Assembly: GCA_964401455.1 (NCBI GenBank)
Contig: CAYNYI010000001.1
Span: 1,245 to 65,244, forward strand
Length of the DNA stretch: 64,000 nt
Reading direction: 5' to 3'
Source of the DNA: an uncultured Fibrobacterota bacterium
GTDB lineage: Bacteria > Fibrobacterota > OXYB2-FULL-49-7 > CAYNYI01
Shown here: one piece after another, positions 1 through 64,000 of the stretch
Numbering within the stretch: the first letter of the stretch is position 1
Layout of the letters: the number at the start of each line of letters is the position of its first letter
Made by a program: the position numbers and the translations under genes
The notes under the pieces: generated by a model
Database searches by the model: none
What the model was told of the DNA's origin: nothing
Seen by the model: only the letters and a program-made list of their open reading frames with translations

Positions 1-834
1 TCAGCTTTTTACGCCCGAGGCAGCTACACCCCGGACAAAGAACCTCTGAAATATAATAAATACAATAAGCACAGGCAGAACCATCATTACTCCGAAAGCC
101 ATTATATCTCCCCATTGTATCGGAGGCAAAGTTTTAAAACTGGCGATCGCAAGCGGAAGAGGCCTGTAGTCAGGTCCGCTTGTTACCATAAGCGGCCAGA
201 GGTAGCTCCCCCAGTACATGAGAAACATAAGAATTGTCACAGTTCCATATACAGGCTTGCTTACAGGCACAATTATCGATAAAAATGTCCTGAAGGCTCC
301 TGCTCCATCTATTTTCGCAGATTCTTCCAGCTCTTTCGGAAGAGCCAGAAAAAACGTATAAAAAAGATAGATAGAAAACGCGTTGGCCGCGAATGGCACT
401 ATCTGGACTCTGTATGTATTTCTCCAGCCGATAGAAACCATCTGATAAAAAAGAGGCACCGCTATGCTTTCAAGGGGAAGAATCATAAGAGCGATAACAA
501 AAATAAGGAAAAAACTCCGGCCCTTCCATTTAAGCCTGGCAAAAGAATACCCTGCAAGAGAGTTTACAATCAGACTGCTTATTACAATCGCGCCGGTTAT
601 AAAAACAGAGTTCAGCATGAATCTTGTAAATTCAATTCTTTCAAAAACATCCCGATAATTTTTAAACGAAAAATTCTCTGGGTTGAAATATGCCGCGGAA
701 CCCATGTCCGAGAGGACCATGTCATCCGGCTTGAGAGAACCCGCAATCATAAAAAGCAGCGGGAGAACAAATATAAGTGCGAAAATAAAAAGCAGAAAAT
801 ATACAGAGGCCGTATTAAAAATTTTATTTCTCAT
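1..834 (-). CDS. carbohydrate ABC transporter permease (MalG/UgpE-like inner-membrane subunit)
   Basis: 277-aa ORF with multiple hydrophobic TM segments and an EAA-loop-like motif (EESAKIDGAGAFRTFLSIIVP) typical of binding-protein-dependent permeases. The stop codon is at 1-3, so it is complete in the window. It is the last gene of an SBP-permease-permease operon. Confidence 0.8.
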   Translation of the reverse strand: MRNKIFNTASVYFLLFIFALIFVLPLLFMIAGSLKPDDMVLSDMGSAAYFNPENFSFKNYRDVFERIEFTRFMLNSVFITGAIVISSLIVNSLAGYSFARLKWKGRSFFLIFVIALMILPLESIAVPLFYQMVSIGWRNTYRVQIVPFAANAFSIYLFYTFFLALPKELEESAKIDGAGAFRTFLSIIVPVSKPVYGTVTILMFLMYWGSYLWPLMVTSGPDYRPLPLAIASFKTLPPIQWGDIMAFGVMMVLPVLIVFIIFQRFFVRGVAASGVKS

Positions 835-1772
835 ATTCCTGCAACCTTTCCTTCCTGACGCATCATTTTACGCTGCAGGGCTGTAATTAAAAGCAGTATC
901 AGAAAAAAGACCACAGTCATTGCCGAGGCGGAGGCTATCTGCTGCTTTTCAAAAGCCGTCCTGACGGCTTTATACATAACGGTTACGGTGGCGTTTTTAG
1001 GTCCGCCTGATGTAAGGATATCAACCTGGTCAAAGAGCCGGAAAGAAAGTATTGAAGTAATTATTATTACTGAAATTAAAGAATTTCTCAGCTGAGGAAG
1101 AGTGATATGCAGAAACTGCTGGAGCTTTCCTGCGCCGTCTATAGCGGCCGCTTCGTAAAGTCTCCCGGGGATGTCCTGCAGTCCGGCAAGAAGAATTACC
1201 ATTTGAAATCCGACCCCCTGCCATATTGAGAGGACAATCAGTGCCGGAAGGGCATAATGCTCATTTCGGAGAAAGTCTACGGGCTCCCAGCCCCCTAAAC
1301 TTATAAATTCCATTACGGAATTAATGAAACCATTTGACCCCGGCGCATAAAGTAGCTGCCACATCACGGCGACAAGTGCCATAGGAAAAACAACAGGCAT
1401 AAAAAAAACGGTCCTGAAAATCGTCACGCCTTTCATTTTTCTGTTAATCAAAAGCGCAAGCATCAGTGCCAGAAAAGTCTGCAGAGGAACAACAGTCAGG
1501 GCAAAAACCCCGTTATTATAAAGAGCTCTCAAAAAAACCGGGTCTGATAATATTTTTATATACTGATCAAAACCTTTGAATTTGAGAGGAATAGGGGAAC
1601 CAAGTTTCAGATTGCTGAAAGAAAGCGCCACGGCCATAAAAAAAGGCAAGGCCACAAAAAGTAAAAGCCCGGAAACAGCGGGAAGGGCCATCAGGAATCC
1701 GGGAGCAAGCCTTATTTCTTTCCGCTGTTCAGCCCTCGAATTCATAACCTTCATTCTCTGTAATGTCTTCAT
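831..1772 (-). CDS. carbohydrate ABC transporter permease (MalF/UgpA-like inner-membrane subunit)
   Basis: 313-aa polytopic membrane ORF with an EAA motif (EAAAIDGAGKLQQFLHITLPQL). It overlaps the downstream permease gene by 4 bp. Confidence 0.8.
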   Translation of the reverse strand: MKTLQRMKVMNSRAEQRKEIRLAPGFLMALPAVSGLLLFVALPFFMAVALSFSNLKLGSPIPLKFKGFDQYIKILSDPVFLRALYNNGVFALTVVPLQTFLALMLALLINRKMKGVTIFRTVFFMPVVFPMALVAVMWQLLYAPGSNGFINSVMEFISLGGWEPVDFLRNEHYALPALIVLSIWQGVGFQMVILLAGLQDIPGRLYEAAAIDGAGKLQQFLHITLPQLRNSLISVIIITSILSFRLFDQVDILTSGGPKNATVTVMYKAVRTAFEKQQIASASAMTVVFFLILLLITALQRKMMRQEGKVAGI

Positions 1773-2997
1773 CTATTTCCGATGCTGCCCTATCAAGGAC
1801 TTTCCTCACATTCATTCCGTCTCTTATCTTTACAAATGCTTCCTGAAAAACAGAAGTAATAACCGGATATGCCGGTGTCTTCGGTCTTGGGACCGCTGTC
1901 TTCCGAAGCTGCCGGACAAAAAGGGACTTTATGTCTTGAGTTCCGAAATCTCCGGATTTCCGGAGCGCATTCTCTGTTGACGGTATCGCACCGTTTGCGC
2001 GGGTCATTTTCAGAATATTGTCTGTCTCAAGTAGATAAAAAAGAAAATCGGCGGCTTTCTCGGGACTCGAACAATTTTGCGTAATACCCCAATTCCAGGA
2101 CCCCTGCCCGGTTCTTGAACCTTCTCCGAAATCCGGAAGAGGAATTAACGCCAGATCTTTTCCAAGGGCTTTTTGGTATCTGTTAAAATCCCAGTGCCCG
2201 GTCCAGGAAAACGCAACTCGTTTTTCAACAAATGCTCTGTCATCGATATTCCTGTCAACAAAACCTTTTTTAAACCAGGTTTGAAGAACCTCCATGGCCT
2301 CAACCGCTTTATTGCTGTTAAGAACACCTGAGGACTTTTTATAGTCAGGCCTGCTTACTAATCCAGCTCCGGCGGAGTGTAAAACAGGTGAGAAAGCGTA
2401 GGTATACCATTCTCCGGAATAATTCATTTTCAGATCTATCACCTGCCCGTCTTTATCCGAACCCGCCAGAATGCCGAGAATTTCGGTAAGCCGTTCAGCC
2501 GTCCAGCTGTCTTCAATTCCCCGGGGAATTTCTATTCCGGCCTTTTTGAGGATAGAGCGGTTAACATATAAAGCCAGACCGGAGTCAAACATTCCTATGG
2601 TATAAATTCTTCCCCTGAAAGTTCCCTGGTCCAAAATAGAAGGTATTATCTCCTTTTTAAGGGAATCGGACATAAAAGAGTCTATCGGCCGCAGTTTTTT
2701 CTGCCATATATAATTATACATGAAAGGACCGTCAAACTCGAGTATATCCGGAAGACTTCCGGACAGTGCGGCAGACTGTATCTGCGCGTTGTAATCGCCT
2801 TCCGGTATTATTGTCAGTGTGACGCTAACACTGTCTGACTGAGTGTTATAATCCTGAATAATTCTTTCAATTGCTTTTTTTTCCGGAATTTGTCCGGAAT
2901 GGACCCATACAGAAAGTTTATTTTCACCTTTATCCTTACCGGCGCAGGAAAGTATCAGAAACAAAAGAAACACCCAATTATAAAGAGATTTTCTCAA
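1729..2997 (-). CDS. ABC transporter extracellular solute-binding lipoprotein (sugar-binding family)
   Basis: 422-aa ORF with a lipoprotein signal (LFLILSCAGKDKG) and a size and composition typical of SBP_bac_1 proteins. It is the first gene of the transporter operon. Confidence 0.7.
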   Translation of the reverse strand: MRKSLYNWVFLLFLILSCAGKDKGENKLSVWVHSGQIPEKKAIERIIQDYNTQSDSVSVTLTIIPEGDYNAQIQSAALSGSLPDILEFDGPFMYNYIWQKKLRPIDSFMSDSLKKEIIPSILDQGTFRGRIYTIGMFDSGLALYVNRSILKKAGIEIPRGIEDSWTAERLTEILGILAGSDKDGQVIDLKMNYSGEWYTYAFSPVLHSAGAGLVSRPDYKKSSGVLNSNKAVEAMEVLQTWFKKGFVDRNIDDRAFVEKRVAFSWTGHWDFNRYQKALGKDLALIPLPDFGEGSRTGQGSWNWGITQNCSSPEKAADFLFYLLETDNILKMTRANGAIPSTENALRKSGDFGTQDIKSLFVRQLRKTAVPRPKTPAYPVITSVFQEAFVKIRDGMNVRKVLDRAASEIDEDITENEGYEFEG

Positions 2998-3076
2998 AAA
3001 AACTCCTCTTGATGATATTTATAAATAGTTGTTATTTAAGATACAATATGAGAAACGATATGTCAAAAATGTCTTT

Positions 3077-4069
3077 TCAGGATCCTGAATCTGATTTCTG
3101 ATAGTAATTAACGGCGGAAGAAATTATCGGCGCAATATCATCATAGAAAGGGGTCCATCCGAGCTTCCGGCGGGCCTTCTCATATGAACCGACCAACTCA
3201 GGGGGGTCTCCCTCTCTTCTTGGCGCGCCTTTCCATCTTACTTTACGGCCGGTTATTTTCTCAATGTTTTCTATTATCTCCATGACAGAAAAACCCCTTG
3301 AATTTCCAAGATTGAAAATATCCGGTTCACCCCCTGATTTCAGGTAATCAAAGCCCTTGAGATGTGCTTCACAAAGATCATTGACATGTATATAATCTCT
3401 TATACAAGTTCCGTCGCCGGTTTCATAGTCCTCACCGAAAACCGACAATTCAAAACCGCCGGAACTAGAAGCCTTAAAACAAAGCGGAATTAAATGTGTC
3501 TCGGGATTATGCTCTTCCCCGATTTCTCCGGAAGGATCGGCCCCGGCGACATTAAAGTATCGGAAAATAACATAATTAAGATTTCCGTTTTGCGCCGTAC
3601 TCATGATTCTTTTCTCTGCTTCTTTCTTTGAAACCCCGTAAGGATTAACCGGAGACAGAGGAAAATTTTCTTCAATAGGAATTCTTGAAGGAATTCCGTA
3701 AACGGCGCATGTGCTTGAAAAAATCAGATTATTAACGCCCCTTAATTCCATCTCATCGACAAGATTAGAAGTTCCGCCGATATTATTCTCAAAATATAAA
3801 TCCGGCTTTTTTACGGACTCTCCAACATCCATAAAGGCGGCAAAATGAAAAACCGCGCTTATCCCCGGATATTCTGAAAAAACAGCGGCCACGTCTTTTT
3901 TATTTCTCAAGTCACCCTGAAAAAAACTCCCGTAATTCAGAAACTTTTTTGAGCTTCTCTCAAGACTGTCAAAAACTACAACGTCAAACCCTCTCTCCGC
4001 GAGCATACGGCTCATATGTGAGCCAATATAGCCCGCCCCTCCGGTAACAAGAATCTTTTCTTTTTTCAT
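3077..4069 (-). CDS. galE: UDP-glucose 4-epimerase
   Basis: N-terminal Rossmann motif KILVTGGAGYIGSH with overall GalE-like sequence. The start is placed at the internal Met (MKKEKILVTGG...), ATG at 4067-4069. The longer ORF up to 4135 is probably a 5' over-extension. Confidence 0.8.
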   Translation of the reverse strand: MKKEKILVTGGAGYIGSHMSRMLAERGFDVVVFDSLERSSKKFLNYGSFFQGDLRNKKDVAAVFSEYPGISAVFHFAAFMDVGESVKKPDLYFENNIGGTSNLVDEMELRGVNNLIFSSTCAVYGIPSRIPIEENFPLSPVNPYGVSKKEAEKRIMSTAQNGNLNYVIFRYFNVAGADPSGEIGEEHNPETHLIPLCFKASSSGGFELSVFGEDYETGDGTCIRDYIHVNDLCEAHLKGFDYLKSGGEPDIFNLGNSRGFSVMEIIENIEKITGRKVRWKGAPRREGDPPELVGSYEKARRKLGWTPFYDDIAPIISSAVNYYQKSDSGS

Positions 4070-4165
4070 ATCATTTTCTCTGTTATCGTAAAGACCTGAT
4101 TCAATATATTTTCTAAATAATTGTTTATCAAGCATTTTAAAAATATTCTAATTATATTTTAAGAA

Positions 4166-5359
4166 ATGCTGAAGAAAAACAAATACGGTATCATTGTCTG
4201 CGGAGCGGGGCCCGCGGGTTCAAGCGCCGCAAAAGCGGCGGCGGAAGCCGGAGCGGATGTTCTTTTAATAGAAAAAAAACAGGAAACCGGCACTCCTCTA
4301 CGCTGCGGGGAGGCATCCGGGTCTAAAGATGAAATTTCCCGTTTTATTAAAATAGATCATAAGTGGATATCGGCAGAGATAAATGCCGTCCGGGTTAAAA
4401 GTGATAATGCGGAATTCCAAAAAGAGATACCTTCCGCCGGTCTTGTTCTCGACAGAAAGATATTCGACCGGGAACTTGCTCTTTCCGCTGTTAAATCCGG
4501 GGCGGATTTTTTACCCTGCGCGTGCCTGACAGGTGTAAAAATGTCCGGAAAAGGCCAAATAAAGTCCGCAGAAGTTCTTCATTTCGGGGAGAAAATATCT
4601 ATAAATGCCGACATTTTTATCGGAGCTGACGGGCCGTGCTCTACTCTGGCAAAAGCAGCCGGCCTGAAGACAAAACACAAAAAAAAAGAGTTCGCTTCCG
4701 GCCTCCAATACCTTGCCGCGCCTGTAGAAAATCTCCGTGAAGACTGCCTGCATTTTTTTATCACCTCAAAAAAAGGTTATTTCTGGGCATTCCCTAAAGG
4801 AGGAAAAGTTTTTAATATCGGAACCGGCTGGATTCCGGATTACCCCGAACAATCAGTTATGAAAAATGAACTGGACTCATTCATGCGTAAAAACTTTCCG
4901 AAAGCTTCCGTGGTTGAAATCCATGCCGGCGGAATCCCCGGCGACGGAGGTCTAAAAGAAATTGTTCGTGGCAATCTTGCCGTTATAGGAGATGCGGCAC
5001 ATCATATACACCCTCTTTCGGGAGGCGGAATTATGAATGCTCTTGAAGACGGCTTATGGGCGGGTAAAGCGGCGGCGGAAGCTTCGAAAGACCCAAAAAA
5101 TGCAGAAAGACACCTAAAAGAATACGAAAAAGCGTTCGCGTCAAAGAATAAAAAATCTTTCCGGTGGGGCCGGCGGTTTCGAAATGTTCTTTATTCCATG
5201 TCCGGAAAAGAGATAGATACCGTTATTTCCGGTGCGGAGAAAATGCTCGAATCATTCGATAGAAAAAAGATAATGTCTCCGGAGTTTTTAAAACTAATAT
5301 TAAAATCAAGCCCTCTGTTCCTTAGAAAAGCAGGCGCCCTGTTCGGGTTTAAAAAATGA
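4166..5359 (+). CDS. geranylgeranyl reductase family FAD-dependent oxidoreductase
   Basis: N-terminal FAD-binding motif IIVCGAGPAGSSAAKAAAEAGADVLLIEKK followed by the GGR-family signature GTPLRCGEASGS (compare archaeal GGR P-V-R-C-G-E). Length 397 aa. Confidence 0.7.
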   Translation: MLKKNKYGIIVCGAGPAGSSAAKAAAEAGADVLLIEKKQETGTPLRCGEASGSKDEISRFIKIDHKWISAEINAVRVKSDNAEFQKEIPSAGLVLDRKIFDRELALSAVKSGADFLPCACLTGVKMSGKGQIKSAEVLHFGEKISINADIFIGADGPCSTLAKAAGLKTKHKKKEFASGLQYLAAPVENLREDCLHFFITSKKGYFWAFPKGGKVFNIGTGWIPDYPEQSVMKNELDSFMRKNFPKASVVEIHAGGIPGDGGLKEIVRGNLAVIGDAAHHIHPLSGGGIMNALEDGLWAGKAAAEASKDPKNAERHLKEYEKAFASKNKKSFRWGRRFRNVLYSMSGKEIDTVISGAEKMLESFDRKKIMSPEFLKLILKSSPLFLRKAGALFGFKK

Positions 5360-5529
5360 AACTTATCCGTATTGAAAATAATTTGTGTATTTACTGTGAG
5401 GCCTGCTGCGCCCTTTGCCCCGAAGACGCACTCAAATCAGAAAGCCGGAGAATAAATATCTCTCAAAATTGCAGTAAATGCGGTATTTGTGCCAGTATAT
5501 GCCCGTGTGGCGCCATAAAGCAGGATTAG
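5356..5529 (+). CDS. small 2[4Fe-4S] ferredoxin
   Basis: 57-aa ORF, absent from the ORF track because it is under 60 aa. It has two CxxCxxCxxxCP clusters (CIYCEACCALCP and CSKCGICASICP). Its ATG overlaps the GGR stop (ATGA), implying translational coupling. Confidence 0.6.
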   Translation: MKLIRIENNLCIYCEACCALCPEDALKSESRRINISQNCSKCGICASICPCGAIKQD

Positions 5530-7439
5530 AAACGGTTTTTTCTTTCAACAGGAATGTTCTCGAGAGCTATGCGAAAATTGCATAAAGACACATTGTGTTT
5601 TCGGCATATAGATTTTAAATTATGTTCCCTGTTTCCGTTAACAAATTTCGATGAAAGAACAATCCTCTGAATTCCGTATTCGGAGCAAACAGCGTCAAGA
5701 TCATTTATTGAACCAAGAACTTTATAGTTATGAATTTCTTTTTTCTGTTTAAGTGGATCATCATCAATAAACCCGACAATCTTTAAATCATTACTGTCAC
5801 GCATAAACACATTGGCAGCCAGCTCTCCTCTGTCTCCGGCGCCGTAGATAAGAGTCTTTTCTCCCTCTTTTTTGTCAGCCAGCTCCCGCGAAGCATATAG
5901 ATAGAAAAAGTTATAGCTTATCCTTACACCGATTATAAGAATAATCATAAAAAGCCAATAAACAATATAAGTCTTCATTGACAAACCGTTTTCAGGAGAA
6001 AGATAACTGAAAATAAAAAACGAAAGCAGCACCCCTCCTGTTACACCTTTAAAAAACTTCCCGATCGCGCCAAGGCTGATGTGGCGCCACATATCCTTGT
6101 AGTATCCGAACGCGAGAAAAGAGATGAAACATACCCCGAAATTCAGTGTAAACCTTTTTATAAGTGCCGGGGCTGACAAAGCCTGAAGACAAGTTTCATC
6201 AATAATAAACATGGCAAAGTAATAACTTACGGAAACAAGCACAAAATCAATGAACATTTCGAAAATATGATGTCTTGTCATCCTTCTGATCAAAAAAGGA
6301 TATTTCTTTCCCGTAATATTATATTCTGCCTGATAATATTCTTTGTTTTTTTCTATTCGCTTTGCGTTGAGCTTAACAAGTATAGTCTCAATGTATCCAA
6401 GTCGTTTAATCCCGACAAAAACCAGCATCGTCATTAGAAAAAGAATTCCGGCTGCGGTCTGATCCTGTGCCGCCGTCATCATAAGGGCCAGCATTCCAAA
6501 AACAAGAGTTACAAAATACAGAATAAATACCGTCTGCTTTTGATTAAAACCAAATGAAAGCAGCCGGTGATGAAAATGGTCTTTGTCCGCCGAAAAGGGG
6601 CTTGCGCCTGTAATAATACGCCTGACCATAGCGAATAGAGTATCAAAAATAGGAACACCGAGCGCAACAAAGGGAATGATAAGAGAGACTGTGGCAGCGC
6701 TGACAACCGCCTCTTTCAAAGAAATTAGCGCGAGAATATAACCTAGGAAGAGACTCCCGGTATCTCCCATAAAAATCCTTGCCGGATTAAAATTATACTT
6801 CAGGAATCCCATCAACGAACCCGCAAGAGAAAGGCTCAAAAGAAGCACAACCGGTTTATTGGAAATTATAGCTATGGCGCTGAGCGTAATCGCCACAATC
6901 ATGGAAATACCCGAAGCAAGACCGTCCATTCCGTCAGAAAGGTTCACGGCGTTTGTAACCCCGACAATCCAAAAAACGGTAAGAGGAACCCCCATCCAAC
7001 CCAGTGCGATGGGATCTCCACCGAAAGGGTTTGTAAGCCTGTCTATTTTAAGACCCTTATAAACCAGAAAAGACGCGACAGCAAACTGAACAACGAACTT
7101 CAGTTTTGCGTCCGCGCCCCTGAGGTCATCATATATTCCAAGAAATAAAATAATGACACCGCCAATAAGTATATAAAGGTAACGCTCAGAAAAGATGTCG
7201 GGAGTAGAAGCACTGCCGCCTCTAAGGTAATCCAGAAAATAAAAGAAGCTAATTCCGGCGGCAAAACCTATAAAGATGGCGATTCCCCCCATAAGGGGAA
7301 TCGTGCCTTTATGAATCTTTCTTCCGTCAGGTTTATCAACCGCCCCAATTGATAAGGCCAGGTTTTTAACATAAGGAGTTAAAAACCAGCTTACAGCAAG
7401 CGCGGCGAACCCTGAGAGCAAATAATCTGTTAAAATCAT
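5526..7439 (-). CDS. WecA/MraY-family polyprenyl-phosphate N-acetylhexosamine-1-phosphate transferase fused to a C-terminal WbaP-N-terminal-like (TM + CoA-binding-like) module
   Basis: The N-terminal ~330 aa are polytopic with PNPT motifs (IYDDLRG; VNLSDGMDGLASG). The C-terminal ~300 aa add more TM helices and a GAGDRGELAANVF...IVGFIDDDP...VLGSINDL segment resembling the non-catalytic N-terminal domain of sugar phosphotransferases. Confidence 0.65.
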   Translation of the reverse strand: MILTDYLLSGFAALAVSWFLTPYVKNLALSIGAVDKPDGRKIHKGTIPLMGGIAIFIGFAAGISFFYFLDYLRGGSASTPDIFSERYLYILIGGVIILFLGIYDDLRGADAKLKFVVQFAVASFLVYKGLKIDRLTNPFGGDPIALGWMGVPLTVFWIVGVTNAVNLSDGMDGLASGISMIVAITLSAIAIISNKPVVLLLSLSLAGSLMGFLKYNFNPARIFMGDTGSLFLGYILALISLKEAVVSAATVSLIIPFVALGVPIFDTLFAMVRRIITGASPFSADKDHFHHRLLSFGFNQKQTVFILYFVTLVFGMLALMMTAAQDQTAAGILFLMTMLVFVGIKRLGYIETILVKLNAKRIEKNKEYYQAEYNITGKKYPFLIRRMTRHHIFEMFIDFVLVSVSYYFAMFIIDETCLQALSAPALIKRFTLNFGVCFISFLAFGYYKDMWRHISLGAIGKFFKGVTGGVLLSFFIFSYLSPENGLSMKTYIVYWLFMIILIIGVRISYNFFYLYASRELADKKEGEKTLIYGAGDRGELAANVFMRDSNDLKIVGFIDDDPLKQKKEIHNYKVLGSINDLDAVCSEYGIQRIVLSSKFVNGNREHNLKSICRKHNVSLCNFRIALENIPVERKNRF

Positions 7440-7563
7440 TAAATATATTTAAAAAGCAATCAGCTTTTTTTCTAAATTAATAACCCCTTGACCCTTTTTC
7501 CTCAAACGTAATATAAATTAAATCCTGTTTTTTGACAATAGATTTCGTATAGGAGTATGTCTT

Positions 7564-9003
7564 TCAGCTGCCGAAATCCGCCGCGGATGAGCCGGGATGA
7601 AGTCTTGTTCCTTCCGGTATGTGAATATTTTTGTTCGAATTATTTACAAGAGAAACTTCTCCCTCTACAATAGTTCCGCGGCCAAAAACAAATGGCCCTG
7701 AGACCTTGAAAGAACGACACTTCTTGAGAGAAGGAAAACCCGAAGGGAACCTTTCTGAAAAGTCTTTCATTCTCCCGAAGAATTTTTTGTCAAGCTCTAT
7801 ATAAGCCCTGCCGGCGCTTGCCTCTTCCCGGGCCGAAAGCATTCCGGTTTTTTCATTATAATCATACAAATCAGAGCAGACAAGCAAAAGATCTGATGTG
7901 CTTTTTACGGGAAGAAACCTGCTTCTGGGTACTTCTATGGCCGAAGCACCGTTAAAAAACTGGATTCCGGATCCGACTGTGGATTCAACCTGAATCACTT
8001 TTGCTGATTCGGGGTCAACGGGGTTAACTGTCTTCTTGTTTTTGATAAGAGGCAGTCGGAAAAAGCCGCCCTGTTTTTCAAGCTCTTTTTTAAGGCATTT
8101 CAGGTTCATCCAGATATTATTGATATTAAAATATCTGAAATACTCTATATCCATGAATTTGTCGAGCTCTTCTTCCGGGCATTGCGCCGTATCTCTCAGC
8201 ATAAGGTTTCCATCGGTTTTTGTCCCGAGATGTCCGCCTTTTTTGTCCATGGGTGTCCTTCTGGTAACTTCGGAAATAAAAGAAATATTCTCATCTGCCA
8301 TATAGCCGAGGATCCTGTATTCCATAACGGTACCAAGGTTGTCAATATTTGAAAGAAAAAGGAACTCGAACCCTTTTTCCAGAAGAGAGTCAAGGACCCC
8401 GGAGGAGTTGAGTGCTATGTAAAAGTCTCCATGACCGGGAGGGTTCCATTCCTTTTCCGGGTCAACCGGATATGAAACCGGCATCAGATCGCCCTCGTTA
8501 ATCTTGGGAAACTTGTTCTGAATAAACTCCAGGGTCATATCCTGTACAAAATCTGTTTTTTCACTTATATGTCTCATAGTATCATCAGATGTTGCAAAGC
8601 TGTTCATAAACAATGCCGGAATATCAGATCCTCCGGATTTGCGCATGAATTCCGTCTGCCGCAAAACGATGTCAAGAAAAGTCTTTTCTCCCCTGACCGG
8701 CAAAAGACCTTTGGGGCCCTCGAGTCCCATTGTTGTCCCGAGCCCGCCGTTCAATTTGCACATAACACATTTTTCAAGAAATTTTCGCCCACTTTCCGCA
8801 TATGAATCAAGAGAAGAAAGAGGCCGCGGATCCGGGGATCTTTCGAAGTCTTGGCCTTCATATAAAAGACCATTGTCTCCCTCAATCATTTTATCGAAAT
8901 AATGACAGAAAATATCTATTACGGGTTTTTTGAGCCCGTCATTTTTCATCTTATCTATAAAAGCTTCTTTGTTCTTATTCATAAGGGTTATATCTCCTTT
9001 CAA
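7564..9003 (-). CDS. UDP-sugar pyrophosphorylase (UTP--glucose-1-phosphate uridylyltransferase, eukaryotic UDPGP-type)
   Basis: Signature KLNGGLGTTMGLEGPKGLLPV of the UDPGP family; 479 aa. The true start may be the internal Met (MNKNKEAF...). Confidence 0.7.
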   Translation of the reverse strand: MKGDITLMNKNKEAFIDKMKNDGLKKPVIDIFCHYFDKMIEGDNGLLYEGQDFERSPDPRPLSSLDSYAESGRKFLEKCVMCKLNGGLGTTMGLEGPKGLLPVRGEKTFLDIVLRQTEFMRKSGGSDIPALFMNSFATSDDTMRHISEKTDFVQDMTLEFIQNKFPKINEGDLMPVSYPVDPEKEWNPPGHGDFYIALNSSGVLDSLLEKGFEFLFLSNIDNLGTVMEYRILGYMADENISFISEVTRRTPMDKKGGHLGTKTDGNLMLRDTAQCPEEELDKFMDIEYFRYFNINNIWMNLKCLKKELEKQGGFFRLPLIKNKKTVNPVDPESAKVIQVESTVGSGIQFFNGASAIEVPRSRFLPVKSTSDLLLVCSDLYDYNEKTGMLSAREEASAGRAYIELDKKFFGRMKDFSERFPSGFPSLKKCRSFKVSGPFVFGRGTIVEGEVSLVNNSNKNIHIPEGTRLHPGSSAADFGS

Positions 9004-10412
9004 TTTCCTGTTCTAATCCCTGATCCCGCTCCGATTCTGAGGAAAGGCGTCGATTCATCGTTTCCGGCTAAATTGCCCATGTTGAAATTATTCAATATTC
9101 CGGTGCTGATTTCAAGACTAAAACTATTAAAAAAAGTTTTTTCAAGAGACACCCATAAGTTTCGCTCCTTATAAACAGTCCCATAGGGCACCTTGTCTTC
9201 TCTGGTCTTTATCATTTTTTGAATTTCATATTCAATATTTCTTTCGCCCTTGTTCATAAACCAAAGACCAACCGAAGTCTTTAATCCATTTTTTAACAGA
9301 TATGAGCCTTCACCATACAAAAGCTCAGCGTCCGGTCCGAGGGGAGAACCCATAAAGCCCTTTTCATTTGTATAGGAAAGCCTCTGTCCGGCAGCATGAT
9401 TGTAAACAAAACTATTTATACGGCCACCTTCAAGAAATAGACTAAAGTCTCTTCCGGAAGTTTCAAAACCCACCATAAAAGCGACACTGTTCTGAATACT
9501 TTGCGAAACCTCATCAAATTCCACCTGTATGTCATCTACAAGAATTTCGGCGTAAATTTTAACCGAATCCGCCGGAATAAAAAAGAAATCCACGCTGCCG
9601 AAAGTATTGTCATAGGAGTTTCCCTCGCGCCAAACCGACATCTGTCCATAATGAAAAGGATAGAAAGGCATACAGTACTGCAGTTCGAAGTTTCTGTTTT
9701 CTCCTGCGTATATTACTGCCTGGCCAATTCCTATCCCATATCGTTTTTTTATAAACTCAAGTCTCGCCGCAGAATAAAATCTGTTTAAAAGCGTGATTTC
9801 TATAGAATCCGGTACCGAGCTGTGTTTATACTCATAAAGTTTTACCGCGTCATTTTCGGCAACACTGTTTATCTGGGTAAAAAAACCTTTCAAAAGAAAT
9901 GGGCCAAGTTTATATTCCTGCATTACCATGTTGAATCCCTGATGATAATCCGAAACAAGCAGCCCTCCGAGCTTCAGGGGGCCCCAGTTAAAACGGTCCT
10001 TTCCGAGTTTCAAACTCAAAACATTATTAATGTTCCAGGACATTAAAATGCGGTCCATATCTATCGAGAATGGAATTTCTTCATCTACATATGCCGCGTC
10101 GGCGGCATTGTCTTTCTGATCGGCCCGGCATCGGAAAAGAAAATCAATATCACCGAAATTAACGGAATCACGCGCCCAGAAAAGAAACCGGCTTTGCCCG
10201 GTATTGTTTTTTCTTATCAGATAATCCTCGTAAAACCTGAAATCGAAAACGTGATTATAAAGAACCGGAATTTCAAGACGGGTGTCATTATAAGGCGTAT
10301 CATCGAATTGCCTCCAGGAATGTTTCTCCAGATGTAGAGGAACAGAGGCGGCGGTAAAAAATACTGCGAAAAGAATGGCAGGTAAAAATAAACGCATGCC
10401 TAAATATAACAT
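9000..10412 (-). CDS. secreted/outer-membrane hypothetical protein, tentatively a Wzi-like capsule assembly protein
   Basis: Signal peptide (MRLFLPAILFAVFFTAASVP), about 470 aa mature and aromatic/Gly-rich in a beta-rich pattern. It lies in a polysaccharide locus, and its start overlaps the upstream gene by 4 bp. The Wzi assignment is by resemblance only. Confidence 0.35.
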   Translation of the reverse strand: MLYLGMRLFLPAILFAVFFTAASVPLHLEKHSWRQFDDTPYNDTRLEIPVLYNHVFDFRFYEDYLIRKNNTGQSRFLFWARDSVNFGDIDFLFRCRADQKDNAADAAYVDEEIPFSIDMDRILMSWNINNVLSLKLGKDRFNWGPLKLGGLLVSDYHQGFNMVMQEYKLGPFLLKGFFTQINSVAENDAVKLYEYKHSSVPDSIEITLLNRFYSAARLEFIKKRYGIGIGQAVIYAGENRNFELQYCMPFYPFHYGQMSVWREGNSYDNTFGSVDFFFIPADSVKIYAEILVDDIQVEFDEVSQSIQNSVAFMVGFETSGRDFSLFLEGGRINSFVYNHAAGQRLSYTNEKGFMGSPLGPDAELLYGEGSYLLKNGLKTSVGLWFMNKGERNIEYEIQKMIKTREDKVPYGTVYKERNLWVSLEKTFFNSFSLEISTGILNNFNMGNLAGNDESTPFLRIGAGSGIRTGN

Positions 10413-10512
10413 TTTATTATGTCCAGCACTTGAAGATGGTCTTTTTTTTTTATAGAATCTTAAACAGTGCCTCAAAAAGGCATATCATTTAAATATTAAA
10501 AAGGAGGTCTTT

Positions 10513-10995
10513 ATGGCTGTAGAGTATCCGAATAACTGCGGAAGCGGTGACGACATGAAAGTGGACGGAAAGGCCGGAGTAGGAACATTAAGCCCGACAT
10601 GGAAACTGCAGGTTACCGGCGGACAATCCGCCATTCAGCCCGGCTCCGGCGACCCGGGTGTTTTTACAATTCTGCCGAGCAGCACCGGAGGATGGTGGAA
10701 TATTGCCAATGTCTCGGACGGTAAATTTGTTATCGACTGCGGAGACCGCAGAAGCGCGAATGATTCAAGCAGCTGGAACAACAGTCCCTTTTGCATTGTA
10801 AGTACAGGAAAGGTCGGTATTGGAACAACTGATCCGGAGGAAACTCTGGATGTTGACGGCGCAATATGCATAAAGGACGGCATTCCATCTCCGAGTACCC
10901 ACTCAGGGAAAGCCAGTATATATGTTGATTCAAGCGATGGGAATCTGAAGATCAGATTTGGTAACGGAACTGTGAAAACTATCGTAACAGACTGA
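10513..10995 (+). CDS. hypothetical Gly-rich repeat protein (tail-fibre/adhesin-like repeat signature)
   Basis: Strong RBS AAGGAGG 7 nt upstream of the ATG. Two copies of a GK-GVG/IGT--P---L-V-G motif (GKAGVGTLSPTWKLQVTGG; GKVGIGTTDPEETLDVDGA). No signal peptide. Confidence 0.5.
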   Translation: MAVEYPNNCGSGDDMKVDGKAGVGTLSPTWKLQVTGGQSAIQPGSGDPGVFTILPSSTGGWWNIANVSDGKFVIDCGDRRSANDSSSWNNSPFCIVSTGKVGIGTTDPEETLDVDGAICIKDGIPSPSTHSGKASIYVDSSDGNLKIRFGNGTVKTIVTD

Positions 10996-11051
10996 AATAA
11001 CAACCTTGTTCATGGGCAGGATATTTACCTGCCCTATTTTACAATAACGTA

Positions 11052-12791
11052 TCAATAGACCAATATCCGTCCTTCGTTACAGAAAATATAAAAAAGACCG
11101 TCTTTTATTTCCAAATCGACTGGAGTTAATTCCGGAGCGTCTTCATAAAAAGAAAATCTGGAAACCAGTCCTCCATCGAAGGAAATCTCAATAAATTCTT
11201 TGTCTGAATAATTGAGAAAAGCAAGCGTTTCATCCATTATGTTAAGACTTCCTATTTGATCATTGCTTATACCGTCTTCCTGAAGACCCGCGAAAAAAAT
11301 AACTTCACTAATACCGCTAAACAGATTTTTTTTGAGAATTTTATTCTCAGCGGCAACTACAAACAAAATACTGTCTGAAAATATGACTGCGTCAGTCATA
11401 TATGTTTCAGTGCTTAATGAGGAGATTTCAGTTCCGCTCAAATCAAAAATGTGAATAAAATCATCCGAGACTGTAACAACCCGATCTCCGTTTATAGAAA
11501 TTGATCTTAAGGCCGGCTGGGAAGCTGTTCCCCATACAGTTGAGAAAACCTCGTTCTCATCATACATATAAATTTTATTATTTGCCTGTTCCAATATAAA
11601 AACCCGCCCACCGGAGTCCAGCGCGACATCAGCGGGCTTAAAAATCAATTCCGGATCTTTTATTTCTGATAAAAATTCTCCCGAGAAACTTAGCTTCTGA
11701 ACCCTGGAATTACCCCTGTCTGCGCAAAAAATATTGCCGTTTTTATCAAGAACTGCCGCAGAAAGGCCGTTGAAACAGCCTGCCGATGAGCCTGCTCCGT
11801 TGCCCATAACATTTATAATTTCCCTGCAGGATTCGGATTTTACTGTCATGGCAGTTCCGGAAGGACCTTCCTCTCCGGAGTAACTTACCGAAACAAGACT
11901 GTATGAATATGTCTGACCTTGCTCCAAAGACGAGTCTATAAAAAAAGTTTCTGTAACCGGAACCGAATTCAAGAGCAGGCTTTCGCCGTTTCCGTTTTTT
12001 TCCCTGTAAATATTAATACCGGAAACAATTGAAGTATCAAACACACCCCATGATATTTCAGCGATTCTTTTCATGCTGTCATAAAAAATTCCCGAATTCT
12101 CCGGAGGCGGTATTCTAAAAGAAAGCACTATCGGAGAAGACAAAACATTATTTGTACCGGAACTAACCTCAAAAACAGTGTCCTTCGGTAAATATTTATC
12201 GAGAGTTGAAATGATCCTTACCGAATATTCACCTTCGGCCAATCCGGATATACTAAAGCTGCCGTCGTCGGCATCCACACCCTCAAAAATTTCATTTCCG
12301 AGTCCAAAAATAATAACAGTGGAAAGAGGATCTCCTTCTGCCAACTTCACATTTCCGGAAACCGCGCCTGATTCCGCAAGAGTATCTGAAAAACCTTCAG
12401 AAAGGCCGGAATAGTTTATGGAATCATCAAAAGAAACCTGTCCATTTCCGTCAGAGGAAAAAACATTATAAATACCGTCTGCGATAGTGTCCGCATAGAA
12501 CTTTCCCGAACTATCTGTATAGAAAACTTTAATCGAGGATGATCCGGAAAGCGGAATATTTTTATATGGAATGAACGAGACCTCCGCATTCGGGGCGGGA
12601 ATACCTGAAGAATAAAAAATCTGTCCTGTAAAGGCATTGTTGTTTTCTGTTTCGGATCCGCCGGAAGCTGTGTTGTTCTCTGTCTCTGAGCCCCCGGAAG
12701 CGGTGTCACCATCTGTCGGGATATTAGAACAGCCCGAAAACAGAAAAAGAATCAGAAAAAAATACTTGAAAAAAAGGAAATATTTGATCAT
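11052..12791 (-). CDS. NHL-repeat-containing secreted lipoprotein
   Basis: Lipobox-type signal (LFLFSGCSN), a tandem 11-aa repeat TASGGSETENN x2 and NHL-like blades (ADRGNSRVQKL..., several more). Length 579 aa. It overlaps the upstream TIGR02147 gene by 4 bp. Confidence 0.65.
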   Translation of the reverse strand: MIKYFLFFKYFFLILFLFSGCSNIPTDGDTASGGSETENNTASGGSETENNNAFTGQIFYSSGIPAPNAEVSFIPYKNIPLSGSSSIKVFYTDSSGKFYADTIADGIYNVFSSDGNGQVSFDDSINYSGLSEGFSDTLAESGAVSGNVKLAEGDPLSTVIIFGLGNEIFEGVDADDGSFSISGLAEGEYSVRIISTLDKYLPKDTVFEVSSGTNNVLSSPIVLSFRIPPPENSGIFYDSMKRIAEISWGVFDTSIVSGINIYREKNGNGESLLLNSVPVTETFFIDSSLEQGQTYSYSLVSVSYSGEEGPSGTAMTVKSESCREIINVMGNGAGSSAGCFNGLSAAVLDKNGNIFCADRGNSRVQKLSFSGEFLSEIKDPELIFKPADVALDSGGRVFILEQANNKIYMYDENEVFSTVWGTASQPALRSISINGDRVVTVSDDFIHIFDLSGTEISSLSTETYMTDAVIFSDSILFVVAAENKILKKNLFSGISEVIFFAGLQEDGISNDQIGSLNIMDETLAFLNYSDKEFIEISFDGGLVSRFSFYEDAPELTPVDLEIKDGLFYIFCNEGRILVY

Positions 12792-13618
12792 CTTTTTTCC
12801 TTAATATTTTTACTCATGGGAAACAACTGAAGATTCAGCTGATACACCCTGTTTTCATTACTGTCCTCGGCTGCCATCTTCATTACGCCTTTACGAAACT
12901 CTTTTATATAAGCCTTAAGATTTTTGAATCCCTTTTCCGACAGACCTAAACTGACAGTTGAAATATCTCTTTTATCTTCTGTATCGTTAAGTGCATTTTC
13001 GGCAAGACCGATGGTTTCTTTCTGAAATTTTTTAATAAAAAGGGATTTCGTCTCTTTTTTAGGGGACAGTGTTGTTTTTATGGGCTTAAAAAATCCGTCT
13101 TTTTTTTCCACAAGCCCCAGCTTTAATAGCAGCTGAAGCGACTTCCTCAAATCTACGGCTTTAATACGCGGCATAAAAAGTTTTGAAAGACCGGCAAAGT
13201 CCTCTCCGTCAAAATCCACAATAAAAAGCATTTCGCGAAGGGCTGTATGATGCCAGCTTGAATAGAATTCATATTGAGTTTCTTCTACTTTGGAAACCCT
13301 TAGGTAGTGCCTTTTAGAAGCGATTTTCTTATAGTAATAATCTTTTTGTTCGACATCTGCCGTCTGGTTATAAAAAACAAGGTCTTCAAAATATCCAAAG
13401 GCTTTCCCTTTCAATCCACAGGCTTTGGCAAGTTTAAATATTGTGTCTTTAGAGACGCTTCTTTTTCCCTCCAGAACATGATGAATAAAACTGCAGCTCT
13501 TAAAACCGGCATTTCTGGAAAATTCACTATATGAAAAACCAGCGTCAGCTTCTTTTTTCTCAAGAAGACAGTCTTTGATATATTCTCGGTAATCCAGATA
13601 ATTATAAACCGGATCCAT
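12788..13618 (-). CDS. TIGR02147-family protein (Fibrobacter-type paralogous DNA-binding family)
   Basis: N-terminus MDPVYNYLDYREYIKDCL...FSYSEFSRNAGFKSCSFIHHVLEGKRSVS matches the conserved start of TIGR02147 proteins. The start is placed at the ATG at 13616-13618; the ORF-track extension to 13690 is unlikely. Confidence 0.6.
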   Translation of the reverse strand: MDPVYNYLDYREYIKDCLLEKKEADAGFSYSEFSRNAGFKSCSFIHHVLEGKRSVSKDTIFKLAKACGLKGKAFGYFEDLVFYNQTADVEQKDYYYKKIASKRHYLRVSKVEETQYEFYSSWHHTALREMLFIVDFDGEDFAGLSKLFMPRIKAVDLRKSLQLLLKLGLVEKKDGFFKPIKTTLSPKKETKSLFIKKFQKETIGLAENALNDTEDKRDISTVSLGLSEKGFKNLKAYIKEFRKGVMKMAAEDSNENRVYQLNLQLFPMSKNIKEKR

Positions 13619-13832
13619 CTGTTTTCTCCCGGGAAAGTAAAAATTTAAACTTTGCTCTGTTCTCAGAGAAAAGCAGCAACATATAATCACATGTTTAATA
13701 AGTAATTAAATATTTATTAAAAGTCAATATTTACCACATACAGAGAAAATTTTTATAAATAATTCTTGCGTGTAGCAAAGATATTTAATACATTCATTTA
13801 ATGCAATACTAACGAAAACGCAAGGAGTGTCA

Positions 13833-14024
13833 ATGGATTCATGTAAAAAATGCGGTTCAGAAAGAATATCCTGGATGTTTTTTCCTTCTGAAGACACCAA
13901 GATGGCGAAATGTCTAAAATGCGGATATAATGAAAAACAGAGCGTGAACTTTGGCGCGGACTCTTTTTACATGAACTGCCCTGAAAACAGCAATGAAAAA
14001 AATGACGATAATTCACAATCCTGA
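13833..14024 (+). CDS. small zinc-ribbon protein
   Basis: RBS AAGGAG 5 nt upstream of ATG 13833. Two CxxC pairs (CKKCG...CLKCG). Length 63 aa; it overlaps the 3' end of gmd on the opposite strand. Confidence 0.4.
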
Positions 14025-14978
14025 CTTATAGGATTCAATATCGCTCTCTACCATCATTTCGACAAGCTGTCTGAAATTAACTTCCGGCTCCCATCCGAGT
14101 TCTTTTTTGGCTTTTGAGGGGTCGGCTACGAGCAGGTCGACCTCTGCGGGACGGACGAGTTTCGGATCTGTCCGAACATATTTTTCTGCTTTCAGGCCGG
14201 CCGCCTCAAAAGCTATTTCGGCAAGCTCTTTAACCGGATGAGTCTCCCCGGTTCCTACCACATAATCTACCGGCTTGTCCTGCTGAAGCATAAGCCACAT
14301 CGCTTTTACATAATCACCGGCGAAGCCCCAGTCTCTGCGGGCATCCATATTTCCGAGAAAAAGTTCTTCCTGGAGGCCGAGTTTTATTCTTGCCGCCGCA
14401 TTTGTGATTTTTCTTGTAACAAATTCAAGCCCCCTTCTCGGAGACTCATGATTAAAAAGAATTCCCGAACAGCAGAACATATTATAACTTTCCCTGTAAT
14501 TGACCGTTATCCAGTGGCCGTAAACTTTAGCCACACCATACGGGCTCCTGGGGTAAAAAGGTGTCTCTTCTGATTGTGGAACTTCTCTGACCTTACCGAA
14601 CATCTCGCTTGAGGAGGCCTGATAAAACCTAATTTCCGGATTTGCTATTCTTATGGCCTCCAGAACTCTTGCTACGCCAAGTCCGGTGAATTCTCCTGTG
14701 AGCATAGGCTGCTCCCAGGAAGCGGGCACAAATGACTGCGCGGCCAGATTGTAAACTTCATCCGGGCAGCACTTCTTTATTACATTATAAAGAGAATTCT
14801 GGTCCAGAAGATCGGCAGAGTGGAGCTCTATCCGGTCAACAATGTGTTTTATACGTTCAAAATTATGTGTGCTTGTTCTCCTGGTCAAGCCATGCACCTT
14901 GTAGCCCTTATCAAGTAAAAATTCCGCCAGATAGGACCCGTCCTGACCTGTTATCCCTGTTATCAGAGCTGTTTTCAT
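14013..14978 (-). CDS. gmd: GDP-mannose 4,6-dehydratase
   Basis: N-terminus [30 protein letters not shown] is the Gmd hallmark. Length 321 aa. Confidence 0.85.
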
Positions 14979-14997
14979 TTTGTTTCCTTTTGTTTTG

Positions 14998-15942
14998 TTA
15001 TATGTTTTTTTCTAAATAAAACTTCATAACAGATGATATCGTTTCTTCAATCCGGTAAAGCGGCTTCCATCCAAGAAGCTTTATCTTGCTGTTGTCAACA
15101 GAGAAGGTCTCTTTTTTCGGCGGGTTTCCGTCCGGCTCCAGACTCACGTCAGCAGCGGCGGAAGCTGCCAGTATTTCCGCGATATCCCCGACAGAAATGC
15201 TTTCGTCGGATGCCAAATTATAAGACTCGCCGGCTTTCCCTTTTTCAGCAATATAAACATACGCCCTGACTATATCCCGTACGTCGGAAAAATTCCTGAC
15301 TACATTTGAACTGCGCACCTTGATTCTTTTTTTTACACCTGAATTTTCCGCATCTGCAATTTCAGAGGCATAATCGGTAACAACATATCCCTTTTCCTGC
15401 AAAGGGCCCGTATGATTAAAAGGCCTTGCGACCCTTACGTCAAGTCCTCGTTTTTTCGAATAGAGAAGAGAAAAATGTTCCGCCGCTGCCTTGCTTACAG
15501 AATAAGGGTTCAAAGGCTCAAACACAGACTGATCATCAATATCGGAATTCGAACCGTATTGCGCTCCCGAGCATACAGAAACAATAACGGAATCGGGTGC
15601 TTCCTTTAAAACGGCCTCAAGAAGATTGACTGTTCCTTTTATATTAGCATCTATAATAAGACCGCAGTTTTTCCATGAATCCGACGCTCTTGCATATGCT
15701 GCCAGATGAAAAACCTTCTGAGGAGAGGCCTGCTTTACGAATTCTTCCAGTTTGCCATATTCATTAAGACCGCATTTAAAATATGTAGCCCCTTTTACAT
15801 AAAAGGGGGAAGACGGCTCCGGAATTTTTAAATCTATACCGAAGACCTCATGGCCTTCTTTTAAAAGGAACTCCGCGAGATATTTTCCCGCGAATCCGCC
15901 GATTCCCGTGATAAAGCTTCTGATTTTTATATTATCAGCCAT
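14998..15942 (-). CDS. NAD-dependent epimerase/dehydratase; probable GDP-4-keto-6-deoxy-D-mannose reductase or GDP-fucose synthase-type enzyme
   Basis: Rossmann motif [17 protein letters not shown] and SDR-extended-family length (314 aa). It sits immediately downstream of gmd. Confidence 0.6.
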
Positions 15943-15945
15943 TTC

Positions 15946-16944
15946 TTAAATATAATTTTTTTCGGCCATCCTTAAAGCCTTTTCTTTTACCGCCAGCCGC
16001 AGCTCATAAGGACTTTTTATTGTGACACAGTCCTTCATTGAAAAAATCCAGTCTATAAGGTTTTGATTTACTGAGCATTGCATTTTAAGACGGATACCCC
16101 CGTTTTTTTTCTCTTCTATTTCCTGTGAGCAATGCCAGTTTATTTCACTGATTTTTTCCGCTTCCGGACTGTCTATTTCAAGCTCAATTTTTTTTGTTTC
16201 AGAACCTGTCAGGCTTTCAAAAGGGTGATGAAAAAAATCTCTTACATCAAAATCGTCAGGAATAACAAAACTTCTATCGAGCATCTCCGGTTTTATTATT
16301 CGATGCAGAGAAAAAGTCTTTAGTTTCCAGCTCCTGAGACACCTGCCTATTACCTGCCATTCCTTGTTCTGATAAATAAGAGTGTACGGCTCTATTCTTC
16401 TTTCGGACTTTTCGGGCATACCTCCTTTTCTGTAGCGCATCTTTATTTTTTTTCTGTTCATTATACAGTCAAGAATTATACTGAATTCATTCCTGAGGCC
16501 TTTCACGGGCTCAAAGGGTCTGTAGAAACAAACACTCCTGCATTTTTCTCTCACATTTTCCATTGTTTCTCCGCTGATTTTTACCGGCTGCAGTAGTTTA
16601 TTGAATACAGGATGTATTTCTTCGGAAAAACCGGTCTGAGTGTATATTCTGAGAGCTTTTTCTGCAATGAGGACAAGCGCTATCTCATTTTCGTCGAGCC
16701 AGTTCATAGGCAGAGAAAAAGATTTATCTTTATATTCGTAACGCTTTTTTTGTTTGCTGTAGAAAATTTCCGCCCCGAGATTATAACGCATCAACTCCAG
16801 GTCCCGCTCAATTGACCTTTTTGAGACCTGAAAATGTTCTGCGGCCGATTCCGCGGAATAAAAAACACCTCTTTTGATCATATCATCAATTTCATAAATT
16901 CTGCATAAAGACATCCGGCTTATATTCATAATATCGCCTTTCAT
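15946..16944 (-). CDS. HTH + WYL-domain transcriptional regulator
   Basis: N-terminal DeoR-like HTH (AEHFQVSKRSIERDLELMR) followed by a WYL-like region (RKKIKMRYRKGG...RIEPYTLIYQNKEWQVIG). Length 332 aa; an alternative start lies at Met6. Confidence 0.6.
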   Translation of the reverse strand: MKGDIMNISRMSLCRIYEIDDMIKRGVFYSAESAAEHFQVSKRSIERDLELMRYNLGAEIFYSKQKKRYEYKDKSFSLPMNWLDENEIALVLIAEKALRIYTQTGFSEEIHPVFNKLLQPVKISGETMENVREKCRSVCFYRPFEPVKGLRNEFSIILDCIMNRKKIKMRYRKGGMPEKSERRIEPYTLIYQNKEWQVIGRCLRSWKLKTFSLHRIIKPEMLDRSFVIPDDFDVRDFFHHPFESLTGSETKKIELEIDSPEAEKISEINWHCSQEIEEKKNGGIRLKMQCSVNQNLIDWIFSMKDCVTIKSPYELRLAVKEKALRMAEKNYI

Positions 16945-17101
16945 AGTTTAATCTACACAATATATATAATATTAGGCCAGGCCGCAACATAACGGCGGGC
17001 TGCGTAATAAATCCGCTAATCCCCTGGCAAAATACGAAAACAAAGATGCCGGATACGGAAGATTCTTTTTAGGATTGACTCTCAGAAAAGGGAAAAGACG
17101 G

Positions 17102-17419
17102 TCAGCCGATCATATCCAGAAGAGTACCGGTCATTTCGTCCTGCTTGCGGATAACATCGGCATTTGCCTTGTAGGTCGTTTTATTGACACTCATTTCAGG
17201 CATCTCTTTGGCGAGCTCGGTATTTGACCTGCCGAACGGTTCGCTATTAGGTGTCCGGCGTATCGAAGCGATATCCGTCCCCGGATTAGTTTCCTTCTGG
17301 ATCGGGGTTCGTTCTTCAAAACCTTCGGTATTTATGTTGGCAACATCGTGCGCTGTAATATCATGACGAATATTGGCCGTTCGCATACCGGAGGAGGCTA
17401 TCGAATAAATGCTGTCCAT
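17102..17419 (-). CDS. flagellar basal-body rod protein FlgC-like (short, orphan)
   Basis: N-terminal rod motif IASSGMRTANIRHDITAHDVANINTEGFE (Flg_bb_rod consensus ...ANNIAN.NT.GFK). C-terminal motif SNTELAKEMPEMSVNKTTYKANADVIRKQDEMTGTLLDMIG resembles the FlgC C-terminus. Only 105 aa. Confidence 0.5.
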   Translation of the reverse strand: MDSIYSIASSGMRTANIRHDITAHDVANINTEGFEERTPIQKETNPGTDIASIRRTPNSEPFGRSNTELAKEMPEMSVNKTTYKANADVIRKQDEMTGTLLDMIG

Positions 17420-17471
17420 ACCTGTAATTTATAATTATATCCGCAATTATGCAACCCGGGAGCAAATAAAA

Positions 17472-18203
17472 TCATTTTTTCTTCAATCTGTCATATGCCT
17501 GATTAATCTCTCTGAATTTATTTTCAGCAAGCTCTCTGAACTCCGGGCCGAGATGAGAAACCTTGTCGGGATGGTATTTCTTGGCAAGCTCCCTGTAAGC
17601 TTTGTTGATCTCTTCTTTTGAAGCCGATTTCTTTAATCCAAGAATACCATAATCACCGTCTTCGGTAATTCCGTATGAAAGATAATGAGCGCGGATAGAA
17701 TTATACTGAACAGTCGTAACGCCCAGTTTCTTAGCAATGAACCTTATTGCTTTTTCTTCATCGGGAACAATCTCGCCATCGCTTTTAGAAACCTCAAAAA
17801 GCAGATGAACAAGCGTTAATATTTCGCTCGGTTCTGCATAATACGCTATCTGGGAGCACACATCTGAAATATCGAAATCACTTTTAACTATTTTCTTGAA
17901 CAGCTGCATCAGCTCTCCCGCTGTTTCATTGCCAAAAGTCCTTATCAAAAAAGACTTGACGGAATTTACTTCCGCGGAATGAACCTTTCCGTCTGACTTT
18001 GAAACATAAGCAAGACACATTAGCGAAGAAACCACAAAATCCCCTCCCTGCATTCGGGAGTGCCGGGAGGAACTCTTGGTATTCCCTATGCGTTTCGGGT
18101 TTCCTGAAAAAGAGTGGCCAATGAGCCCCCCGACAACGGCACCGATAGGCCCTCCCAGAATAAAACCGATTCCCGCACCCCAAAGCCAGCTGTTTTTCCC
18201 CAT
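17472..18203 (-). CDS. DjlA-like co-chaperone (TerB-like domain + C-terminal J domain)
   Basis: N-terminal glycine-zipper TM segment, a central TerB-like region and a C-terminal J domain with HPD ([15 protein letters not shown]...INQAYDRL). Confidence 0.65.
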
Positions 18204-18299
18204 ATATTTCTCCTGAGAAAATGTTTTAAAAGTCCGATATTTTTATATATAATATATTGTGATGTAAATATTATTTTATACGCTGGAAAATATAATCAA

Positions 18300-20132
18300 A
18301 TGGAAAATCAGATTCTAACATATACCTCGAAATTTCTGAATATTTTCATTTTCTCTGTGGGAATAATATTTCTTGCCTTTCAGGCAAAAACAAAATATTA
18401 TCGGGAACTTACAATCAGAGGAATATGGATAATATTTTGCGCTGTCTTTGTCGCCGCGGATTTGTTTATAATTCTTCCCGGCAACAACTTGCTGATTAAC
18501 ATTTCAGCAGTTAAATTCCAGCATTCACTCATATTGTTTATCGGAACCTTTATACTTTGGGACATATTAATAATAACGGGACGGGAAAACAAAAGGATAG
18601 TAAAATATTTTTTCGCTGTCTCCCTTCTTTTTTCACTTTTTATCGGTTCCGACCACTTTATGACACTAGGAGCCGACCACTCAAAACAGGCATTTCCGGG
18701 TCCGCTTTATTTTCCTTATCTGGTTTTTCTTTTTTCCGCGACTGCCTATAACATTTTTCTTCTACTAAAAGCTTATTCCACTTTCAGCAAATTCAAGGTC
18801 GTTTCCAAAAAGAAACAGGTTCTGTTTTTTCTGCTCGGATATTCATCGATTTTCGTAACAGGTACATTTGACACACTAAAAACGGTAGGTGCTCTTCCGT
18901 TTTTTGCTTTTCCGTTTACGCTCATAGGGTTCCTGTTTTTTGCTTTATGCGGATGTTTTATTCTTTTTAATGATATAATTGCCGTCCATATGAGCCTTAA
19001 AACGGTCCTTTTAAATCTCAAGGAAGCTTATGCCGAGCTCGAAAAGACAAGACCACTTCAGGAAATAGGTAAAAAGGTTCGACATATTAATCATGATATA
19101 AAAAATTATTGCTGCATTATTTCAAGCAATGCGGCGATTATTTCTCAAAAGTTCCGGGACACGGAAATTCAGGAAAAAAGCAGAACCATTATTAAAACAT
19201 CAAAGACTTTAAGCGAGCTTTCTAAAGGCCTGGTTGACTATTCTACCGGCGGAACCAACCCTGTCTTCAGAAAAATCAACCTTAAGACCTTGATCATGGA
19301 AACAATAGATGTCTCAAGGTCCATGGTAAAGGCTGATTTTGTTTTAAACTGGTCCTGCCCCGATGAATGGCTCCTGGGTGACTGGGGTAAACTTGAGAGA
19401 GTTCTGCTTAATATTTTTAAAAACGCTTTTGACGCACGCCGGGAAAAACAAGATAAAATCAATATCACAATAAACGCAAAAATAAGGAGCGGGAGTTTTA
19501 TTCTCAACATTATTGATAACGGTAAAGGTTTTCAGGAAAATACCGAAGAAGAAATTTTTACCCCGTTTTTTACAACCAAAGGGTCTTCCGGCACAGGGTT
19601 GGGACTCACTATTTCCTCAAACATACTTGCTCAACATAACGGAACAATAGAAGCCCGAGACCTTAAGATGAAAGAAGGTAATTCAGGAGCAGAATTTATT
19701 CTCACGCTTCCGGTCTATAAAGAAGAAATGGATCGTGGAGGCGGCGGAGGAGGAGATCGCAGAGGTCTCCTTATTACAGATAACAATAAATTGATAAATA
19801 AAAGCGACGCCCTTTTTAATGCTCAGAGCGAAACCTGTTTCTGCTCAAGCAGCATTGATGAAGCTGTAACGGTAATAAAAAACAAATCCGTTTCCTATAT
19901 TCTGTGCGACAGCCGTATGCTTGAAAAAGCCGATAAAAATCTACTGGATCTGCTTGAAAAATCTCAATCTTTCTTAATCAATTCCGATAAATCCGGAGAA
20001 ATGTGGGTCCTGAATTACAACAATGAAATTAAAATGGGAAAGCTGAGCGGACGAATCATTAACCGCATCTTGGATTCACTCAGAAACAGTGCGCAAAAGA
20101 GATATTTTCCTCCTGACTTGAACTTTTCCTGA
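18300..20132 (+). CDS. sensor histidine kinase with polytopic N-terminal sensor, HisKA/HATPase core and degenerate C-terminal receiver-like domain
   Basis: Six to seven TM helices, an H-box (RHINHDIKNY) and N/G boxes (NIFKNAFDA; GTGLGLTISS). A hexa-Gly linker precedes a receiver-like tail with no clear acceptor Asp. The start is placed at ATG 18300 because the longer ORF (18114) overlaps the convergent djlA-like gene. Confidence 0.7.
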   Translation: MENQILTYTSKFLNIFIFSVGIIFLAFQAKTKYYRELTIRGIWIIFCAVFVAADLFIILPGNNLLINISAVKFQHSLILFIGTFILWDILIITGRENKRIVKYFFAVSLLFSLFIGSDHFMTLGADHSKQAFPGPLYFPYLVFLFSATAYNIFLLLKAYSTFSKFKVVSKKKQVLFFLLGYSSIFVTGTFDTLKTVGALPFFAFPFTLIGFLFFALCGCFILFNDIIAVHMSLKTVLLNLKEAYAELEKTRPLQEIGKKVRHINHDIKNYCCIISSNAAIISQKFRDTEIQEKSRTIIKTSKTLSELSKGLVDYSTGGTNPVFRKINLKTLIMETIDVSRSMVKADFVLNWSCPDEWLLGDWGKLERVLLNIFKNAFDARREKQDKINITINAKIRSGSFILNIIDNGKGFQENTEEEIFTPFFTTKGSSGTGLGLTISSNILAQHNGTIEARDLKMKEGNSGAEFILTLPVYKEEMDRGGGGGGDRRGLLITDNNKLINKSDALFNAQSETCFCSSSIDEAVTVIKNKSVSYILCDSRMLEKADKNLLDLLEKSQSFLINSDKSGEMWVLNYNNEIKMGKLSGRIINRILDSLRNSAQKRYFPPDLNFS

Positions 20133-20244
20133 TCTTCTCTTTTTATTCTACTGCTTTATTATTTTCTTGCTCCTTGCAAAACATGGCTTTATATTCCTAT
20201 AAAAATACTGTGGTTAAACCTTAATCTAAAAACGGGGGTTTTTA

Positions 20245-21231
20245 ATGGAATTCGACCTATTACAAAAACAAATTCCGGTCCGCCGGGGCGGCCTGATATC
20301 TTACAAAGACTCTTCTCCTGTCAAGACAGAAACATATGTCTATAAATATGATGACTATTTAAAAAAAGACAAAAGCACCGGAAAAAAGATTGTTTCATTT
20401 TTAATAAGTACCCATTCACATCTCGCTGTTTTTGCAATGCTTCTTTCCGCCGCCTGGCAGTATTATGTGGCGAATAAAGTTTCTATTCTTTTAACTGTTT
20501 CAATGGCTGTTTTTACATGGGTTATTTACGGAATAAACCAGATGACAGATAAAAAGGAAGACTTTATTAACAATATAGACAAAATGAACTTCTCCGAGAA
20601 ATACGCGAAGCCAATGCTGTATATTTTTGCCGCTGCCGCTGTTTTATGCCTGGGGCTTACTTATTCACAGAAATCAGCGTTTTATGTTGAACTTTCCGGA
20701 GTTGCCCTTGGAATTTTGTATTCCCTCAAGGTTATACCAGGCATAAAGAATGGAAAACTGAACTTTTATAAAATAAAAGAACTCTCTTTTTTAAAAACCT
20801 TTTTTACATCATTCGTTCTTTCCTATATAATCATTCTTCCGGCACTGTTCCACAACACCGCGCTTAAACCTGAAATCCTTTTTATGGCCGCGATTTTTCT
20901 CAAAACAGCGGCTGACGGCGCGCTTTTTTGTGATATTCGTGATTTAACCGGAGACAAAGTCGCGGGAATCGGAACCATTCCTGTTAAAATCGGCATAAAA
21001 AAAACCGTTTCCAATATAATATACGGAAATCTCTTTTTTGCATTACTTTCTACAATGCTCATGTTTAAGGGGATTATAAGTCCGGCAACTTTTATGTTCG
21101 GTTCGCTTGTTCTTGTGTATTCATCAATATTTGCTATAAATGCAAAAAATCTTAGGAAAAACTGGAATTCATTTACGATACTGTGCGAAGGATATTTTCC
21201 TCTTTGTTCAATTCCGGTTTTTTTCATCTAA
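20245..21231 (+). CDS. UbiA-superfamily polyprenyltransferase
   Basis: Two Asp-rich motifs (NQMTDKKED and DIRDLTGD) within about 8 TM helices, plus a 60-aa soluble N-terminal extension. Confidence 0.6.
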   Translation: MEFDLLQKQIPVRRGGLISYKDSSPVKTETYVYKYDDYLKKDKSTGKKIVSFLISTHSHLAVFAMLLSAAWQYYVANKVSILLTVSMAVFTWVIYGINQMTDKKEDFINNIDKMNFSEKYAKPMLYIFAAAAVLCLGLTYSQKSAFYVELSGVALGILYSLKVIPGIKNGKLNFYKIKELSFLKTFFTSFVLSYIIILPALFHNTALKPEILFMAAIFLKTAADGALFCDIRDLTGDKVAGIGTIPVKIGIKKTVSNIIYGNLFFALLSTMLMFKGIISPATFMFGSLVLVYSSIFAINAKNLRKNWNSFTILCEGYFPLCSIPVFFI

Positions 21232-21250
21232 AAATACAGGCTGATTCTAC

Positions 21251-24067
<2,817 letters not shown>

Positions 24068-24075
<8 letters not shown>

Positions 24076-24679
24076 TTTTTATTTCCGGGAGATTAAGTAC
24101 AAAATCCTCAACTAACCGGAACAATTTTTCATGTCCTTTTGAGTCCGGATGAAGCCCGTCTGATGTTTCAGACAATGGATCATAAAGACCTTGGGTCTTA
24201 AGGTAGTCAGTTGATTTTTCAATGCACGCTTGTTTTAAAATACGGTCATATTTTCTTAGTGAGTCTTCTGTATAAAACTTAGACGGGTTCCACGGAGCCG
24301 GCATAAGACGCTCCTGGTCGCATGAAGGAATGCCGAGAAAAACAGCTTTGCTGTTTATGGACGCCGCCTGATCAGCGAGAAACAGAATATTGCTTTTAAA
24401 TTTTTTTTCCGAGACCGCATGGTTTTCCAGGTTATCCACAAACTGAGAATCGTTTGTGCCTATAAAAAAAACAACTATCTGCGGATTACGAATTTCTGCT
24501 TCAGAATGGAACCTTTTTATAAGATCCTCCGTATTGTTTCCGCTTATTCCGAGGTTATAAACATCATAACCGGAGCCCTTTTTTATAAGGCTCATTTTAA
24601 GCCTTTCTGCCCAACCCCCTCCGTTCCGGTCATCTACACCCCGGGCGATGCTGTCTCCAAAAACACAGATTTTTGCCAT
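24068..24679 (-). CDS. SGNH/GDSL-family hydrolase
   Basis: N-terminal GDS block (KICVFGDSIARG) and a C-terminal DGLHP block. Length 203 aa. Confidence 0.7.
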
Positions 24680-24681
24680 AA

Positions 24682-27591
24682 TTATTTACTGGTTGCCGTA
24701 TAAACCCCGTCCCATTCTCCTTCGGGAGGCTCCGCCTTGAACATTTCGCATCTTTCAATAAAAACTCTTGAAGGCCAGGTTTTAACACCGGGTTCATTAA
24801 GAAAAGGCTCGAGTTCAAGAGACTTTGTAAATTTATTTACAGCCTGATCCCATTCTTTTTTTCTGTAGGCTTCGAGGCCTTCTGAAAAAAGCCCGATACA
24901 GTCCTGTGTTTTTTGAGAAATTTCTCCATCCCTGCCCATTATTTCAAAAATCTTGACCGGCTTGGATTTTCCGACAACCCTTATCATATCAAGCTCTCTT
25001 GTTACAACCGTTCCGCGGGACACTGCTTCAAGAGTTTCTCCTGAACACATAGAGTAAACCCCGTATTGTTTTGCTCCGGATTCGAGACGCGCCGCGAGAT
25101 TAACCGCATCTCCCATCATTGTATAGTTCATTCTGACTTCGCAGCCCATATTACCGGTTACTATTTCTCCGGTATTTATTCCTATTCTCATGTGCATCTC
25201 TTTTACAATCTGGGGCCATTTCTCACCTTCCGACGCCCATTTTTTTCTTAGCTCAAGAAGCTTTTCCTGCATTGCCACAGCTGTCAAAACCGCTCTGTCC
25301 GCATGGTCCGCCATCGGCATCGGGGCGCCGAAAAATGCGATAATTGCGTCTCCTTCATATTTATCGAGAGTTCCCTTCTGTGAAAGGAGTATATTGGTCA
25401 TTCCCGAAAGATATTCATTCAAAAGCTCTACAAGCTTTTTCGGCGAACCGAGCGCTTCGGAAAAAGTTGAGAAACCCTGTATATCTGTAAAATATGCCGT
25501 CCTGATTCCTTCCTCTCCTCCGAGCTCAGGCATTGATTTTTTCTCATACATCATATCAATCAATTCCGGGGAAATATACTGTTTAAAACTGCTTTGAAGA
25601 AATTTTTTGTCCTTCTCCTCGGAAAGGTAACGGTATATCATCGCCGCGATAAAGGCGGACATAATCCCCATTATCGGTTTGATTATTTCAAGCCACAAAG
25701 AATTATCGCTGAAAACAAAGAATGTAAAGATAACATAAGAAATCATGAACAGTACGGTGATTACAATTGATATCACCGGCCTGAGGGCCGATGTAAAAAC
25801 GGCAATGAGAACAGTAAGCAGAAGAAGAACAAGAAACGCATCTCCTGAAGTCAAAGTCCTTATATATTTCGAATTCAAAAGGTCATCGACCACTGTTGCA
25901 TGAATTTCAACACCCGGATAATCACCTCCGAGAGGAGTGGAAACAATATCAAAAAGAGCGGTGGCAGAAGAGCCGAGAACAAAAACCTTGCCCGCGTAAT
26001 ATTCCTCCGGAATCCTTCCGGCTTTTACGTCATAAAAGGAAATATACTGATAGGGCTTTTTCGGCGCTCCCTGAAAATCTATCAAAAGGCTGCCCCTTTC
26101 ATCAACAGGAATTTTAAGATCAGGACCGAAGCCAAGCTGTTCACCGTTGGAAAGTTTATCTATTTCAGATTTATCAGTACCTAGAAAATCTTCCAGAACC
26201 TCGTCTCTCAAAACCATACATTGGTTTATTCTGACTTTCCCTGCGATTTTTGAAGCGGTAAATTTCTCGCTTATTGTTATTCTGCCTTTGGAATATGCTT
26301 CACGAAGCTGTTCTTCGGTTATTTCTTTCAGCTGAAGAAGCAACGAGAGTGAAAGATCGTAAATCTCATTCTGATTATTTGCGAGCTCAACCAGAGTATA
26401 TAGCCCGCTTTCTTCTTTAATCAGTCCGGTATTATCTCCTATCTGAACCGGCTGTCCTTTTGGAAGCCCTTCCAGGTCGCTTACGGTAATGTTTTTAAGA
26501 TCAAGAATTGAAAGATATGAAACAGATCCGTTCAAATAATCAAAATAAACCCCTTTTTCACCTTTAACGAGTACAATCTTTTCTGTAATTGTAAGACTCT
26601 GTCCGTCTTTAAGAGACCGCACTTCATCTTTCTTTTTTAATAGAGCTTCTGCCATTTGCCATGAAACATCGGGATAACTGGTTTTTAATAAGCCGCTGCT
26701 GTCTTTAATGACTCTGAATTTAGGCCCCAGGTTGAGATGTTTGCCAAGATCTATTTCAATATCGTTCAAGGTAACACCCAAAACCCTCATTGCCGCCTGA
26801 AGAGCCAGGGCGGGATAAGTATATCCGTTAAAACCCATAAGGAGATTTATTCTTCTGATAACACCATCACGCTCCGGTACAACATTAATAAAACCGACCC
26901 TATCGGCCGCAGAGGTCAATTCCGGGAAAGAGCCGTCAAGCACCTGCTTGTTAACAATTTTACCGGAAAGATCTATTAAAAGAGCAGACGATGAAGGGTT
27001 CATTTTTTTCCGCCACTTCTCCGTCGTTTTTCTTTCATAGTCCGATTTAAACTGATAGGCCGTTGTGTCTTCAAGCTTCAACGCATGTATGACATTACCT
27101 GATCTTTCAGTATAGTCAACGAAAACAGAATCATAATTAAAGCGCGATTTAACATAATTAAAGAGCCGGTCACTGTCAGGAATATCAAAGCCGCCGTTTT
27201 GTATCAACTCAAGAAATTTATCGCTCTCTTCTTTTCCGAAGTTTGCGGAAGAATAAAAAATATCGAACAGTACCGCGGCCGCGTTACCCTTTGAGAGATT
27301 ATAAGCAACCTCGCCTGCATATGAGCGTGGCCATTTCCAGTAAGGGCCGAGTTTAGAAAAGCTTCTTTCATCAATGTCAACGATAACTATGTTCTCATTG
27401 ACATATTTTTTTTCATTCGAATATGTGTCAAGCAGGCCGGAAGGATATTTGAACTGATAACGCAAATCATAGGTTCTCTGTTCAAGACCATACCACAGGT
27501 CTCCAAGAATATAAGTATAAGTAAAATTAGCAATGAACGCCGCGGCTATGCCTATCAGCACACCAAACCCGGATTTTTTTAACAGCTTCAC
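24682..27591 (-). CDS. CHASE2-sensor class III adenylate/guanylate cyclase with C-terminal TPR-like tail
   Basis: N-terminal TM segment, ~350-aa periplasmic CHASE2-like region, three TM helices, a cyclase homology domain (FTDIQGFSTFSE...YEGDAIIAFFGAP...RIGINTGEIVTGNMG) and a C-terminal helical repeat. Confidence 0.7.
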   Translation of the reverse strand: MKLLKKSGFGVLIGIAAAFIANFTYTYILGDLWYGLEQRTYDLRYQFKYPSGLLDTYSNEKKYVNENIVIVDIDERSFSKLGPYWKWPRSYAGEVAYNLSKGNAAAVLFDIFYSSANFGKEESDKFLELIQNGGFDIPDSDRLFNYVKSRFNYDSVFVDYTERSGNVIHALKLEDTTAYQFKSDYERKTTEKWRKKMNPSSSALLIDLSGKIVNKQVLDGSFPELTSAADRVGFINVVPERDGVIRRINLLMGFNGYTYPALALQAAMRVLGVTLNDIEIDLGKHLNLGPKFRVIKDSSGLLKTSYPDVSWQMAEALLKKKDEVRSLKDGQSLTITEKIVLVKGEKGVYFDYLNGSVSYLSILDLKNITVSDLEGLPKGQPVQIGDNTGLIKEESGLYTLVELANNQNEIYDLSLSLLLQLKEITEEQLREAYSKGRITISEKFTASKIAGKVRINQCMVLRDEVLEDFLGTDKSEIDKLSNGEQLGFGPDLKIPVDERGSLLIDFQGAPKKPYQYISFYDVKAGRIPEEYYAGKVFVLGSSATALFDIVSTPLGGDYPGVEIHATVVDDLLNSKYIRTLTSGDAFLVLLLLTVLIAVFTSALRPVISIVITVLFMISYVIFTFFVFSDNSLWLEIIKPIMGIMSAFIAAMIYRYLSEEKDKKFLQSSFKQYISPELIDMMYEKKSMPELGGEEGIRTAYFTDIQGFSTFSEALGSPKKLVELLNEYLSGMTNILLSQKGTLDKYEGDAIIAFFGAPMPMADHADRAVLTAVAMQEKLLELRKKWASEGEKWPQIVKEMHMRIGINTGEIVTGNMGCEVRMNYTMMGDAVNLAARLESGAKQYGVYSMCSGETLEAVSRGTVVTRELDMIRVVGKSKPVKIFEIMGRDGEISQKTQDCIGLFSEGLEAYRKKEWDQAVNKFTKSLELEPFLNEPGVKTWPSRVFIERCEMFKAEPPEGEWDGVYTATSK

Positions 27592-27606
27592 AGCACCCCC
27601 CCTTAT

Positions 27607-29265
27607 CTATTTATTTTTCAAAATTTTTTCCGCGTGTTTTTTTACAGTATCAGATTCAGCGTCCCCCATCATTCTTCCGATTTCTTTAACCCTTGCCTCA
27701 TCATCAAGATTTTTTATTTCTGTGACTATCCTGCCCTTCCTTTCGTTTTTCATAACCATAAGATGAATATCTGATTTTGAAGCTATCTGATGGAGATGGG
27801 TGATGCACAGGACCTGCTTATGTTTAGACAGCTTTTTAATAAACGAACCTACAGAATTAGCGGTTTCCCCTCCGATACCGGCATCTATTTCATCAAAAAC
27901 AACCGTAGGAACTCTGTCTTTTCCCGCAAGAATATTTTTTATAGCCAGCATAACTCTGGATATTTCCCCGCCTGAAGCAGTCCTGCTGAGGCTCTTAAAA
28001 TCCTCTCCTTTATTGGAAGATATAAGAAATTCTACACGATCGGCTCCAGTGCCGGAAAGATACATTTCGGAGAAATCAATCTCTGTTTTGAACGCAGCGC
28101 CGGACATGCCAAGCGACGCCAGCGAATCTGTTATCGCTTTGTCAAGCGAGCCTGCTGTCGTTTTCCTGTTCGCGCTTAATATGCGGGCTTTTTCCAGAGC
28201 GTCTTTCTTTAATTGTTCACACTCCTTTTTTAAACGGGCAATTTCGAATTCAAAATTTTCACCTATATTTATTTCATTTTTCAGAGAATCTCTTAGGGCA
28301 ATCAACCCCGCGGTATCGGTATTATGTTTTTTCATAAGCTTTCTTAAAAGCGCGGCCCGATCATTAAGCTCCTCTATTTCAGAGGGATCAAATGACAAGT
28401 CTGACAGGCAAGCTGAAGCTTCTGAGGACAAATCCTCTAACTCATAAATAACACTTTCAAGCCTTTTGTCCCAATCTTTAAATTTAGGATCTGTTTCCAG
28501 TATTTCTTTTAATGCGTTTTTACCTCGCGAAATCAAAGTGAGAGCTCCGCTGTCTTCTTCTGAAGTAATGTCTCTGAGAGAAGAGCATGCCTCACCTATT
28601 TTTTCCGAATTATTAAGTACAGAAAGCTTGTTTTCGATTTCATCGTATTCGTTCTCCGACAAAGAAGCCTTTTCGAGCTCATCATAAACCCATCGGTTAT
28701 AATCAGCCTTTTTCTTGAGTTCTGCCTCCCTGCCTTCCGTTTTTTTCAAGACTGCTTCTTTATTTGTTAAAACTTCAAAAACTTCTTTATATTTTTTTCT
28801 AGTCACGATGTCACCGGAAACGGAGTCAAGAACCTCAATGTGTACATCAGGATTCAAGAGATACTGATGCTCATGCTGACCATGAATATCAACGAGCCAT
28901 TTGCCAATTGAAGAAAGAAGAGACAGAGGAACTTTCTCGCGGTTTATCATACATTTATTAGTTCCCTTTTTGTTTATTTCCCTTCTTATAATTATTTCCT
29001 CTTCACAAGGAACCTCTGCTTTATTCAAGAGATCGCGAACAGCGCTGTCTTTTTCCAAAAGAAAAACGCCCTCAACAAAAGACCTCTCTTCTCCTGACCT
29101 TATGGAGTCTGTGTTAGCCCTTTCGCCTAAAAGTAGTGACAATGCGCCGATTATTATTGATTTCCCGGCACCCGTTTCTCCGGTAATAGAAATAAACCCG
29201 CGCTCAAAATCGGTTTCAAGCTCTTCTATCAACGCATAGTTGCATATAGATATAGACCTAAGCAT
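27607..29265 (-). CDS. recN: DNA repair protein RecN
   Basis: MLRSISICNYALIEELETDF...ITGETGAGKSIIIGAL Walker A; a long coiled-coil middle; C-terminal signature/Walker B region. The start is taken at Met8 of the track ORF. Confidence 0.85.
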   Translation of the reverse strand: MLRSISICNYALIEELETDFERGFISITGETGAGKSIIIGALSLLLGERANTDSIRSGEERSFVEGVFLLEKDSAVRDLLNKAEVPCEEEIIIRREINKKGTNKCMINREKVPLSLLSSIGKWLVDIHGQHEHQYLLNPDVHIEVLDSVSGDIVTRKKYKEVFEVLTNKEAVLKKTEGREAELKKKADYNRWVYDELEKASLSENEYDEIENKLSVLNNSEKIGEACSSLRDITSEEDSGALTLISRGKNALKEILETDPKFKDWDKRLESVIYELEDLSSEASACLSDLSFDPSEIEELNDRAALLRKLMKKHNTDTAGLIALRDSLKNEINIGENFEFEIARLKKECEQLKKDALEKARILSANRKTTAGSLDKAITDSLASLGMSGAAFKTEIDFSEMYLSGTGADRVEFLISSNKGEDFKSLSRTASGGEISRVMLAIKNILAGKDRVPTVVFDEIDAGIGGETANSVGSFIKKLSKHKQVLCITHLHQIASKSDIHLMVMKNERKGRIVTEIKNLDDEARVKEIGRMMGDAESDTVKKHAEKILKNK

Positions 29266-29270
29266 ATTTC

Positions 29271-30134
29271 TTACCGATCCGGACACCAGCCCAGTTTATT
29301 TCTTAAAAGCTGAGAATATTCAATCATAGGAAGGCTGACAATCAGAGTCTCATATTCTGATTTTTTAACAATAACCCTGTCTCCCATTTTAAGAGTAACC
29401 CCTTTTTTACCGTCAGCCGAAACCATCGCCTGCACTCGCGATTTCTTGATCGTAACTTCAAGCTCTTTATCAGAAGGAAAAATCACCGGTCTTTCAGTAA
29501 GAGAATGGGGAGAAATCGGATTCAGAAGAAAACAATCCAGAGACGGATAAAGTATCGGCCCCCCGCATGAAAGGGAATAGGCCGTTGATCCGGTAGGCGT
29601 TGAAATAATTATCCCGTCGGCATTATAGGACCCAAGGAGATCATTTTCCAGATTAACGGAAAGATTTACAACATTTCCGCCCTTTCTGTATATAACAACT
29701 TCGTTTAAAGCCGAATCACAATATATTTCTTTTTTACCTCTAAAAACTTTTGTCTCAAGCCGCTTCCTTCTGCTTAGTCGTGTTTTGTTTTCCAAAACCA
29801 TTTTAATTTCATTTTTAAATTCCGAGAGAGAAAACTCAGTGAGAAAACCAAGTTCTCCTATATTAAGACCGATTATCGGAATTTTTCTTTTAAGAACCAT
29901 GGAAGCAGCCGAAAGAAGCGTACCGTCCCCGCCCACAGAGATAATAAAATCTGCTTTTTTTTGAAACTGGGTATCGGAATAATATTTATATCCCGGGATT
30001 CTGTGTCTTTTTAAAACTTCATGAAAAAAAACATCGCATTCAATGCCGGAAAGAACTGACGAGATTTCAGAGACAGCCGCTTTGATTTCCTTTTTCCTGC
30101 TGAAGCCTATTATTCCAAAACTCTTCCTGTTCAT
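29271..30134 (-). CDS. nadK: NAD(+) kinase
   Basis: GGDGTLL motif (ISVGGDGTLLSAA); 287 aa. Confidence 0.85.
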   Translation of the reverse strand: MNRKSFGIIGFSRKKEIKAAVSEISSVLSGIECDVFFHEVLKRHRIPGYKYYSDTQFQKKADFIISVGGDGTLLSAASMVLKRKIPIIGLNIGELGFLTEFSLSEFKNEIKMVLENKTRLSRRKRLETKVFRGKKEIYCDSALNEVVIYRKGGNVVNLSVNLENDLLGSYNADGIIISTPTGSTAYSLSCGGPILYPSLDCFLLNPISPHSLTERPVIFPSDKELEVTIKKSRVQAMVSADGKKGVTLKMGDRVIVKKSEYETLIVSLPMIEYSQLLRNKLGWCPDR

Positions 30135-31535
30135 TTAAGCCCTGGTCTTTCTGCCGTTTACCGATTTAATTAAAGAACTGTATTCGATGTTTTCATTCTT
30201 TACATCCTTAAGAACACTTTTCCCCCGACAGCAGCAGGCCGCTGCAAAAAAAGCCGTTGAAAGGGGACCTGAGTTTCTGCAGAAAAATTCTGAGCCGTCA
30301 TAATCTTTTTTTCCTCGCAGAACAATACCGTCTTCAATTTCGCCTGTTGAAACATCCATATTCCTGAGATTAAAAACCGTAGCAGAAATTAAATCGGGAT
30401 TGTTGTTACGCAAACCTTCAGCGTTTCTTATTACAGTTTCTCCTTCGGCAAAAGACGCCGCGATGGAAACCAGAGGGATTTCATTAACAATAAATGCCGA
30501 GTCCTCACCACCGATTTTTCTTCCCTTTAGACGGCTTGTTGAGGAAACAATGTCAGCGGTCAGTGCCCCACCGGCAACACTGCGGTTTTTAAAAGAAATG
30601 TCCGCGCCCATTCTTTTTAATATAGAAACGATTCTCGACCGTGTTGAATTTATATTAACTCCCTCGACAGTAATTCCTGAGTTTTTCAAAATAATTGACA
30701 ACACAACAAGATGAGCGGCATAATTAAGATCACCGGGAACAGAAACGGTTTTAAAAGCCGGTATTTCTCCTCCATAAACAATGACTGTTTTCGGTGTTTT
30801 CCCCTGAGACTCAGTCAAACTTTTCTTTTTCTCGATTTTCCTGATTCTTTTTGCAAGTTCGTCATTTTCTTCGGGATCATCCTCCACGCTTTGACTAAAA
30901 GAGGACCTTTTTACCTCACATGAAAACTTCTGATATTCAAGAATCCTCTCCAAGGTATCATTTCCCGGGCCATCTTCCGAAAAAACGCTTTTTCCTCTTG
31001 CAAATAAAAAGGTCAAAAGAACAAAATTTTTAACTAGCTCATCCGGCGCGGAAAGCTTAATCTCGGCTCCATAAACCATTGATGGTTTCAATAACAGAGT
31101 AAATTCATTATCGTTAAAAACTGCACCAATGCCAAATTTTTTCATATACGGTTTAAGCCGCGCATAATATCTATAAACTTCCTGTGAATGGAAATAAAAA
31201 ATGGTTTCCCTTTTTTGCAAAAGGGTATACGCGAATAGCCCCCCGGTATTTTCATCAATAAAATCGAGGTCGATTCTTAAAGGGGTTTTTGAATCCTCAG
31301 GAACTGATTCAACCCTCGTTTTATCTTCCGATATTTCTATTTTCGCTCCAAGTTTTTTATAAATATCAAAAATTCTCGCCGTCTCGATGTTAATGTCTGA
31401 AATGCCGAAATTTTCAAGAACAGCTTCTGATTTGCAAAAGAGTCCGATGGAGAATGCTTTTAACGCAAAAAAATTGTCTCTCACGCAGCGAAATTCGCCT
31501 CTAATAAAATTTATTCCGTTCTGCTCTATATTCAA
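30135..31535 (-). CDS. EPSP-synthase-fold (enolpyruvyl transferase family) protein, highly divergent and apparently lacking catalytic residues
   Basis: The C-terminal half aligns with AroA: VSVPGDLNYAAHLVVLSIIL against YLVEGDASSASYFLAAAAI, and IVNEIPLVSIAASFAEGETVIRNAEGLRNNNPDLI against [39 protein letters not shown]. GSKS-Lys22 (here GEFR), KETDR (here NNNPD) and NDHR (here CRNSGP) are not conserved. Length 466 aa; it sits next to tyrA. Confidence 0.55.
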   Translation of the reverse strand: MNIEQNGINFIRGEFRCVRDNFFALKAFSIGLFCKSEAVLENFGISDINIETARIFDIYKKLGAKIEISEDKTRVESVPEDSKTPLRIDLDFIDENTGGLFAYTLLQKRETIFYFHSQEVYRYYARLKPYMKKFGIGAVFNDNEFTLLLKPSMVYGAEIKLSAPDELVKNFVLLTFLFARGKSVFSEDGPGNDTLERILEYQKFSCEVKRSSFSQSVEDDPEENDELAKRIRKIEKKKSLTESQGKTPKTVIVYGGEIPAFKTVSVPGDLNYAAHLVVLSIILKNSGITVEGVNINSTRSRIVSILKRMGADISFKNRSVAGGALTADIVSSTSRLKGRKIGGEDSAFIVNEIPLVSIAASFAEGETVIRNAEGLRNNNPDLISATVFNLRNMDVSTGEIEDGIVLRGKKDYDGSEFFCRNSGPLSTAFFAAACCCRGKSVLKDVKNENIEYSSLIKSVNGRKTRA

Positions 31536-32632
31536 TCCCTGGTCCTCGCTGTAAAATGGTTTTTATTCAATCTTTTTACGACTTCCGCCGCTTCTTCCGC
31601 TGTTTCAAAGCCTAACCTTATTGTTCCGCCTTCACCCTCGCGCACCTTAACAACTTCTATATCTTTTATATTTATATCTGAAAGAATTTTTGAAATCGAA
31701 AATATAATTCCGGGCTTGTCCTCACAAACAACCATCACTTCAGAGAGAGGTTTTAAAAACCCTTTACGGTTATGCGAAATCTCCTCCCGGCTAACCCTTG
31801 CTTTGTCAAAAAGAGATTGTGCCCCGGGTTTTCCGATTTCTTTTTTTAAATTTTCAAGCTCTGAAACATATTGATCAATAAAAAAAGAAATCTCTTCAGA
31901 ATTTGTCAAAAGGATGTCTTTCCACATAGAGTATGGAGAAGAAGCTATTCTCGTGAGATCTCTAAAACCTCCGGCGGCCAGCTTGGTATATTCACCGAAA
32001 CGGTCTTTCCTGCCTGCAACTGTATTCATAAGGCATACAGCTGCGGCCTGAGGAAGGTGTGATATTCCCGCCGTTCTTTTGTCATGCGAGACTGGATCCA
32101 TAACTAAAAGAATAGATCCGAGAGATGTACAAAAAGCTCCGAGTTTTTGAACTTTATCCTCAGGACACTTATCACATGGAGTTAAAACATAAACGGCATT
32201 CTGATACAAAAAAGGGTCCGAGGCCTGCAAACCGCTCCTCTCCGATCCTGTCATCGGGTGTCCACCTATAAAGACCGGACCGTCTGTAAAAAACTCAGAA
32301 GCTTTTTCCATTATCGTTTTTTTAGTGCTTCCTATATCGGTGATTATCGCATTCGGATCAATCAGGTTTTTCAGGTTGCCAAGCTCGGAAATTAGTTTTA
32401 TAATTCTGCTTATGGGGGTACATAAAACAATAAGGTCCTTTCCCGGAAGTATTTTTTCAATATCTTCGTATTCACACGCTTCGTCAATCAAAGACATTTC
32501 TTCCGCTTTGTCAAGCGAATCTTTTCTTGAGACACCTGAAATCATAGCTTTGGGAAATTTACGCCGCACAGCCTGCGCTATCGAGCCGGACATCAAACCC
32601 ATACCGATTAATAAGATATTTTTAAAAGGCAT
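31532..32632 (-). CDS. tyrA: prephenate dehydrogenase with C-terminal ACT domain
   Basis: N-terminal NAD-binding motif ILLIGMGLMSGSIAQAV, PDH core and a C-terminal ACT-like ~70 aa. Confidence 0.8.
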   Translation of the reverse strand: MPFKNILLIGMGLMSGSIAQAVRRKFPKAMISGVSRKDSLDKAEEMSLIDEACEYEDIEKILPGKDLIVLCTPISRIIKLISELGNLKNLIDPNAIITDIGSTKKTIMEKASEFFTDGPVFIGGHPMTGSERSGLQASDPFLYQNAVYVLTPCDKCPEDKVQKLGAFCTSLGSILLVMDPVSHDKRTAGISHLPQAAAVCLMNTVAGRKDRFGEYTKLAAGGFRDLTRIASSPYSMWKDILLTNSEEISFFIDQYVSELENLKKEIGKPGAQSLFDKARVSREEISHNRKGFLKPLSEVMVVCEDKPGIIFSISKILSDINIKDIEVVKVREGEGGTIRLGFETAEEAAEVVKRLNKNHFTARTRD

Positions 32633-32645
32633 AAATGCGAAGTGG

Positions 32646-32981
32646 TTACTGAGAATAATTTATTTGACCGGCTTTCCCAAGAATAACGAAGTTTTTTCCC
32701 CAAACAATATCGTTACTCTTTAGAAAACGAACAACGTTCATTTTTAACATTTTGCTGTTGAGAAGTTTCCCGGCACTGCTCATGAGAGCGACTTCGGTTT
32801 CTCCCGTCTTCGGATTATTTTCAAAACCGCCTATTTCTATAAGAAAATTCCCGCACGGACTCTCGAAAGACTTCATTTTTCCATCATCCGCGATTATAGT
32901 AAACGAAAGAAAAGCACAGAAAAAAACCGAAATAGCGACCGGAAGAATAAATTTTAGATCTTTAATACTAAGCATACTCAT
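32646..32981 (-). CDS. small secreted hypothetical protein
   Basis: 111 aa with an N-terminal signal/TM segment (FILPVAISVFFCAFLSF). Confidence 0.4.
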   Translation of the reverse strand: MSMLSIKDLKFILPVAISVFFCAFLSFTIIADDGKMKSFESPCGNFLIEIGGFENNPKTGETEVALMSSAGKLLNSKMLKMNVVRFLKSNDIVWGKNFVILGKAGQINYSQ

Positions 32982-33015
32982 TTGTAAAATATAATTAATG
33001 TTTCTGCGGCATTAA

Positions 33016-34488
33016 TCAGAAATATCCGTTGTCAGAGATTATCTTTTCCAGCGACAACGCAGTATCAAGCATTGCTTTTTCCTGAAAAGCTTTGCCTATC
33101 AGCTGAAGACCGAAAGGAAGTCCGTTCTTTTTCCCGCAGGGAATAGACATCCCCGGCAGCCCGGCAAGATTCACTGATATAGTATAAATATCTGATAAAT
33201 ACATTGAAAGCGGATCCGATTTTTCACCTCTTTTAAAGGCGATATCGGGCATTACCGGGCCCATAATAAGATCACATTTTTTAAACGCTTCCTGAAAGTC
33301 CCTTAAAATCAGGGTTCTTATTTTCTGCGCTTTAAGATAGTAAGCATCATAATACCCGGCACTCAAAACATAAGTTCCAAGCATAATCCTTCTTTTTACT
33401 TCTTCACCAAAACCCTCATCACGTGTTTTGCTGTACATATCTATTAAATCTTCGGAGTCCTTTGTCCGGTAACCGTATTTTACACCGTCATATCTCGCCA
33501 GATTTGAGGAGGCCTCCGCAGTGCAAATAATATAATAAGCCGCTATCGCATATTCTGTGGACGGAAGATCTATTTTAATCACTTCTGCGCCGGCTTTTTT
33601 AAGCTCAGAGGAGATTTCTTCTATTCTGTTTTTAATTTCCGGGGCAAGCCCTTCGTTAATATATTCTGAAGGTATACCAAGAACCTTACCCTTTAGAGAC
33701 AGCTCTCTTTCGGCAGGAAAAAAATCCGGGACGGTGCCGCTATAGGAAGTGTTGTCCCTGGGGTCATGGCCCGAAATCGCCTGAAGAAGCAAAGCCGAAT
33801 CTGTTACGTCTCCGGACAAAGGTCCTATTTGGTCAAGAGAGCTCGCAAAAGCGACAAGGCCGTATCTTGAAACCCTTCCGTAAGTAGGCTTTACACCGAC
33901 AACGCCACAGCATGCAGCAGGCTGTCTTATTGAGCCTCCCGTATCCGAACCGAGACTTAAAACAGAAATTCCGGCGCCGGTTACCGCCGCGGATCCTCCA
34001 CTTGAACCGCCCGGGACGTATTCGGAGTTGTGGGGGTTTTCAGTTGGTCCGTAAAAAGACGTTTCCGTAGATGAACCCATAGCGAATTCATCCATATTTG
34101 TCTTTCCTATAATTATCGCGCCTTCTTGTTTTAGTCTCTCAACAACATGCGCATCATAAACCGGCTCAAAACTACCAAGCATTTTTGAGCCACACGAAGT
34201 CCGGATGCCCTTTGTACAGATATTATCTTTAACAGAAACCGGGATTCCACCAAGAAGACCTGTTTTTTTCCCGGATTCATTTTCTTCGTCGAATTTTTCT
34301 GCCTCCTTGAGAGCCTTTTCCTTCATTAAAAGAACATATCCGTTAAGATTTTTTTCCGCTTCTATTTTTTCAAAAAGACCGGAAACAAAGTCAGCGGACT
34401 TAATCTCTCTGTTTTTGTAGGCTTTTTTAAGCTCGTGAGCTTTCATTGTTTTAATTTCCATACTGATTCTATCAACTCCAAAATACAA
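33016..34488 (-). CDS. gatA: Asp-tRNA(Asn)/Glu-tRNA(Gln) amidotransferase subunit A
   Basis: Amidase signature GGSSGGSAAAVTAG and GatA-like length. The true start is probably an internal Met (MEIKTM... or MKAHELKKAY...). Confidence 0.85.
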   Translation of the reverse strand: MYFGVDRISMEIKTMKAHELKKAYKNREIKSADFVSGLFEKIEAEKNLNGYVLLMKEKALKEAEKFDEENESGKKTGLLGGIPVSVKDNICTKGIRTSCGSKMLGSFEPVYDAHVVERLKQEGAIIIGKTNMDEFAMGSSTETSFYGPTENPHNSEYVPGGSSGGSAAVTGAGISVLSLGSDTGGSIRQPAACCGVVGVKPTYGRVSRYGLVAFASSLDQIGPLSGDVTDSALLLQAISGHDPRDNTSYSGTVPDFFPAERELSLKGKVLGIPSEYINEGLAPEIKNRIEEISSELKKAGAEVIKIDLPSTEYAIAAYYIICTAEASSNLARYDGVKYGYRTKDSEDLIDMYSKTRDEGFGEEVKRRIMLGTYVLSAGYYDAYYLKAQKIRTLILRDFQEAFKKCDLIMGPVMPDIAFKRGEKSDPLSMYLSDIYTISVNLAGLPGMSIPCGKKNGLPFGLQLIGKAFQEKAMLDTALSLEKIISDNGYF

Positions 34489-34502
34489 GTTTCAACAATT
34501 TA

Positions 34503-35222
34503 TCAACACTGTTTGAATATTTTCCGGATATACATAAAAAGAAAGCGGCATAAGTCCTTAAAAGGTTTGATTTTACTAAAGTTTTCAGGTTCATAAACTG
34601 TCTTTACAGGAACTTCTGTTATTAAAAGACCCTTTCTGGCGGCATCAATTAACAATTCCGCCTCATATTCGAATTTCAAACTTTTTGCGGCAATCCCAAG
34701 GGCTTTTTCTACATTAACCGCCCTGTAGCCGCATTGAACATCGTGAAACCGTTTCCGGCATAAAACGGACACTGCAGCAGAAGAAATAACGTTTGAAAGT
34801 TTTCGCAAAAAAGGCATTTCTGTGCCGAAAAACTTTCTTACACCAAGAACCATGTCCCAACGACCCATGATTCGGAAAAACCCTTCAAGGTCCGAAGGGT
34901 CGTGTTGGCCGTCCCCGTCCATTATCACAGCAAAAGAACAATCGAGCCGCTTTGCTTTTCGAAGACCGCTGACTATTGCGCTGCCTTTTCCTCTGTTCTC
35001 TGAGTGTCGGAATTCTTCTACGCCCTTTTGCTTAATTATGTCAAAAGAACCGTCGGTAGATCCGTCATCAACAACTATTATCAAAGAATCTTCGGGGAGC
35101 GCGGACTTTACCGAATCAAGAAGTCCGCCAATTTTTTTCTCCTCGTTGAACACCGGTATTATGACAGCTTTTTTATCGATACTAATAAAACCATCTAAAA
35201 TAATAAACGGCCACCCATGCAC
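34503..35222 (-). CDS. family 2 glycosyltransferase (polyprenyl-phosphate sugar synthase-like)
   Basis: AVIIPVFNEEKKIG...IIVVDDGSTDGS...VIMDGDGQHDP GT2 motifs; 239 aa. Confidence 0.75.
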   Translation of the reverse strand: MHGWPFIILDGFISIDKKAVIIPVFNEEKKIGGLLDSVKSALPEDSLIIVVDDGSTDGSFDIIKQKGVEEFRHSENRGKGSAIVSGLRKAKRLDCSFAVIMDGDGQHDPSDLEGFFRIMGRWDMVLGVRKFFGTEMPFLRKLSNVISSAAVSVLCRKRFHDVQCGYRAVNVEKALGIAAKSLKFEYEAELLIDAARKGLLITEVPVKTVYEPENFSKIKPFKDLCRFLFMYIRKIFKQC

Positions 35223-35655
35223 CCAGTATACTGACTATATTAAGAGTCAACTGCATTCCAAGCTTTAGTTTAACAACATAAAGATCTAAAATAAAAGAGT
35301 CACTTCCTTTGTCGGAAGAAAGGTCTTTATAGTAGCTTCTCTCTATGTCTCTTATATGTTCGGAAAAATCGGGAAAGACGATTTCTTTATCACCGGAAGA
35401 GGAATCAGGCACAAGGTTTTCAGCGGTTTCAGAAATTTTCTTTTTAAATTCATCAAGGTTTTTTTCAAAAACCGTATCCGACCGGTTCCTGTTTTTCTCT
35501 CCAAAACCAAAGCCGACCGTAATGGTGTTAAACAGAGCCTTTTTAGGCGCTCCTTCCGGCAAAAAAGAACCTACGAATTTGCCGACCATAGAGCCGAGTA
35601 TTAAGCCGAAAAGGAGAAAGAAAAATAAAGACCAGAAAGACTTTCCGTTATTCAT
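35182..35655 (-). CDS. hypothetical membrane protein
   Basis: 157 aa with an N-terminal and a C-terminal TM helix. Confidence 0.4.
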   Translation of the reverse strand: MNNGKSFWSLFFFLLFGLILGSMVGKFVGSFLPEGAPKKALFNTITVGFGFGEKNRNRSDTVFEKNLDEFKKKISETAENLVPDSSSGDKEIVFPDFSEHIRDIERSYYKDLSSDKGSDSFILDLYVVKLKLGMQLTLNIVSILGAWVAVYYFRWFY

Positions 35656-35673
35656 GTTTGATCCTTTTGAAGA

Positions 35674-36537
35674 TTACAAGTGTTCATCTCCGCTTCGATA
35701 GCCGTCATTTTCTTCAGAAGACGGAAAAGCTTTTCTTAAAAAAAACTTCAGTATTCCAGAAGATAGATAAGCAATCCCGAACGAGACAAAAAATAATTCT
35801 GAATATAATAGAAAAAATAAAAACAACCCGATAAAAACGGCTTTTGAGCGCTTTGGCCCCATCCCTCTGAAAACAAAAGCAAAAGCAATATCGTATTCAA
35901 AAGTCGAAACCATAAGTATCGCGCAAAGCGCGGCCATGATAAGAACCGCACCATACAGTATATCCGGACTAAACATCAAAGAGCCGGTAATAAAAACAGA
36001 GACATTATCTTTTAATGAGGAGAGAAAAGTGTCTCCGGAAATCTGCCGGTTAAAAAGAAAAATGTGCAGCATTATGAAAGCGGCGGTGGTTCCGGCCGCA
36101 GAGGGAATGGGGAGACCTGTGAAACCGGATTTAGATCCGGTTGTTGCCGTTGTATTAAACTTCGCGAGCCTTATGGCGCCCATTAAAAGAAAGAAAACAG
36201 GTAAAAGGAAAGTGAAAGAAAAATGTTCGCCTGAAAAATCCGGTTTATACATTCTGGAAAAATTATAAAGAATGGAAGCGGGAGCAACACCGAAACCGAT
36301 AATATCGGCAAGAGAATCAAACTCAATCCCGAAGTCGCTTGAAGTATGAGTAAGCCTTGCCACTTTTCCGTCAAGCCCGTCAAGAATTATACCAAGCATA
36401 ATGAGCCAACATGAAATATATAAAAGGTGCCAATTGCCCTCTTCAACAGCTTTAAAAGAATTTACCGAAGCAAGAAACCCCAAAATAAGATTAAAACTTG
36501 TAAAGGCACCGGGAAGCATCGGCTTAAGATTTTTCAT
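35674..36537 (-). CDS. CDP-alcohol phosphatidyltransferase (phosphatidylserine synthase-like)
   Basis: Motif DGLDGKVARLTHTSSDFGIEFDSLAD (D-G-x2-A-R-x8-G-x3-D-x3-D); polytopic; 4-bp overlap with the downstream psd. Confidence 0.75.
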   Translation of the reverse strand: MKNLKPMLPGAFTSFNLILGFLASVNSFKAVEEGNWHLLYISCWLIMLGIILDGLDGKVARLTHTSSDFGIEFDSLADIIGFGVAPASILYNFSRMYKPDFSGEHFSFTFLLPVFFLLMGAIRLAKFNTTATTGSKSGFTGLPIPSAAGTTAAFIMLHIFLFNRQISGDTFLSSLKDNVSVFITGSLMFSPDILYGAVLIMAALCAILMVSTFEYDIAFAFVFRGMGPKRSKAVFIGLFLFFLLYSELFFVSFGIAYLSSGILKFFLRKAFPSSEENDGYRSGDEHL

Positions 36538-37205
36538 TTGGAGTTCTCCGACTCTACCGGAAATTTGCCTATAACGGTTTCTCCTCCATAAACAACCTGG
36601 TCTTTTTTAATTAATAACTCGGTTCCGGGCGGCAGGAAAAGATCGGTTCTTGAACCAAACCTTATCATACCGAAACGATCGCCTCTTTCAAGCGAATCTC
36701 CTTCGGAGACCCGGCAAACAACCCGCCGTGCAATGAGACCGGCAATTTGTTTAACAAGAATTTTACCATGAGTTCCGGTTTGAATACCTATGATGGTCTG
36801 CTCATTTTCAAGGGAAGCTTTTTCTTTGGCGGCATTAAAAAATTTTCCCGGTACATATTTAAAAAATTCGACCCGTCCCTCGCAAGGAAAACGATTTACG
36901 TGAACATTAAAGACATTCAGAAAAATGGAAATTTTTATCATTTCTCTACCGCAATAAAAACTCTCTTGCTGAGTCGAAATATCAACGATTTTTCCGTCTG
37001 CCGGAGACACAATCAAATTTTCGCCTTCCGGAATTTTCCGTTCAGGGTCTCTGAAAAAATAAATACTGAAAACGAAAAAGACACACAGTAAAGACAATAC
37101 CACCGTTCCAAAAGGACCGCCATTTAAAACACGGTAAAAAATTATATAAGAAGCAAATATCAGTACGGCTTCAAATAAAAGAATCGGTAACCCTTCTTTG
37201 GCCAT
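36534..37205 (-). CDS. psd: phosphatidylserine decarboxylase proenzyme
   Basis: PSD-like fold signature with a C-terminal FGSRT autocleavage-type motif; 223 aa. Its context directly after the pssA-like gene supports the call. Confidence 0.7.
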   Translation of the reverse strand: MAKEGLPILLFEAVLIFASYIIFYRVLNGGPFGTVVLSLLCVFFVFSIYFFRDPERKIPEGENLIVSPADGKIVDISTQQESFYCGREMIKISIFLNVFNVHVNRFPCEGRVEFFKYVPGKFFNAAKEKASLENEQTIIGIQTGTHGKILVKQIAGLIARRVVCRVSEGDSLERGDRFGMIRFGSRTDLFLPPGTELLIKKDQVVYGGETVIGKFPVESENSK

Positions 37206-38356
37206 TATTCAACACCTCTTTTCGAAAGGATAATTGTTTTTTTAATAAATCGGTTCTCCCTGAAAATAACTAAATTTACTCTGCTGTTCGGAAGATAATT
37301 ATTAATCACCGCATCAAAATCAGACGTTCTGAAAACCGGGCATCCGCCAGCCTTGATAATAATGTCTCCTAAACGCAGTCCGGCCCTTTTTGCTGGACCC
37401 CGCCGATCAATGTTTATTATTTCTAAGCCTTTGGGTTTTTCGTTTACCACCCCGAAGGTCATGCCGTAAAAAGTTTTTCTTATGGTTCCATATCTTGAGT
37501 ATTCTTTTAAAAGGGCCTTTACCCTGCCGGAGGACACAGAAAAAGTCAAACCGGCACCATAGGAACCACTGCTGAACATTATTACAGTATTAATTCCGAG
37601 AATGTTTCCCTTCGAATCCACAATCGGCCCGCCGCTGAAACCGGAAATTGCGGGTATGTCAGACTGTATCATGCTATAGTACAAACGGCCATTATAGGAA
37701 AAAGAACGATTGACAGAACCGATTATACCTGAAACAACCACCGGCTTGAAATTGCAAAACTTTCCCGAAAAAGGGTTACCGAAACTGATTATGCGGGTGC
37801 CGGGAATGGAAAAATCATTCGTTTCAAAAGAAAGCTCTTTGAATCCGGTTTCTTTAATCTTTAAAAAAGAAAGGTCCGAAGCGCTGTCTGTAAATAAAAC
37901 TTCGGCGTCATATTCATTTCCGTTTGATGTCTTGACAATAATTTCAAAAGAACCTGAAGTTATATGCTGCGCAGTAACCACAATACCGTCTGGGGTAACA
38001 ATCAGACCCGCGCCGTAAGACGGAAAAACGGCCCCGTCAAAAGACTCCCCTGTACTTTCTCCCAGCAATTCAGACACGGAGGACGAACGCCGGTCATGTT
38101 TACCGGACCCGACAAGCACAATATTATCAGAAACGAGTTCAATAGCGTCCTTATAAGAAACGACGTCAGAGACCGGTGAAAGACCTCTTTCTTTATAAAA
38201 CGGATCAGGAAGATGATTTTTTAATGAATCATTCGAATTAAAAAAATCGTCTTCCCTAAGAACATTTTTGCCTGATGAGTAAGGAATTGCTCTGGTAATG
38301 AGAAAACCGAGACCAAGTCCGGAAAGAATTACTAAAACAAGAATTAAGGTCTTCAT
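37205..38356 (-). CDS. HtrA/DegP-family serine protease with C-terminal PDZ domain
   Basis: Signal/TM segment; catalytic His (VTAQHITSG) and Ser (GFSGGPIVD); PDZ (GLRLGDIIIKAGG). Confidence 0.75.
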   Translation of the reverse strand: MKTLILVLVILSGLGLGFLITRAIPYSSGKNVLREDDFFNSNDSLKNHLPDPFYKERGLSPVSDVVSYKDAIELVSDNIVLVGSGKHDRRSSSVSELLGESTGESFDGAVFPSYGAGLIVTPDGIVVTAQHITSGSFEIIVKTSNGNEYDAEVLFTDSASDLSFLKIKETGFKELSFETNDFSIPGTRIISFGNPFSGKFCNFKPVVVSGIIGSVNRSFSYNGRLYYSMIQSDIPAISGFSGGPIVDSKGNILGINTVIMFSSGSYGAGLTFSVSSGRVKALLKEYSRYGTIRKTFYGMTFGVVNEKPKGLEIINIDRRGPAKRAGLRLGDIIIKAGGCPVFRTSDFDAVINNYLPNSRVNLVIFRENRFIKKTIILSKRGVE

Positions 38357-38364
38357 AGGAAGCG

Positions 38365-38709
38365 CTACTCTTCGTTCTGCATTTTGCAGTTTCCGTGAAA
38401 AACAGCACCTTCATTGATAATAAGATTTTTAGTTTTAATGTCACCGACAAGAGAGGCCTTTTCCTCAAGCTCGACCATTTCAGACACATGAAGATTGCCA
38501 TTTACTTCCCCGCTTATTTTTGCGCTTTTTACCTCAACATCTGCCTGAACACAACCCTCCGAACCGATTGTTAATTCTCCTGAAGATTTAACCGACCCTT
38601 TTACGAAGCCGTCTATTCTTATGTCGTGATCAGCTTCGATACTGCCGTCAAATTTAGCTCCCGCTCCTATCATCGTTAGGAGGTTTCCCGAATAATTTTT
38701 TTCACCCAT
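38365..38709 (-). CDS. bactofilin
   Basis: Bactofilin repeats (FDGSIEADHDIRIDGFVKGSVKSSGELTIGSEGCVQADVEV...). The start is set at internal ATG 38707-38709; the track ORF extension to 38829 overlaps the upstream gene. Confidence 0.7.
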   Translation of the reverse strand: MGEKNYSGNLLTMIGAGAKFDGSIEADHDIRIDGFVKGSVKSSGELTIGSEGCVQADVEVKSAKISGEVNGNLHVSEMVELEEKASLVGDIKTKNLIINEGAVFHGNCKMQNEE

Positions 38710-38734
38710 CTCAATCCCTTTTTTTTTATTAATT

Positions 38735-39583
38735 TTACCTTGCAAGATATTTAAGCGGATCGTCAGAAACGCCATTTCTGACAACCTCAAAATGCAGATG
38801 CGGCGCTGTCGACATTCCGGTATTCCCAAGAAAACCGATTATCATACCCTTTGAGACATAATCGCCTCTTTTTACAGCAAGTCTTGAGCAGTGTCCGTAT
38901 CTTGTCTTAAAACCAAAACCGTGGTCAAGTTCAATAAAATTTCCATAATCTTTTCTCCAACCCGCTATTAATACCATTCCCGGAGCCGATGCTTTAATAG
39001 GTGACCCCATGCTTGCGGCGATGTCTATTCCGTAATGACGCGGCTTGCCGATGCTGTATGACGTATCAAAACCTCTTGTTATCCATCCGTCGACCGGAAG
39101 AATATTTGGTATAGATTCATAAAGAAGCTTCTGCTTTTTAATATCATCCTTGGTCTTAAGGAACTCCATGTTTCTGCGGAGCTTGATGCTTTTAAGATAG
39201 TTTTCGATGTCTTTTTCCGAAATAAGTTCTTCTTTTTTAAAAGATTTTTCTTTAACAACCGGCGCCTTTTCTTCTCTTTCATACACACCGAGGATTGTTT
39301 TTATTTTATTTTGAGCGCTAAGTATTTGTTTTTGAGTTTTAAGATACTCATCTTTATAAACATTTTCCTGTTCAAGGTGCGCGTTGCGGTCCTCAAGATT
39401 TTTAATAAAAATAACTTTCGAAAGTACATTTCCGTAAAAAACTGCGAATAAAATATTAACGATAAAAAAAGCCGAAAAAATAATCCCGAAAACCTTTAGA
39501 AGTCCCGCATTAATTTTAAAGGATATCGGTTTTTCCCGATTATCAGGAAAAATAAGAAAAGAAACATTTTTAAGCTTTTTCAT
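38735..39583 (-). CDS. M23-family (LytM-type) peptidoglycan endopeptidase with N-terminal TM anchor and coiled coil
   Basis: HYGIDIAA (HxxxD) and TAPHLHFE (HxH) motifs; 282 aa. Confidence 0.75.
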   Translation of the reverse strand: MKKLKNVSFLIFPDNREKPISFKINAGLLKVFGIIFSAFFIVNILFAVFYGNVLSKVIFIKNLEDRNAHLEQENVYKDEYLKTQKQILSAQNKIKTILGVYEREEKAPVVKEKSFKKEELISEKDIENYLKSIKLRRNMEFLKTKDDIKKQKLLYESIPNILPVDGWITRGFDTSYSIGKPRHYGIDIAASMGSPIKASAPGMVLIAGWRKDYGNFIELDHGFGFKTRYGHCSRLAVKRGDYVSKGMIIGFLGNTGMSTAPHLHFEVVRNGVSDDPLKYLAR

Positions 39584-39589
39584 AATAAA

Positions 39590-40477
39590 TCAGTGCCTCA
39601 AAGCAGTCAGAATTCTCTCTAGATCGTCAGAGGAAAAATACTTAATTGTTATGCTGCCGGAACCGTTTTTTCCGCAGCTTAGCGAGACTTTCGAATTTAA
39701 CTTTCTGCAAAGCTCGTCTTCAAGAGAAATAATGTCCGGATCCTTTGGCGGAGTCTTCTTTTTTACAAGGGGCTCTTTAGGTTGAGGATTAAGTATTCTC
39801 TCAAGCTCTCTTACACTCAGTGATTCAGAAATTATTTTTTCAAGTAAAGCTTCTTGCTCTTTTACAGTACCCGCCGATATAAGAGCTCTTGCATGGCCAT
39901 AAGAAATTTTTTTGTCAACAAGGGCGCTTCGAACCTCTTCCGGGAGCTTTAAAAGACGCAGTATATTTGTTATAGATGAGCGGCTTTTTCCTATTCTTTT
40001 TCCAAGCTCTTCCTGACTGTAGCCGTGTTTCTGCAAAAGGTCATTGTAGGCAGACGCAAGATCAATTTCATTAAGATCTTCCCTCTGTATATTCTCAATA
40101 AGGCCTATTTCAGAAATCTCTTTGTCGGTAAACTTGCGGATAACCGATGGTATTGTTTCTTTACCCAATTTGCAAAAAGCCCTGAATCGTCTTTCTCCGC
40201 AAACAATCTGAAATTTATCCCCGTGAGGACGAAGCAGAACCGGCTCAACAAGGCCCTGGGTCTTTATAGATTCTGCCATTTCCGCTATGCTGTCTTCAGA
40301 AAAAACTTTTCTGTATTGAAAAGGAGACGGCTCAATCTTATCGAGGGGCGTTTCTATTATTCCTGCGGAAAAGGAATTACCGTTGTTATCCGAAGAGCCT
40401 GTTTCCTCAAAAGAATCTTCGGGTTTTTTTGAAATAAGGGCCTCGAGGCCCCTGCCGAGTCTTCTCTTAGACGCCAT
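39590..40477 (-). CDS. parB: chromosome partitioning protein ParB/Spo0J
   Basis: ParB box (VEPVLLRPHGDKFQIVCGERRFRA), an HTH and a C-terminal dimerisation region; 295 aa. Confidence 0.85.
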   Translation of the reverse strand: MASKRRLGRGLEALISKKPEDSFEETGSSDNNGNSFSAGIIETPLDKIEPSPFQYRKVFSEDSIAEMAESIKTQGLVEPVLLRPHGDKFQIVCGERRFRAFCKLGKETIPSVIRKFTDKEISEIGLIENIQREDLNEIDLASAYNDLLQKHGYSQEELGKRIGKSRSSITNILRLLKLPEEVRSALVDKKISYGHARALISAGTVKEQEALLEKIISESLSVRELERILNPQPKEPLVKKKTPPKDPDIISLEDELCRKLNSKVSLSCGKNGSGSITIKYFSSDDLERILTALRH

Positions 40478-41249
40478 CTACTATCTCCTTGGCCAGCGAC
40501 ATATAGTTTTCCGATCCTGCCGACTTGATGTCATATTTAATTATCGGTTTGCCGAAACTCGGGGCCTCACTTAATTTTACATTTCTATTTATTATGGTCT
40601 TAAAAACATTTCCGGAGAAATGATTTTCCACTTCTTCCTTGACCTGCTTGGAAAGGTTCAGGCGCGGGTCATACATAGTTAAAAGGGCGCCCTCAATTTG
40701 AAGATCATTGTTAAGCGTCTTTTTTATTACTCTGATCGTATTAAGAAGCTCGGCAAGACCCTCTAGAGCATAGTATTCACATTGTATCGGTATTAAAACC
40801 GAATCAGAAGCGCTTAGGGCGTTGATTGTTAATAGACCGAGCGAGGGAGGGCAGTCTATTATTATATAGTCGAACTTATCTTTTACTTTGGATATTTTTT
40901 GCTTAAGCCTGGTCTCCCTGGAAATCATTTTAAAAAGGGCAAACTCCGCGCTCACAAGATCATTGTTTGAAGGCAGCACAAACATATAAGGAAGATCGGT
41001 TTTTTTTATGGATCTTTTAAAAGAGAAAGACCCCTCTTCTGTTCCATCTTCCTCTACAAGAAGATCATAGACAGAAAATTCACAATCCTCCTTATTAATA
41101 CCCAAACCTGTCGTGGCATTTGACTGAGGGTCGAGGTCAATAAGGAGGACCCTCTTTTCCAGAACAGAAAGGCATGCGGAAATATTCACGGATGTCGTTG
41201 TTTTACCGACGCCGCCTTTTTGATTTACAACTGATATTATTTTTCCCAT
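40467..41249 (-). CDS. parA: chromosome partitioning ATPase ParA/Soj
   Basis: Deviant Walker A KGGVGKTTTSVN; 260 aa; overlaps parB by 11 bp. Confidence 0.9.
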   Translation of the reverse strand: MGKIISVVNQKGGVGKTTTSVNISACLSVLEKRVLLIDLDPQSNATTGLGINKEDCEFSVYDLLVEEDGTEEGSFSFKRSIKKTDLPYMFVLPSNNDLVSAEFALFKMISRETRLKQKISKVKDKFDYIIIDCPPSLGLLTINALSASDSVLIPIQCEYYALEGLAELLNTIRVIKKTLNNDLQIEGALLTMYDPRLNLSKQVKEEVENHFSGNVFKTIINRNVKLSEAPSFGKPIIKYDIKSAGSENYMSLAKEIVDGV

Positions 41250-41277
41250 ATTAATAGAATAATATTGTTAATTCTTT

Positions 41278-41910
41278 TCAATAAACGCAAGAGTTTTTAT
41301 CAGAAAAAAACTCAAACAGAGCCCTGTTTTCTAATCCCGGGCGTATTTCATATGAAAACACGCTGTAATTACAACCAACGTTATCGGCAATACGATCCGC
41401 CTCTACTGAAAAACGACCGGTTTTGTAACAGACAAAACCGGAATGACGGTTTTCTTTCAACACTTTTTTTAAAATCTTTTCCTCTCCCCCGAAAGCCTTC
41501 GCGACAAAAAGAGAACCGTCGTTAAATTTTTCAGAAAAAAAATCTGCTGAAACTAACTCTACATTCTTTAGGCCGAGACGGGATATTGCTGTTTTAATAA
41601 ACTCCCCCTTGCTTCTCCTCGACTCAACAAGGTAAAACCGTTTCGCTGGCAAAAAAACCGACAATATAATCCCGGGAACACCCGCTCCGGACCCTATGTC
41701 TACAATATCCTCATATTTATTCTGTATCTTGAACGCTTTTAAAGCAAGAGAATCGAAAACCAATTCATCAAGCATTTCTTTTTCATTCATTTTTTTTGAT
41801 ATAAGCGCATGCTTTTTGTTGTACCGATGAATAAGGCTCAGATATTCTGATATTTTTTCGCCCGCTTCGCCGGAAAAGTCTGCTTCCAAATCTTTAACCG
41901 AATGTTTCAC
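41278..41910 (-). CDS. rsmG: 16S rRNA (guanine527-N7)-methyltransferase
   Basis: SAM motif DIGSGAGVPGIIL; 210 aa; conserved position between mnmG and parA. Confidence 0.8.
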   Translation of the reverse strand: MKHSVKDLEADFSGEAGEKISEYLSLIHRYNKKHALISKKMNEKEMLDELVFDSLALKAFKIQNKYEDIVDIGSGAGVPGIILSVFLPAKRFYLVESRRSKGEFIKTAISRLGLKNVELVSADFFSEKFNDGSLFVAKAFGGEEKILKKVLKENRHSGFVCYKTGRFSVEADRIADNVGCNYSVFSYEIRPGLENRALFEFFSDKNSCVY

Positions 41911-41919
41911 GTGAAACAG

Positions 41920-43782
41920 TCACCTTTCCCGGGCTAATTTTGCAAGATAAACAAGCAATATAGATATGTCCGCAGGGGTTACACCCGAAATACCGGAAGC
42001 CCTCCCTATTGATTCGGGCCTCACCTTTTTCAGCTTTTCCCTCGCCTCAGTCAGAAGCCCCGGGACGGAATCATAGTCTATAGCTTCAGGTATTATTTTT
42101 TCCGCCTCTTTTTTCAGCTTTTCCGCCTCGGTTCTTTGCTTATTTATATATCCAAAATACTTTGTTTCAGCCTCGCCTATTAAAAGAATGTCTTCATCAC
42201 AGTTATTATTTAATATTTCAGAAGGAATATCGAAAATACGTATCTGCGGACGTTTTAAAAAGTCGAATATCTTTTTCCCCTCTTTCGGAGCAGACAGTCC
42301 TTTGGTGATTAAGATTTTTTCAGAGTCTTTAAGGCTTATGGCTGTTTTCTTAAGAGATTCCAGCAGATTTTCTACTTTTTTTCTCTTTTCCTTTACTGAA
42401 CCGGCACGCTCTTTTGATATGAGCCTTTGCTTTACTGCTTTATCCAGAAGTCTCAAGTCGGCATTGTCCTGCCTTAATAGAAGCCTGTATTCTGCTCTTG
42501 AGGTAAACATTCGATATGGCTCTGAAACACCTTTGGTGATAATATCGTCAATCAGAACCCCGATATAAGATTCTGCTCTGGTCATAATGAAAGGCGGCTC
42601 TCGAAGTATGCTGTTAGCGGCATTTGTTCCGGCAACAAGGCCCTGGGCGGCCGCTTCCTCATATCCGGAAGTTCCGTTCACCTGCCCGGCTAAAAAAAGC
42701 CGCTCTGCGATTTTTGACTCAAGAGTAAATTTAAGTTGTTCAGGATAAAAAAAGTCATATTCGATTGCATAGGCGTATTTACTAATTTGAGCACTCTCCA
42801 TGCCTGTTACAGATCTTACTATTTCTTTTTGAATTTCTTCAGGAAAAGAATTAGACAATCCGTTTATATAATAATTTTCTGAGGCCCAACCCTCAGGCTC
42901 AATAAAGATCTGATGTGTATCTTTGTCGGGAAAACGGACTATTTTGGTTTCGATCGAGGGGCAATAGCGTGGTCCGATTCCGGTGATTGTTCCGTCAAAA
43001 AGAGGAGACCTGCTCAGATTTTTTTCTATGATTTTTTTTGTTTCTATCGTTGTTGAAGTTACAAAACAGGGCTCCTGTTCCCGGGCTTTGTCCTTTTTCG
43101 TTATAAAAGAAAAATAAGGCGGAGGATTTTCACCATGTTGTATCTGAAGGGAATCGGTATTTACAGAGGACCTCTTAATTCTGGCCGGAGTGCCTGTTTT
43201 TAATCGACCTCTTTTTATCCCGAGAGAAAGAAGGCTTTCAGACAAGTTTTCATTAGATTTGTAATCAAGGCAACCGCCATCGGTCTTTTCTTTACCCTTG
43301 TGCATGATTCCGTTTATATATGTTCCGGCTGTAATTACAACAGCGCCACCCTCAACCTCTCCCCGGTTTTTTGTTATAACAACCCAGGACCCGGTATTTG
43401 ATGAAACTATTTTAATAGCATGGTCCTCCCAAATATCCAGGGTTTTATATTCCTGCAAATATCCAATCATAGTCTCGGTATATTTCACTCTGTCCATTTG
43501 CGCCCTGGGAGACCACACAGCAGGGCCTTTGCTTTTGTTAAGCATTCGGAACTGTATTCCGGCACGATCTGCCGCCTTAGCCATCAAACCCCCAAGCGCG
43601 TCTATTTCTCTGACAATAATTCCCTTGGCCAACCCCCCGATGGCGGGATTGCAAGGCATATGGCCCACAGATTTTATCTTGTGTGTAACAAGCAGAACAG
43701 AGACTCCTTTTCGGGCCGCAGCCGAAGCAGCCTCTATACCCGCGTGTCCTCCTCCAACAACAATTACATCGTAATGTTTCAC
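41920..43782 (-). CDS. mnmG: tRNA uridine 5-carboxymethylaminomethyl modification enzyme MnmG (GidA)
   Basis: MKHYDVIVVGGGHAGIEAASAAARKG FAD motif; 620 aa, GidA-like throughout. Confidence 0.9.
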   Translation of the reverse strand: MKHYDVIVVGGGHAGIEAASAAARKGVSVLLVTHKIKSVGHMPCNPAIGGLAKGIIVREIDALGGLMAKAADRAGIQFRMLNKSKGPAVWSPRAQMDRVKYTETMIGYLQEYKTLDIWEDHAIKIVSSNTGSWVVITKNRGEVEGGAVVITAGTYINGIMHKGKEKTDGGCLDYKSNENLSESLLSLGIKRGRLKTGTPARIKRSSVNTDSLQIQHGENPPPYFSFITKKDKAREQEPCFVTSTTIETKKIIEKNLSRSPLFDGTITGIGPRYCPSIETKIVRFPDKDTHQIFIEPEGWASENYYINGLSNSFPEEIQKEIVRSVTGMESAQISKYAYAIEYDFFYPEQLKFTLESKIAERLFLAGQVNGTSGYEEAAAQGLVAGTNAANSILREPPFIMTRAESYIGVLIDDIITKGVSEPYRMFTSRAEYRLLLRQDNADLRLLDKAVKQRLISKERAGSVKEKRKKVENLLESLKKTAISLKDSEKILITKGLSAPKEGKKIFDFLKRPQIRIFDIPSEILNNNCDEDILLIGEAETKYFGYINKQRTEAEKLKKEAEKIIPEAIDYDSVPGLLTEAREKLKKVRPESIGRASGISGVTPADISILLVYLAKLARER

Positions 43783-43794
43783 GTGAAACCTTTT

Positions 43795-45165
43795 CTATTT
43801 GCCGATACAGAAAGAAGAGAAGACCTCGTCCAGAACGTCTCTGCCGCCGGCCCTCCCCGTTAAGAGATCTATTTCGCGAATAACCTCTCTGTGTGTTTCG
43901 GATATGATTTCTTCCGGTAGTTTTTCATTTACAGAATCCGCTGTTTTTTTAAGCCCCGCAAGAATATTTTCAAGCCCTTTTTTCTGTCTTCCTGAAGCAG
44001 CTATAAGCATGTTTCCGGTTTTTTCCTTCCTTCTTTTACATTCACCGGAAATTTCTTCAAGCAGGCGGCCAAAACCTTCTCCATTTTTAGCCGAAACTCT
44101 TAAAACCTTTTCTTTAGCGAGAATCCTCTTTTCAACTGTTTTCTCAAACACCTTGTCAACACCCTTGTCTATTTTGTTGACAACATATATGGTTTTCTTG
44201 TTTAGGAGCATTTTCCTGACCTCCATACAATGGGGGTCGGGTTCAGCCGAGCCATCAAAAATAGCTATTACAACATCAGACTGCTCTATGCTCTGTCTTG
44301 CTCTGTCGATACCCATTATTTCTATCTCGTCATCGGCCCTCCTTATTCCTGCTGTATCGGAAAAAGAGACTTTCAGTCCGCAAATATTTACGGTTTCCGA
44401 AATTCGGTCCCTTGTTGTTCCCCCGACCTTATGAATAATGGACCTTTCTTCACCGAGAATCCTGTTAAACAGGCTGGACTTGCCGGCATTTACGTGGCCG
44501 GTCAGGGTTATTTTTACACCTTTTCCCAAATCCGAAATTTCACAGGTTTCATCAAAGTTTTTTATATAAATGCCTATCGCCTCGTCAATAAATTTTTTTG
44601 AAGCGTCCAATCCGAACTGCCCTATGTTTTCCTCTGAAAAATCGAGCTCGAGCTCTATAGCAGACTGCGACTTTAGCACATTTTCTCTTATTTTTTCCAG
44701 ACTCTTTGTTATGTTGCCACTCATGGCTTTTTGCGCAGCATCATTTTCCACCTCTGACTCGGAGCCTATGATCGCCATAACAGACTCCGCCTCAATCAAA
44801 TTCAGTTTGCCGTTAAGAAAAGCACGTTTTGTAAATTCCCCGGGGCCGGCAGGCATTATCCCGGACTTGTAAAGAGATTCAAGAATCTTTGATTTTATAT
44901 ACCGACTCCCGTGGCAATGAATTTCAACCACGTCCTCGCCGGTATAGCTGTGCGGAGCTCTGAAACAAACCATCATTACTTTATCAATGAGTTTATCCTC
45001 AAATACAAAACCACACAGCGAAAGTTTTCCTGTTTCTCTGAAAATATTCTTTTTGTCCGAATATTCAGACAATATTTCTACCACCCCCGCTCCGCTTATT
45101 CTCAAAACTGCCACTGCGCTTTTTTGATCTGGAGTTGAAAATGCCGCAATTATTTTTTCTTTCAT
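43795..45165 (-). CDS. mnmE: tRNA modification GTPase MnmE (TrmE)
   Basis: G domain (GHVNAGKSSLFNRIL; DTAGIR), N-terminal IAAFSTP motif and C-terminal CIGK. The start is taken at MKEKIIAAFSTP (ATG near 45165); the track ORF begins at 45189. Confidence 0.85.
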   Translation of the reverse strand: MKEKIIAAFSTPDQKSAVAVLRISGAGVVEILSEYSDKKNIFRETGKLSLCGFVFEDKLIDKVMMVCFRAPHSYTGEDVVEIHCHGSRYIKSKILESLYKSGIMPAGPGEFTKRAFLNGKLNLIEAESVMAIIGSESEVENDAAQKAMSGNITKSLEKIRENVLKSQSAIELELDFSEENIGQFGLDASKKFIDEAIGIYIKNFDETCEISDLGKGVKITLTGHVNAGKSSLFNRILGEERSIIHKVGGTTRDRISETVNICGLKVSFSDTAGIRRADDEIEIMGIDRARQSIEQSDVVIAIFDGSAEPDPHCMEVRKMLLNKKTIYVVNKIDKGVDKVFEKTVEKRILAKEKVLRVSAKNGEGFGRLLEEISGECKRRKEKTGNMLIAASGRQKKGLENILAGLKKTADSVNEKLPEEIISETHREVIREIDLLTGRAGGRDVLDEVFSSFCIGK

Positions 45166-45259
45166 AGAAAGAGAAAATAATAATTTCATTTTATCAATAA
45201 CTAATCCTATTTTAAATTGTAAATTTTATTAAAATAATTGAATTTTTATGAATATTTTA

Positions 45260-45288
45260 TTGACCTCATTAGTTAGATTTAATATGAT
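45260..45288 (+). promoter_or_regulatory. putative sigma70-type promoter (TTGACC-17 nt-TATGAT) for the REC-HDOD-STAS gene
   Basis: -35 TTGACC at 45260-45265 and -10 TATGAT at 45283-45288 with a 17-nt spacer, about 30 nt upstream of ATG 45319 in an AT-rich divergent intergenic region. Confidence 0.3.
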
Positions 45289-45318
45289 TTATACTGGTGT
45301 CTCTCAAAAGAAAAATTC

Positions 45319-47439
45319 ATGAATAATATTCTTTTAATATCAAGCAATAAAAAAGAGGAAGAAGTATTAAAGCTTCTACTTGAACAGTCTTCTTTTAAGG
45401 TTATTTCATCCATCCCGGACTATGCAAACTATCTTAAGATCCTCCAATTTAAACCGAGGCTTATTCTAATTGAAATGCCGTCAAACTATGTTAATCAAAT
45501 AAGCTATATGAAAATGGTGCGCCGCAACAAAAACACAAGGAAAACACCAATCATTTCTTTCGGCAGTCATTCCGACAAATTCATCACTAACAGCTTTGTT
45601 GCTTCCGGTTCAAATGAATATATATCGAGGCCTCTTAAGGCTAAAGATCTTCTGGAAAAATTCCAGCGTCTTTTAAGGTTAAAATCCCTCCCTTCTGAAA
45701 AAAACAAAAACGAGGAGGAGCAAGAGCTTTCAGAAATAATGCTTGATGAAAACAAAGCCGGTTCCGAAAAAATTAATGCCGTAGTTTCTCATGTAGACAA
45801 AGTTCTTGCTTTTCCTTTTACTGTTGCTAAACTACTAAAAATCTCAAGCAGTGAAGAATCCGGTGCTTCAGACCTCGCAAAGGTAATTAAGTCAGACCCG
45901 GTTATAACAGCCAAAATCCTCAAAGTATGTAACTCTGTCCTTTTTGCGACAAGAAACAACAAGACGATTTCAGACGTAAAAAAAGCTATAGTCAGAATAG
46001 GTTTTAACGAAACGAAACATATAGCCATGTCAATGTCTGTAATTAACCTTTTCTCAAAAGATGAAAAAAGCACCGGTTTTGACAGAATAGATTTTTGGTA
46101 TCATTCTCTTGCCACAGCTGTCATTTCCGAAAAACTGGCATCTACAAGCGGCGTGGCAAACCCCGAAGACGCCTTTGTTGCCGGCCTCCTCCATGATTTT
46201 GGAATTATGATAATGGATGAGTTTATGGGCAATGTTTTTTTTAAGGTCATAGAAAAAACACTAAACACTCCAATAAAATTTATTGATGCCGAAAAAGAAA
46301 CAACCGGCGTTGATCACACAGACTTTTCCGCGGAGCTTTTTGAAAAATGGAAGCTTCCCTCTGCAATAATAAACAGTATGAAAAACAATCACCGATACCT
46401 TGAGATTGCTGAAGATTCTGAAGATTCGGGTATTACACAATGCGTAGGCCTGGCAAACATAATAGCCAGAAGCTTATCTATAGGTAAAGATGTTGATTAT
46501 TTCATTCATTATCCTACGGATGAAATTTTTAAAAAATTGAAATTGCCGCACGGTCTTCAATCTAAGTTTTTTGATGACATTTTTGAACAGATGAATATGT
46601 TCAATAAATTTCTTAATATTGACAAACGCTCCTTCCCTGATCCGGACATGAGCATACCGGGAAAAGACGAAGAAACCAGAATTGTTTACATAAAAAATAA
46701 AAAGGAGAAGTTCAATCCTGTTTTTGCTTTTACCAAAAATCTTACTGAAAATATTTTAGAAACGTCGTTTGAAAAACCCGAGACTGATTTTGAACCCGGA
46801 GTTAAAAACGTCTTTATTTACGATTTTTCAAAAGAGGTTTTTGATCTCTCTAAAATTAAAAGTCCGGAGGCCTCTCCAAAAATAATTATAGGCCAAAAAG
46901 AAAAGAACGACGAAAGAACCCGTTATTATGCTGATGAAATAAACCTTCGTTTCCTTGAGAATGACATTACTTTTTTTACAACAGGAAAGGAAACAATAAA
47001 AAGAGAATTTGTCGGGAAAGAAGATGAAAATAGCATACATATATCAATACGGGACCTTCAGGACGGAATAAAATGTGTTGATATAAAAGGGCGCATGATA
47101 GTCGCCAATATGCTGAAAATTCAGAAAAAAATGATTAATATTTTAAAAGAAAACCCTAAATATCTGTCTTTGGACCTGTCTAAAATAAGTTTTATAGACA
47201 GTAACGGCATTATGCTCATAATTAATCTTAATAAAAGAATAAGCAAAAATGGCGGAAAATTTTGTCTTTTGTCTCCGTCAGAAAATGTAACCGATCTCTT
47301 AAAAATAAACAATATTTCTGATCTTGTAACCATTGCTCACTCAGAAAAGGAACTTGAAAAAGTTTTCGATATAGAACTCCCGCCTATGGAAGAAATCGAC
47401 CCGGAAGTTTATGATGTGGGCGGTGATGAAATAGTTTAA
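45319..47439 (+). CDS. multidomain signalling protein: pseudo-receiver + HDOD + uncharacterised middle + C-terminal STAS (anti-sigma-factor-antagonist-like) domain
   Basis: N-terminal REC-like fold with the acceptor position substituted (LILIEMP instead of D) and the DD pair absent. HDOD core (…ITAKILKVCNSVLF…AGLLHDFGIMIMDEF). C-terminal STAS-like segment (LSLDLSKISFIDSNGIMLIINLNKRISKNGGKFCLLSPSENVTDLLKI). Confidence 0.6.
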   Translation: MNNILLISSNKKEEEVLKLLLEQSSFKVISSIPDYANYLKILQFKPRLILIEMPSNYVNQISYMKMVRRNKNTRKTPIISFGSHSDKFITNSFVASGSNEYISRPLKAKDLLEKFQRLLRLKSLPSEKNKNEEEQELSEIMLDENKAGSEKINAVVSHVDKVLAFPFTVAKLLKISSSEESGASDLAKVIKSDPVITAKILKVCNSVLFATRNNKTISDVKKAIVRIGFNETKHIAMSMSVINLFSKDEKSTGFDRIDFWYHSLATAVISEKLASTSGVANPEDAFVAGLLHDFGIMIMDEFMGNVFFKVIEKTLNTPIKFIDAEKETTGVDHTDFSAELFEKWKLPSAIINSMKNNHRYLEIAEDSEDSGITQCVGLANIIARSLSIGKDVDYFIHYPTDEIFKKLKLPHGLQSKFFDDIFEQMNMFNKFLNIDKRSFPDPDMSIPGKDEETRIVYIKNKKEKFNPVFAFTKNLTENILETSFEKPETDFEPGVKNVFIYDFSKEVFDLSKIKSPEASPKIIIGQKEKNDERTRYYADEINLRFLENDITFFTTGKETIKREFVGKEDENSIHISIRDLQDGIKCVDIKGRMIVANMLKIQKKMINILKENPKYLSLDLSKISFIDSNGIMLIINLNKRISKNGGKFCLLSPSENVTDLLKINNISDLVTIAHSEKELEKVFDIELPPMEEIDPEVYDVGGDEIV

Positions 47440-47456
47440 ATATTAATGCACTTATT

Positions 47457-48065
47457 ATGTCATCTCAAATTATAAAATCTTCTTTATTTCTCTTCTTGCT
47501 TCTTAATCCATTTTTATTAATTATATATATTCTGGATCTTGTTCAGGACCTTAATCACAAATCATTCAGCAAGCTTTTGATTAATGCCGGATTAATCTCT
47601 TTTTTTGTTCTTTCCTGTTTTGCTTACGCAGGAACATCTTTTTTCAGCGGCTTTCTTCAAGTTAAATTCTATTCTTTTCAGATTTTCGGCGGCATTGTTT
47701 TTCTCATTATATCAATACGTTTTATTTTTCTTGGAAACACGGCGTTTAAAGGCATCAGGGGAAACCCCTCCTCTTCAAGCGGCTCAATAGCAATGCCTAT
47801 AATGATCGGCCCAGGTACTGTAGGAGGGGCTGTTCTTGCGGGGGAAAACCTGGTTTTACCACTTGCTTCAATATCTATTTTTTCGTCTATCTTTTTTTCA
47901 GTTATAATAATGATCATTCTGAAATTTGTTTATGATTTCGTTAAACCAAGAAACGAATTAATTGTTGAAAGATATATAGACATAGCTGGCCGAATCGCGT
48001 CTCTTATTATAGGGACCTTCTCAATTGAAATGATAATGTCCGGAATTACCTGTTGGATTTCATGA
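47457..48065 (+). CDS. MarC-family (UPF0056) integral membrane protein
   Basis: 202 aa, six TM helices, N-terminal LLLNPFLLIIYILDL pattern resembling MarC-family proteins. Confidence 0.5.
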   Translation: MSSQIIKSSLFLFLLLNPFLLIIYILDLVQDLNHKSFSKLLINAGLISFFVLSCFAYAGTSFFSGFLQVKFYSFQIFGGIVFLIISIRFIFLGNTAFKGIRGNPSSSSGSIAMPIMIGPGTVGGAVLAGENLVLPLASISIFSSIFFSVIIMIILKFVYDFVKPRNELIVERYIDIAGRIASLIIGTFSIEMIMSGITCWIS

Positions 48066-48697
48066 AAAAACTCTCGGTTCCATTTATAAAAACAGAACAA
48101 CCTGAAAGCTATTTTTCCGGAAGTGATAGTCTAATTCATTCTGTTTCAAACTGTTCATGGCCCGGGTTTAATTATAAGCCGACTGTCTCTTTTAAAATAG
48201 CCCATGATAATAAATCCATTTTTCTTAATTATTCTGTTTCTGAAAAATATATTCTTGCCTTATGTACAAAAAACAATGAGATGGTTTGTAAAGACAGCTG
48301 TGTTGAATTTTTTCTTTCTCCCGACAAAAAAGGCTATTATAATTTTGAATTTAACTGTATAGGGACAACTCTTTGCTTTTTCGGTAAAAACAGACACGAC
48401 AGAAACCCCCTTTCCGGCAAAAGCATAGACAGTATAGAAAAACTTTCTTCTCTTGGAACTACGCCTTTTCAAGAAAAAACCGGTAGCTTTACATGGGACC
48501 TTTTTTTAAAGATACCTTTGTCCGCTTTAGAGCATCACAAAATACATGATCTGCGTGGAAAATCTTTTCGTGCTAATTTTTACAAATGTGGAGACCGTCT
48601 TACAGAACCTCATTTTCTTTCATGGAATAAAGTAAACAGCGATAAACCGGATTTTCACCGGCCGGAATTTTTCGGGGAAATTTATTTTGAAAAGTGA
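48053..48697 (+). CDS. hypothetical protein (DOMON/CBM9-like beta-sandwich suspected)
   Basis: 214 aa, aromatic-rich with no TM segment; overlaps the flanking genes by 13 and 11 bp, implying an operon with the MarC-like and patatin genes. Confidence 0.4.
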   Translation: MDFMKKLSVPFIKTEQPESYFSGSDSLIHSVSNCSWPGFNYKPTVSFKIAHDNKSIFLNYSVSEKYILALCTKNNEMVCKDSCVEFFLSPDKKGYYNFEFNCIGTTLCFFGKNRHDRNPLSGKSIDSIEKLSSLGTTPFQEKTGSFTWDLFLKIPLSALEHHKIHDLRGKSFRANFYKCGDRLTEPHFLSWNKVNSDKPDFHRPEFFGEIYFEK

Positions 48698-49697
48698 ATA
48701 CAAAATATTCCGAAGACCAAAAATCCTCTGCCTTGACGGAGGGGGCCTAAGAGGAATATTTACCCTTCAGATTCTAAAGCAGATCGAGAAAGATACCGGA
48801 AAAAAACTATATGATATTTTTGATCTTATATGCGGAGTAAGCACCGGATCTATAATCGCTTTTATGTCGGGTCTTCTGAAATTTCCTACGGAAAGAATTG
48901 AAGATATATACCTTGAGGTAGGCGAAAGAATTTTTTCCAAATATCCGCTAATGGGTATTATTGATCTCTTTTTTAAAAACTCCAAGTTTAATTCGGATAT
49001 TCTTGAACATGAGCTCAGATCTTATTTCGGAGAAGACAATAAGCTTTCTGATTTTTCGAAAAATAAACCGATGGTTTCCTGTACCGCAAGCGAAAGCTCT
49101 TTGTCTCCCGGTAGATTATGCGTTTTCAGTACCTATGATCACGAAGGCCTGCCCTTTCATGGAACCAATAAAATAAAAACCTGGGAAGCTGTAAGAGCTT
49201 CTTGTTCCGCGCCTTTTTACTTTACTCCCATGAAAATAGAAAACATATCATATGGGTCCCTTTCTGTTAATCCAAATACTTTTCCCGGCCCCATAGAAAT
49301 GCCAAAAAAAAGAAGAACTTATATAGACGGTGCGGTTATCTCGGCTAATCCTTCATATATCTCTTATCTTGAATCAAGATTTCTTTTTAAAAGCCTTTTG
49401 AAACCTTTTGTTGTTAATGTCGGCACGGGGCAGGCTCTTTCTTCTCTACCGGATTCTAATGATGAAATGTGGATCTATGGTCTGACAAGAAAAACAATTG
49501 AGACATCCATGAGCGTTCTTCATGTACCAGCAGTTATGTCCGGTCTGCTGCATAAAAATTACTATTATATAAACGGCACCGTTGCCTATGGGGGTATAAG
49601 CAACCTGGAATATGTAAAAAACTGGATCGAAGAAGGAAAAAATACAGCAAACTCTTTTTCAGAATGGGAAACCCTTATAAAAAAGCTCCGTTCATGA
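48687..49697 (+). CDS. patatin-like phospholipase
   Basis: Oxyanion/Gly-rich motif LCLDGGGLRG, nucleophile elbow CGVSTGS and a DGA-type second catalytic motif (YIDGAVIS). Confidence 0.75.
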   Translation: MKSEYKIFRRPKILCLDGGGLRGIFTLQILKQIEKDTGKKLYDIFDLICGVSTGSIIAFMSGLLKFPTERIEDIYLEVGERIFSKYPLMGIIDLFFKNSKFNSDILEHELRSYFGEDNKLSDFSKNKPMVSCTASESSLSPGRLCVFSTYDHEGLPFHGTNKIKTWEAVRASCSAPFYFTPMKIENISYGSLSVNPNTFPGPIEMPKKRRTYIDGAVISANPSYISYLESRFLFKSLLKPFVVNVGTGQALSSLPDSNDEMWIYGLTRKTIETSMSVLHVPAVMSGLLHKNYYYINGTVAYGGISNLEYVKNWIEEGKNTANSFSEWETLIKKLRS

Positions 49698-51422
49698 AGA
49701 GGCTGCTTTCTTTTTATTTGTCACATACTGCTGTATTACGCCGATAATATTGCTCAGTGTCCAGTACACCAGAAGTCCTGACGGAAAATTATAAAGAAGG
49801 AAGAAAAGCATCACAGGCATAAAATAAACCATCATCTTCTGTTTCGGATCCTGCATTGTCATTTTGCTTTGGAAAAACATTGAAATTGACATCAGAAAAA
49901 CCAGAAAATGGATTTCAGTCCCTATGAATGGAAGTTCAAATGGTAATTTGAATAAAACATCCGGTTGAGACAAATCCTTTATCCAAAAAACAAAATCCGC
50001 TCCTCTAAGCTCAATTGATTTTCTCAAAGTAACGAACAAAGATATAAATACGGGCATCTGCAAAAACATAGGCAAACAACCGGAAACCGGGTTTATTCCG
50101 GACCTTTTATACAGTTCCATCGTTGCTTTATTAAGCTTGACCGGGTCATTTGAATATTTTTCTCTCAATTCCTGAATTTTTGGCTGAATTTCTTTCATAC
50201 CTGCCATTGATTTGGCGCTTTTTAATGTCATCGGCAAAGTAACCACTCTGCTTATAATTGTTAAAAATATTATTGAAACACCATAATTCGGAATCAGTTT
50301 ATAAAAAGCATTTAAAAGCCATAAAACAAGAGCGCATAGTTTAGGAAACCAGATATCCGCTCTGAAAAACCATCCATATCCACTAAATACCGTTTTTTCC
50401 AGATCATTTCCATAACTGCTCAACAACGAGTGTTTTGCCGGAGAAACCACAATCCGGTATTTCTCATATCCGTCTGACCGTACATTACTGAATTTCATTC
50501 CCGTATTTACCCGGTTACGAAATTTTTCCATTTGTTTATTTTCATCATCAAGCTTAATATATCTGAAAACACTTTCAATATCTTTCTCTTCAGGGTTTTG
50601 TATTGACGCCAAAAAATATTTTGATTTCAGAGCGATCCATCTTGTATAACCGCTAAGCTTCTCAACACGCTCATCTTTGTCAATGCTGACTTTCTCAACA
50701 TCGTCTCCATAATTTATATATGCCTCAAGTTCATCCTGGCCTTTTTGCAGGTTTTCTTCCGATTCAACAATTCCGGCATTCCATTCAAGATCATAGGATA
50801 TGTCTATGTTTTTATCAGAAATAATTTCCAAATCAAAATCATAGCTTCCTTCATAAAAAGTAAATCTTTTTTCAAGCAAACCGAATTCCGTTTCTGCCCT
50901 CATTACTAAAACAGAACTTTTATCTACAACGACCTCTGAAGCGGACGAATCTATACCGGGGCCCGAAAAACTGAAATCATATATTTTCTTTTTATCATTA
51001 TTCAGAAAAACTCCAAGAACGCCTTCATCTCTGGGTATTATTGAAACATAATCAGAGTCTCTTCCCGCATATTCTGAAAAAACAAATTTTTTCAGTAATC
51101 CATTTTTTGAAGAAAATTGCGCGTAATATTTATCTGTTATAACTGTAATCAGCCGCTCTTCAACAGTTTCTTCCGTTTCCCCGGAAAGACTCAAAGAATT
51201 TGATTCTTCTTTTCCTGTTGAATCATAATCTGATTCTTGTTTTTCGTTTATTGTTTCAACGGCTTCATTATTATTACGGTCAAGAACCTCATCATTTGTA
51301 TTCCTTTTTACCGGTTCTGTGCCAAAAAGAGCCGGGGCTATTTTATTCATATAAAGATCACTGGAAAAAAACATGATCCCAACGATGATAATGATTATCG
51401 CTTTAAAAGTGTTTCTGTCCAT
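49692..51422 (-). CDS. yidC: membrane protein insertase YidC
   Basis: N-terminal TM, large periplasmic domain, C-terminal 5-TM Oxa1 core and a basic tail (KKKAASS). It lies between yidD and mnmE as in most bacteria. Confidence 0.85.
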   Translation of the reverse strand: MDRNTFKAIIIIIVGIMFFSSDLYMNKIAPALFGTEPVKRNTNDEVLDRNNNEAVETINEKQESDYDSTGKEESNSLSLSGETEETVEERLITVITDKYYAQFSSKNGLLKKFVFSEYAGRDSDYVSIIPRDEGVLGVFLNNDKKKIYDFSFSGPGIDSSASEVVVDKSSVLVMRAETEFGLLEKRFTFYEGSYDFDLEIISDKNIDISYDLEWNAGIVESEENLQKGQDELEAYINYGDDVEKVSIDKDERVEKLSGYTRWIALKSKYFLASIQNPEEKDIESVFRYIKLDDENKQMEKFRNRVNTGMKFSNVRSDGYEKYRIVVSPAKHSLLSSYGNDLEKTVFSGYGWFFRADIWFPKLCALVLWLLNAFYKLIPNYGVSIIFLTIISRVVTLPMTLKSAKSMAGMKEIQPKIQELREKYSNDPVKLNKATMELYKRSGINPVSGCLPMFLQMPVFISLFVTLRKSIELRGADFVFWIKDLSQPDVLFKLPFELPFIGTEIHFLVFLMSISMFFQSKMTMQDPKQKMMVYFMPVMLFFLLYNFPSGLLVYWTLSNIIGVIQQYVTNKKKAASS

Positions 51423-51425
51423 AAT

Positions 51426-51635
51426 TTATATTAAGGGGTCCTCTCCACCCCGAAAAAAGGGATTACATTTTAATATCCTTTTTATTGACAAATAAGCACC
51501 GGTAATAAATCCGTATTTTTCAAATGCGGAGACCGAATATTCAGAACAGGTAGGAATATATCTGCATGAAGAAGGCAAGAAAGGGGAAATTAACTTTTGA
51601 TATACCCTGATTAAAATAACGGCTGCCTTTTTCAT
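51426..51635 (-). CDS. yidD: membrane protein insertion efficiency factor YidD
   Basis: [28 protein letters not shown] signature; 69 aa. Confidence 0.85.
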
Positions 51636-52030
51636 ATTGTATAATTATCAATCAGGAAAGAAAAATCTTTTTTTAACTCAGAAAAACCTGTTTTTAAAGT
51701 ATTTTTATTTATGCAGATCATTAGAAATTCTCCGTTATTTTCTTTACAAAAAGAATGGTCTCTAATCATTTCCCGCATAAACCGCTTACATTTGTTTCTG
51801 TCTACGGCTCTTTTAAAAATTCTCTTCGGAGCACTGACGCAATAAGAAAAACCATCATTTATCTCCGGTATGTAATAAGCCTTAAAAAATTCAGATCCGC
51901 TTTTTCTACCAGATCTGAATAAAATTTCCAGGTCATTTTTCTTCTTTAAGGTACAAAAGTGTCTTTTAGTATCAGGCTGTGAGAGATTTTCTTCCTTTTG
52001 CTCTTCTTCTGGAAAGGACTTTTCTACCAT
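51632..52030 (-). CDS. rnpA: ribonuclease P protein component
   Basis: Position between rpmH and yidD; basic RnpA-like core ([16 protein letters not shown]...). As called, the 5' end overlaps rpmH by 59 nt, so the true start is uncertain. Confidence 0.65.
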
Positions 52031-52109
52031 TTTTTGTACTCATTCTTTTACGAAACCCGTGTTTATTTTTGCGCTTACGGTTTCTAGGCTGAAATGTCAG
52101 ATGTGCCAT
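51972..52109 (-). CDS. rpmH: 50S ribosomal protein L34
   Basis: Translated by hand because the ORF is under 60 aa: [45 protein letters not shown] (compare E. coli [39 protein letters not shown]). ATG at 52107-52109. Confidence 0.85.
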
Positions 52110-52280
52110 TTTCGCTCCTTTATATCTGATTGCTCTTAATTAAAATCAATGTTTTTACTGGGAGAAGATATAAATTATTGATGTTAACAGTCAAGAGAAA
52201 ATCTTTTAATACAGTAATTTACGAAAATCTATTCTTACCTGTTTATATTTAAAATTTCATTTTTTATGGCTGATAAAAGT

Positions 52281-52310
52281 AATATATTTATCCTCAAATG
52301 GATAAAAACG
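52281..52310 (+). promoter_or_regulatory. DnaA-box palindrome overlapping the dnaA start codon
   Basis: TTTATCCtcaaATGGATAAA: TTATCCTCA (1 mismatch to TTATCCACA) and its inverted partner TGGATAAA flank ATG 52298. Confidence 0.45.
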
Positions 52311-53623
52311 AATGCTGGAAACATTTCCTGGAAAAAGCTTCTGAAGAATTTGACAGCAGTCTTTTCAAAACATGGATAAAACCGCTTAAACCTCTTGTCA
52401 TTTCCGAAGACCGGGTTATTATCTTTGTAAAAGACGCCATTTTTATGGAATTCATAGAAAGTAATCATTCCGATAAAATAAAAAATCTTCTTAAAAATAT
52501 ATGCGGATTCCCAATTAATCTTATTTTTACCGATAAAGAAATTGTCTATGAAAAGAAATTTGACAAAAAAGAAAAAGTCAATGTTAATAAAGGTGAAATT
52601 AATCCGGATTTTACCTTTGACGATTTTGTTGTAGGCGGAAACAACCGGTTTGCGTATTCCGCCTCACACGCGGTAGCGGAATCACCCGGTAATAATAAGT
52701 TTAATCCTCTTTACCTTTACGGGAAAAGCGGTCTGGGTAAAACACATCTTCTTTTTGCCATTGGAAACTATGCCGTTAAGAATCACAGTAACCTTAATAT
52801 AAAATATGTTTCCGCAGATAAAATGCAAAGAGATCTCATAGAAAACATACAAAAAAACAAAACCGCGGAATTCAGGGAGTCTTTTAATAATTTGGACATC
52901 CTTCTTGTTGATGATATCCATTTTTTGTCCGGCACATCATCTACACAGGAAGAATTTTTTCACATTTTCAATACCATTTATCAGCGTTCAAAACAGATTA
53001 TTATAACAAGCGACAAACAGCCAAGAGAACTTTCAGGAATAGAAGACAGGTTGGTTTCAAGATTTCAGTGGGGTCTTTCTGTTGATATTCAACCTCCTGA
53101 CCTTGAAACGAAAATTGCTATATTAAATAAAAAAGCAGAGAATCATAGTTTTGAACTTTCTCCGGATATCATAAGATATATAGCTTCAAATACCGATAAT
53201 ATAAGGGAGCTTGAGGGATGTATAATAAAACTTTTAGCTTATTCATCAATAAACAACAGGCTTGAAATAACACTTGATCTTGCAAAGGATGTTCTAAAAT
53301 TCGGAACCGGAATCGCAAGAAAAAAGATATATATTGAACAAATAACGGAAAGTGTTATTAACTATTATAAAGGTTATAAAATAGATATTAATGATGTTCT
53401 TTTCGGAGGAAGAAAAAAAGAAGTAGCCCTGGTCAGACAAGTTTCAATGTATCTATCAAGAACAATGACATCCAATTCCTTAAAAAATATAGGAAGCTAC
53501 TTTAGAAAAGATCACAGTACGGTTGTACATTCTATTAAAAACATAAATAAACTTCTAAAAGAAGATGAACAGCTTGGAAATGATATAGAAAACATTAAAA
53601 AAAATATAACTGAAAACCTTTAA
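52298..53623 (+). CDS. dnaA: chromosomal replication initiator protein DnaA
   Basis: AAA+ Walker A LYGKSGLGKTHLL; a C-terminal DnaA-box-binding domain; 441 aa. Confidence 0.95.
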   Translation: MDKNECWKHFLEKASEEFDSSLFKTWIKPLKPLVISEDRVIIFVKDAIFMEFIESNHSDKIKNLLKNICGFPINLIFTDKEIVYEKKFDKKEKVNVNKGEINPDFTFDDFVVGGNNRFAYSASHAVAESPGNNKFNPLYLYGKSGLGKTHLLFAIGNYAVKNHSNLNIKYVSADKMQRDLIENIQKNKTAEFRESFNNLDILLVDDIHFLSGTSSTQEEFFHIFNTIYQRSKQIIITSDKQPRELSGIEDRLVSRFQWGLSVDIQPPDLETKIAILNKKAENHSFELSPDIIRYIASNTDNIRELEGCIIKLLAYSSINNRLEITLDLAKDVLKFGTGIARKKIYIEQITESVINYYKGYKIDINDVLFGGRKKEVALVRQVSMYLSRTMTSNSLKNIGSYFRKDHSTVVHSIKNINKLLKEDEQLGNDIENIKKNITENL

Positions 53624-53923
53624 TAAGCTATTTAAATTTAATAAGTTCTTGAAGAACAACCCGATTGACTGTTGATAACATGTTAAATTTAACAACCGAT
53701 GTTTTTTGAACATTTTTTTATTTAATGTAATCTGCTGATTTTTAATAAATTAAACACCATATAAACAATATCAACACTACTATAATATTAATAAATTTAA
53801 ATTAATAAAAAATTTAATATTAGTAGGCTGTTAGTATCACTCAAATAAATATTTTCTTGTATTATATTTGGTTTTAATTTATATTTTTTTGAAATTAATC
53901 ATTCTTTTTGAGGGGAAATAAAT
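53624..53923. promoter_or_regulatory. candidate oriC (AT-rich unwinding region with DnaA-box-like motifs) between dnaA and dnaN
   Basis: A 300-bp non-coding spacer of very low GC. TGTTGATAA (53670-53678) and the inverted ATATCAACA (53768-53776) are about 100 bp apart, followed by an uninterrupted A/T tract at 53781-53822. Confidence 0.5.
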
Positions 53924-55051
53924 TTGAAGTTCAATATAAAAAAATCAGATCTTCTTTCTGTGCTTCAGAATGTTGTCAGTGCCATATCAACCAAAACGAC
54001 GATTCCATATTTATCATATATCCATATTTCCGGAAATAATAATAAATTAAAAATCTCGTCTACTGACCTTGATATGTTTATTACCGGATCCGTTCCCGCT
54101 GATGTGGTTCAGGATACGGATATACTGGTAAGTGGTAAAAAGCTTCTTGATATAATCAAAAACCTTCCGGAAGTTGTGGTTGCTTTTAAAGTCGAGGAAA
54201 ATTTTCTGGTAATAGAGGCTGAAAAATATAAAGGAAAGCTTCCTGTAGCGGATGTTGCTGATTTTCCATCTATTCCTTCCATTTCAGATGTTTACAGTTT
54301 TAAAATTAAATCTGAAAGTATTCAAAAATTAATAAGTAATGTTGTTTACGCGGCCTCTACTGACGAAAGTATGCCTGTTTTAAGGGGATTGAATTTTGAG
54401 GTAAATAAAAACAGAATAAGAATGGTAGCTACAGACAGACATAAAATGGCCCTTTATGAAATTCAGTCTGATACAGGTATTGAAAAAGACTCAAGAATTA
54501 TTATTTCAAGGAAGACCGCTTCTCATATACAAAAAACGATCGATATTTTTTCTCCGGATGAAATAGAAATTTCAGTCAGTGAAAAATTCTGTATTTTCAG
54601 CATGGGGGAGACCACTGTTTTTTCAAAAATAATTGAGGGAAAATATCCTAATTATGAACAGGTTATACCAAAAGATAATAAAAAAACCGCTATTGTAAAT
54701 AAAAGTATTCTTCTTAATAAAATTAATCTTGTAAGTCTTTCGTCGGACACAAATACAAAACAGATACTTTTTAAATTTTCAGCCGGCTCTTTAAGTCTTA
54801 GCGCACACAATAAAGAAACTTCTTTTTATTCTTCGGAAGAAATTCCTGTGTCTTATAACGAAGAGGAAATATCAATAGCCTTTAATTCTCAGTTTCTTTC
54901 AGAAACACTGAAACTTGTTAATACCGAAGAAGTGAGTTTTAATATGAAATCTTCTTTAAACGCGTGCATTATAGTTCCTACTGAGCATAAAGAAGGTGAA
55001 AATTCTTTATTCCTTCTTATGCCTCTAAGAACAGTTGAAGAGAATGCTTAA
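53924..55051 (+). CDS. dnaN: DNA polymerase III beta sliding clamp
   Basis: 375 aa with a TTG start preceded by a GAGGGG RBS and three clamp-domain repeats. Confidence 0.9.
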   Translation: MKFNIKKSDLLSVLQNVVSAISTKTTIPYLSYIHISGNNNKLKISSTDLDMFITGSVPADVVQDTDILVSGKKLLDIIKNLPEVVVAFKVEENFLVIEAEKYKGKLPVADVADFPSIPSISDVYSFKIKSESIQKLISNVVYAASTDESMPVLRGLNFEVNKNRIRMVATDRHKMALYEIQSDTGIEKDSRIIISRKTASHIQKTIDIFSPDEIEISVSEKFCIFSMGETTVFSKIIEGKYPNYEQVIPKDNKKTAIVNKSILLNKINLVSLSSDTNTKQILFKFSAGSLSLSAHNKETSFYSSEEIPVSYNEEEISIAFNSQFLSETLKLVNTEEVSFNMKSSLNACIIVPTEHKEGENSLFLLMPLRTVEENA

Positions 55052-56309
55052 CTCAAAAATTTTTTTTACTGTTGTTTTTTTCAAAATTTTAACTTTTTCT
55101 TCAGCTATAAATGAATACCGTTTTATAAAAGATTCCTGGAATCCTGAGTCTTCAAACCACGGTTTTGCTTCTGTATCGGTTTCCAGGGGAATTTTTTCCT
55201 ATTTAGAAAATCCCGCGCTTACCGGCAAAACACCAAATTTAATTACCGGTCTTTCCTCTTCATATTCCGGAAATCATTTTTCTTTTAATCCGGCTTTTAC
55301 TTCCAGAATATCTAATAATACGGTTATAGGATTGGGTGTATTAAGAAACAATTCTTCTATTCCTGAAAATCGGTTTACTTTTAATTTCAGCTACTCTTTT
55401 CTTAATTATTCTTTCGGATTGAATTCTCATTTTCTTAATTATTCTGACGAGTCTCTTGAGTTTCAAAACAAAACAAATATGGATTTTGATTTCGGATATA
55501 TAATAGAACCTTTCAGCAAGCTGCGTCACGCATTTACAGTATATAATCTTCTTTCATCCTCTTTTTATGAAAGTTATGATACTGTTTTAAAAACAATGAC
55601 TTCACTTGAAACATCTCTTTCTCTATTAATCAACGAAAGCGGAAAAAGCAATATTTCGGTTGCCGGAGGTTTCGGTAATTCTGATGAAGTAATGAATTCA
55701 TTGAATGGCGGAGTTTCTCTGAGTCTTGTATTTATTAAGGAAAAATTAGGGCTTCATTCTTCTTTTAATTATCAAAAAGAAGGAAAAAATAGTTTTTATA
55801 CAAAAACCGGTTTCGGACCCTCTTTTATTTTGAATACCGATGCGGGGGATTACCGGTTTTCTTATTCCTCACAAATAATACGGAATTCTTTTTCATCAGA
55901 GAAAAATATAAATCATTATGTTTCTATTGATTATTCGCATGGAATAGAAAAGGATTTTTATAAGCCTTTCGGTAATATTACTACAGATAAAAATTCTTTT
56001 ACTCCTGATGGAGATAATGTTGATGATTTTTTAACCGTGTTTATTGAAGCCTCCGATAATGAAGGAGGCACCGGACTGAAAAAATGGGCTTTAGTAATAT
56101 GTAAACGACCGGACACGGAAAAATCATCTTCGTGTGATATTATTAAATCTTTCAGCGGGAAAGGGATCCCGCCGGGTGCGTTGAAATGGGATGGTAGGAA
56201 TTCTTCTTCAACATTGTGTGCAAAAGGGGATTATTTTTTAAGACTCAGACTGGTTGATAAAAAAAATAATCACTTCGAAGGACCCTGGAAAAAAATATCT
56301 ATTGAATAA
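55035..56309 (+). CDS. secreted/outer-membrane hypothetical protein with C-terminal FTPDGDxxDD-type (gliding-motility / FlgD-Ig-like) domain
   Basis: Signal peptide; S/N/F-rich beta-strand-like body; C-terminal FTPDGDNVDDFL...WDGRN...GDYFLRLRL. It overlaps the dnaN 3' end by 17 nt. Confidence 0.55.
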   Translation: MKRMLNSKIFFTVVFFKILTFSSAINEYRFIKDSWNPESSNHGFASVSVSRGIFSYLENPALTGKTPNLITGLSSSYSGNHFSFNPAFTSRISNNTVIGLGVLRNNSSIPENRFTFNFSYSFLNYSFGLNSHFLNYSDESLEFQNKTNMDFDFGYIIEPFSKLRHAFTVYNLLSSSFYESYDTVLKTMTSLETSLSLLINESGKSNISVAGGFGNSDEVMNSLNGGVSLSLVFIKEKLGLHSSFNYQKEGKNSFYTKTGFGPSFILNTDAGDYRFSYSSQIIRNSFSSEKNINHYVSIDYSHGIEKDFYKPFGNITTDKNSFTPDGDNVDDFLTVFIEASDNEGGTGLKKWALVICKRPDTEKSSSCDIIKSFSGKGIPPGALKWDGRNSSSTLCAKGDYFLRLRLVDKKNNHFEGPWKKISIE

Positions 56310-56329
56310 CAGTTAGTTGATATTTTCAT

Positions 56330-57406
56330 TTGTTTCTAAAAAAAATTAAACTTTCAAATTTCAGAAACTTCTCTGAACTTGATATTGATTTTCAGAAAGG
56401 TATAAATCTTATTACCGGGCTTAACGGCAGTGGTAAAACAAACCTTCTGGAATCTGTGTATTACTGTGGTTATTTTCGACCTTTGAAAAGCGGCACAGCT
56501 AAAGATATGATAAAGTTTGATAAAGAATGTTTTAATATCACAATAGAATATGATTCAAAAGACTCAACGAATACTGTAAATGCAAATTATTCGATAGATG
56601 GTTTACGAAAAGTATTCTTTAATGGAAAAAAAATAGATTCCGTTTTAGAATATATAGGAAAATTTATAACCGTTGGATTCGGACCCGACGATTTGAATAT
56701 AATATCAAATTCCCCCGCTTATAGAAGAAAATTTATAGACTCTGTTTTATCTCAAACTGACAGTAAATATCTTTATTGTCTAAAAGATTATAAAAAAAAT
56801 CTTAAACAGAAGAATTATGAGCTTAAAAATGAAATACCGGACAGAACTCTTCTTAAAACATATACGGAAATTATGTCTGAAAAAGCTTCATATATAATCG
56901 ATAAGAGAAAAGGATTTATCGAAAACATTAAAAAAGATCTCGAAAACCACATTTTTGATATAAGCCTTAACAGAGAAAACATTGAAATTTTTTATATCGG
57001 AAATAAAACGGATTATATTTTCTCAGGCTATCATTCAGATAAACTTGAAAAAGAAATTAAATTCAGAAAAACTCTTAATGGTCCTCATCTCCATGACATA
57101 GATTTTCATTTCCATCATGGGAGCTACCGTGATTTTGGAAGCCAGGGCCAGTGCCGTTCTTTGGCTGTGGCTCTTAAACTGGCATCTATTGAGTATATAA
57201 GTATGACAGCCGAAGTAAAACCAATACTTCTTTTTGATGATATTTTCTCTGAACTTGACCCTGAAAGGAGCGAAAAAATTTTAAAAATTATTAACAAATT
57301 TGATCAGGTATTTATAGCAGCTCCAAAAATGGAACCTTTTTTTAATAATATTAATTATTTTTATGTTATAGAAAAAGACAATGTTTTAAAAAAAATCCCG
57401 GTTTAA
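56330..57406 (+). CDS. recF: DNA replication and repair protein RecF
   Basis: TTG start; IKLSNFRNF...ITGLNGSGKTNLLES Walker A; signature/Walker B (LLFDDIFSELD); 358 aa. Confidence 0.9.
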   Translation: MFLKKIKLSNFRNFSELDIDFQKGINLITGLNGSGKTNLLESVYYCGYFRPLKSGTAKDMIKFDKECFNITIEYDSKDSTNTVNANYSIDGLRKVFFNGKKIDSVLEYIGKFITVGFGPDDLNIISNSPAYRRKFIDSVLSQTDSKYLYCLKDYKKNLKQKNYELKNEIPDRTLLKTYTEIMSEKASYIIDKRKGFIENIKKDLENHIFDISLNRENIEIFYIGNKTDYIFSGYHSDKLEKEIKFRKTLNGPHLHDIDFHFHHGSYRDFGSQGQCRSLAVALKLASIEYISMTAEVKPILLFDDIFSELDPERSEKILKIINKFDQVFIAAPKMEPFFNNINYFYVIEKDNVLKKIPV

Positions 57407-57407
57407 A

Positions 57408-57713
57408 ATGAAAAGAAATCAGAAAAAAAGAGACCCTGAACAAATAGGTAAAATGATTGAATTACTTATAAACAATAATTCTAAAATAAGACAACACTTT
57501 AATTCTTATGATATTTCAGACTGTTGGAAAGAGGTTACAGGTGAGAAAATAGCGTCAATTTCCAAATTTGTAAAATTTGAAAAATCAACGCTTTATATTA
57601 AAGTAGAGAACAGTGTCTGGAAAGCCGAACTTTTTTATATGAAGCAGGAGCTGATAACCAGGATTAATAAAAAAAACGGTAAAAATATTCTGAAAGATAT
57701 TATATTCATATAA
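57408..57713 (+). CDS. dciA: DUF721-family protein, probable DciA-type helicase-loading factor
   Basis: 101 aa between recF and gyrB, the conserved DUF721 position. Pattern ...W.EVTGEKIASISKFVKFEKSTLYIKVENSVWKAEL... matches that family. Confidence 0.55.
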   Translation: MKRNQKKRDPEQIGKMIELLINNNSKIRQHFNSYDISDCWKEVTGEKIASISKFVKFEKSTLYIKVENSVWKAELFYMKQELITRINKKNGKNILKDIIFI

Positions 57714-57763
57714 GAAAATTTTCATCATGAAATATTTCCTATTTCCGAAAGAAGAGGTAAAAC

Positions 57764-59680
57764 GTGTCCGGTGAACAATATCAGGCGAATTCCATAAAAG
57801 TACTAAAAGGTCTGGAGGCTGTACGTAAACGTCCGGCAATGTATATTGGAAGTACAAATACCCGGGGGCTTCATCACCTTGTTTTTGAGGTTATAGACAA
57901 TTCAATAGATGAAGCGATGGCCGGGCATTGTGACAAAATAGACGTTATTATTCTTAAAGATGAATCTATTTCTGTCAGGGACAACGGCAGAGGAATACCT
58001 ACGGATTATCATGAAGGTGAAAAGAAAAGCGCACTTGAAGTGGCGCTTACGACACTTCATGCCGGAGGCAAGTTTGATGCTGACAGTTATAAAGTATCCG
58101 GCGGTCTTCATGGTGTAGGGGTTTCATGTGTAAATGCTTTGAGTATCTGGACCAAGGTAAAAGTTTTCAGGGACGGCAAAACACATGAACAAAGCTATAA
58201 AAGAGGTTTTCCTGACGGGCCTCTCAAGGTTACAGGAGAAACAAAAGAAACAGGTACGCTTGTAACTTTTAAGCCGGATCATGAAATTTTTGAAGAAACT
58301 ATTTTTAATTTTGACACTCTTTCCGCCAGACTCAGAGAGCTTGCTTTTCTGAATAAGGGAATAAGGATAACGATTATTGATGAGCGTAAAGAAGATCACA
58401 GACACTCTTTTTATTATCCGGGTGGAATAGCTTCTTTTGTTGAATATCTTAACGAGGATATTGTCGTTCTTCATAAACCACCGATTTATTTCCGGAACGA
58501 AGGGGAAAATTTTGATCTTGAAATATCAATACAATACAACGATTCTTATAAGGACAAAGTTTTTTCGTTTGTTAACAATATTAATACAGTTGACGGAGGA
58601 ACGCATCTTGCCGGGTTTAGAAGCTCCCTTACCCGTACTATAAACAATTATGCCAAAATAAACAACATGCTAAAAGGCAAGAACCCGGTTACAATTACGG
58701 GTGTTGATATATAAGAAGGCCTTACTTCTGTTATAAGCATAAAAATATCGAATCCCCAGTTTGAAGGACAGACAAAACATAAACTTGGAAATCCTGAGGT
58801 GAAAGGAATTGTCGAAAGCAGCCTCAACGAAAAACTGGGAATTTTTCTTGAAGAAAACCCGCCAGTCGCTAAAAAAATAATTGATAAATGTATAGGCGCC
58901 GCGACAGCGAGAGAGGCCGCAAGAAAAGCAAAACAGCTTTCCAGAAGAAAAAACTTTCTTGAGACGGGCAGCCTTCCCGGTAAACTTGCCGACTGCTCAA
59001 GCAAAGACAGAACAATTTGTGAGATATTCATTGTTGAGGGGGACTCTGCGGGCGGTTCTGCCAAGATGGGTAGAGACCGGTCTTTTCAGGCTATACTTCC
59101 TCTTCGCGGAAAAATTCTTAATGTTGAAAAAAAGAGACTTGATAAAATTCTTTCGAGCGAAGAAATAAAAGTTTTAATATCTGCTATCGGAACGGGGATC
59201 GGCGATGATGAATTTGATATGGAAAAGAGAAGATATGATAAAATTATCATAATGACCGACGCAGATGTTGACGGGGCGCATATACGGACATTATTAATGA
59301 CTTTTTTCTTCAGATATATGGAAAAGCTCATTACAGACGGACACTTATATATTGCTCAACCACCTTTATATAAAATCAAACAAGGTAAAAGAGAGGTATA
59401 TGCGTTTAGCGACGAAGAAAAAAACAGGCTTGTAAAAGAATTAGATCAGTCTAAAAATCAAAAAGTTTCTATACAGAGATATAAAGGTCTTGGTGAAATG
59501 AACCCGGAACAGCTCGCAACAACAACCATGGAACCAGACAGAAGAATTCTTCTTCAGGTTACTCTTGAGGATGCAGTCGAAGCCGATAAAATTTTTACTA
59601 AACTTATGGGTGACGAAGTTGAGCCGAGAAGAAAATTTATAGAGGACCATGCCCATACTGTTAAGGAGCTTGATGTCTGA
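57764..59680 (+). pseudogene. gyrB: DNA gyrase subunit B, interrupted by an in-frame TAA as sequenced
   Basis: Both halves are in one frame, so there is no frameshift. The reading ...[37 protein letters not shown]... places a TAA at 58712-58714, where GyrB homologues have Arg (TGEDVREGL). Track ORF 1 ends at the stop and ORF 2 restarts at GTG 58799. ATPase motifs and TOPRIM motifs (EGDSAGGS; DADVDGAHI) are intact. Confidence 0.85.
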
Positions 59681-59700
59681 TTTAATATAACCGGGAAATA

Positions 59701-59730
59701 AAAAAAAGGACCCTTAGGGTCCTTTTTTTA
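59701..59730. terminator. bidirectional rho-independent terminator between convergent gyrB and the T9SS-cargo gene
   Basis: AAAAAAA GGACCC tta GGGTCC TTTTTTT: a perfect 6-bp GC stem flanked by an A-run and a T-run. Confidence 0.75.
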
Positions 59731-62052
59731 TTTCTGCATTAAAATTTTTTTTAAAACAGATTTTTCTTTGTTCTGAAATTTCGCTATGTAAATTCCGGAA
59801 GACATTCCTTCTGCAGTCCATGTAAAAGAGTATGGTATCTTGTTAGGAACAAAAGTTTTTAAAATTCTGCCTTTTGTGTTCATAATATTTATTCTTGAAT
59901 CAGGAGCATTAATATCCTTACCGGAAACTATTATTTTTACCGATGGGTTAAAAGGATTCGGAAATGCACTTATTGTAACTTCTTCTTCAGGATTTACAGA
60001 ATTATCTTTGCTTATTGAAAGCACAGAACTGTTCGGTACAGATAATTCAATATATTTGTTTTTTACTGTACCTGTAATATCTAAGCTTCTTTCGGAAGCC
60101 GAAGCAGCCTGGAATTCATAGGTTTTTTCCATTCCGTTTTCTTCATAACAGTATCGAACATTTACAGGGTCGTTAAAGGAATTCTGCTCCTGGTAGGCAG
60201 CGTGTATCATAACTTCGTTTACCGCATGAGAGTTTCCATGAAATTTTATAAAAAACTCATTGCCGTAACCGTTTAAAATACCGGTTGTATCTCTGTACTG
60301 CAGCCAATGTCTTGTCCAGGAAGGGCTTTTAACAAAATCATATGCCAGAGAGTAAGAGTTGCCGTCGTTTGAGACTGAAATATTATAGTCCTTTTCCGAT
60401 GTCCATGGAAGAACGGAATAAGAAGCCGCCGTATTGAACCACTTGAACGAAGAGTTTTCCGGAGCCTCAATTTTAAATGTTATGTCACCGTAAACCTTTT
60501 CCATCAAATCGTATGGTTTATATGTTCCGGAAAATGATTCTATCATCGGGTTAGTGTGCGCTGAATCATTGAGTATAACCGGATATCTGACAGGAACAGT
60601 ATTCATTCCTTTGACATCTCCGTTTAGGTACCCGATTGTATTCGTTCCGGTTTTCAGTCTTGGCAGAGACATCGGGGCAACGGACAACCATGTTTCTGTG
60701 TTGAAAGAATTAAGCCCTGCCTGCCCCGCTGTTCCGACAAACGAAAATTTAACTAAATATTCATACATTCCGTAACACTCGGATGTAAGGTCCTCGGAAT
60801 TAGAAAGGTCCGCACCCGACGCCAGCTCAGTCCATGAATGACCGAAATTTTTACTGAACTGCACAGTGGTATTACCTGATGTTTGATAGCTGAGCACGAC
60901 TCCGTCATGATAGCCGTTTAGATCGGCAAGATCTGCGCCCGGTTTTCCAATAAACAGATATGGAGAATATGTCCGAAAAATTATAAACCCTGAGCCGTCA
61001 TTTTCAAGAACAGGGCCTTCTGTCCCAAAAACGATATTGCTGTCCCTGAATATTCCGTCAGAATAATCGCTCTCGTAGCTTAGATCCGGTTGATACTTAA
61101 GAACACCTATTCCGGTAGTGTTAACGCTTCCTCCGTTTTCCGGGGCAACCCATGGTTTGGGGCCGTAAGGTTCTTTGTTGTGGATTTCTTCGAGCTCCTG
61201 AGCGCGCGCCGCCCAATAAGAGTTTTCATTTTCTGTATCCAGCCGCTCTCTTATCATAAAAACCCTTTGGCTGTCCGATTGCCAATACCTGCGCAGAGAC
61301 TCGCCTCTCCTCAGAACAAAGTCCATTGTGTGACAGGTATACCATTGTTTATTATATCTTTCATAATAAGGAGGATTATTGTTCCTTTTCTGATAAGATG
61401 TGTCCGCAAAATTTTTAAACATTTCGAGAGTTATCATTCCCACGTCCTTGAGGGAATCAGGATAAGGAAAATACGGAAAAATACCATGTGGATTGTTGTC
61501 CATAATTGACGGGTTTTCTCCAATCTCAAGCCAGGAAGGAATATGACCGTCCGCCTCTTTTACATAGCCTCTTTGTTCCGGATCAAAATAATGCCAGTCT
61601 CCGTCATAGTGGACCTCAATCATTGTATGCCAGCTGCCGTATCCTCCGCAAACCAGAGAATCGAACATTCCTGTTGCTTCGAGCATTCCGGCGTATGCGG
61701 GGTTTACATGAAAACAAAGGCCGTATCCATATGAGTTGAAAAGTTCTATCGGGTCTCTAATCAGTAAATGAGAAACTCTTTCGTTGCTGCTATAGTCGCT
61801 CTTATTGTCAACCCAGCGGTTTTCTTCACGGGCATCAGCAAAATGATAAAAACCGGTAACGGAATCAGCAAAGTAATTATGAACAGCTTCCGCAAGCTCC
61901 TGACCGGTTTTACCGCTGAAGCCGGGGTGTTCCAGAAAATTTTGGTAATCTCCGCTTAAATCGGCAGTATGTTGCGTAAGAATTTTCGGCGAGTAGGCTT
62001 TCGAAAAAACCTGAAACGAAAAAATCAATATCAAAATTATAAATGCTCTCAT
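59728..62052 (-). CDS. secreted transglutaminase-like protein with C-terminal T9SS (Por_Secre_tail-type) sorting domain
   Basis: Signal peptide (MRAFIILILIFSFQVFSKA). Cys/His/Asp core (GLCFHVNPAYAG...GYGSWHTMIEVHYDGDWHYFDPE). C-terminal ~80 aa ISAFPNPFNPSVKI...SGIYIAKF resembles the T9SS type A CTD. Confidence 0.65.
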   Translation of the reverse strand: MRAFIILILIFSFQVFSKAYSPKILTQHTADLSGDYQNFLEHPGFSGKTGQELAEAVHNYFADSVTGFYHFADAREENRWVDNKSDYSSNERVSHLLIRDPIELFNSYGYGLCFHVNPAYAGMLEATGMFDSLVCGGYGSWHTMIEVHYDGDWHYFDPEQRGYVKEADGHIPSWLEIGENPSIMDNNPHGIFPYFPYPDSLKDVGMITLEMFKNFADTSYQKRNNNPPYYERYNKQWYTCHTMDFVLRRGESLRRYWQSDSQRVFMIRERLDTENENSYWAARAQELEEIHNKEPYGPKPWVAPENGGSVNTTGIGVLKYQPDLSYESDYSDGIFRDSNIVFGTEGPVLENDGSGFIIFRTYSPYLFIGKPGADLADLNGYHDGVVLSYQTSGNTTVQFSKNFGHSWTELASGADLSNSEDLTSECYGMYEYLVKFSFVGTAGQAGLNSFNTETWLSVAPMSLPRLKTGTNTIGYLNGDVKGMNTVPVRYPVILNDSAHTNPMIESFSGTYKPYDLMEKVYGDITFKIEAPENSSFKWFNTAASYSVLPWTSEKDYNISVSNDGNSYSLAYDFVKSPSWTRHWLQYRDTTGILNGYGNEFFIKFHGNSHAVNEVMIHAAYQEQNSFNDPVNVRYCYEENGMEKTYEFQAASASERSLDITGTVKNKYIELSVPNSSVLSISKDNSVNPEEEVTISAFPNPFNPSVKIIVSGKDINAPDSRINIMNTKGRILKTFVPNKIPYSFTWTAEGMSSGIYIAKFQNKEKSVLKKILMQK

Positions 62053-62067
62053 TTTTATTTCCTTTCT

Positions 62068-62151
62068 AAATCGATCTATTTTTAGTAAAAACGCTTCGAT
62101 TACTTAAAATATATATAGATTCCCCAGAAAATCAAAAAAATAGATCGATTT
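62068..62151. repeat. 16-bp perfect inverted repeat (AAATCGATCTATTTTT ... AAAAATAGATCGATTT) with 52-bp loop
   Basis: Arms at 62068-62083 and 62136-62151 in the divergent intergenic region. Confidence 0.6.
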
Positions 62152-62325
62152 TATTATTTAATTGTGATTTATATCACAACATTATGGAAAAATTTTTTTT
62201 ATATTATAAGCTTGAAAACTGTTGCAATTGGGGGTAAAAATAAAGTTCTTTATATTATAGACTAGAAACCGTTAAAACAATCTAATCATAGATGATAGTT
62301 ATTTTAATTTTATAAGGAGTTCATT

Positions 62326-63114
62326 ATGATATACCTGAGGAGCCGTTTGTTTTTTTTAGTTATTTTTTTGTGTATAATTTCTTCTGCCGCGGAAAAACCG
62401 GAACCCGGTGTTGACTGGGTCAACAGAACCGTTACGGCAATTGGGGTAAGCGGCGATAAAGGCAACCGGGCCTCTAAAATTAGAGTGGCAAAATTGACCG
62501 CTATAAGAGACGCTCTTGAACTTGTTAAAGGAATGCCCGTAAACAGCACAACAACCGTAAAAAATCTTATGCTGGAAAGTGATGTTATAAAAACAAAAAT
62601 AAATGGATACATACAAAACTTTGAATTTGAGAATAAACCTCATTATATGAGTGACGGTACAATTGAAATCGCTGTTACTATTCCTCTTGACGGAATTATG
62701 GACCAGCTTGTTCCTTCAGAAATAGGCGACAATCCTTCAGTAAAATCCATGGAAAGCACATCCGCTCCCGGGGCTGTTTTTACCGGTATGATAATAGACG
62801 CTTCCGGACTAGAGGTAAAACCGGCCATAGCGCCCAAAATTATAGACGAAGACGGAAAGGAAATATACGGTTCTGCATATGTTTCAAGAGAATTCGCGGT
62901 AAAATATGGAATGGCAGGATATGCCAGGACCCTTGATCAGGCCAGAATAAACAAAGATCGTATCGGAGAAAAGCCGGCGGTCTTCAAGGCAACAGAAGCC
63001 CTCGGAGCCAATAAATGCGACATACGGATTTCAAATACCCAGGCTGACCAGATCAGAAGCGCAGCGGAAAACCTGAAGTTTCTTGAACAATGCAGAGTTA
63101 TAATCATACTGTAA
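62326..63114 (+). CDS. lipoprotein, tentatively LPP20/FlgP-like
   Basis: RBS AAGGAG; signal peptide; after the signal, ...VTAIGVSGDKGNRASKIRVAKLTAIRDALELVKGMPVNSTTTV resembles the LPP20/FlgP motif. Confidence 0.4.
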   Translation: MIYLRSRLFFLVIFLCIISSAAEKPEPGVDWVNRTVTAIGVSGDKGNRASKIRVAKLTAIRDALELVKGMPVNSTTTVKNLMLESDVIKTKINGYIQNFEFENKPHYMSDGTIEIAVTIPLDGIMDQLVPSEIGDNPSVKSMESTSAPGAVFTGMIIDASGLEVKPAIAPKIIDEDGKEIYGSAYVSREFAVKYGMAGYARTLDQARINKDRIGEKPAVFKATEALGANKCDIRISNTQADQIRSAAENLKFLEQCRVIIIL

Positions 63115-63133
63115 ATTTATAAAGGAGAAAATA

Positions 63134-64000
63134 TATGAAAAACCTCACATCGAAAAGCCGCGTCATAAATTTACTGTTGACACTGGCTGTAATTCTTTTT
63201 GTTGCCGGATGTGGTCCTAAAGCCCGCAGGTCCGAAGGACACATGGATACACCCCAGGTACACTACAAACAGGGAATGAAATTTTATGAGGATGGGAAAC
63301 TCGACAAAGCTCTTTCTGAATTTAATCTCGCGAAGACTCTTGATCATAAATACGGACCGGCTTATATAGGGCTTTCCCTTGTGAGCGCCCGCAAAGGCAA
63401 ATTTAAAGAGGCTTATGAATATGTGGATAAAGCGGAAAAATATGATGATGACAACCCAAAAGTTTATATTGCCGAAGGCATAATAATCACCCTTGAAAAA
63501 CAGGGAGGAAAAGATGAGGACTGGTATGAGGACGCCATAGATGCTTATGATGAGGCCTTGAAAAAAGATCCTCAGTCAGGAGAAGCTCATTACAGAAAAG
63601 GGTGGACATATAAGAAGGCCTTTATGTTTTCTAAGGCCGGAGAGGAATTCCAAAAGACGCTTGAGATTAATAAGGACTATACATCCGAAGCCGATAAAGA
63701 ATGGGCTACGGTTCAGAAAATACAAAGAGCAGCCCCCGGAACCATTGTTGGTAAAAAAATAGCCCTTATCGGCACAATCAGCCGTTCCGATATTGCGGCC
63801 CTTTTTATAAATGAACTTGATGTGGTAAAGCTCATAGAAAAAAAGCGCCCAAAAAATTATGACACCGGGTTCCGTGCTCCGGAAACCGACAAAACAAAAA
63901 TGAAAACAGAGACTTCAGTTAAAAAAGAAGCCGTAACGGATGTCTCTGGGCACTGGGCTGAAAATTTTATTAAAGAAGTTGTCCGTCTTCAAATACGAGG
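63134..64000 (+). CDS. TPR-repeat lipoprotein with C-terminal SLH domain (3' partial at window end)
   Basis: RBS AAGGAG; lipobox LFVAGCGP; TPR-like repeats; SLH start motif DVSGHWAENFIKEVV at the window edge. Confidence 0.6.

Follow-up and report, generated by a model that had tools for sequence, protein, structure and literature searches.

A predicted ferredoxin-dependent geranylgeranyl reductase unit of euryarchaeal type in a Fibrobacterota genome

Two overlapping genes in a 64-kb stretch of DNA (the whole of which we call the window) appear to be co-expressed as one unit, which would encode a polyprenyl (geranylgeranyl) reductase of euryarchaeal type and the ferredoxin on which it depends; we give this reading a probability of about 0.8. 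The first gene encodes an enzyme that belongs to the geranylgeranyl reductase (GGR) family, with the fold of that family and its catalytic motifs intact. It overlaps the second, which encodes a small ferredoxin, and linkage or fusion of such a ferredoxin to the reductase is seen across the clade. Sequence comparison gives good support for regarding the pair as a divergent member of the known ferredoxin-dependent GGR module, and for the mechanism that goes with it. The host, a Fibrobacterota MAG, is an FCB bacterium, as an earlier reading made from the letters alone (below, the sequence-only reading) had supposed.

The reductase gene, the ferredoxin gene and their flanks

Table 1. Positions in the window of the reductase-ferredoxin pair, its flanking genes and the UbiA prenyltransferase.
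Feature	Position	Strand	Basis
galE (GalE)	3077..4135	-	profile search
Divergent intergenic region galE/GGR, presumed promoter site	4136..4165	.	ORF map and gene calls
GGR family FAD enzyme, 397 aa	4166..5359	+	TIGR02032, PF22578, PDB match, AF2 model, motifs
ATGA stop/start overlap, GGR/ferredoxin	5356..5359	+	sequence itself
57-aa ferredoxin, 2x[4Fe-4S]	5356..5529	+	Fer4 and Fer4_10 above cut-offs
WecA/MraY-type GT4 polyprenyl-phosphate sugar-phosphate transferase	5526..7439	-	profile search
UDPGP, Wzi-like protein	near the module	opposite to the module	profile search
UbiA prenyltransferase, very divergent	20245-21231 (about 15 kb from the module)

Profile searches place the product of the first gene above the cut-offs of TIGR02032 (GG-red-SF; 182.3 bits, cut-off 158.8) and PF22578 (GGR_cat; 46.4 bits, cut-off 27). 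The FAD-binding GxGxxG motif occupies residues 13-18 (G13-A-G15-P-A-G18) and the family signature T-P-L-R-C-G-E residues 43-49, with Cys47 as the catalytic-type cysteine next to the flavin; YxWxFP follows at residues 205-210 (Y205, W207, F209, P210) and GDAA at residues 275-278, and G286-G-G288 is present as well. When 40 homologues are aligned, R46, C47, E49, W207, F209, P210, G275, D276 and G288 all fall in invariant columns. The lipid-cavity motif PxxYxWxFP departs from the rule at its first position, which is Lys202 in the window GGR and proline in at least 90% of the aligned homologues; Y205, W207, F209 and P210 are kept, so that the motif's core is present with one deviation.

The structural evidence agrees with the profiles. 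An AF2 model of the protein (pLDDT 87.8, pTM 0.89) retrieves 3OZ2 as its first Foldseek match (TM 0.88, full length) and the Sulfolobus GGR as its second (TM 0.82), and 3OZ2 is also the best solved relative in a PDB sequence search (E 7e-45, 157 bits), with the Sulfolobus GGR at E 3e-13 and 53 bits. Among the proteins found, identity reaches 38% at most, and the best matches, at 32-38%, are GGRs of methanogens, Thermoplasmata and FCB bacteria. The scores stay below the cut-offs of the narrower models, both those for the DGGGPL reductase equivalogs (NF041160, NF041080 and NF041385; 164.3, 110.9 and 67.7 bits against 780, 580 and 700) and those for other branches of the superfamily, namely ChlP/BchP (TIGR02023, 97.4 bits against 343.3; TIGR02028, 63.6 against 505.3), MenJ (NF045655, 63.8 against 700) and FixC-like proteins (PRK10015, 37.8 against 466). 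The protein is closest to the GGRs of the euryarchaeal DGGGPL-reductase type, of which it would be a very divergent example. The sequence-only reading had called it an archaeal-style GGR, and this description is borne out: TIGR02032 and PF22578 are passed, 3OZ2 is the closest structure, and the ChlP/BchP, MenJ and FixC models fail. Clustering with the FixC or BchP clades was looked for and is not seen in the profile scores, the tree described below being one without ChlP/BchP.

The second ORF carries two CxxCxxCxxxCP motifs, CIYCEACCALCP and CSKCGICASICP, and matches Fer4 at E 3e-7 and Fer4_10 likewise above its cut-off. Its ATG (5356-5358) shares bases with the TGA that ends the reductase gene (5357-5359), an overlap that suggests translational coupling and places both genes in one transcription unit. 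Direct reading of the sequence and the profile searches confirm what had been said of this junction earlier, that is the ATGA overlap, the PLRCGE signature and the two-cluster ferredoxin of 57 residues. The same arrangement is repeated in two further assemblies of the organism, GCA_046542585.1 (contig L001) and Logan SRR11308339 (contig L002). The statement that the ferredoxin gene is unannotated holds for the Logan contig, on which it is not called, and fails for the NCBI-derived contig, on which it is.

The best pairwise match of the window ferredoxin is the GGR-adjacent ferredoxin of a Methanosarcinaceae locus (27 of 55 residues identical; L034). In local alignments its highest scores, 130-143, are with GGR-linked ferredoxins of Methanosarcinaceae, Methanoculleus, Methanoregula, Methanohalophilus and Methanocellales, together with those of Methanomicrobiales; unlinked ferredoxins from the same loci score 90-106, a margin that is modest for a protein of 57 residues. 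Length and cluster spacing are identical between the window protein and the GGR-linked ferredoxins. We infer that it is of the GGR-linked kind and acts as the dedicated electron donor of the reductase. The proposal of a methanogen-type ferredoxin partner has held up well. Many relatives, Methanosarcinaceae and Methanohalophilus among them, have a ferredoxin of this kind next to the GGR; the analogy with the MA_1484/MA_1485 pair of Methanosarcina acetivorans therefore goes beyond resemblance and is one of module homology.

The glycan neighbours named in the sequence-only reading (GalE, the WecA/MraY-type GT4, UDPGP and the Wzi-like protein) are as described, and GDP-sugar genes also lie near the module. 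The module and galE are divergently oriented, the module and the GT4 gene convergently, and the position of the module on the strand opposite to both excludes co-transcription with either. The short intergenic region on the galE side is the presumed promoter site for both module genes; with the galE start that is called on the NCBI-derived contig, it would measure 96 nt. A consensus scan for promoters and terminators around the module gave matches at or below chance and no promoter on the plus strand, the sigma-70-like sites near the module being confined to the minus strand and occurring at chance frequency. The GC content of the module (0.43-0.48) lies within local variation (flanks 0.37-0.46), and recent horizontal transfer, considered on this basis, receives no evidence either way. 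Elsewhere the 64-kb window contains pssA and psd, both bacterial phospholipid genes.

The ferredoxin-reductase unit in related genomes

We compared the pair with 80 related genomic loci, taking as close relatives those with an HMM score of at least 380 bits. Of the 27 close relatives that could be assessed, about 23 have a small ferredoxin directly next to the GGR, and in one more the two are fused. At sixteen close loci a co-directional 2x[4Fe-4S] ferredoxin gene stands just upstream of the GGR gene, as a rule with an overlap of 4-20 nt, and one locus has an N-terminal fusion; inspection by hand adds L013, L017 and L027 to the ferredoxin-linked loci, and the truncated L034 and L035 add two. 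About five assessable close loci have no adjacent ferredoxin, one of them with a ferredoxin 2.5 kb upstream, and at the distant GGR-family loci none was found (0 of 55). The linked relatives include methanogens, Thermoplasmata, FCB bacteria, Poribacteria and Chloroflexi, and natural ferredoxin-GGR fusion proteins occur (P0051, P0065 and L033). Overlap by 4 nt is seen in Methanosarcinaceae (L034) and Methanohalophilus (L015). The order of the genes sets the window apart: the reductase precedes the ferredoxin here, and the ferredoxin precedes the reductase in all other intact cases. A degenerate ferredoxin-like gene follows the GGR in a Phaeodactylibacter locus (Bacteroidota, L031); an intact downstream ferredoxin is found only in the window.

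A bootstrapped neighbour-joining tree (95 sequences, 380 columns, 100 replicates, built without ChlP/BchP or MenJ references) groups the window GGR with the euryarchaeal-type set, apart from the Sulfolobus/Thaumarchaeota and actinobacterial groups. The nodes around it have 3-27% support, those nearest to it 14-27%, and the first well-supported enclosing node (70%) includes the Sulfolobus-type GGRs. The exact position in the tree is poorly supported; a nesting of the window GGR in the ferredoxin-linked clade is suggested by the scores and the shared ferredoxin. The actinobacterial GGR-family loci, which form the outgroup and which we take to be MenJ-like, have no adjacent ferredoxin.

What surrounds the pair varies from genome to genome. 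When the flanks of 16 bacterial loci were compared with one another by all-against-all BLAST, only the GGR itself was widely shared, and no glycan gene recurs among the neighbours; association with a glycan locus was therefore rejected as a conserved feature. The informative neighbours of the bacterial relatives are mostly prenyltransferases, the module being part of different prenyl-lipid clusters in different bacteria. Poribacteria have, in a row, a UbiA gene, a DGGGPS-like UbiA gene (NF009521, 239 bits; cut-off 296), the ferredoxin, the GGR and a GGGP synthase gene (TIGR01769, 224 bits; cut-off 161.6), and a Cytophagia MAG has UbiA, ferredoxin, GGR and a pgsA-like gene. The Phaeodactylibacter locus is a tight operon in which the GGR and the ferredoxin-like gene are followed by a UbiE-like methyltransferase, a second methyltransferase and a homogentisate phytyltransferase (NF009525, 342 bits; cut-off 226), and methyltransferases like these stand beside the GGR in Ignavibacteriaceae. 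A polyprenyl synthase gene adjoins the GGR in L091. A second Fibrobacterota MAG (L003) has, at a distance of 3.8 kb from the pair, a cluster with a decaprenyl-phosphate phosphoribosyltransferase and DprE1/DprE2-like genes.

Candidate substrates

Partners in isoprenoid and ether-lipid synthesis were sought with Pfam and NCBIfam profiles among all window ORFs of at least 150 aa. Neither GGGPS (PcrB) nor a DGGGPS-type UbiA, G1PDH, CarS or polyprenyl synthase was found in the 64 kb, the window gave no match to a polyprenyl-synthase motif or to an HMM made from the PcrB genes of Poribacteria, and no prenyl-lipid pathway gene adjoins the module. A bacterial GGGPS query against a large protein database had only Poribacteria-type proteins among the matches listed. 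The UbiA prenyltransferase of the window (Table 1) has intact Asp-rich motifs and is accompanied by a PF04240 membrane protein. It is nevertheless a near-orphan, with a single weak match in an indexed search and at most 31% identity among 1.84 billion representatives; none of its nearest relatives matches a curated family, the PDB contains no relative of it, and BLAST finds zero similarity to the UbiAs beside the ferredoxin-GGR pairs of L011, L013, L017 and L031. As a candidate partner of the module it was set aside, being a near-orphan unlike the GGR-linked UbiAs and having no demonstrable link to the pair.

The related module of Phaeodactylibacter stands beside a homogentisate phytyltransferase, and membership of the clade therefore leaves the substrate unfixed. 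We divide our expectation among three substrates, given here in falling order, and assign the rest to others.

The first, held tentatively and at well under even odds, is that the module saturates archaeal-type ether lipids, that is DGGGP-derived phospholipids, and so contributes to a mixed bacterial and archaeal-like membrane. The affinity of the window GGR to the euryarchaeal DGGGPL-reductase type points this way, as do the position of the Poribacteria pair between a DGGGPS-like UbiA and a GGGP synthase and that of the Cytophagia pair between UbiA and a pgsA-like gene; GGGPS and DGGGPS, together with euryarchaeal-like GGRs, are moreover described in FCB bacteria in one survey (PMC7852524). 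Against it stand the genes missing from the window, where the ether-lipid substrate put forward in the sequence-only reading gains no backing, the dissimilarity of its sole UbiA to the DGGGPS-like proteins of the relatives, and the service of the close relative in Phaeodactylibacter to another pathway. For Fibrobacteres the survey reports both GGGPS and DGGGPS, but in separate genomes, and it found no genome of the group with both ether-bond enzymes (PMC7852524). That the little-sampled Fibrobacterota lineage makes saturated archaeal-type isoprenoid ether lipids with this ferredoxin-GGR pair, alongside its bacterial phospholipids, seems to us rather unlikely.

The second, possible though doubtful, is a role like that of ChlP, in which GGPP or some prenylated intermediate is reduced to a phytyl-type chain for a UbiA-family prenyltransferase. 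The product would be a non-ether prenyl lipid, whether a quinone, something tocopherol-like or a different prenylated compound of the membrane. The Phaeodactylibacter operon speaks for this, since its GGR belongs to the same clade, heads a homogentisate phytyltransferase operon and has its ferredoxin-like gene downstream, as in the window; the similar methyltransferases of Ignavibacteriaceae, the intact motifs of the window UbiA with its PF04240 companion some 15 kb off, and the promiscuity of GGRs towards GGPP (PMC10821996) are consistent with it. Yet that UbiA lies apart from the module and resembles homogentisate phytyltransferase at the level of the family only (24 bits), no methyltransferase or aromatic-head-group gene is found near the module, and the grouping of the window GGR with its Phaeodactylibacter relative in the neighbour-joining tree has no bootstrap support.

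The third, which we consider improbable, is that the module saturates a polyprenyl-phosphate carrier, undecaprenyl or dolichol-like, for the neighbouring glycan genes. The sequence-only reading had offered this as an alternative, and it was right that the GT4 gene adjoins the module, which sits between galE and GT4 with further sugar genes near. The decaprenyl-phosphate phosphoribosyltransferase cluster of the second Fibrobacterota MAG and a proposal that archaeal GGR paralogues act on polyprenols (PMC10821996) are in its favour as well. The opposed strands and divergent and convergent arrangement described above argue against it, as does the comparison with other genomes, where a GT4 homologue lies within 10 kb of the module at none of the 15 other bacterial loci and neighbours of the prenyltransferase type are found instead. 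Glycan genes are frequent in such genomes, and proximity to the module in two of them is therefore weak evidence; on these comparisons the polyprenol-carrier alternative is weakened.

Finally, it is very improbable that the protein is no prenyl reductase at all but a FixC/ETF-QO-like flavoprotein, or another flavin monooxygenase or halogenase, with a FixX-like ferredoxin: its fold is common to FixC, halogenases and monooxygenases, which come lower in the Foldseek list, and it matches PRK10015 and UbiH-type models weakly, but the PF22578 domain, Cys47 and YxWxFP are all present, FixC (7koe) is farther than 3OZ2 in sequence (E 9e-7 against 7e-45) and structure (TM 0.68 against 0.88), the partner is a 57-residue two-cluster ferredoxin of the GGR-linked kind, and a profile search across the 64-kb window found no ETF genes, with no EtfA or EtfB gene nearby.

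Proposed mechanism and comparison with known systems

In the ferredoxin-dependent GGR reading that we prefer, the 57-residue ferredoxin would take low-potential electrons from anaerobic metabolism and dock on the flavoprotein, reducing its FAD in one-electron steps; the reduced flavin, with Cys47 beside it, would then hydrogenate C=C bonds of a geranylgeranyl-type chain held in the cavity lined by YxWxFP. The flow of electrons from ferredoxin to FAD and the hydrogenation chemistry are projected onto the window pair from what is established for GGRs and from the MA_1484/MA_1485 precedent.

For the window locus the gain is modest, since what it carries is a known module in divergent form, and the broader result is the conservation of the ferredoxin-GGR unit, sometimes as a fusion, in methanogens, FCB bacteria, Poribacteria and Chloroflexi. 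For a bacterial GGR of this clade a ferredoxin of its own is probably a requirement, which matters when saturated archaeal lipids are to be reconstituted with genes taken from bacteria. Should the pair saturate ether-linked isoprenoids, it would supply the missing last step of the archaeal-like lipid pathway proposed for FCB bacteria, and the potential for mixed membranes, argued so far mainly for Cloacimonetes, would extend to Fibrobacterota. Methanogens would then have in common with many bacterial phyla the whole saturating unit, reductase and dedicated ferredoxin together, rather than the reductase by itself.

Among known flavoproteins, FixC works with a small ferredoxin, FixX, and MenJ reduces a prenyl side chain. 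FixC/ETF-QO and MenJ have the FAD-dependent fold in common with the window GGR, which scores below the cut-offs of their models. ChlP/BchP and the Phaeodactylibacter operon share with it the superfamily and the predicted chemistry (geranylgeranyl to phytyl), and the operon shows that a member of the window GGR's clade can serve a pathway of the phytyl-quinol type; the window differs from the ChlP/BchP systems in having no chlorophyll or tocopherol genes and in its low TIGR02023 and TIGR02028 scores.

Nearer to the window are the GGRs of other FCB bacteria. MAGs of Ca. Cloacimonetes carry euryarchaeal-like GGRs, and the FCB and Cloacimonetes enzymes, close to the euryarchaeal ones, are taken in the same survey to saturate the lipids of an archaeal-like ether-lipid pathway (PMC7852524); searches of its main text and supplement gave no passage that links a ferredoxin to the FCB GGRs. 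Ta0516, the DGGGPL reductase of Thermoplasma acidophilum (3OZ2), has 397 residues, as does the window GGR, and the two share GxGxxG, RCGE, GYxWxFPKG and GDAA. They differ in sequence, with 29% identity by structural alignment and 164 bits against a cut-off of 780 for the Thermoplasmatales equivalog NF041160. Ta0516 was reported to work with NAD(P)H in vitro, even though its locus contains the gene of a 4Fe-4S protein (PMC10821996).

The closest precedent is the MA_1484/MA_1485 pair of M. acetivorans, in which the ferredoxin MA_1485 is required to activate the GGR MA_1484, according to two later accounts that cite Isobe 2014 (PMC8941075, PMC10821996). As in the window, a GGR of euryarchaeal type adjoins a small 2x[4Fe-4S] ferredoxin, which in M. 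acetivorans is its specific reductant (Isobe 2014, cited in PMC8941075, PMC10821996 and PMC7852524). The window pair departs from it in its reversed gene order, its bacterial host and a window that holds no ether-lipid genes, and the methanogen enzymes are about 32-38% identical to the window GGR.

The reductase and its coupled ferredoxin

The sequence-only reading described a geranylgeranyl reductase (GGR) gene joined by an ATGA overlap to a gene for a 57-residue ferredoxin (Fd), and this was borne out by the reading frames, the motifs and the overlap itself (bases 5356–5359, where the Fd start overlaps the GGR stop), all read in the window; both genes recur in identical arrangement in two other assemblies of the same organism, L001 (NCBI GCA_046542585.1) and L002 (Logan SRR11308339). 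The Fd gene had also been called unannotated, which is true of the Logan contig but not of the NCBI-derived one, where it is called. Automatic gene callers often miss small GGR-linked Fd genes (here L002 4443–4616 and, on an archaeal JGI contig, L090 9816–10001), and annotation-based surveys therefore undercount the linkage. As read from the sequence, the reductase carries G13xG15xxG18, T-P-L-R-C47-G-E, G-Y205-F-W207-A-F209-P210-K-G and G275-D-A-A, with Lys202 replacing the first Pro of PxxYxWxFP. The Fd carries the CxxCxxCxxxCP motif twice, and in profile searches it exceeds the cut-offs of both Fer4 and Fer4_10. The base composition and GC content of the module give no sign of recent acquisition.

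The reductase scores 182 bits on TIGR02032, the GGR family model (cut-off 159), passes the PF22578 GGR catalytic-domain model and falls far under the cut-off of every function-specific model: Thermoplasmatales digeranylgeranylglycerophospholipid (DGGGPL) reductase (164 against 780), BchP-ChlP (97 against 343), MenJ (64 against 700) and FixC-like PRK10015 (38 against 466). The solved structures closest in sequence are the Thermoplasma acidophilum DGGGPL reductase (TaGGR, 3OZ2; E 7e-45), Sulfolobus GGR (3e-13) and FixC (9e-7), and an AlphaFold model (pLDDT 87.8) superposes on them with TM scores of 0.88 (3OZ2, across all 397 residues), 0.82 and 0.68, respectively. Judged by these profile scores and solved structures, the enzyme does not fall in the FixC or BchP clade, a placement that the sequence-only reading had named as one that would refute it. 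In a neighbour-joining tree built without ChlP/BchP sequences the reductase groups with TaGGR and the methanogen and FCB set, apart from the Sulfolobus/Thaumarchaeota group and from an actinobacterial group taken as MenJ-like. The adjoining nodes have 3–27% support (95 sequences, 100 bootstraps) and the first supported node enclosing it (70%) is broad; because this position is weakly supported, we based clade membership on the shared Fd together with the profile and structure scores. By sequence the reductase is unusually isolated, with at most 38% identity to any other protein in a 5.8-billion-protein collection, and its 32–38% shell comprises methanogens, Thermoplasmata, Ignavibacteria, Cytophagia, Neomarinimicrobiota, Poribacteria, Latescibacterota, Anaerolineae and another Fibrobacterota.

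Surroundings in the window

Features of the module and the surrounding window
Feature	Coordinates	Strand	Remarks
galE	3077..4135	-	Divergent from module
GGR-family flavoprotein, 397 aa	4166..5359	+	ORF map
Ferredoxin, 57 aa	5356..5529	+	ORF map
WecA/MraY-type GT4 transferase, 637 aa	5526..7439	-	C-terminal CoA_binding_3-like region; convergent with module
UTP-glucose-1-phosphate uridylyltransferase	7564-9003	-	Eukaryote-like PF01704 family (412 bits); no NCBIfam model matched
Very divergent UbiA prenyltransferase (328 aa) with PF04240 membrane protein (285 aa)	20245-22108	+	UbiA motifs NxxxDxxxD and DxxxD intact
NAD-dependent DNA ligase	22100-24075	-	Two ORFs, 4-nt overlap
dnaA, dnaN, recF, gyrB in a row	52298-59680		dnaN and recF separated by a 424-aa protein, family unknown
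gyrB	57764-59680	+	Two ORFs, 84-nt gap; part of DNA_gyraseB domain missing

The module had been placed inside a surface-glycan locus, and sugar and glycan genes do surround it, with UDPGP, a Wzi-like protein and GDP-sugar enzymes lying beyond galE and the GT4 gene; the module itself is a separate two-gene unit on the opposite strand, its 3' end overlapping that of the GT4 gene by 4 nt. The GT4 protein is an unusual fusion, joining a polyprenyl-phosphate sugar-phosphate transferase to a C-terminal extension of ~290 residues, matching the CoA_binding_3/PglD_N region that large WbaP-type phosphoglycosyl transferases typically carry.

No GGGP synthase (GGGPS), DGGGPS-type enzyme, G1PDH, CarS or polyprenyl synthase was found in the 64-kb window, which does encode the bacterial phospholipid genes pssA and psd. 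The divergent UbiA is followed after 19 nt by a PF04240 'carotenoid biosynthesis'/CruF-like membrane protein (285 aa), a layout resembling lycopene-elongase/hydratase pairs; neither crtB nor crtI is in the window. Apart from itself, the closest relative of the UbiA in a set of 1.84 billion representatives shares 31% identity (E 1e-22), and the protein fits neither a curated family nor any PDB relative.

The source record of the protein is a 'Fibrobacterota bacterium' MAG (GCA_046542585.1), an assignment that fits the window content: among the encoded proteins, one belongs to the Fibrobacter paralogous family TIGR02147 (243 bits) and another has a T9SS sorting domain. Given the dnaA-dnaN-recF-gyrB region, a chromosomal replication origin probably lies within or near the window. 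The splits in DNA ligase and gyrB, both essential single-copy genes, are probably assembly indel errors and not real pseudogenes.

Neighbours in relatives and candidate substrates

Candidate substrates were read from neighbour genes alone, and these are not conserved: when the flanks of 16 bacterial loci were compared all-against-all, GGR alone was widely shared, and the informative neighbours were prenyl-lipid enzymes. An ether lipid is our leading, still tentative, reading for this organism (probability roughly 0.35). Two Poribacteria genomes have the order UbiA, DGGGPS-like UbiA, Fd, GGR, GGGP synthase (L013 7667-11947; L017 6902-12022, with an inserted SpoU methylase); the DGGGPS-like UbiAs score 239 and 224 bits on NF009521, below its cut-off of 296, and the GGGP synthase 224 bits on TIGR01769 (cut-off 161.6). 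By sequence, this row brings together the central genes of an archaeal-type ether-lipid pathway and its saturating unit. Villanueva et al. 2021 (PMC7852524) describe euryarchaeal-like GGRs in Cloacimonetes MAGs and bacterial GGGPS/DGGGPS co-localisation as seemingly restricted to that group; their supplement lists both enzymes in Fibrobacteres but in separate genomes, never together in one. A Cytophagia MAG has the order UbiA, Fd, GGR, pgsA-like.

Reduction of GGPP to phytyl-PP, feeding some other prenyl lipid, is an equally tentative reading and only slightly less probable. It is suggested by a tight operon headed by GGR in Phaeodactylibacter (Bacteroidota; L031 4530-8599), where GGR is followed by genes for an Fd-like protein, a pair of methyltransferases and, at 342 bits over a cut-off of 226, a bona fide homogentisate phytyltransferase; for a non-phototroph, the operon looks to encode a pathway of tocopherol- or plastoquinol-like type. 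The Fd-like gene is degenerate, and the methyltransferases are UbiE-like and a second, GPP-methyltransferase/CMAS-like SAM enzyme. From the Poribacteria, Cytophagia and Phaeodactylibacter neighbours, the bacterial Fd-GGR unit would therefore serve at least two kinds of pathway, archaeal-like ether-lipid and phytyl-quinol-like.

Saturation of a polyprenyl-phosphate carrier is improbable: a decaprenyl-phosphate phosphoribosyltransferase cluster does lie 3.8 kb from the module in a second Fibrobacterota MAG, but among the bacterial loci compared none except the window has a WecA-type GT4 nearby, which removes the comparative support for this idea. Other substrates take the rest of the probability.

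Two Ignavibacteriaceae loci (L014 2602-4412, L022 8974-9831) have one or two divergent CMAS/GPP-C-methyltransferase-like SAM methyltransferases beside GGR, which may point to methylated isoprenoid lipids; in L014 a GGR-type Fd lies beyond them, 2.5 kb upstream of GGR.

Ferredoxin linkage and the methanogen precedent

We scored 80 genomic loci of GGR relatives with an HMM of close homologues, counting as linked any small co-directional ORF with two [4Fe-4S] motifs beside GGR. Among the 29 close loci (≥380 bits, window included), 16 have an Fd directly upstream of GGR, in most cases with a 4–20 nt overlap onto the GGR start, one is an N-terminal Fd-GGR fusion, and two Poribacteria loci and L027 proved on inspection to have an upstream Fd too. 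About five lack an adjacent Fd (one of these has an Fd 2.5 kb upstream) and two are too short to assess. Upstream Fds are also present in two incomplete clade members, L034 (Methanosarcinaceae) and L035, and in two database proteins, P0051 and P0065, an N-terminal Fd is fused to GGR. No adjacent Fd accompanies any of 55 more distantly related loci of the GGR family (actinobacterial, MG-II, Thaumarchaeota, Sulfolobus-type and others). Linkage and fusion are thus strong and clade-specific. On one metagenome contig (L091 9486-12844) a PF03692 CxxCxxCC (YkgJ-like) protein replaces the Fd upstream of GGR, and a polyprenyl synthase and a flavodoxin-like protein lie downstream, which may be an alternative electron-donor arrangement.

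The window Fd equals the GGR-linked Fds in length and cluster spacing, aligns best with those of Methanosarcinaceae (27/55 identical), Methanoculleus and Methanoregula, and scores 130–143 against GGR-linked Fds versus 90–106 against unlinked ferredoxins from the same loci. No other intact case has its Fd gene downstream of GGR; the coupling overlap is kept in the window. The analysis shows a flavoprotein of the GGR family, its catalytic motifs and fold intact, paired with a translationally overlapped two-cluster Fd; by analogy with characterised GGRs and the Methanosarcina acetivorans pair, reduced Fd would dock on the reductase and reduce FAD, and the reduced flavin, with Cys47, would hydrogenate isoprenoid C=C bonds.

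Fd-dependent GGR pairs in methanogens and euryarchaeal-type GGRs in FCB bacteria are already known; the window locus is a divergent, order-swapped Fd-GGR pair, which by our literature search had not been pointed out in Fibrobacterota. The comparative pattern outweighs the locus: the pair is conserved and fused across many bacterial phyla, and is inserted in GGGPS/DGGGPS or phytyltransferase clusters. In M. acetivorans, according to two reports (PMC8941075; PMC10821996), ferredoxin MA_1485, encoded beside GGR MA_1484, is needed for the reductase to work; from this precedent, the linkage and the Fd similarity, we conclude that the window carries a homologue of the MA_1484/MA_1485 module.

Follow-up and report, generated by a model that had tools for sequence, protein, structure and literature searches.

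The reading frame that lies between tyrA and nadK in the 64-kb window (the whole stretch of DNA analysed here, from an uncultured Fibrobacterota bacterium) encodes a protein related to EPSP synthase (EPSPS) that appears to have kept the complete fold of the enzyme while losing its canonical active site. We refer to this EPSPS-like protein as AroA*, a name coined in this analysis and one that corresponds to no curated model. Judged from sequence comparisons, AroA* belongs to a sizeable family that is conserved in evolution and had not been described; we found no curated model of this family, and no description of it in the literature on EPSPS pseudoenzymes, inactive enolpyruvyl transferase paralogues, the shikimate pathway of Fibrobacterota, or the absence of aroA from MAGs. 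It is most likely a catalytically dead EPSPS derivative, retained in aromatic amino-acid biosynthesis for a role that is non-catalytic or involves altered binding. The first-pass annotation of this DNA had proposed a protein of the EPSPS fold, next to tyrA, in which the canonical catalytic residues are missing, and this description is fully borne out by the alignments, the AF2 models and the Foldseek comparisons.

The gene is closely packed between its neighbours (Table 1). Its TTG start codon overlaps the stop codon of tyrA by 4 nt (TTGA), and the ATG of nadK abuts the AroA* stop codon, with both junctions tight enough to suggest translational coupling. The gene had been described as upstream of tyrA, but in the direction of transcription it lies downstream. 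The NCBI gene call is shorter, at 449 aa, and is named 'hypothetical protein ACLFQK_00085'. Because the other two same-strand frames across the ORF carry 24 and 42 stop codons, and the probability of finding no stop in 466 codons is ~1e-15 from the base composition, the open frame is not a product of chance. GC and GC3 of the gene are those of its neighbours, and marks of a pseudogene are absent, there being no frameshift, premature stop or truncation in a product that is colinear with full-length EPSPS. In the 64-kb window tyrA is the sole aromatic-pathway gene found.

Table 1. Positions in the window of the AroA* gene, its sequence landmarks and its neighbours.
Feature	Coordinates	Strand	Evidence
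AroA* ORF, 466 aa, intact; EPSP-synthase-fold protein without canonical active site	30135..31535	minus	ORF list, Pfam/NCBIfam partial matches, AF2, Foldseek
GAGGA, Shine-Dalgarno-like, 7 nt upstream of the AroA* TTG	31543..31547	minus	sequence
Residues 18-26, VRDNFFALK, aligned with PGDKSISHR; K22→N21, S23→F22, R27→K26	31458..31484	minus	MAFFT, hhalign
Residues 214-246, family-specific insertion; basic amphipathic helix 226-243 (ELAKRIRKIEKKK) with near-invariant R230	30798..30896	minus	alignments, AF2
Residues 246-446, PF00275 EPSP_synthase match, only stretch recognised	30198..30800	minus	85.7 bits vs threshold 22.8
Residues 350-354, VNEIP, aligned with IDExP; D313→N351, E352 retained	30474..30488	minus	phmmer, MAFFT
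Residues 375-382, LRNNNPDL, aligned with LRVKETDR; K340→N378, E341→N379, R344→L382	30390..30413	minus	phmmer, MAFFT, hhalign
Residues 421-424, NSGP, aligned with GDHR; H385→G423, R386→P424	30264..30275	minus	phmmer, MAFFT, hhalign
tyrA, prephenate dehydrogenase with C-terminal ACT domain; directly upstream of AroA*	31532..32632	minus	Pfam PDH_N, PDH_C, ACT; NCBIfam PRK06545-type
nadK (NAD kinase), directly downstream of AroA*; conserved downstream neighbour in the family	29271..30134	minus	Pfam, junction, synteny
recN, next after nadK in the conserved tyrA-AroA*-nadK-recN string	27607..29286	minus	annotation, synteny

Elsewhere in the window, gyrB is interrupted by an in-frame TAA and ligA is frameshifted; both genes are essential, and these disruptions reflect either sequence errors or gene decay. 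Probable errors affect at least two essential genes of the assembly, and we considered whether the divergence of AroA* might itself be artefactual, arising in a normal aroA from faulty sequencing, assembly or framing. However, the substitutions run throughout the protein without any break in the frame, the gene is identical in an independent NCBI assembly (0 differences within it; 5 SNPs over 21 kb, all elsewhere), and the same features recur in family members from dozens of independent metagenomes. Given this unbroken frame and the agreement between the two assemblies, an artefact is effectively refuted, and we attach almost no probability to it.

AroA* is predicted with high confidence to form the complete two-domain EPSPS fold, the 'inside-out' alpha/beta arrangement of six beta-alpha-beta-alpha-beta-beta units. 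AF2 modelling gave a pLDDT of 87.1 and a pTM of 0.86 from a mostly canonical alignment, and 90.5 and 0.89 from an alignment of the family only. In Foldseek comparisons the model matches the class II EPSPS structures 3slh and 3rmt with TM 0.82–0.88 over ~470 columns, and there are full-length matches to the Coxiella, B. halodurans and CP4 enzymes at TM 0.78–0.88. Alignment of the family profile to a canonical EPSPS profile with hhalign gave a probability of 100% (E = 5.7e-75) over 431 colinear columns. Canonical EPSPS are on average 28% identical to AroA* over residues 247–466, versus 19% in the N-terminal half; the TIGR01356 (aroA) model scores 113.8 bits over residues 243–444 only and does not reach its cutoff of 287.25, and the best sequence match in the PDB, Coxiella AroA (E = 7e-32), is likewise confined to the C-terminal half. 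The N-terminal domain also keeps the EPSPS fold in the AF2 model and by Foldseek. MurA shares this superfamily fold (TM ~0.7) but differs in its gene context, which is unrelated; a MurA-like function was rejected, as TIGR01072 gives 26.3 bits against a cutoff of 392.7 and the catalytic Cys115/Asp loop of MurA is not recognisable.

Substitutions in the active site were taken from three concordant alignments, using phmmer, MAFFT (with 8 and with 74 homologues) and profile–profile hhalign, and reference residues are numbered according to E. coli EPSPS. Eighteen of the 20 conserved ligand-contact positions are replaced and two are kept, a lower retention than the 25 of 58 among the remaining conserved columns (Fisher p = 0.0056). 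The catalytic acid/base pair of Asp313 and Glu341 is replaced by N351 and N379. Changes beyond the segments listed in Table 1 include GNSGT to DENTG, in which only T97 of N94-x-G96-T97 is kept; ASAQVKS to APDELVKN, which puts D165-E166-L167 in place of S169-S/A170-Q171; SRDHTER to GNDTLER; and SFP to EYS, with E451 in the Lys411 region. Within the Lys motif only the R27 to K26 change is conservative, and the R124 equivalent, R122, is kept but lies in a weakly aligned region. Altogether the cleft loops have lost seven basic residues and gained three acidic ones, and the cleft appears to have gone from cationic to neutral or acidic. The first-pass annotation had reported that the KETDR and NDHR clusters are substituted, and phmmer, MAFFT and hhalign all confirm this, the corresponding segments being LRNNNPDL and NSGP. 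It was also correct in that the catalytic lysine is absent, although its register for this motif, at GEFR (residues 13–16), does not hold, and the motif aligns instead at residues 18–26. A profile alignment, by which that reading might have been overturned, failed to do so, since in the hhalign result the catalytic columns contain no conserved Lys, Asp or Glu.

Word-indexed searches with family profiles returned mainly canonical EPSPS, and only an exhaustive HMMER profile search exposed the family, revealing ~100 clusters (at 50% identity) of EPSPS-like proteins without any canonical motif. We scored four canonical motifs (DKS..R, SAQ.K, KE.DR and DHR) in the 148 best representatives from this search, and 94 full-length sequences lack all four. 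Most of the motif-less sequences carry an insertion of ~25–35 residues that separates the RDHTER-equivalent helix from the PGD strand at the second crossover between the domains and contains the helix motif [EP]-L-x-[KR]-R-[LIM]; the query version is ELAKR230IRK, and R230 is conserved in at least 90% of 97 non-canonical sequences. AF2 predicts the helix at a pLDDT of ~78–83 when given the family-only alignment. The alignments show that the insertion is missing from most canonical EPSPS, and that two fully canonical proteins, P0002 and P0174, have it. Among canonical EPSPS, these metagenomic, uncharacterised proteins stand nearest to the family, and their helix, E-[LV]-E-R-R-L-R-[RK], is at the same site; unlike AroA* they have every catalytic motif intact and exceed the TIGR01356 cutoff (with 389 and 396 bits), and they are found in ribD-ribE-EPSPS-pyk and EPSPS-aroE contexts rather than with tyrA and nadK. 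Partial-loss intermediates are represented by P0171, P0208 and P0149. The query has all nine of the near-invariant family residues (G13, R230, D269, M309, G365, G398, G403, G408 and G438) and forms a singleton branch with no more than 37% identity to any relative. UPGMA on identities places it about equally far from the canonical and non-canonical groups, in a tree that is uninformative as to single or multiple losses of the active site because of long-branch effects.

At the 8 tyrA loci closest to that of the query, which were found via tyrA, AroA* is directly downstream of tyrA, and in more distant tyrA loci canonical aroA occupies the slot after tyrA. Among loci found independently of tyrA, chorismate mutase and/or tyrA is directly upstream in 7 of 8 family members, and nadK is downstream in five of the six where that side is visible. 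The family gene order is (lepA-lepB-)(trpBA-)chorismate mutase and/or tyrA → AroA* → nadK(-recN), at the 3' end of aromatic-amino-acid operons, and group A has a tyrA-AroA*-aroE-aroB cluster. By the criterion of gene order, AroA* is the positional orthologue of aroA. No canonical aroA was found within ±10 kb of AroA* at any locus examined. Neither the large family with its conserved synteny, nor the conserved insertion helix, nor the retained N-terminal fold had been seen in the first-pass annotation.

Because the intact tyrA, chorismate mutase and trpBA genes need chorismate, some EPSPS must exist in the genome, and it could be AroA*. The protein would then still be the EPSP synthase of its host, representing an extremely divergent class with relocated residues, possibly including the Arg-rich insertion helix. 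Such a role is consistent with the position of the gene in place of aroA, particularly within the group A cluster, with the conservation of the downstream pathway genes and the lack of a canonical aroA in the ±10 kb examined, and with the retention of R122, K26 (for R27) and T97 and of the near-invariant Arg in the insertion. However, K22, D313, E341, K340, R344, H385 and R386 are all replaced, and differently in each subgroup; no family-wide acid-base pair or basic cluster has arisen in replacement, the partial-loss intermediates resemble the progressive decay of a disused site, and the cleft has lost its cationic character. Canonical EPSPS carry the same insertion, which shows that it does not serve as a substitute active site. 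We thus regard a divergent EPSPS as distinctly unlikely. Lower still is the probability we assign to the broader proposal that AroA* proteins are the sole EPSPS homologues of their genomes, performing the sixth shikimate step or another enolpyruvyl-type transfer through a rebuilt site without Lys22, Asp313 and Glu341, possibly with use of the Arg-rich insertion helix.

In relatives of the query AroA* is under purifying selection (dN/dS ≈ 0.07–0.09), and it evolves about as fast as the neighbouring NadK, RecN and chorismate mutase. For example, in the comparison of L012 with L030, AroA* has a dN of 0.20 and a dN/dS of 0.086, the latter beside 0.083 for recN; between P0192 and L060, where synonymous sites are saturated, AroA* shares 74% amino-acid identity (dN 0.199) and NadK 69% (dN 0.244); and P0192 and P0346 are 48% identical in AroA* and 51% in both NadK and chorismate mutase. 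At the DNA level, P0192 does not differ from P0345. For the query gene, we infer selection from the integrity of the ORF and the retained family residues, because it is a singleton at most 37% identical to its relatives. AroA* in this MAG could alternatively be a decaying relic, an unprocessed and functionless pseudogene whose frame is still open by chance, and its lineage without close relatives, its greater divergence than that of its neighbours (25–29% identity to relatives versus ~38% for NadK), and the disruption of gyrB and ligA in the same window are all in keeping with one. This we think very unlikely in view of the stop-free run of codons set against the many stops of the other frames, the presence of all nine near-invariant residues, the confident modelling of both domains, the tightness of both junctions, and the clear purifying selection in relatives.

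The subgroups of the family each have their own strongly conserved polar residues, located exactly in the loops that once formed the active site; examples are W-x-F-E, H99 and R120 for group A, and D22, R196, K280, R451-W-P and D413/D416 for group B. Such residues would fit a neofunctionalised enzyme or a small-molecule binder, with a re-lined cleft that has lost the phosphate-binding Lys/Arg residues and that transforms or senses a ligand. This ligand would probably be a metabolite of the pathway that carries no phosphate, for example chorismate, prephenate, an aromatic amino acid or shikimate. The strength of purifying selection, which is comparable with that on bona fide enzymes, and the constant operon association with chorismate-using enzymes also point this way. 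However, the conserved residues differ between subgroups, which argues against one shared chemistry, and family-wide conservation is limited to glycines, M309, D269 and the insertion Arg; moreover, the sequence points to no ligand, and the query has the signature residues of neither group A nor group B. We therefore consider neofunctionalisation possible but on balance unlikely.

We favor the explanation that AroA* is a dismantled derivative of a class II aroA that has acquired a non-catalytic role, with another aroA making EPSP, and as a complete account we give it about an even chance of being correct. AroA* would have descended from a class II, TyrA-linked aroA, the anion-binding and catalytic constellation of which was dismantled while the fold stayed stable and full-length. 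It would no longer make EPSP, this reaction presumably being carried out by another aroA elsewhere in the genome, and it would be kept, for example, to sense ligands, to regulate the biosynthesis of aromatic amino acids or to act there as a scaffold, most plausibly by pairing stoichiometrically with the co-translated TyrA and/or chorismate mutase. A job other than that of EPSPS is probable, because the active-site residues are lost and the family is conserved in aromatic-amino-acid operons. We note, as points that count against this account, that the EPSPS needed to supply the chorismate-using enzymes could be AroA* itself, and that the subgroup-specific polar residues fit ligand binding or catalysis as well as they fit a structural role. 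The first-pass annotation had listed three alternatives and chosen none; the data favor a conserved non-canonical protein, whether pseudoenzyme or neofunctionalised, a divergent EPSPS with relocated residues is unlikely, and simple decay is disfavored.

Comparisons with known systems provide some context for this account. Class II EPSPS (Coxiella burnetii 3slh/3tr1 and Agrobacterium CP4 2gg6) has the same two-domain full-length fold and a colinear profile, and has in common with AroA* the C-terminal structural motifs ILKRMGA, AASFAEGETVIR and GE..DG and the operon slot after tyrA, but it is without the ~30-residue basic-helix insertion and has the 18 ligand contacts that are replaced in AroA*. 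The top-scoring NCBIfam model is that of the bifunctional TyrA-AroA proteins (PRK14806; Pseudomonas/Acinetobacter type; 5buf/5bs5 AroA domain), which AroA* matches over the AroA part only, at 143 bits and far under the cutoff of 902. These proteins also have the order tyrA→aroA, although the two are fused there and are overlapping genes here, and AroA* is catalytically stripped; this likeness suggests an ancestral functional coupling of both proteins. The chorismate mutase of M. tuberculosis is activated by DAHP synthase, and by analogy the small AroQ-type chorismate mutase found beside AroA* in many loci may be seen to resemble this partner-dependent mycobacterial enzyme. A dead paralogue that regulates a metabolic enzyme is exemplified by the trypanosome AdoMetDC 'prozyme' (PMC5201418). 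Both cases share with AroA* the concept of a noncatalytic protein or pathway enzyme acting as a regulatory partner, and neither is homologous to it; we offer them as an analogy for how AroA* might act, and make no claim of membership.

AroA* proteins pass the Pfam EPSP_synthase threshold, and pathway annotation can be misled by them. Some pipelines name them '3-phosphoshikimate 1-carboxyvinyltransferase', as JGI does for P0157 and P0111, and PGAP calls such proteins hypothetical; as a result the Fibrobacterota, Latescibacterota and related MAGs may have the shikimate pathway scored as complete or incomplete for the wrong reason. Classifiers of glyphosate sensitivity will file AroA* as 'unclassified EPSPS', and the paper on EPSPS classes I–IV mentions only 'unclassified' sequences. 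If AroA* proteins were indeed the sole EPSPS homologues of their genomes, they would constitute a new, glyphosate-irrelevant class of EPSPS. Canonical enzymes with the insertion, intermediates and stripped forms together provide a rare natural series in which an active site is dismantled and the fold kept. If our favored account is correct, a textbook enzyme has given rise to a large and conserved pseudoenzyme or re-purposed family whose translation is coupled to that of TyrA or chorismate mutase, which would point to a hitherto unknown layer of regulation or complex formation in the pathway.

AroA*, the EPSPS-like protein of the window, is encoded by a gene packed tightly between tyrA and nadK: its TTG start overlaps the tyrA TGA stop by 4 nt (junction …GAGGACCAGGGATTGA…), a GAGGA lies 7 nt 5′ of the TTG, and the nadK ATG directly follows its TAA stop, with recN and a CHASE2 adenylate/guanylate cyclase gene coming next. 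The first-pass annotation had placed the gene upstream of prephenate dehydrogenase; transcriptionally it is downstream. The other two same-strand frames contain 24 and 42 stop codons over the gene and the AroA* frame has none, its GC and GC3 are like those of neighbouring genes, and NCBI assembly GCA_046542585.1 has the same gene ('hypothetical protein ACLFQK_00085', start called at a later GTG), with 5 SNPs in 21,350 bp relative to the window and none within AroA*. A first protein search returned only canonical non-self matches of ≤35% identity, which pointed to an orphan; that this divergence is an artefact we regard as scarcely credible. The window as a whole comes from the origin region of a Fibrobacterota MAG and carries dnaA, dnaN, recF, gyrB, rnpA, yidC, mnmE, mnmG, rsmG and parAB.

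Features of the window and of loci (L) encoding relatives (P, representative EPSPS-like proteins)
Source	Feature	Position	Strand	Remark
Window	AroA* ORF	30135-31535	-	Intact, 466 codons
Window	tyrA, prephenate dehydrogenase	31532-32632	-	C-terminal ACT domain; adjoins AroA* 5′ side
Window	nadK, NAD kinase	29271-30134	-	Adjoins AroA* 3′ side
Window	recN	27607-29286	-	After nadK
Window	Small ORF, 111 aa	32646-32981	-	Between gatA and tyrA; hydrophobic N-terminal segment; 0 Pfam matches; in other lineages this slot, just 5′ of tyrA or AroA*, holds a small AroQ chorismate mutase
Window	Region shared with JBKHBB010000001.1 (NCBI, 37.7 kb)	20135-41484		Essentially same genome; window is a second, longer assembly reaching beyond both contig ends
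Window	SNPs in CHASE2-cyclase gene	25621, 25782, 26462, 26530		Versus JBKHBB010000001.1
Window	Fifth SNP	32925		In small ORF
Window	gyrB	57764-59680	+	Single in-frame TAA (58712-58714), exactly at conserved Arg of …DI(R)EGL…, frame unchanged beyond; either sequence/assembly error or genuine nonsense mutation in essential gene
Window	ligA, NAD-dependent DNA ligase	22100-24075	-	Overlapping ORFs in different frames (junction 23458-23461), 205 aa (adenylation domain N-terminus) and 453 aa; same split in NCBI assembly; probably frameshift error or pseudogene
Window	Low GC, 0.30-0.35	~46000-58000		Around rnpA, yidC, dnaA, dnaN, recF; rest 0.40-0.44
Window	ORF, 424 aa	55035-56309		Between dnaN and recF; 0 Pfam matches
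Window	WYL/WCX-domain protein	15946-16944	-	Amid nucleotide-sugar/capsule genes (GDP-mannose dehydratase, epimerases, Wzi)
Window	DUF4423 protein	12788-13690	-	Same surroundings
L004	aroE and aroB after AroA*	7822-9828		Apparently normal
L005	aroE and aroB after AroA*	10248-12371		Apparently normal
L027	aroE after AroA*	2455-3345		Apparently normal
L039	aroE after AroA*	2179-3048		Apparently normal
L002	P0002	6869-8236		ribD-ribE-EPSPS-pyk; unrelated context
L055	P0174	2040-3410		EPSPS-aroE; unrelated context

Family models recognise just the C-terminal half of AroA*, as seen with PF00275 (residues 246-446 only, 85.7 bits), the aroA equivalog model TIGR01356 (113.8 bits, cutoff 287.25) and phmmer against the PDB, where class II EPSPS (Coxiella 3tr1/3slh, E = 7e-32) match mostly that half; the murA model gives 26 bits (cutoff 393). 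AlphaFold2 nevertheless models both domains confidently (pLDDT 87.1 and pTM 0.86 when the alignment is mainly canonical, 90.5 and 0.89 when it contains non-canonical relatives only), despite 19% identity to canonical enzymes in the N-terminal half versus 28% in the C-terminal half. Foldseek matches extend along the entire model for the EPSPS of Coxiella, B. halodurans and Acinetobacter and for the CP4 enzyme (TM 0.78-0.88); those to MurA are weaker. AroA* is thus predicted to be a complete folded EPSPS-type protein, neither a half-domain nor a wreck.

The ligand-binding constellation of this fold has been removed. Two MAFFT alignments (8 and 74 homologues) and a profile-profile alignment place the motifs in the same register, and all agree with the first-pass annotation that the canonical catalytic residues are missing; the active-site Lys is indeed absent, but the GEFR taken for its site (residues 13-16) lies five residues upstream of the true position, N21. 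Canonical PGDKSISHR is VRDNFFALK in AroA*, GNSGT is DENTG, ASAQVKS is APDELVKN, SRDHTER is GNDTLER, IDExP is VNEIP, LRVKETDR is LRNNNPDL, GDHR is NSGP and SFP is EYS, so that in E. coli numbering the changes include K22→N, S23→F, R27→K, D313→N, K340→N, E341→N, R344→L, H385→G and R386→P. AroA* retains 27 of the 78 canonical columns that are ≥90% conserved, with 2/20 of those contacting ligand (the T97 and R124 equivalents) versus 25/58 of the others (one-sided Fisher p = 0.0056), and its cleft loops have lost seven basic residues and gained three acidic ones.

AroA* belongs to an insertion-bearing family. Taking one genome per species, we looked for relatives of the window TyrA and inspected the gene after each tyrA. 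Where TyrA is closest (eight loci), the gene directly 3′ of tyrA is an EPSPS-like ORF (443-466 aa) without canonical motifs; at more distant loci (L006, L008, L009, L013, L016, L017, L034) a normal aroA occupies that slot. AroA* and all eight relatives share, at the same site, a charged insertion of ~25-35 residues whose helix follows the motif [E/P]-L-x-[K/R]-R-[L/I/M]; in the window protein the family alignment predicts an 18-residue helix there (226-243, pLDDT about 78-83). When 1.84 billion cluster representatives were searched exhaustively with HMMER, a small profile of non-canonical sequences gave 8,328 matches, the best 148 of which include 94 full-length proteins without any of the four canonical motifs, most with the insertion. 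These split into several very divergent subgroups, with the window AroA* a singleton; its closest relatives (P0192, P0204, P0213) are 25-29% identical overall (36.7% over 281 residues by tblastn) and have nearly its insertion, DEL.KRIRKI..KK. Members score 60-121 bits on TIGR01356, and NCBIfam has no model covering the family.

Comparison with canonical enzymes reveals a graded series. P0002 and P0174 are fully canonical EPSPS (389 and 396 bits on TIGR01356) with the same insertion, E-[LV]-E-R-R-L-R; the insertion is therefore older than the active-site loss and does not stand in for the lost site. The intermediate P0171 keeps DExP and DHR and lacks K22 and the K-E pair of KETDR, and P0208 and P0149 show further partial combinations. 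Former catalytic positions hold different residues in different subgroups, and the family as a whole has kept neither an acid-base pair nor a basic cluster, the pattern expected of a site that has ceased to serve its old chemistry. A cleft re-lined to bind or transform a different, probably non-phosphorylated metabolite seems to us rather unlikely.

Relatives are under purifying selection. Between the group B loci L012 and L030, AroA* has dN 0.20 and dN/dS 0.086, beside 0.083 for RecN, 0.046 for NadK and 0.065 for TyrA. In the subgroup nearest the window AroA*, P0192 and L060, with synonymous sites saturated, are 74% identical in the AroA* C-terminal half (dN 0.199) and 69% in NadK (dN 0.244), and P0192 and P0346 are 48% identical in AroA*, 51% in NadK and 51% in chorismate mutase. 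By these comparisons the family appears to be functional. In the loops that formerly made up the active site, moreover, every subgroup strongly conserves a set of polar residues of its own. A decaying relic in the window MAG would be very improbable; the window protein, singleton as it is, has 9/9 of the residues near-invariant in 97 non-canonical sequences (G13, R230, D269, M309, G365, G398, G403, G408, G438), R230 being the Arg within the insertion helix.

Gene order is conserved. Three Fibrobacterota loci (L010, L012, L030) have the full tyrA-AroA*-nadK-recN string of the window, and L004, L005, L027 and L039 have tyrA-AroA*-aroE, with aroB next in L004 and L005; the group A pathway operon is otherwise intact around this catalytically dead-looking gene. 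Contexts found independently of tyrA are tyrA-AroA*-nadK-recN (P0258, P0339), tyrA-AroA*-nadK (P0073), tyrA-AroA* (P0147), lepB-CM-tyrA-AroA* (P0157; CM, chorismate mutase), lepA-lepB-trpB-trpA-CM-AroA*-nadK (P0192/P0345) and lepA-lepB-CM-AroA*-nadK (P0346, L057), with the intermediate P0149 elsewhere (aminotransferase-argS-AroA*). Across the sampled contexts AroA* thus constantly occupies a 3′ place in aromatic amino-acid operons, and its reading frame usually overlaps or abuts those beside it.

Because tyrA, chorismate mutase and trpBA are intact and depend on chorismate, some gene must supply EPSPS; no canonical aroA was found within ±10 kb of AroA* in the loci examined. We consider it unlikely that AroA* is itself still a functional EPSPS with a rebuilt site, a reading that would become the leading one were it the only EPSPS homologue in its genomes. 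To the reading that AroA* has lost EPSP synthesis and serves, without catalysis, as a partner or sensor of TyrA, chorismate mutase or both, we give about an even chance. This role is suggested by the tight translational coupling to tyrA and by the existence in nature of TyrA-AroA fusions, the fusion model being the best NCBIfam match of AroA*, itself a separate gene coupled to tyrA. Those AroQ chorismate mutases that a partner protein activates offer one parallel. Another is with known dead-paralogue regulators of enzymes (PMC5201418). The EPSPS fold and the pseudoenzyme concept are already known; literature and family-model searches found no curated family or paper describing AroA* proteins, and a lineage of this kind, large, conserved, stripped of the EPSPS catalytic residues and embedded in aromatic operons, appears not to have been described before. 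AroA* itself is inferred to have given up making EPSP and to be kept for a different task linked to the synthesis of aromatic amino acids.

Follow-up and report, generated by a model that had tools for sequence, protein, structure and literature searches.

The stretch of DNA analysed here (hereafter, the window) comprises 64,000 nucleotides of the genome of an uncultured Fibrobacterota bacterium and contains an open reading frame (ORF) whose product combines several familiar signalling domains (Table 1). Its ATG is the first start following an in-frame stop, and the resulting N-terminus matches the N-termini of homologues in the alignment. The size of the ORF and its coordinates are exactly those of the original prediction, as is its divergent orientation relative to mnmE, which lies on the minus strand (43795 to 45189) beyond a spacer of 129 bp. 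The best promoter-like sequence in this spacer is a consensus match only, and sigma-70-like sites are no more numerous in the spacer region than in shuffled sequences. Downstream, three co-directional genes follow with an 18-nt gap or with overlapping ends, and they are possibly co-transcribed with the ORF as a candidate local operon. As functional partners, the MarC, CBM9 and patatin genes were discarded, as they are conserved beside no relative of the protein. A conserved neighbourhood around mnmE/oriC was likewise considered and rejected, no homologue sharing it: the adjacency to mnmE is not kept in relatives and holds no functional signal.

Table 1. Features of the locus, in window coordinates.
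Feature	Position	Strand	Basis or remarks
pREC1-HDOD-pREC2-STAS signalling protein	45319..47439	+	Complete ORF, 706 aa plus stop, ATG start
Domain 1, aspartate-less (pseudo) receiver (pREC1), residues 1-120	45319..45678	+	Pfam, AF2, Foldseek, PhoB mapping
Codon of E52, phospho-acceptor Asp position	45472..45474	+	Alignment, family conservation, PhoB mapping
HDOD domain with helical extension, residues 165-435	45811..46623	+	Pfam, 3HC1 match, conservation
Domain 3, second, more degenerate receiver-like domain (pREC2), residues 453-556	46675..46986	+	AF2 model; no Pfam match
SpoIIAA/RsbV-type STAS domain, residues 574-682	47038..47364	+	Pfam, TIGR00377, Foldseek, PDB sequence matches
Codon of S628, predicted phosphorylatable serine	47200..47202	+	Motif F-I-D-S-N-G, SpoIIAA S58 position
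Best sigma-70-like promoter match	45260..45288	+	TTGACC-17-TATGAT, 10/12; within the mnmE spacer
Three downstream genes: MarC-family membrane protein, CBM9_2-like protein, patatin-like phospholipase	47457..49697	+	

The product of the ORF is a real cytoplasmic signalling protein, in which the following domains are found in order: (i) a first pseudo-receiver (pREC1); (ii) an HDOD domain; (iii) a second pseudo-receiver (pREC2); and (iv) a STAS domain of the SpoIIAA type. AF2 gives a confident (pLDDT 89.6, pTM 0.82), fully globular model, whose Foldseek matches as a whole are HDOD structures (3HC1, SadB 9QZK, MmoQ), receiver domains and SpoIIAA from SpoIIAB complexes. The predicted cytoplasmic location agrees with the lack of a transmembrane segment (maximum Kyte-Doolittle 19-residue mean of 1.26, vs. 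2.5 for the MarC neighbour) and of any transporter match in Pfam. When the predicted composition was checked against Pfam, HDOD and STAS scored above their cut-offs, and Response_reg (PF00072) matched residues 4-115 with 27.6 bits, under its gathering cut-off of 30.2. An exact database look-up returned no identical entry for the protein, nor for the CHASE2 cyclase of the window.

In the AF2 model, residues 3-119 adopt a CheY-like (beta/alpha)5 secondary structure, and Foldseek aligned the domain with many receivers at target TM values of 0.8-0.9, among them PhoB D53E. Mapping on PhoB bears out two features that had been predicted for this receiver fold, namely the replacement of the phospho-acceptor aspartate within the motif LILIEMP (residues 48-54) and the absence of the acidic pocket: E52 occupies the position of D53, and S8/S9 those of E9/D10. 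The threonine and lysine positions are changed as well (G82 for T83; R104 for K105). These replacements are kept across relatives (E52 in 90, G82 in 94 and R104 in 93 of 96). As read from the alignments, every phosphotransfer residue has been lost and Glu is fixed at the Asp position; in consequence, pREC1 is classed as an aspartate-less receiver, and the qualification "phosphorylation-independent" is well supported for this part of the protein. Such a domain would take no phosphate from a histidine kinase, and may act as a fixed-state scaffold or dimerisation module. HDOD outputs are over-represented among aspartate-less receivers, in which the phospho-Asp is most commonly replaced by Glu (PMC4395418). 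The aspartate-less REC-HDOD response regulators described in that work share with the present protein an N-terminal receiver with Glu for Asp, followed by HDOD; the family studied here differs from them in the addition of pREC2 after HDOD and, in a small branch, of STAS, and its named members are all Fibrobacterota.

The HDOD domain is strongly matched in Pfam (PF08668, residues 165-359, E 7.5e-49, 166.3 bits vs. a cut-off of 22.9), and the best match of the protein both in fold (Foldseek E 2.8e-13, target TM 0.73) and in PDB sequence (E 2e-21) is 3HC1, a stand-alone HDOD protein (GSU NP_953345). The site of 3HC1 consists of five His and one Asp and binds two iron ions (PMC12075610). Judged by alignment with this di-iron protein, the pocket retains the Asp and four of the five His; the other His is Asn in our protein, at a position that is mostly Gln or Tyr across the family. 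Among the pocket residues present (H262, H292, D293, H333, H358 and D393), H262, H292 and D393 are invariant, D293 is kept in 93/96 and H333 in 79/96 family members. At position 392, where almost every family member has Cys, our protein has Val.

With such a pocket, HDOD might be a working metal-dependent HD phosphohydrolase, and the whole protein an enzyme under the control of the domains that flank HDOD, a reading consistent with the iron-bound 3HC1, with the match to the generic HD model of Pfam (residues 260-364, E 8.4e-9) and with the NCBIfam HDIG model TIGR00277, which scores above its cut-off (33.4 vs. 27.6). Nevertheless, we regard it as very unlikely, given the His-to-Asn change, the Val at position 392 and what is known of HDOD itself, whose output role is either given as unknown (PMC4395418) or that of a non-catalytic, pure adaptor in SadB of Pseudomonas, where HDOD ligand or metal binding is dispensable (PMC12075610). 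SadB (9QZK), a cytoplasmic protein with a YbaK-like N-domain plus HDOD, is the second-best structural match and hence a precedent for adaptor action. It differs from our protein in that it is devoid of most pocket histidines and of receiver or STAS domains, and its partner AmrZ/Lon is Pseudomonas-specific. In the present protein, input or partner binding would take place at HDOD, either in its pocket or on its surface.

Between HDOD and STAS, the model contains a further receiver-like domain (pREC2) which the original prediction had overlooked. It is more degenerate than pREC1, and in our protein it departs even from the family pattern: the motif DLRxLD reads NLRFLE, and the family-typical D542 is Asn.

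The C-terminal domain had been predicted to be a STAS of the SpoIIAA anti-anti-sigma type, and both profile and structural evidence agree with this: (i) Pfam STAS (PF01740) matches residues 581-678 with E 1.7e-15 (57.1 bits vs. a cut-off of 22.6); (ii) Foldseek finds SpoIIAA from SpoIIAB complexes (1TID_B/1TH8_B) and 4HYL, SpoIIAA being the closest solved fold; and (iii) the PDB sequence matches are TM1081, TM1442, SpoIIAA and RsbV. The NCBIfam anti-sigma factor antagonist model TIGR00377 scores 52.9 bits, fractionally under its cut-off of 53.45. S628 aligns with S58 of SpoIIAA, at the beginning of helix 2, and a check of the conservation of the phospho-site found D627-S628 invariant in 9/9 aligned STAS-bearing relatives, so that the domain has a conserved serine which is predicted to be phosphorylatable. 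Single-domain antagonists such as SpoIIAA and RsbV share the STAS fold and the D-S-x-G phospho-site at this same position; here, in contrast, STAS accounts for only the last ~110 of 706 residues, and no cognate kinase, phosphatase or sigma gene is nearby.

Two other origins for this domain were weighed. The first, named in the original prediction as a refuting case, is that it belongs to a SulP/SLC26-type transporter, as its cytoplasmic tail behind an overlooked membrane domain. Nothing was found in favour of this reading, and it is refuted, with a practically nil probability: the ORF is single and uninterrupted, its product is globular and devoid of hydrophobic segments, no Sulfate_transp match was found in it, and its STAS region is best matched by anti-sigma antagonists. 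On the other hand, the fusion of a sensor N-terminus to a C-terminal STAS output is the layout of RsbR paralogues and YtvA (e.g., PMC9237108 and PMC10949197), and this would fit an RsbR-like stressosome subunit that assembles with RsbS and holds the RsbT kinase. The inputs of our protein are, however, pseudo-receivers and HDOD instead of globin or LOV domains; genes resembling RsbS, RsbT or RsbX are absent from the window and from the homologue loci; and the STAS is nearer to the SpoIIAA/RsbV type, its best matches in sequence and fold being single-domain antagonists of the SpoIIAA/RsbV/TM1442 type. The stressosome thus retains a very slight probability.

Full-length, collinear similarity places the protein in a pREC-HDOD-pREC2 family of >100 clusters (best match, 39% identity), and it shows the residues of the family signature (E13, E52, G82, R104-P105, H262, H292-D293, G389 and D393). 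All named members belong to Fibrobacterota/Chitinivibrionales. The C-terminal tails differ among members (none, low-complexity, helical or STAS), and a C-terminal STAS occurs in about 13 clusters, one of which is already in NCBI nr as "HDOD domain-containing protein" and bears no other name. On this similarity, our protein is assigned to a STAS-bearing branch of the larger family; since most members have no STAS, the pREC1-HDOD-pREC2 core works without it. This mix of familiar signalling modules is rare, yet it has precedent. A single-protein query of genome contigs gave only an unrelated receiver match (21% identity, Deltaproteobacteria MAG), and a word-indexed query restricted to the STAS region had no match and gave way to an exhaustive profile search. 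A literature search for HDOD together with STAS found nothing relevant.

The original prediction also stated that no RsbW- or RsbU-like partner is encoded nearby, and the Pfam scans of the window bear this out: no HATPase_c_2, SpoIIE/PP2C or sigma-factor domain was found in the ORFs that were taken for genes and measure 110 aa or more, apart from a handful of short or overlapping ones, rnpA and rsmG among them, that lay outside the scans. An in-frame stop and a frameshift noted in gyrB and ligA may be assembly errors. A 672-aa GHKL protein (18114-20132) was rejected as an RsbW-like partner, as it has a histidine-kinase-type HATPase_c, has no HATPase_c_2 and lies 25 kb away. Inspection of the contigs of five STAS-bearing relatives likewise found no RsbW-, RsbU- or sigma-like gene beside them; Hanks-type kinases found 3-8 kb from two homologues were taken as coincidence.

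Instead, just one neighbour recurs in the family, an HD_5 (HD-GYP) gene. It directly adjoins the family member on the same strand in 16 of 48 loci; among the 25 that have 1.5 kb or more on each side, it does so in 10 (loci not de-replicated in either count). The ends of the two genes often overlap or nearly do so. In consequence, cyclic-dinucleotide signalling is indicated at least as much as sigma-factor control. In one locus (L009), the order is a stand-alone STAS (110 aa), HD_5 and a family member with STAS. The canonical HD-GYP motif is HHExxDGxGYP; in another locus (L008), the one HD_5 neighbour whose sequence was read has T-H-E-R-E-N-G-Q-G-Y-P, off this canonical form.

Two readings of the protein compete on this evidence. 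We tentatively prefer, at somewhat less than an even chance, a phosphorylation-independent adaptor in which the state of S628 would toggle the STAS output, and which is probably tied to cyclic-dinucleotide signalling. The second, somewhat unlikely, is an adaptor of cyclic-dinucleotide signalling with no sigma factor at all, in which the pREC-HDOD-pREC2 core acts together with an HD-GYP phosphodiesterase. STAS would then be only an extra module for protein interaction or oligomerisation, or would control an enzyme directly, which has been proposed for SypA and for the Anabaena HenR/STAS system. STAS domains also work outside sigma control, and the literature includes STAS proteins with non-sigma targets (PMC4517449, PMC13555669). 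The recurrence of HD_5, the variable C-terminal tails and the lack of sigma or anti-sigma genes near any family member inspected also favour this second reading. Against it, the strict D-S phospho-site and the SpoIIAA-like fold argue for some kinase-controlled switching, the window has no HD-GYP gene and the HD-GYP motif of the L008 neighbour is non-canonical.

As regards the preferred adaptor with a toggled STAS, the original prediction had proposed that the protein could feed a partner-switching cascade. This step is only plausible: the conserved phospho-Ser motif fits it, but neither the window nor the five inspected STAS-bearing loci supplied a kinase, phosphatase or sigma partner, and the shortage of STAS in the family, the marginal TIGR00377 score and the lack of HD-GYP in the window also weigh against the adaptor. 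In such a mechanism, HDOD could plausibly be coupled with a cyclic-dinucleotide phosphodiesterase of the HD-GYP type whose gene lies elsewhere in the genome, and the C-terminal STAS would be the output. Its unphosphorylated form would bind a target, either a serine kinase/anti-sigma factor of the RsbW/SpoIIAB type or another STAS client, and phosphorylation of S628 would lead to release of the target, as in partner switching.

A bolder and rather improbable extension is that the STAS-bearing branch connects cyclic-dinucleotide signalling with partner switching through a hitherto undescribed mechanism, in which the HDOD pocket (metal- or ligand-binding) and the HD-GYP protein set the availability of a phosphorylatable STAS. 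Were this true, second-messenger or redox state would be coupled in Fibrobacterota to an anti-sigma kinase or other STAS client, and locus L009, with its stand-alone STAS, HD-GYP and HDOD-STAS fusion in a row, would represent the module in its intact state. Otherwise, the protein is another combination of known signalling modules from an uncultured lineage, of modest general impact. In any case, pREC1 is a clear example from nature of a receiver with Glu for Asp that is kept across a whole family. Besides, HDOD is widespread in bacterial signalling, with a role given as unknown (PMC4395418) and adaptor action shown by the SadB study. In the present family, HDOD lies between two pseudo-receivers of presumably fixed state, is often accompanied by an HD-GYP gene and, in one branch, is fused to a STAS output predicted to be phosphorylatable; the family offers a tractable handle on what HDOD senses and how it relays the signal.

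The HDOD-STAS gene is a single ORF whose ATG is the earliest start following an in-frame stop, and the N-terminus of its product lines up with those of the homologues. The ORF and its HDOD and STAS domains are as originally predicted. In total, four domains can be distinguished: (i) an aspartate-less N-terminal receiver (pREC1); (ii) an HDOD domain, also matched by the generic HD model; (iii) a further receiver-like domain (pREC2), more degenerate than the first and overlooked in that prediction; and (iv) a C-terminal STAS domain. Among NCBIfam models, the protein scores 52.9 bits for TIGR00377, the anti-sigma-factor antagonist superfamily (cut-off 53.45), 39.4 bits for SpoIIAA and 33.4 bits for HDIG (cut-off 27.6). 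The AlphaFold2 model, with an alignment of 96 relatives as input, is confident along the whole length (mean pLDDT 89.6, pTM 0.82). By Foldseek against the PDB, it matches the HDOD structures 3HC1, SadB 9QZK, MmoQ 3P3Q and 3M1T, as well as numerous receivers, one of them the PhoB D10A/D53E mutant, which is constitutively active.

Coordinates of the features discussed (window nucleotides unless residues are indicated)
Feature	Position	Strand	Remark
HDOD-STAS gene	45319-47439	+	706 aa
pREC1 (Response_reg)	residues 4-115		Pfam 27.6 bits, below gathering score of 30.2
HDOD	residues 165-359		Pfam E 7.5e-49
Generic HD model	residues 260-364		Pfam E 8.4e-9
pREC2	residues ~453-556
STAS	residues 581-678		Pfam E 1.7e-15
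mnmE	43795-45189	-	Pfam TrmE_N, MnmE_helical, MMR_HSR1
Promoter-like match	45260-45288		TTGACC-17-TATGAT
Isoprenoid/lipid genes	4166-5359; 20245-22108; 35674-37205	+; +; -	dispersed
DUF4423 protein and type IX sorting-domain protein, as one pair	12788-13690; 59728-62052	-; -	DUF4423 named first; sorting-domain protein 774 aa
HATPase_c protein	18114-20132	+	672 aa; HATPase_c at residues 423-534
ligA	22100-24075	-	frameshift near 23458-23461
CHASE2-cyclase	24682-27591	-	969 aa
Origin-like region	~52000-58000
ORF without Pfam family	55035-56309	+	424 aa
gyrB	57764-59680	+	in-frame TAA at 58712-58714

The receiver of this protein is a true pseudo-receiver. In a pairwise alignment with PhoB (a mapping independently backed by the PDB PhoB matches), S8/S9 stand at E9/D10, E52 at D53, G82 at T83 and R104 at K105, so that the phospho-Asp is replaced and the acidic pocket is missing, as had been proposed. 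Across 96 family members, position 52 carries Glu in 90 and Asp in 3; Gly is found at position 82 in 94 and Arg at position 104 in 93, and N10 (75/96) and E13 (92/96) are likewise kept. Judging from this conservation, the active-site replacements are not decay. In aspartate-less receivers, Glu is the commonest replacement of the phospho-Asp (26%), Asp-to-Glu can mimic activation, as in the natural example ChxR, and HDOD outputs are enriched (PMC4395418). The window protein shares both the Glu replacement and the HDOD output with the surveyed proteins and, in consequence, its N-terminal two-thirds are of a known kind. As for pREC2, its phospho-Asp position is Trp or Ala across the family, and its signature D-L-R-x-L-D keeps D542 in 92/96 members and R544 in 93/96; alone of the 96, the window protein has Asn at 542.

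The HDOD fold extends past the Pfam boundary to about residue 435, and this stretch carries the invariant G389 and D393. Its top match, by sequence and by fold, is 3HC1, in which five His and one Asp coordinate two iron ions (PMC12075610). At the ligand positions, inferred from the alignment and HD-domain motifs and not taken off the structure, the window protein has H262, H292, D293, H333 and H358, with N357 replacing the fifth His. Of these, H262 and H292 never vary in the family, D293 is kept in 93/96 and H333 in 79/96, and Gln and Tyr predominate at the last two positions. Such a partly kept pocket may, from the aligned residues, still bind metal or a small ligand. In SadB, a proteolysis adaptor, the HDOD pocket is dispensable (PMC12075610). 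That the HDOD domain of the window protein works as an enzyme seems unlikely.

On the STAS side, alignment with SpoIIAA places S628 (in F-I-D-S-N-G) at the position of S58, the serine phosphorylated in that protein, a mapping backed by the PDB matches 1AUZ, 1TH8, TM1442 and RsbV 6M36. This phospho-site, whose conservation the original prediction had singled out for checking, is kept, as D627-S628 is invariant in 9/9 aligned STAS-bearing relatives. The Foldseek matches here are SpoIIAA as solved in complex with SpoIIAB (1TID_B, 1TH8_B) and the antagonist 4HYL, in agreement with the suggested SpoIIAA type; a stressosome-like role of the RsbR kind, for which a protein ending in STAS might also be considered, appears highly improbable. 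A SulP-type STAS with an overlooked membrane domain, the case named beforehand as a refutation, is excluded because the protein has no hydrophobic segment (maximum Kyte-Doolittle 19-residue mean 1.26 vs 2.5 for the adjacent MarC protein).

When 1.84 billion representatives were searched exhaustively with a profile, 59,484 STAS proteins came up at E<=1e-3, among them four additional full-length HDOD+STAS proteins (clusters P0135, P0139, P0240 and P0250), for a total of about 13 clusters. Since P0250 is MBN1980944.1 in NCBI nr, the architecture is already in public databases, under a generic name only; no relevant publication emerged from a full-text literature search for HDOD combined with STAS. 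Outside the family, the top-scoring STAS relatives are mostly proteins of ~225 aa with two tandem STAS domains (P0120, P0122 and many others), together with 700-1600-aa proteins combining three STAS domains and TPR repeats. These may not be closer per domain, since scores sum several domains.

About 100 clusters of 570-650 aa have pREC1-HDOD-pREC2 without STAS, and the named ones belong to Fibrobacterota, Chitinivibrionales or Chitinispirillia. At the C-terminus, members differ: some have no tail, others a low-complexity stretch, a helical module of ~120 aa or STAS. Neighbour joining on the HDOD core, without bootstrap, groups eight STAS-bearing proteins, including the window protein, in an exclusive clade with two further ones nearby, which fits one or two acquisitions of STAS. 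The best match of the window protein is 39% identical. For the window MnmG, an NCBI protein of a Fibrobacterota bacterium MAG is a 100% match and the next best just 52% identical; sampling of the lineage is thus sparse, and proteins at 39% identity could still be orthologues. The same population is represented by another assembly, GCA_046542585.1, with 99.993% identity over 14 kb (1 mismatch in 14,072 bases); its contig JBKHBB010000001.1 (locus L091) equals window 31920-45991 and ends inside the HDOD-STAS gene, of which only a 224-residue fragment is annotated. Two further window proteins, one carrying DUF4423 and the other a type IX secretion C-terminal sorting domain, fit a Fibrobacterota/FCB-group origin.

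As predicted, mnmE is divergent, across a 129-bp spacer holding the best promoter-like match of the region (consensus match only). Three co-directional genes follow with an 18-nt gap or overlapping ends (MarC-family, CBM9_2-like and patatin-like phospholipase) and may be co-transcribed; none of them recurs beside relatives. Elsewhere in the window lie (i) a fusion of a CHASE2 sensor with the catalytic domain of an adenylate/guanylate cyclase, another cyclic-nucleotide signalling gene, 18 kb away; (ii) a protein with a histidine-kinase-type HATPase_c, no detectable HisKA/DHp or receiver domain and ~140 unassigned C-terminal residues; and (iii) genes for a geranylgeranyl-reductase-like FAD protein, a UbiA prenyltransferase adjoining a Caroten_synth-family protein, and a CDP-alcohol phosphatidyltransferase with a phosphatidylserine decarboxylase.

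The HDOD-STAS gene lies ~5-9 kb from the cumulative GC skew minimum (~54-56 kb), in a region laid out as a replication origin: rnpA (named by eye from its translation) and yidC lie on the minus strand, followed on the plus strand by dnaA, dnaN, the ORF without Pfam family, which overlaps the dnaN end by 17 nt, recF and gyrB, with G+C dropping to 0.30-0.32. The gyrB halves (HATPase_c+DNA_gyraseB; DNA_gyraseB+Toprim+GyrB_C) share one frame, and the stop between them, presumably at the conserved Arg of the GyrB 'GEDIREGL' motif, may reflect misassembly, a pseudogene or recoding. A frameshift divides ligA, which encodes the NAD-dependent DNA ligase, into ORFs of 205 aa (adenylation, positions 2-134) and 453 aa (adenylation 144-253, OB, Zn finger, HhH, BRCT). 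Two broken essential genes in one window suggest MAG sequencing errors.

Across 48 family loci, neighbour clustering found one recurrent partner alone, an HD_5/HD-GYP protein of ~465 aa encoded on the same strand. Its gene lies directly downstream of the family gene in 13 loci (gaps -1 to 217 nt), directly upstream in 3 (15-92 nt) and within 3 kb in 2 more, and is adjacent in 10 of the 25 loci having at least 1.5 kb on both sides, frequencies that are rough because loci were counted without de-replication (adjacent: L008, L009, L011-L014, L017, L020-L023, L025, L029, L031, L032, L052). The two genes frequently share overlapping stop and start codons. The L008 HD_5 protein, the sole sequence read, has the GYP motif T-H-E-R-E-N-G-Q-G-Y-P, a departure from the canonical HHExxDGxGYP. 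At L009 (4819-8714), a stand-alone STAS (110 aa), HD_5 (419 aa) and an HDOD+STAS family member of 733 aa follow one another on the same strand, downstream of a FapA-domain protein and receiver proteins. Family loci L026 and L044 likewise contain single-domain STAS genes; STAS proteins therefore exist in genomes of the family.

In the 64-kb window, Pfam detected no HATPase_c_2 (RsbW type), SpoIIE/PP2C, sigma-factor or HD-GYP gene among the ORFs regarded as genes and 110 aa or longer, which upholds the noted lack of a nearby RsbW- or RsbU-like partner; nor did the HD-GYP neighbour taken from a related locus find a match there by tblastn. The flanks of five STAS-bearing homologues contain neither partner-switching genes nor any neighbour in common with the window. 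By the main rival explanation, somewhat less likely than the reading preferred here, the HD-GYP link is kept and the STAS domain has no sigma-factor role. Our preferred, still tentative, reading is an adaptor acting without Asp phosphorylation: (i) the protein would be held in a fixed state; (ii) HDOD would be an input or partner-binding module, probably tied to HD-GYP and cyclic-dinucleotide signalling; and (iii) STAS would be an output toggled by Ser628 phosphorylation, binding an RsbW-type kinase or other client encoded elsewhere.

The HDOD-STAS architecture is rare, although every module is known, the pairing of aspartate-less receivers with HDOD has been described and the fusion is already databased. 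What is new for this family is its second pseudo-receiver, its definition as a family and its linkage to HD-GYP proteins.

Follow-up and report, generated by a model that had tools for sequence, protein, structure and literature searches.

The window analysed here, a stretch of 64,000 nt, covers a bacterial origin region of 39% GC in which the genes follow the order rnpA, yidC, dnaA, dnaN, a 424-aa ORF (unknown), recF, dciA and gyrB. The 424-aa ORF (55035–56309, forward strand) lies between dnaN and recF and shares 17 nt with the end of dnaN. It matches no Pfam family and gives a weak OmpA-like NCBIfam match, and constitutes an unusual insertion in the dnaA–dnaN–recF–gyrB cluster. The features of the gyrB locus, with the state in the closely related sister MAG (GCA_046542585.1) where the two differ, are as follows.

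57764–59680, forward strand: gyrB, 638 sense codons, complete if the internal TAA is read through
58654–58731, forward strand: 78-bp patch, the sole hole around gyrB in the Logan contigs of run SRR11308339; it also contains the start of the sister-MAG contig
58703–58705, forward strand: GTT (Val) codon at an Asp/Glu position, equivalent to E. coli D313; GAT (Asp) in the sister MAG
58712–58714, forward strand: in-frame TAA, codon 317 of gyrB, equivalent to E. coli GyrB R316; AAA (Lys) in the sister MAG
58769–58777, forward strand: QTK-loop codons CAG ACA AAA, equivalent to E. coli Q335/T336/K337, from the alignment
58799–58801, forward strand: GTG, the first in-frame ATG/GTG/TTG after the TAA and the start of the 293-aa ORF P0121

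Assignment of the product to GyrB is supported along the whole gene. The GHKL ATPase domain, the transducer with its QTK loop, the Toprim domain and the C-terminal tail are collinear with TIGR01059 (DNA topoisomerase (ATP-hydrolyzing) subunit B), the alignment with E. coli GyrB is gapless, and the closest homologues, in Fibrobacterota/Chitinispirillia, are 67–68% identical over 100% of the length. The reading frame is interrupted at codon 317, where the codons run GGT GTT GAT ATA TAA GAA GGC CTT, giving TGVDI*EGLT. The N-terminal part (316 aa) matches TIGR01059 positions 1–309 and the C-terminal part (321 aa) positions 314–639, with scores of 449 and 507 bits that together exceed the 882-bit cutoff; zero residues are missing and the frame is unchanged across the TAA. 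This confirms the description in the earlier note of two gyrB ORFs in the same frame, parted only by the TAA. Gene callers render them as ORFs of 316 aa (P0242) and 293 aa (P0121). The remainder of the gene shows no decay, and gyrB is single-copy within the window. It is also the sole case in the window of two long same-frame segments of the same family with one stop between them. The other sets of same-frame neighbours, MnmE/MnmG/RsmG, RecN-like/CHASE2 cyclase, WYL/epimerase and EPSP-synthase-like/NAD kinase, all consist of complete, unrelated genes.

The TAA falls inside the transducer domain, not at a domain boundary, and the Gln of the QTK loop lies 19 codons downstream of it. A product restarted at GTG 58799 would be without 28 residues, the QTK loop among them. 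K337 of GyrB is needed for ATP hydrolysis. Since the loop is lost by either truncation or restart, only readthrough of the stop would keep this allele of an essential, single-copy gene from being null.

Comparison with homologues places both anomalous codons at conserved positions. Among the 261 homologues collected, as proteins and genome loci, the position of E. coli D313 is occupied by Glu or Asp in 258 and by Ser or Thr in three; Val was seen in none. The R316 position has Arg in 249, Lys in 10 (the sister MAG itself among them) and Leu in two, and a stop in none. The earlier note had described the latter as an Arg-conserved position, which holds for most GyrB proteins; Lys occurs in 9 of the 61 genomes sampled, so that it is better regarded as an Arg/Lys position. 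Those with Lys include several Chlorobi-type, Ignavibacteria and Leptospirales MAGs. The Val codon, whose differing base (58704) lies 8 nt upstream of the TAA, had been overlooked in that note.

Independent assemblies of the same organism were retrieved through neighbouring proteins, in two look-ups. The sister MAG, annotated as Fibrobacterota bacterium, is approximately 99.98% identical to the window over 25.9 kb. The first base of its contig JBKHBB010000017.1 corresponds to window position 58690, 22 nt before the TAA, and over 5,311 bp this contig differs from the window at three positions: 58704 (T in the window, A in the MAG), 58712 (T and A) and 62207 (T and C). A second contig shows five differences in 20,612 bp and no gaps. 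At the gyrB site the MAG reads GAT GAT ATA AAA GAA, encoding TGDDIKEGL; AAA is one of the two sense codons that the earlier note had named as refuting its case. Two of 42 bp differ at the site, against 6 of 25,881 bp elsewhere (Poisson P for at least two differences, 4.7e-5).

The residues of the sister MAG are conserved ones at both positions and the Val and stop of the window are never seen, so the window allele is the derived one. Furthermore, two random errors at the end of a MAG contig would not restore both conserved residues. GAT/AAA is thus the functional state, and GTT/TAA derives from it by two damaging A-to-T changes 8 nt apart. Where E. coli GyrB has R316, the functional allele of the lineage carries Lys instead of Arg.

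The Logan contigs of SRR11308339 provide a further assembly, with 100% identity to the window in 914–8330, 23549–25048, 52239–58653 and 58732–64000 (20.6 kb). These contigs carry T at 62207, indicating that the strain of the window is the strain in this run. They leave the patch 58654–58731 uncovered. Logan, which works at k = 31, drops any 31-mer that occurs a single time, and a contig must exceed 150 bp to be reported (PMC12424806). Under these rules the patch would consist either of singleton k-mers or of a branch structure with pieces of at most 138 bp that go unreported; the k-mers of interest are the 31-mers spanning GGTGTTGATATATAAGAAGGCCTTACTTCTG and GGTGATGATATAAAAGAAGGCCTTACTTCTG. 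The three assemblies thus treat the site in three ways: the window crosses it with two odd bases, the MAG contig, beginning 22 nt ahead of the stop, has the conserved bases, and Logan has a 78-bp hole. Logan contigs average about 7.2 kb and those of the MAG about 28 kb; at these lengths, ends from both assemblies would fall within 60 nt of any one chosen site with a probability of approximately 7e-5. As to the cause of the breaks, the site has no repeat elsewhere in the window and no notable inverted repeat or hairpin, and its GC content is 34–36%. A DNA pattern in which the variable bases were set to N had no match in JGI metagenomes, and protein searches found nothing else above 69% identity, so the collections searched contain no third reading of the site. 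In a scan of genome contigs, relatives reached at most 65% identity among the matches listed. No literature was found for the accession numbers.

The window allele also shares an exact 15-mer, ATATAAGAAGGCCTT, which includes the T of the TAA, with 63608–63622, inside a TPR/SLH gene. When 63600–63622 is set against 58700–58723 in the same register, the T at 58704 matches too, and the allele of the sister MAG mismatches at both bases. About 1% of random substitutions would create such a 15-mer (post hoc p of about 0.003). To our knowledge no assembler step works at k = 15. Cross-talk with 63608–63622 was considered; no mechanism was identified, and the match is left as a coincidence.

A lesion in a second essential gene in the window behaves differently. 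The gene is as follows.

22100–24075, reverse strand: ligA (NAD-dependent DNA ligase), split into 24075–23458 (205 aa) and 23461–22100 (453 aa)

The split results from a -1 frame change or missing base at GGAAAAGGG (23499–23505, minus-strand text). The second frame encodes a conserved LigA motif ahead of the point where the second ORF starts, and this places the change or missing base within GGAAGAAGGAAAAGGGTT (23512–23495, reverse strand). When the product is shifted at GGA AAA/GG (A_AAA_G), it aligns with E. coli LigA across the junction with no gap. Unlike the gyrB stop, the ligA split is identical in the sister MAG (contig JBKHBB010000001.1). Distant relatives have an intact ligA, and the junction has no downstream RNA structure (z = +0.64). 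The lesion may be a systematic error, or it may be a real frameshift, with ligA either a pseudogene or translated through a -1 slip at A_AAA_G. A Logan contig ends 46–49 nt before it. Taken together, Logan contigs L087 (end 23549) and L081 (end 58653) stop 46–51 nt short of the ligA A-run and of the first gyrB variant base, respectively; as Logan contigs average about 7 kb, chance alone is unlikely to have put ends so near to both, which hints at heterogeneity or poor read support at both places.

The earlier note had offered three options for the stop and chosen none: a base-call or assembly error, a strain-level nonsense allele that is rescued, or programmed recoding. The first is favoured by the AAA of the sister MAG and the breaks at the site. 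Independent assemblies of this population do not reproduce the allele: the sister MAG has A at both bases, and the patch is absent from the Logan assembly. The allele is derived, and assembly breaks cluster where it lies. Read-level support at the site was presumably poor. Since the sister MAG has A/A, differences are locally in excess, Val and stop are unseen in homologues, the breaks coincide and the allele would be null in an essential gene, the TAA is probably a locally unsupported consensus, i.e. a read or local assembly error (we put the probability of this at about 0.7, from comparison of assembled sequences). The internal stop is most likely not a biological feature.

Under such an error the working gyrB of the organism would read GAT GAT ATA AAA (TGDDIKEGL), as in the sister MAG, and the two A-to-T substitutions would sit in a 78-bp patch that short-read assemblies of the population cannot cross cleanly. 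At a spot with thin or ambiguous support, the assembler of the window would have joined the sequence by means of reads or k-mers that contain errors. Several observations count against this. At all other places tested, the window agrees exactly with an independent assembly, so the assembly is not generally sloppy. As a k-mer has to be seen at least twice before most assemblers accept it, one or more of the sequenced molecules may carry the T/T haplotype. In addition, the sister MAG shares the lesion in ligA, a second essential gene.

Uncurated MAGs are documented to contain local assembly errors that damage protein-coding genes (Chen et al., 2020; PMC7111523). The present case resembles them in that a short stretch of consensus corrupts a coding gene, at a place where the assembly is uncertain, and is unreproduced by other assemblies. 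It differs in consisting of two substitutions, whereas the typical error is a scrambled or duplicated stretch. The defining criterion of such errors is the lack of perfect read support, for which the Logan gap, given that singleton k-mers are dropped, is only indirect evidence. There is also a likeness to the internal-stop pseudogenes of draft genomes, one nonsense codon lying in an otherwise intact, conserved ORF; the gyrB fragments, which the protein collection lists on a 78,883-bp NCBI contig, are without NCBI protein accessions there, which is consistent with pseudogene flagging. In contrast to such pseudogenes, however, this gene is essential, with one copy in the window, and the sister genome (99.98%) has a sense codon.

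An unlikely alternative, though one to be taken seriously, is that a single event (GAT to GTT, AAA to TAA) produced a real, dead gyrB allele in some cells or in the whole strain, a segregating or relic null with no rescue, and that the assembler took this path through a bubble. Two independent assemblies breaking inside the same 78 bp would be expected of a bubble between co-existing haplotypes, and linking pieces of at most 138 bp would not show in Logan. The exact ends of the Logan contigs fit this poorly, however: they fall at 58653 and 58732, and a two-haplotype bubble at k = 31 would need 58703 and 58713. Moreover, in an essential single-copy gene a null allele would not be expected to rise to consensus frequency, and the remainder of gyrB is undecayed. 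The reproducible ligA lesion bears on the other side, in that real lesions in essential genes may exist in the lineage; because lesions there are evidently not all random, some weight is kept on a real gyrB allele. A stronger version of this view, in which the patch is real heterogeneity and null or recoded alleles of both gyrB (UAA at codon 317) and ligA (-1 break at A_AAA_G) persist, expressed through low-level readthrough and frameshifting, would explain why Logan contigs end about 50 nt short of both lesions, but is considered very improbable. Targeting by a diversity-generating retroelement, suggested by both changes being at adenines, was rejected; there is no template repeat or second copy in the window, and no reverse transcriptase among its annotated ORFs.

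Decoding of the UAA, whether through programmed readthrough or through a suppressor tRNA whose anticodon is UUA, would yield full-length GyrB. The intact, in-frame halves would suit such a mechanism, and an essential gene would require the full-length product if the allele were real. As in Sec/Pyl recoding and leaky phage stops, an in-frame stop is followed by a part that is clearly coding. The likeness ends there, however, since this stop is UAA rather than UGA or UAG and no conservation, downstream structure or dedicated tRNA is in view. The stop is missing from the sister genome and from the 261 homologues. The region 58690–58810 (121 nt, from 22 nt upstream to approximately 100 nt downstream) has a minimum free energy of -21 kcal/mol, compared with -18.7 ± 3.2 for shuffles (z = -0.71), and so folds no better than these. 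With the stop unconserved even at 99.98% identity, stimulatory structure lacking and TAA an ordinary terminator here, the programmed recoding offered in the earlier note is not supported. ARAGORN found no tRNA or tmRNA in the 64-kb window, and no Rfam match there reached the gathering score. Of the three stops UAA, which RF1 and RF2 both recognize, is the least leaky. The adjoining Asp-to-Val change, at an invariant acidic position, is also damaging and has no role in such a model, which is accordingly regarded as highly unlikely. Reassignment of TAA to a sense codon throughout the genome would have nothing in its favour beyond one codon. Besides the gyrB TAA, ORFs in the window terminate with TGA in 29 cases, TAA in 22 and TAG in three; the 22 of 54 that end at TAA do so at the ends of their family models, and include dnaA, dnaN and recF. 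No other conserved gene in the window has an internal TAA. The statements in the earlier note that TAA is a genuine terminator in these three genes and that a genome-wide reassignment is unlikely are thus borne out. Reassignment is refuted within the window, and its probability is negligible. It is scarcely more credible that gyrase B is naturally split into residues 1–316 and a restarted downstream product. Gene callers do yield ORFs of 316 and 293 aa, but restart at GTG 58799 lies beyond the QTK loop and loses 28 conserved residues, the break is within the transducer domain, and the sister MAG is unsplit at this codon; the anatomy of the gene effectively refutes a split.

If the stop is an artefact, as the preferred reading of a local assembly error has it, its meaning is one of data hygiene only: the deposited assembly contains a false gyrB pseudogene. 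The gene serves as a marker in phylogeny and in estimates of completeness, and two spurious fragments (316 and 293 aa) from gene callers are already in protein collections. Were the allele real and expressed, a bacterium would be suppressing UAA in one of its essential genes, a notable case; the evidence speaks against this. The reproducible frame break in ligA deserves follow-up more than the gyrB stop does.
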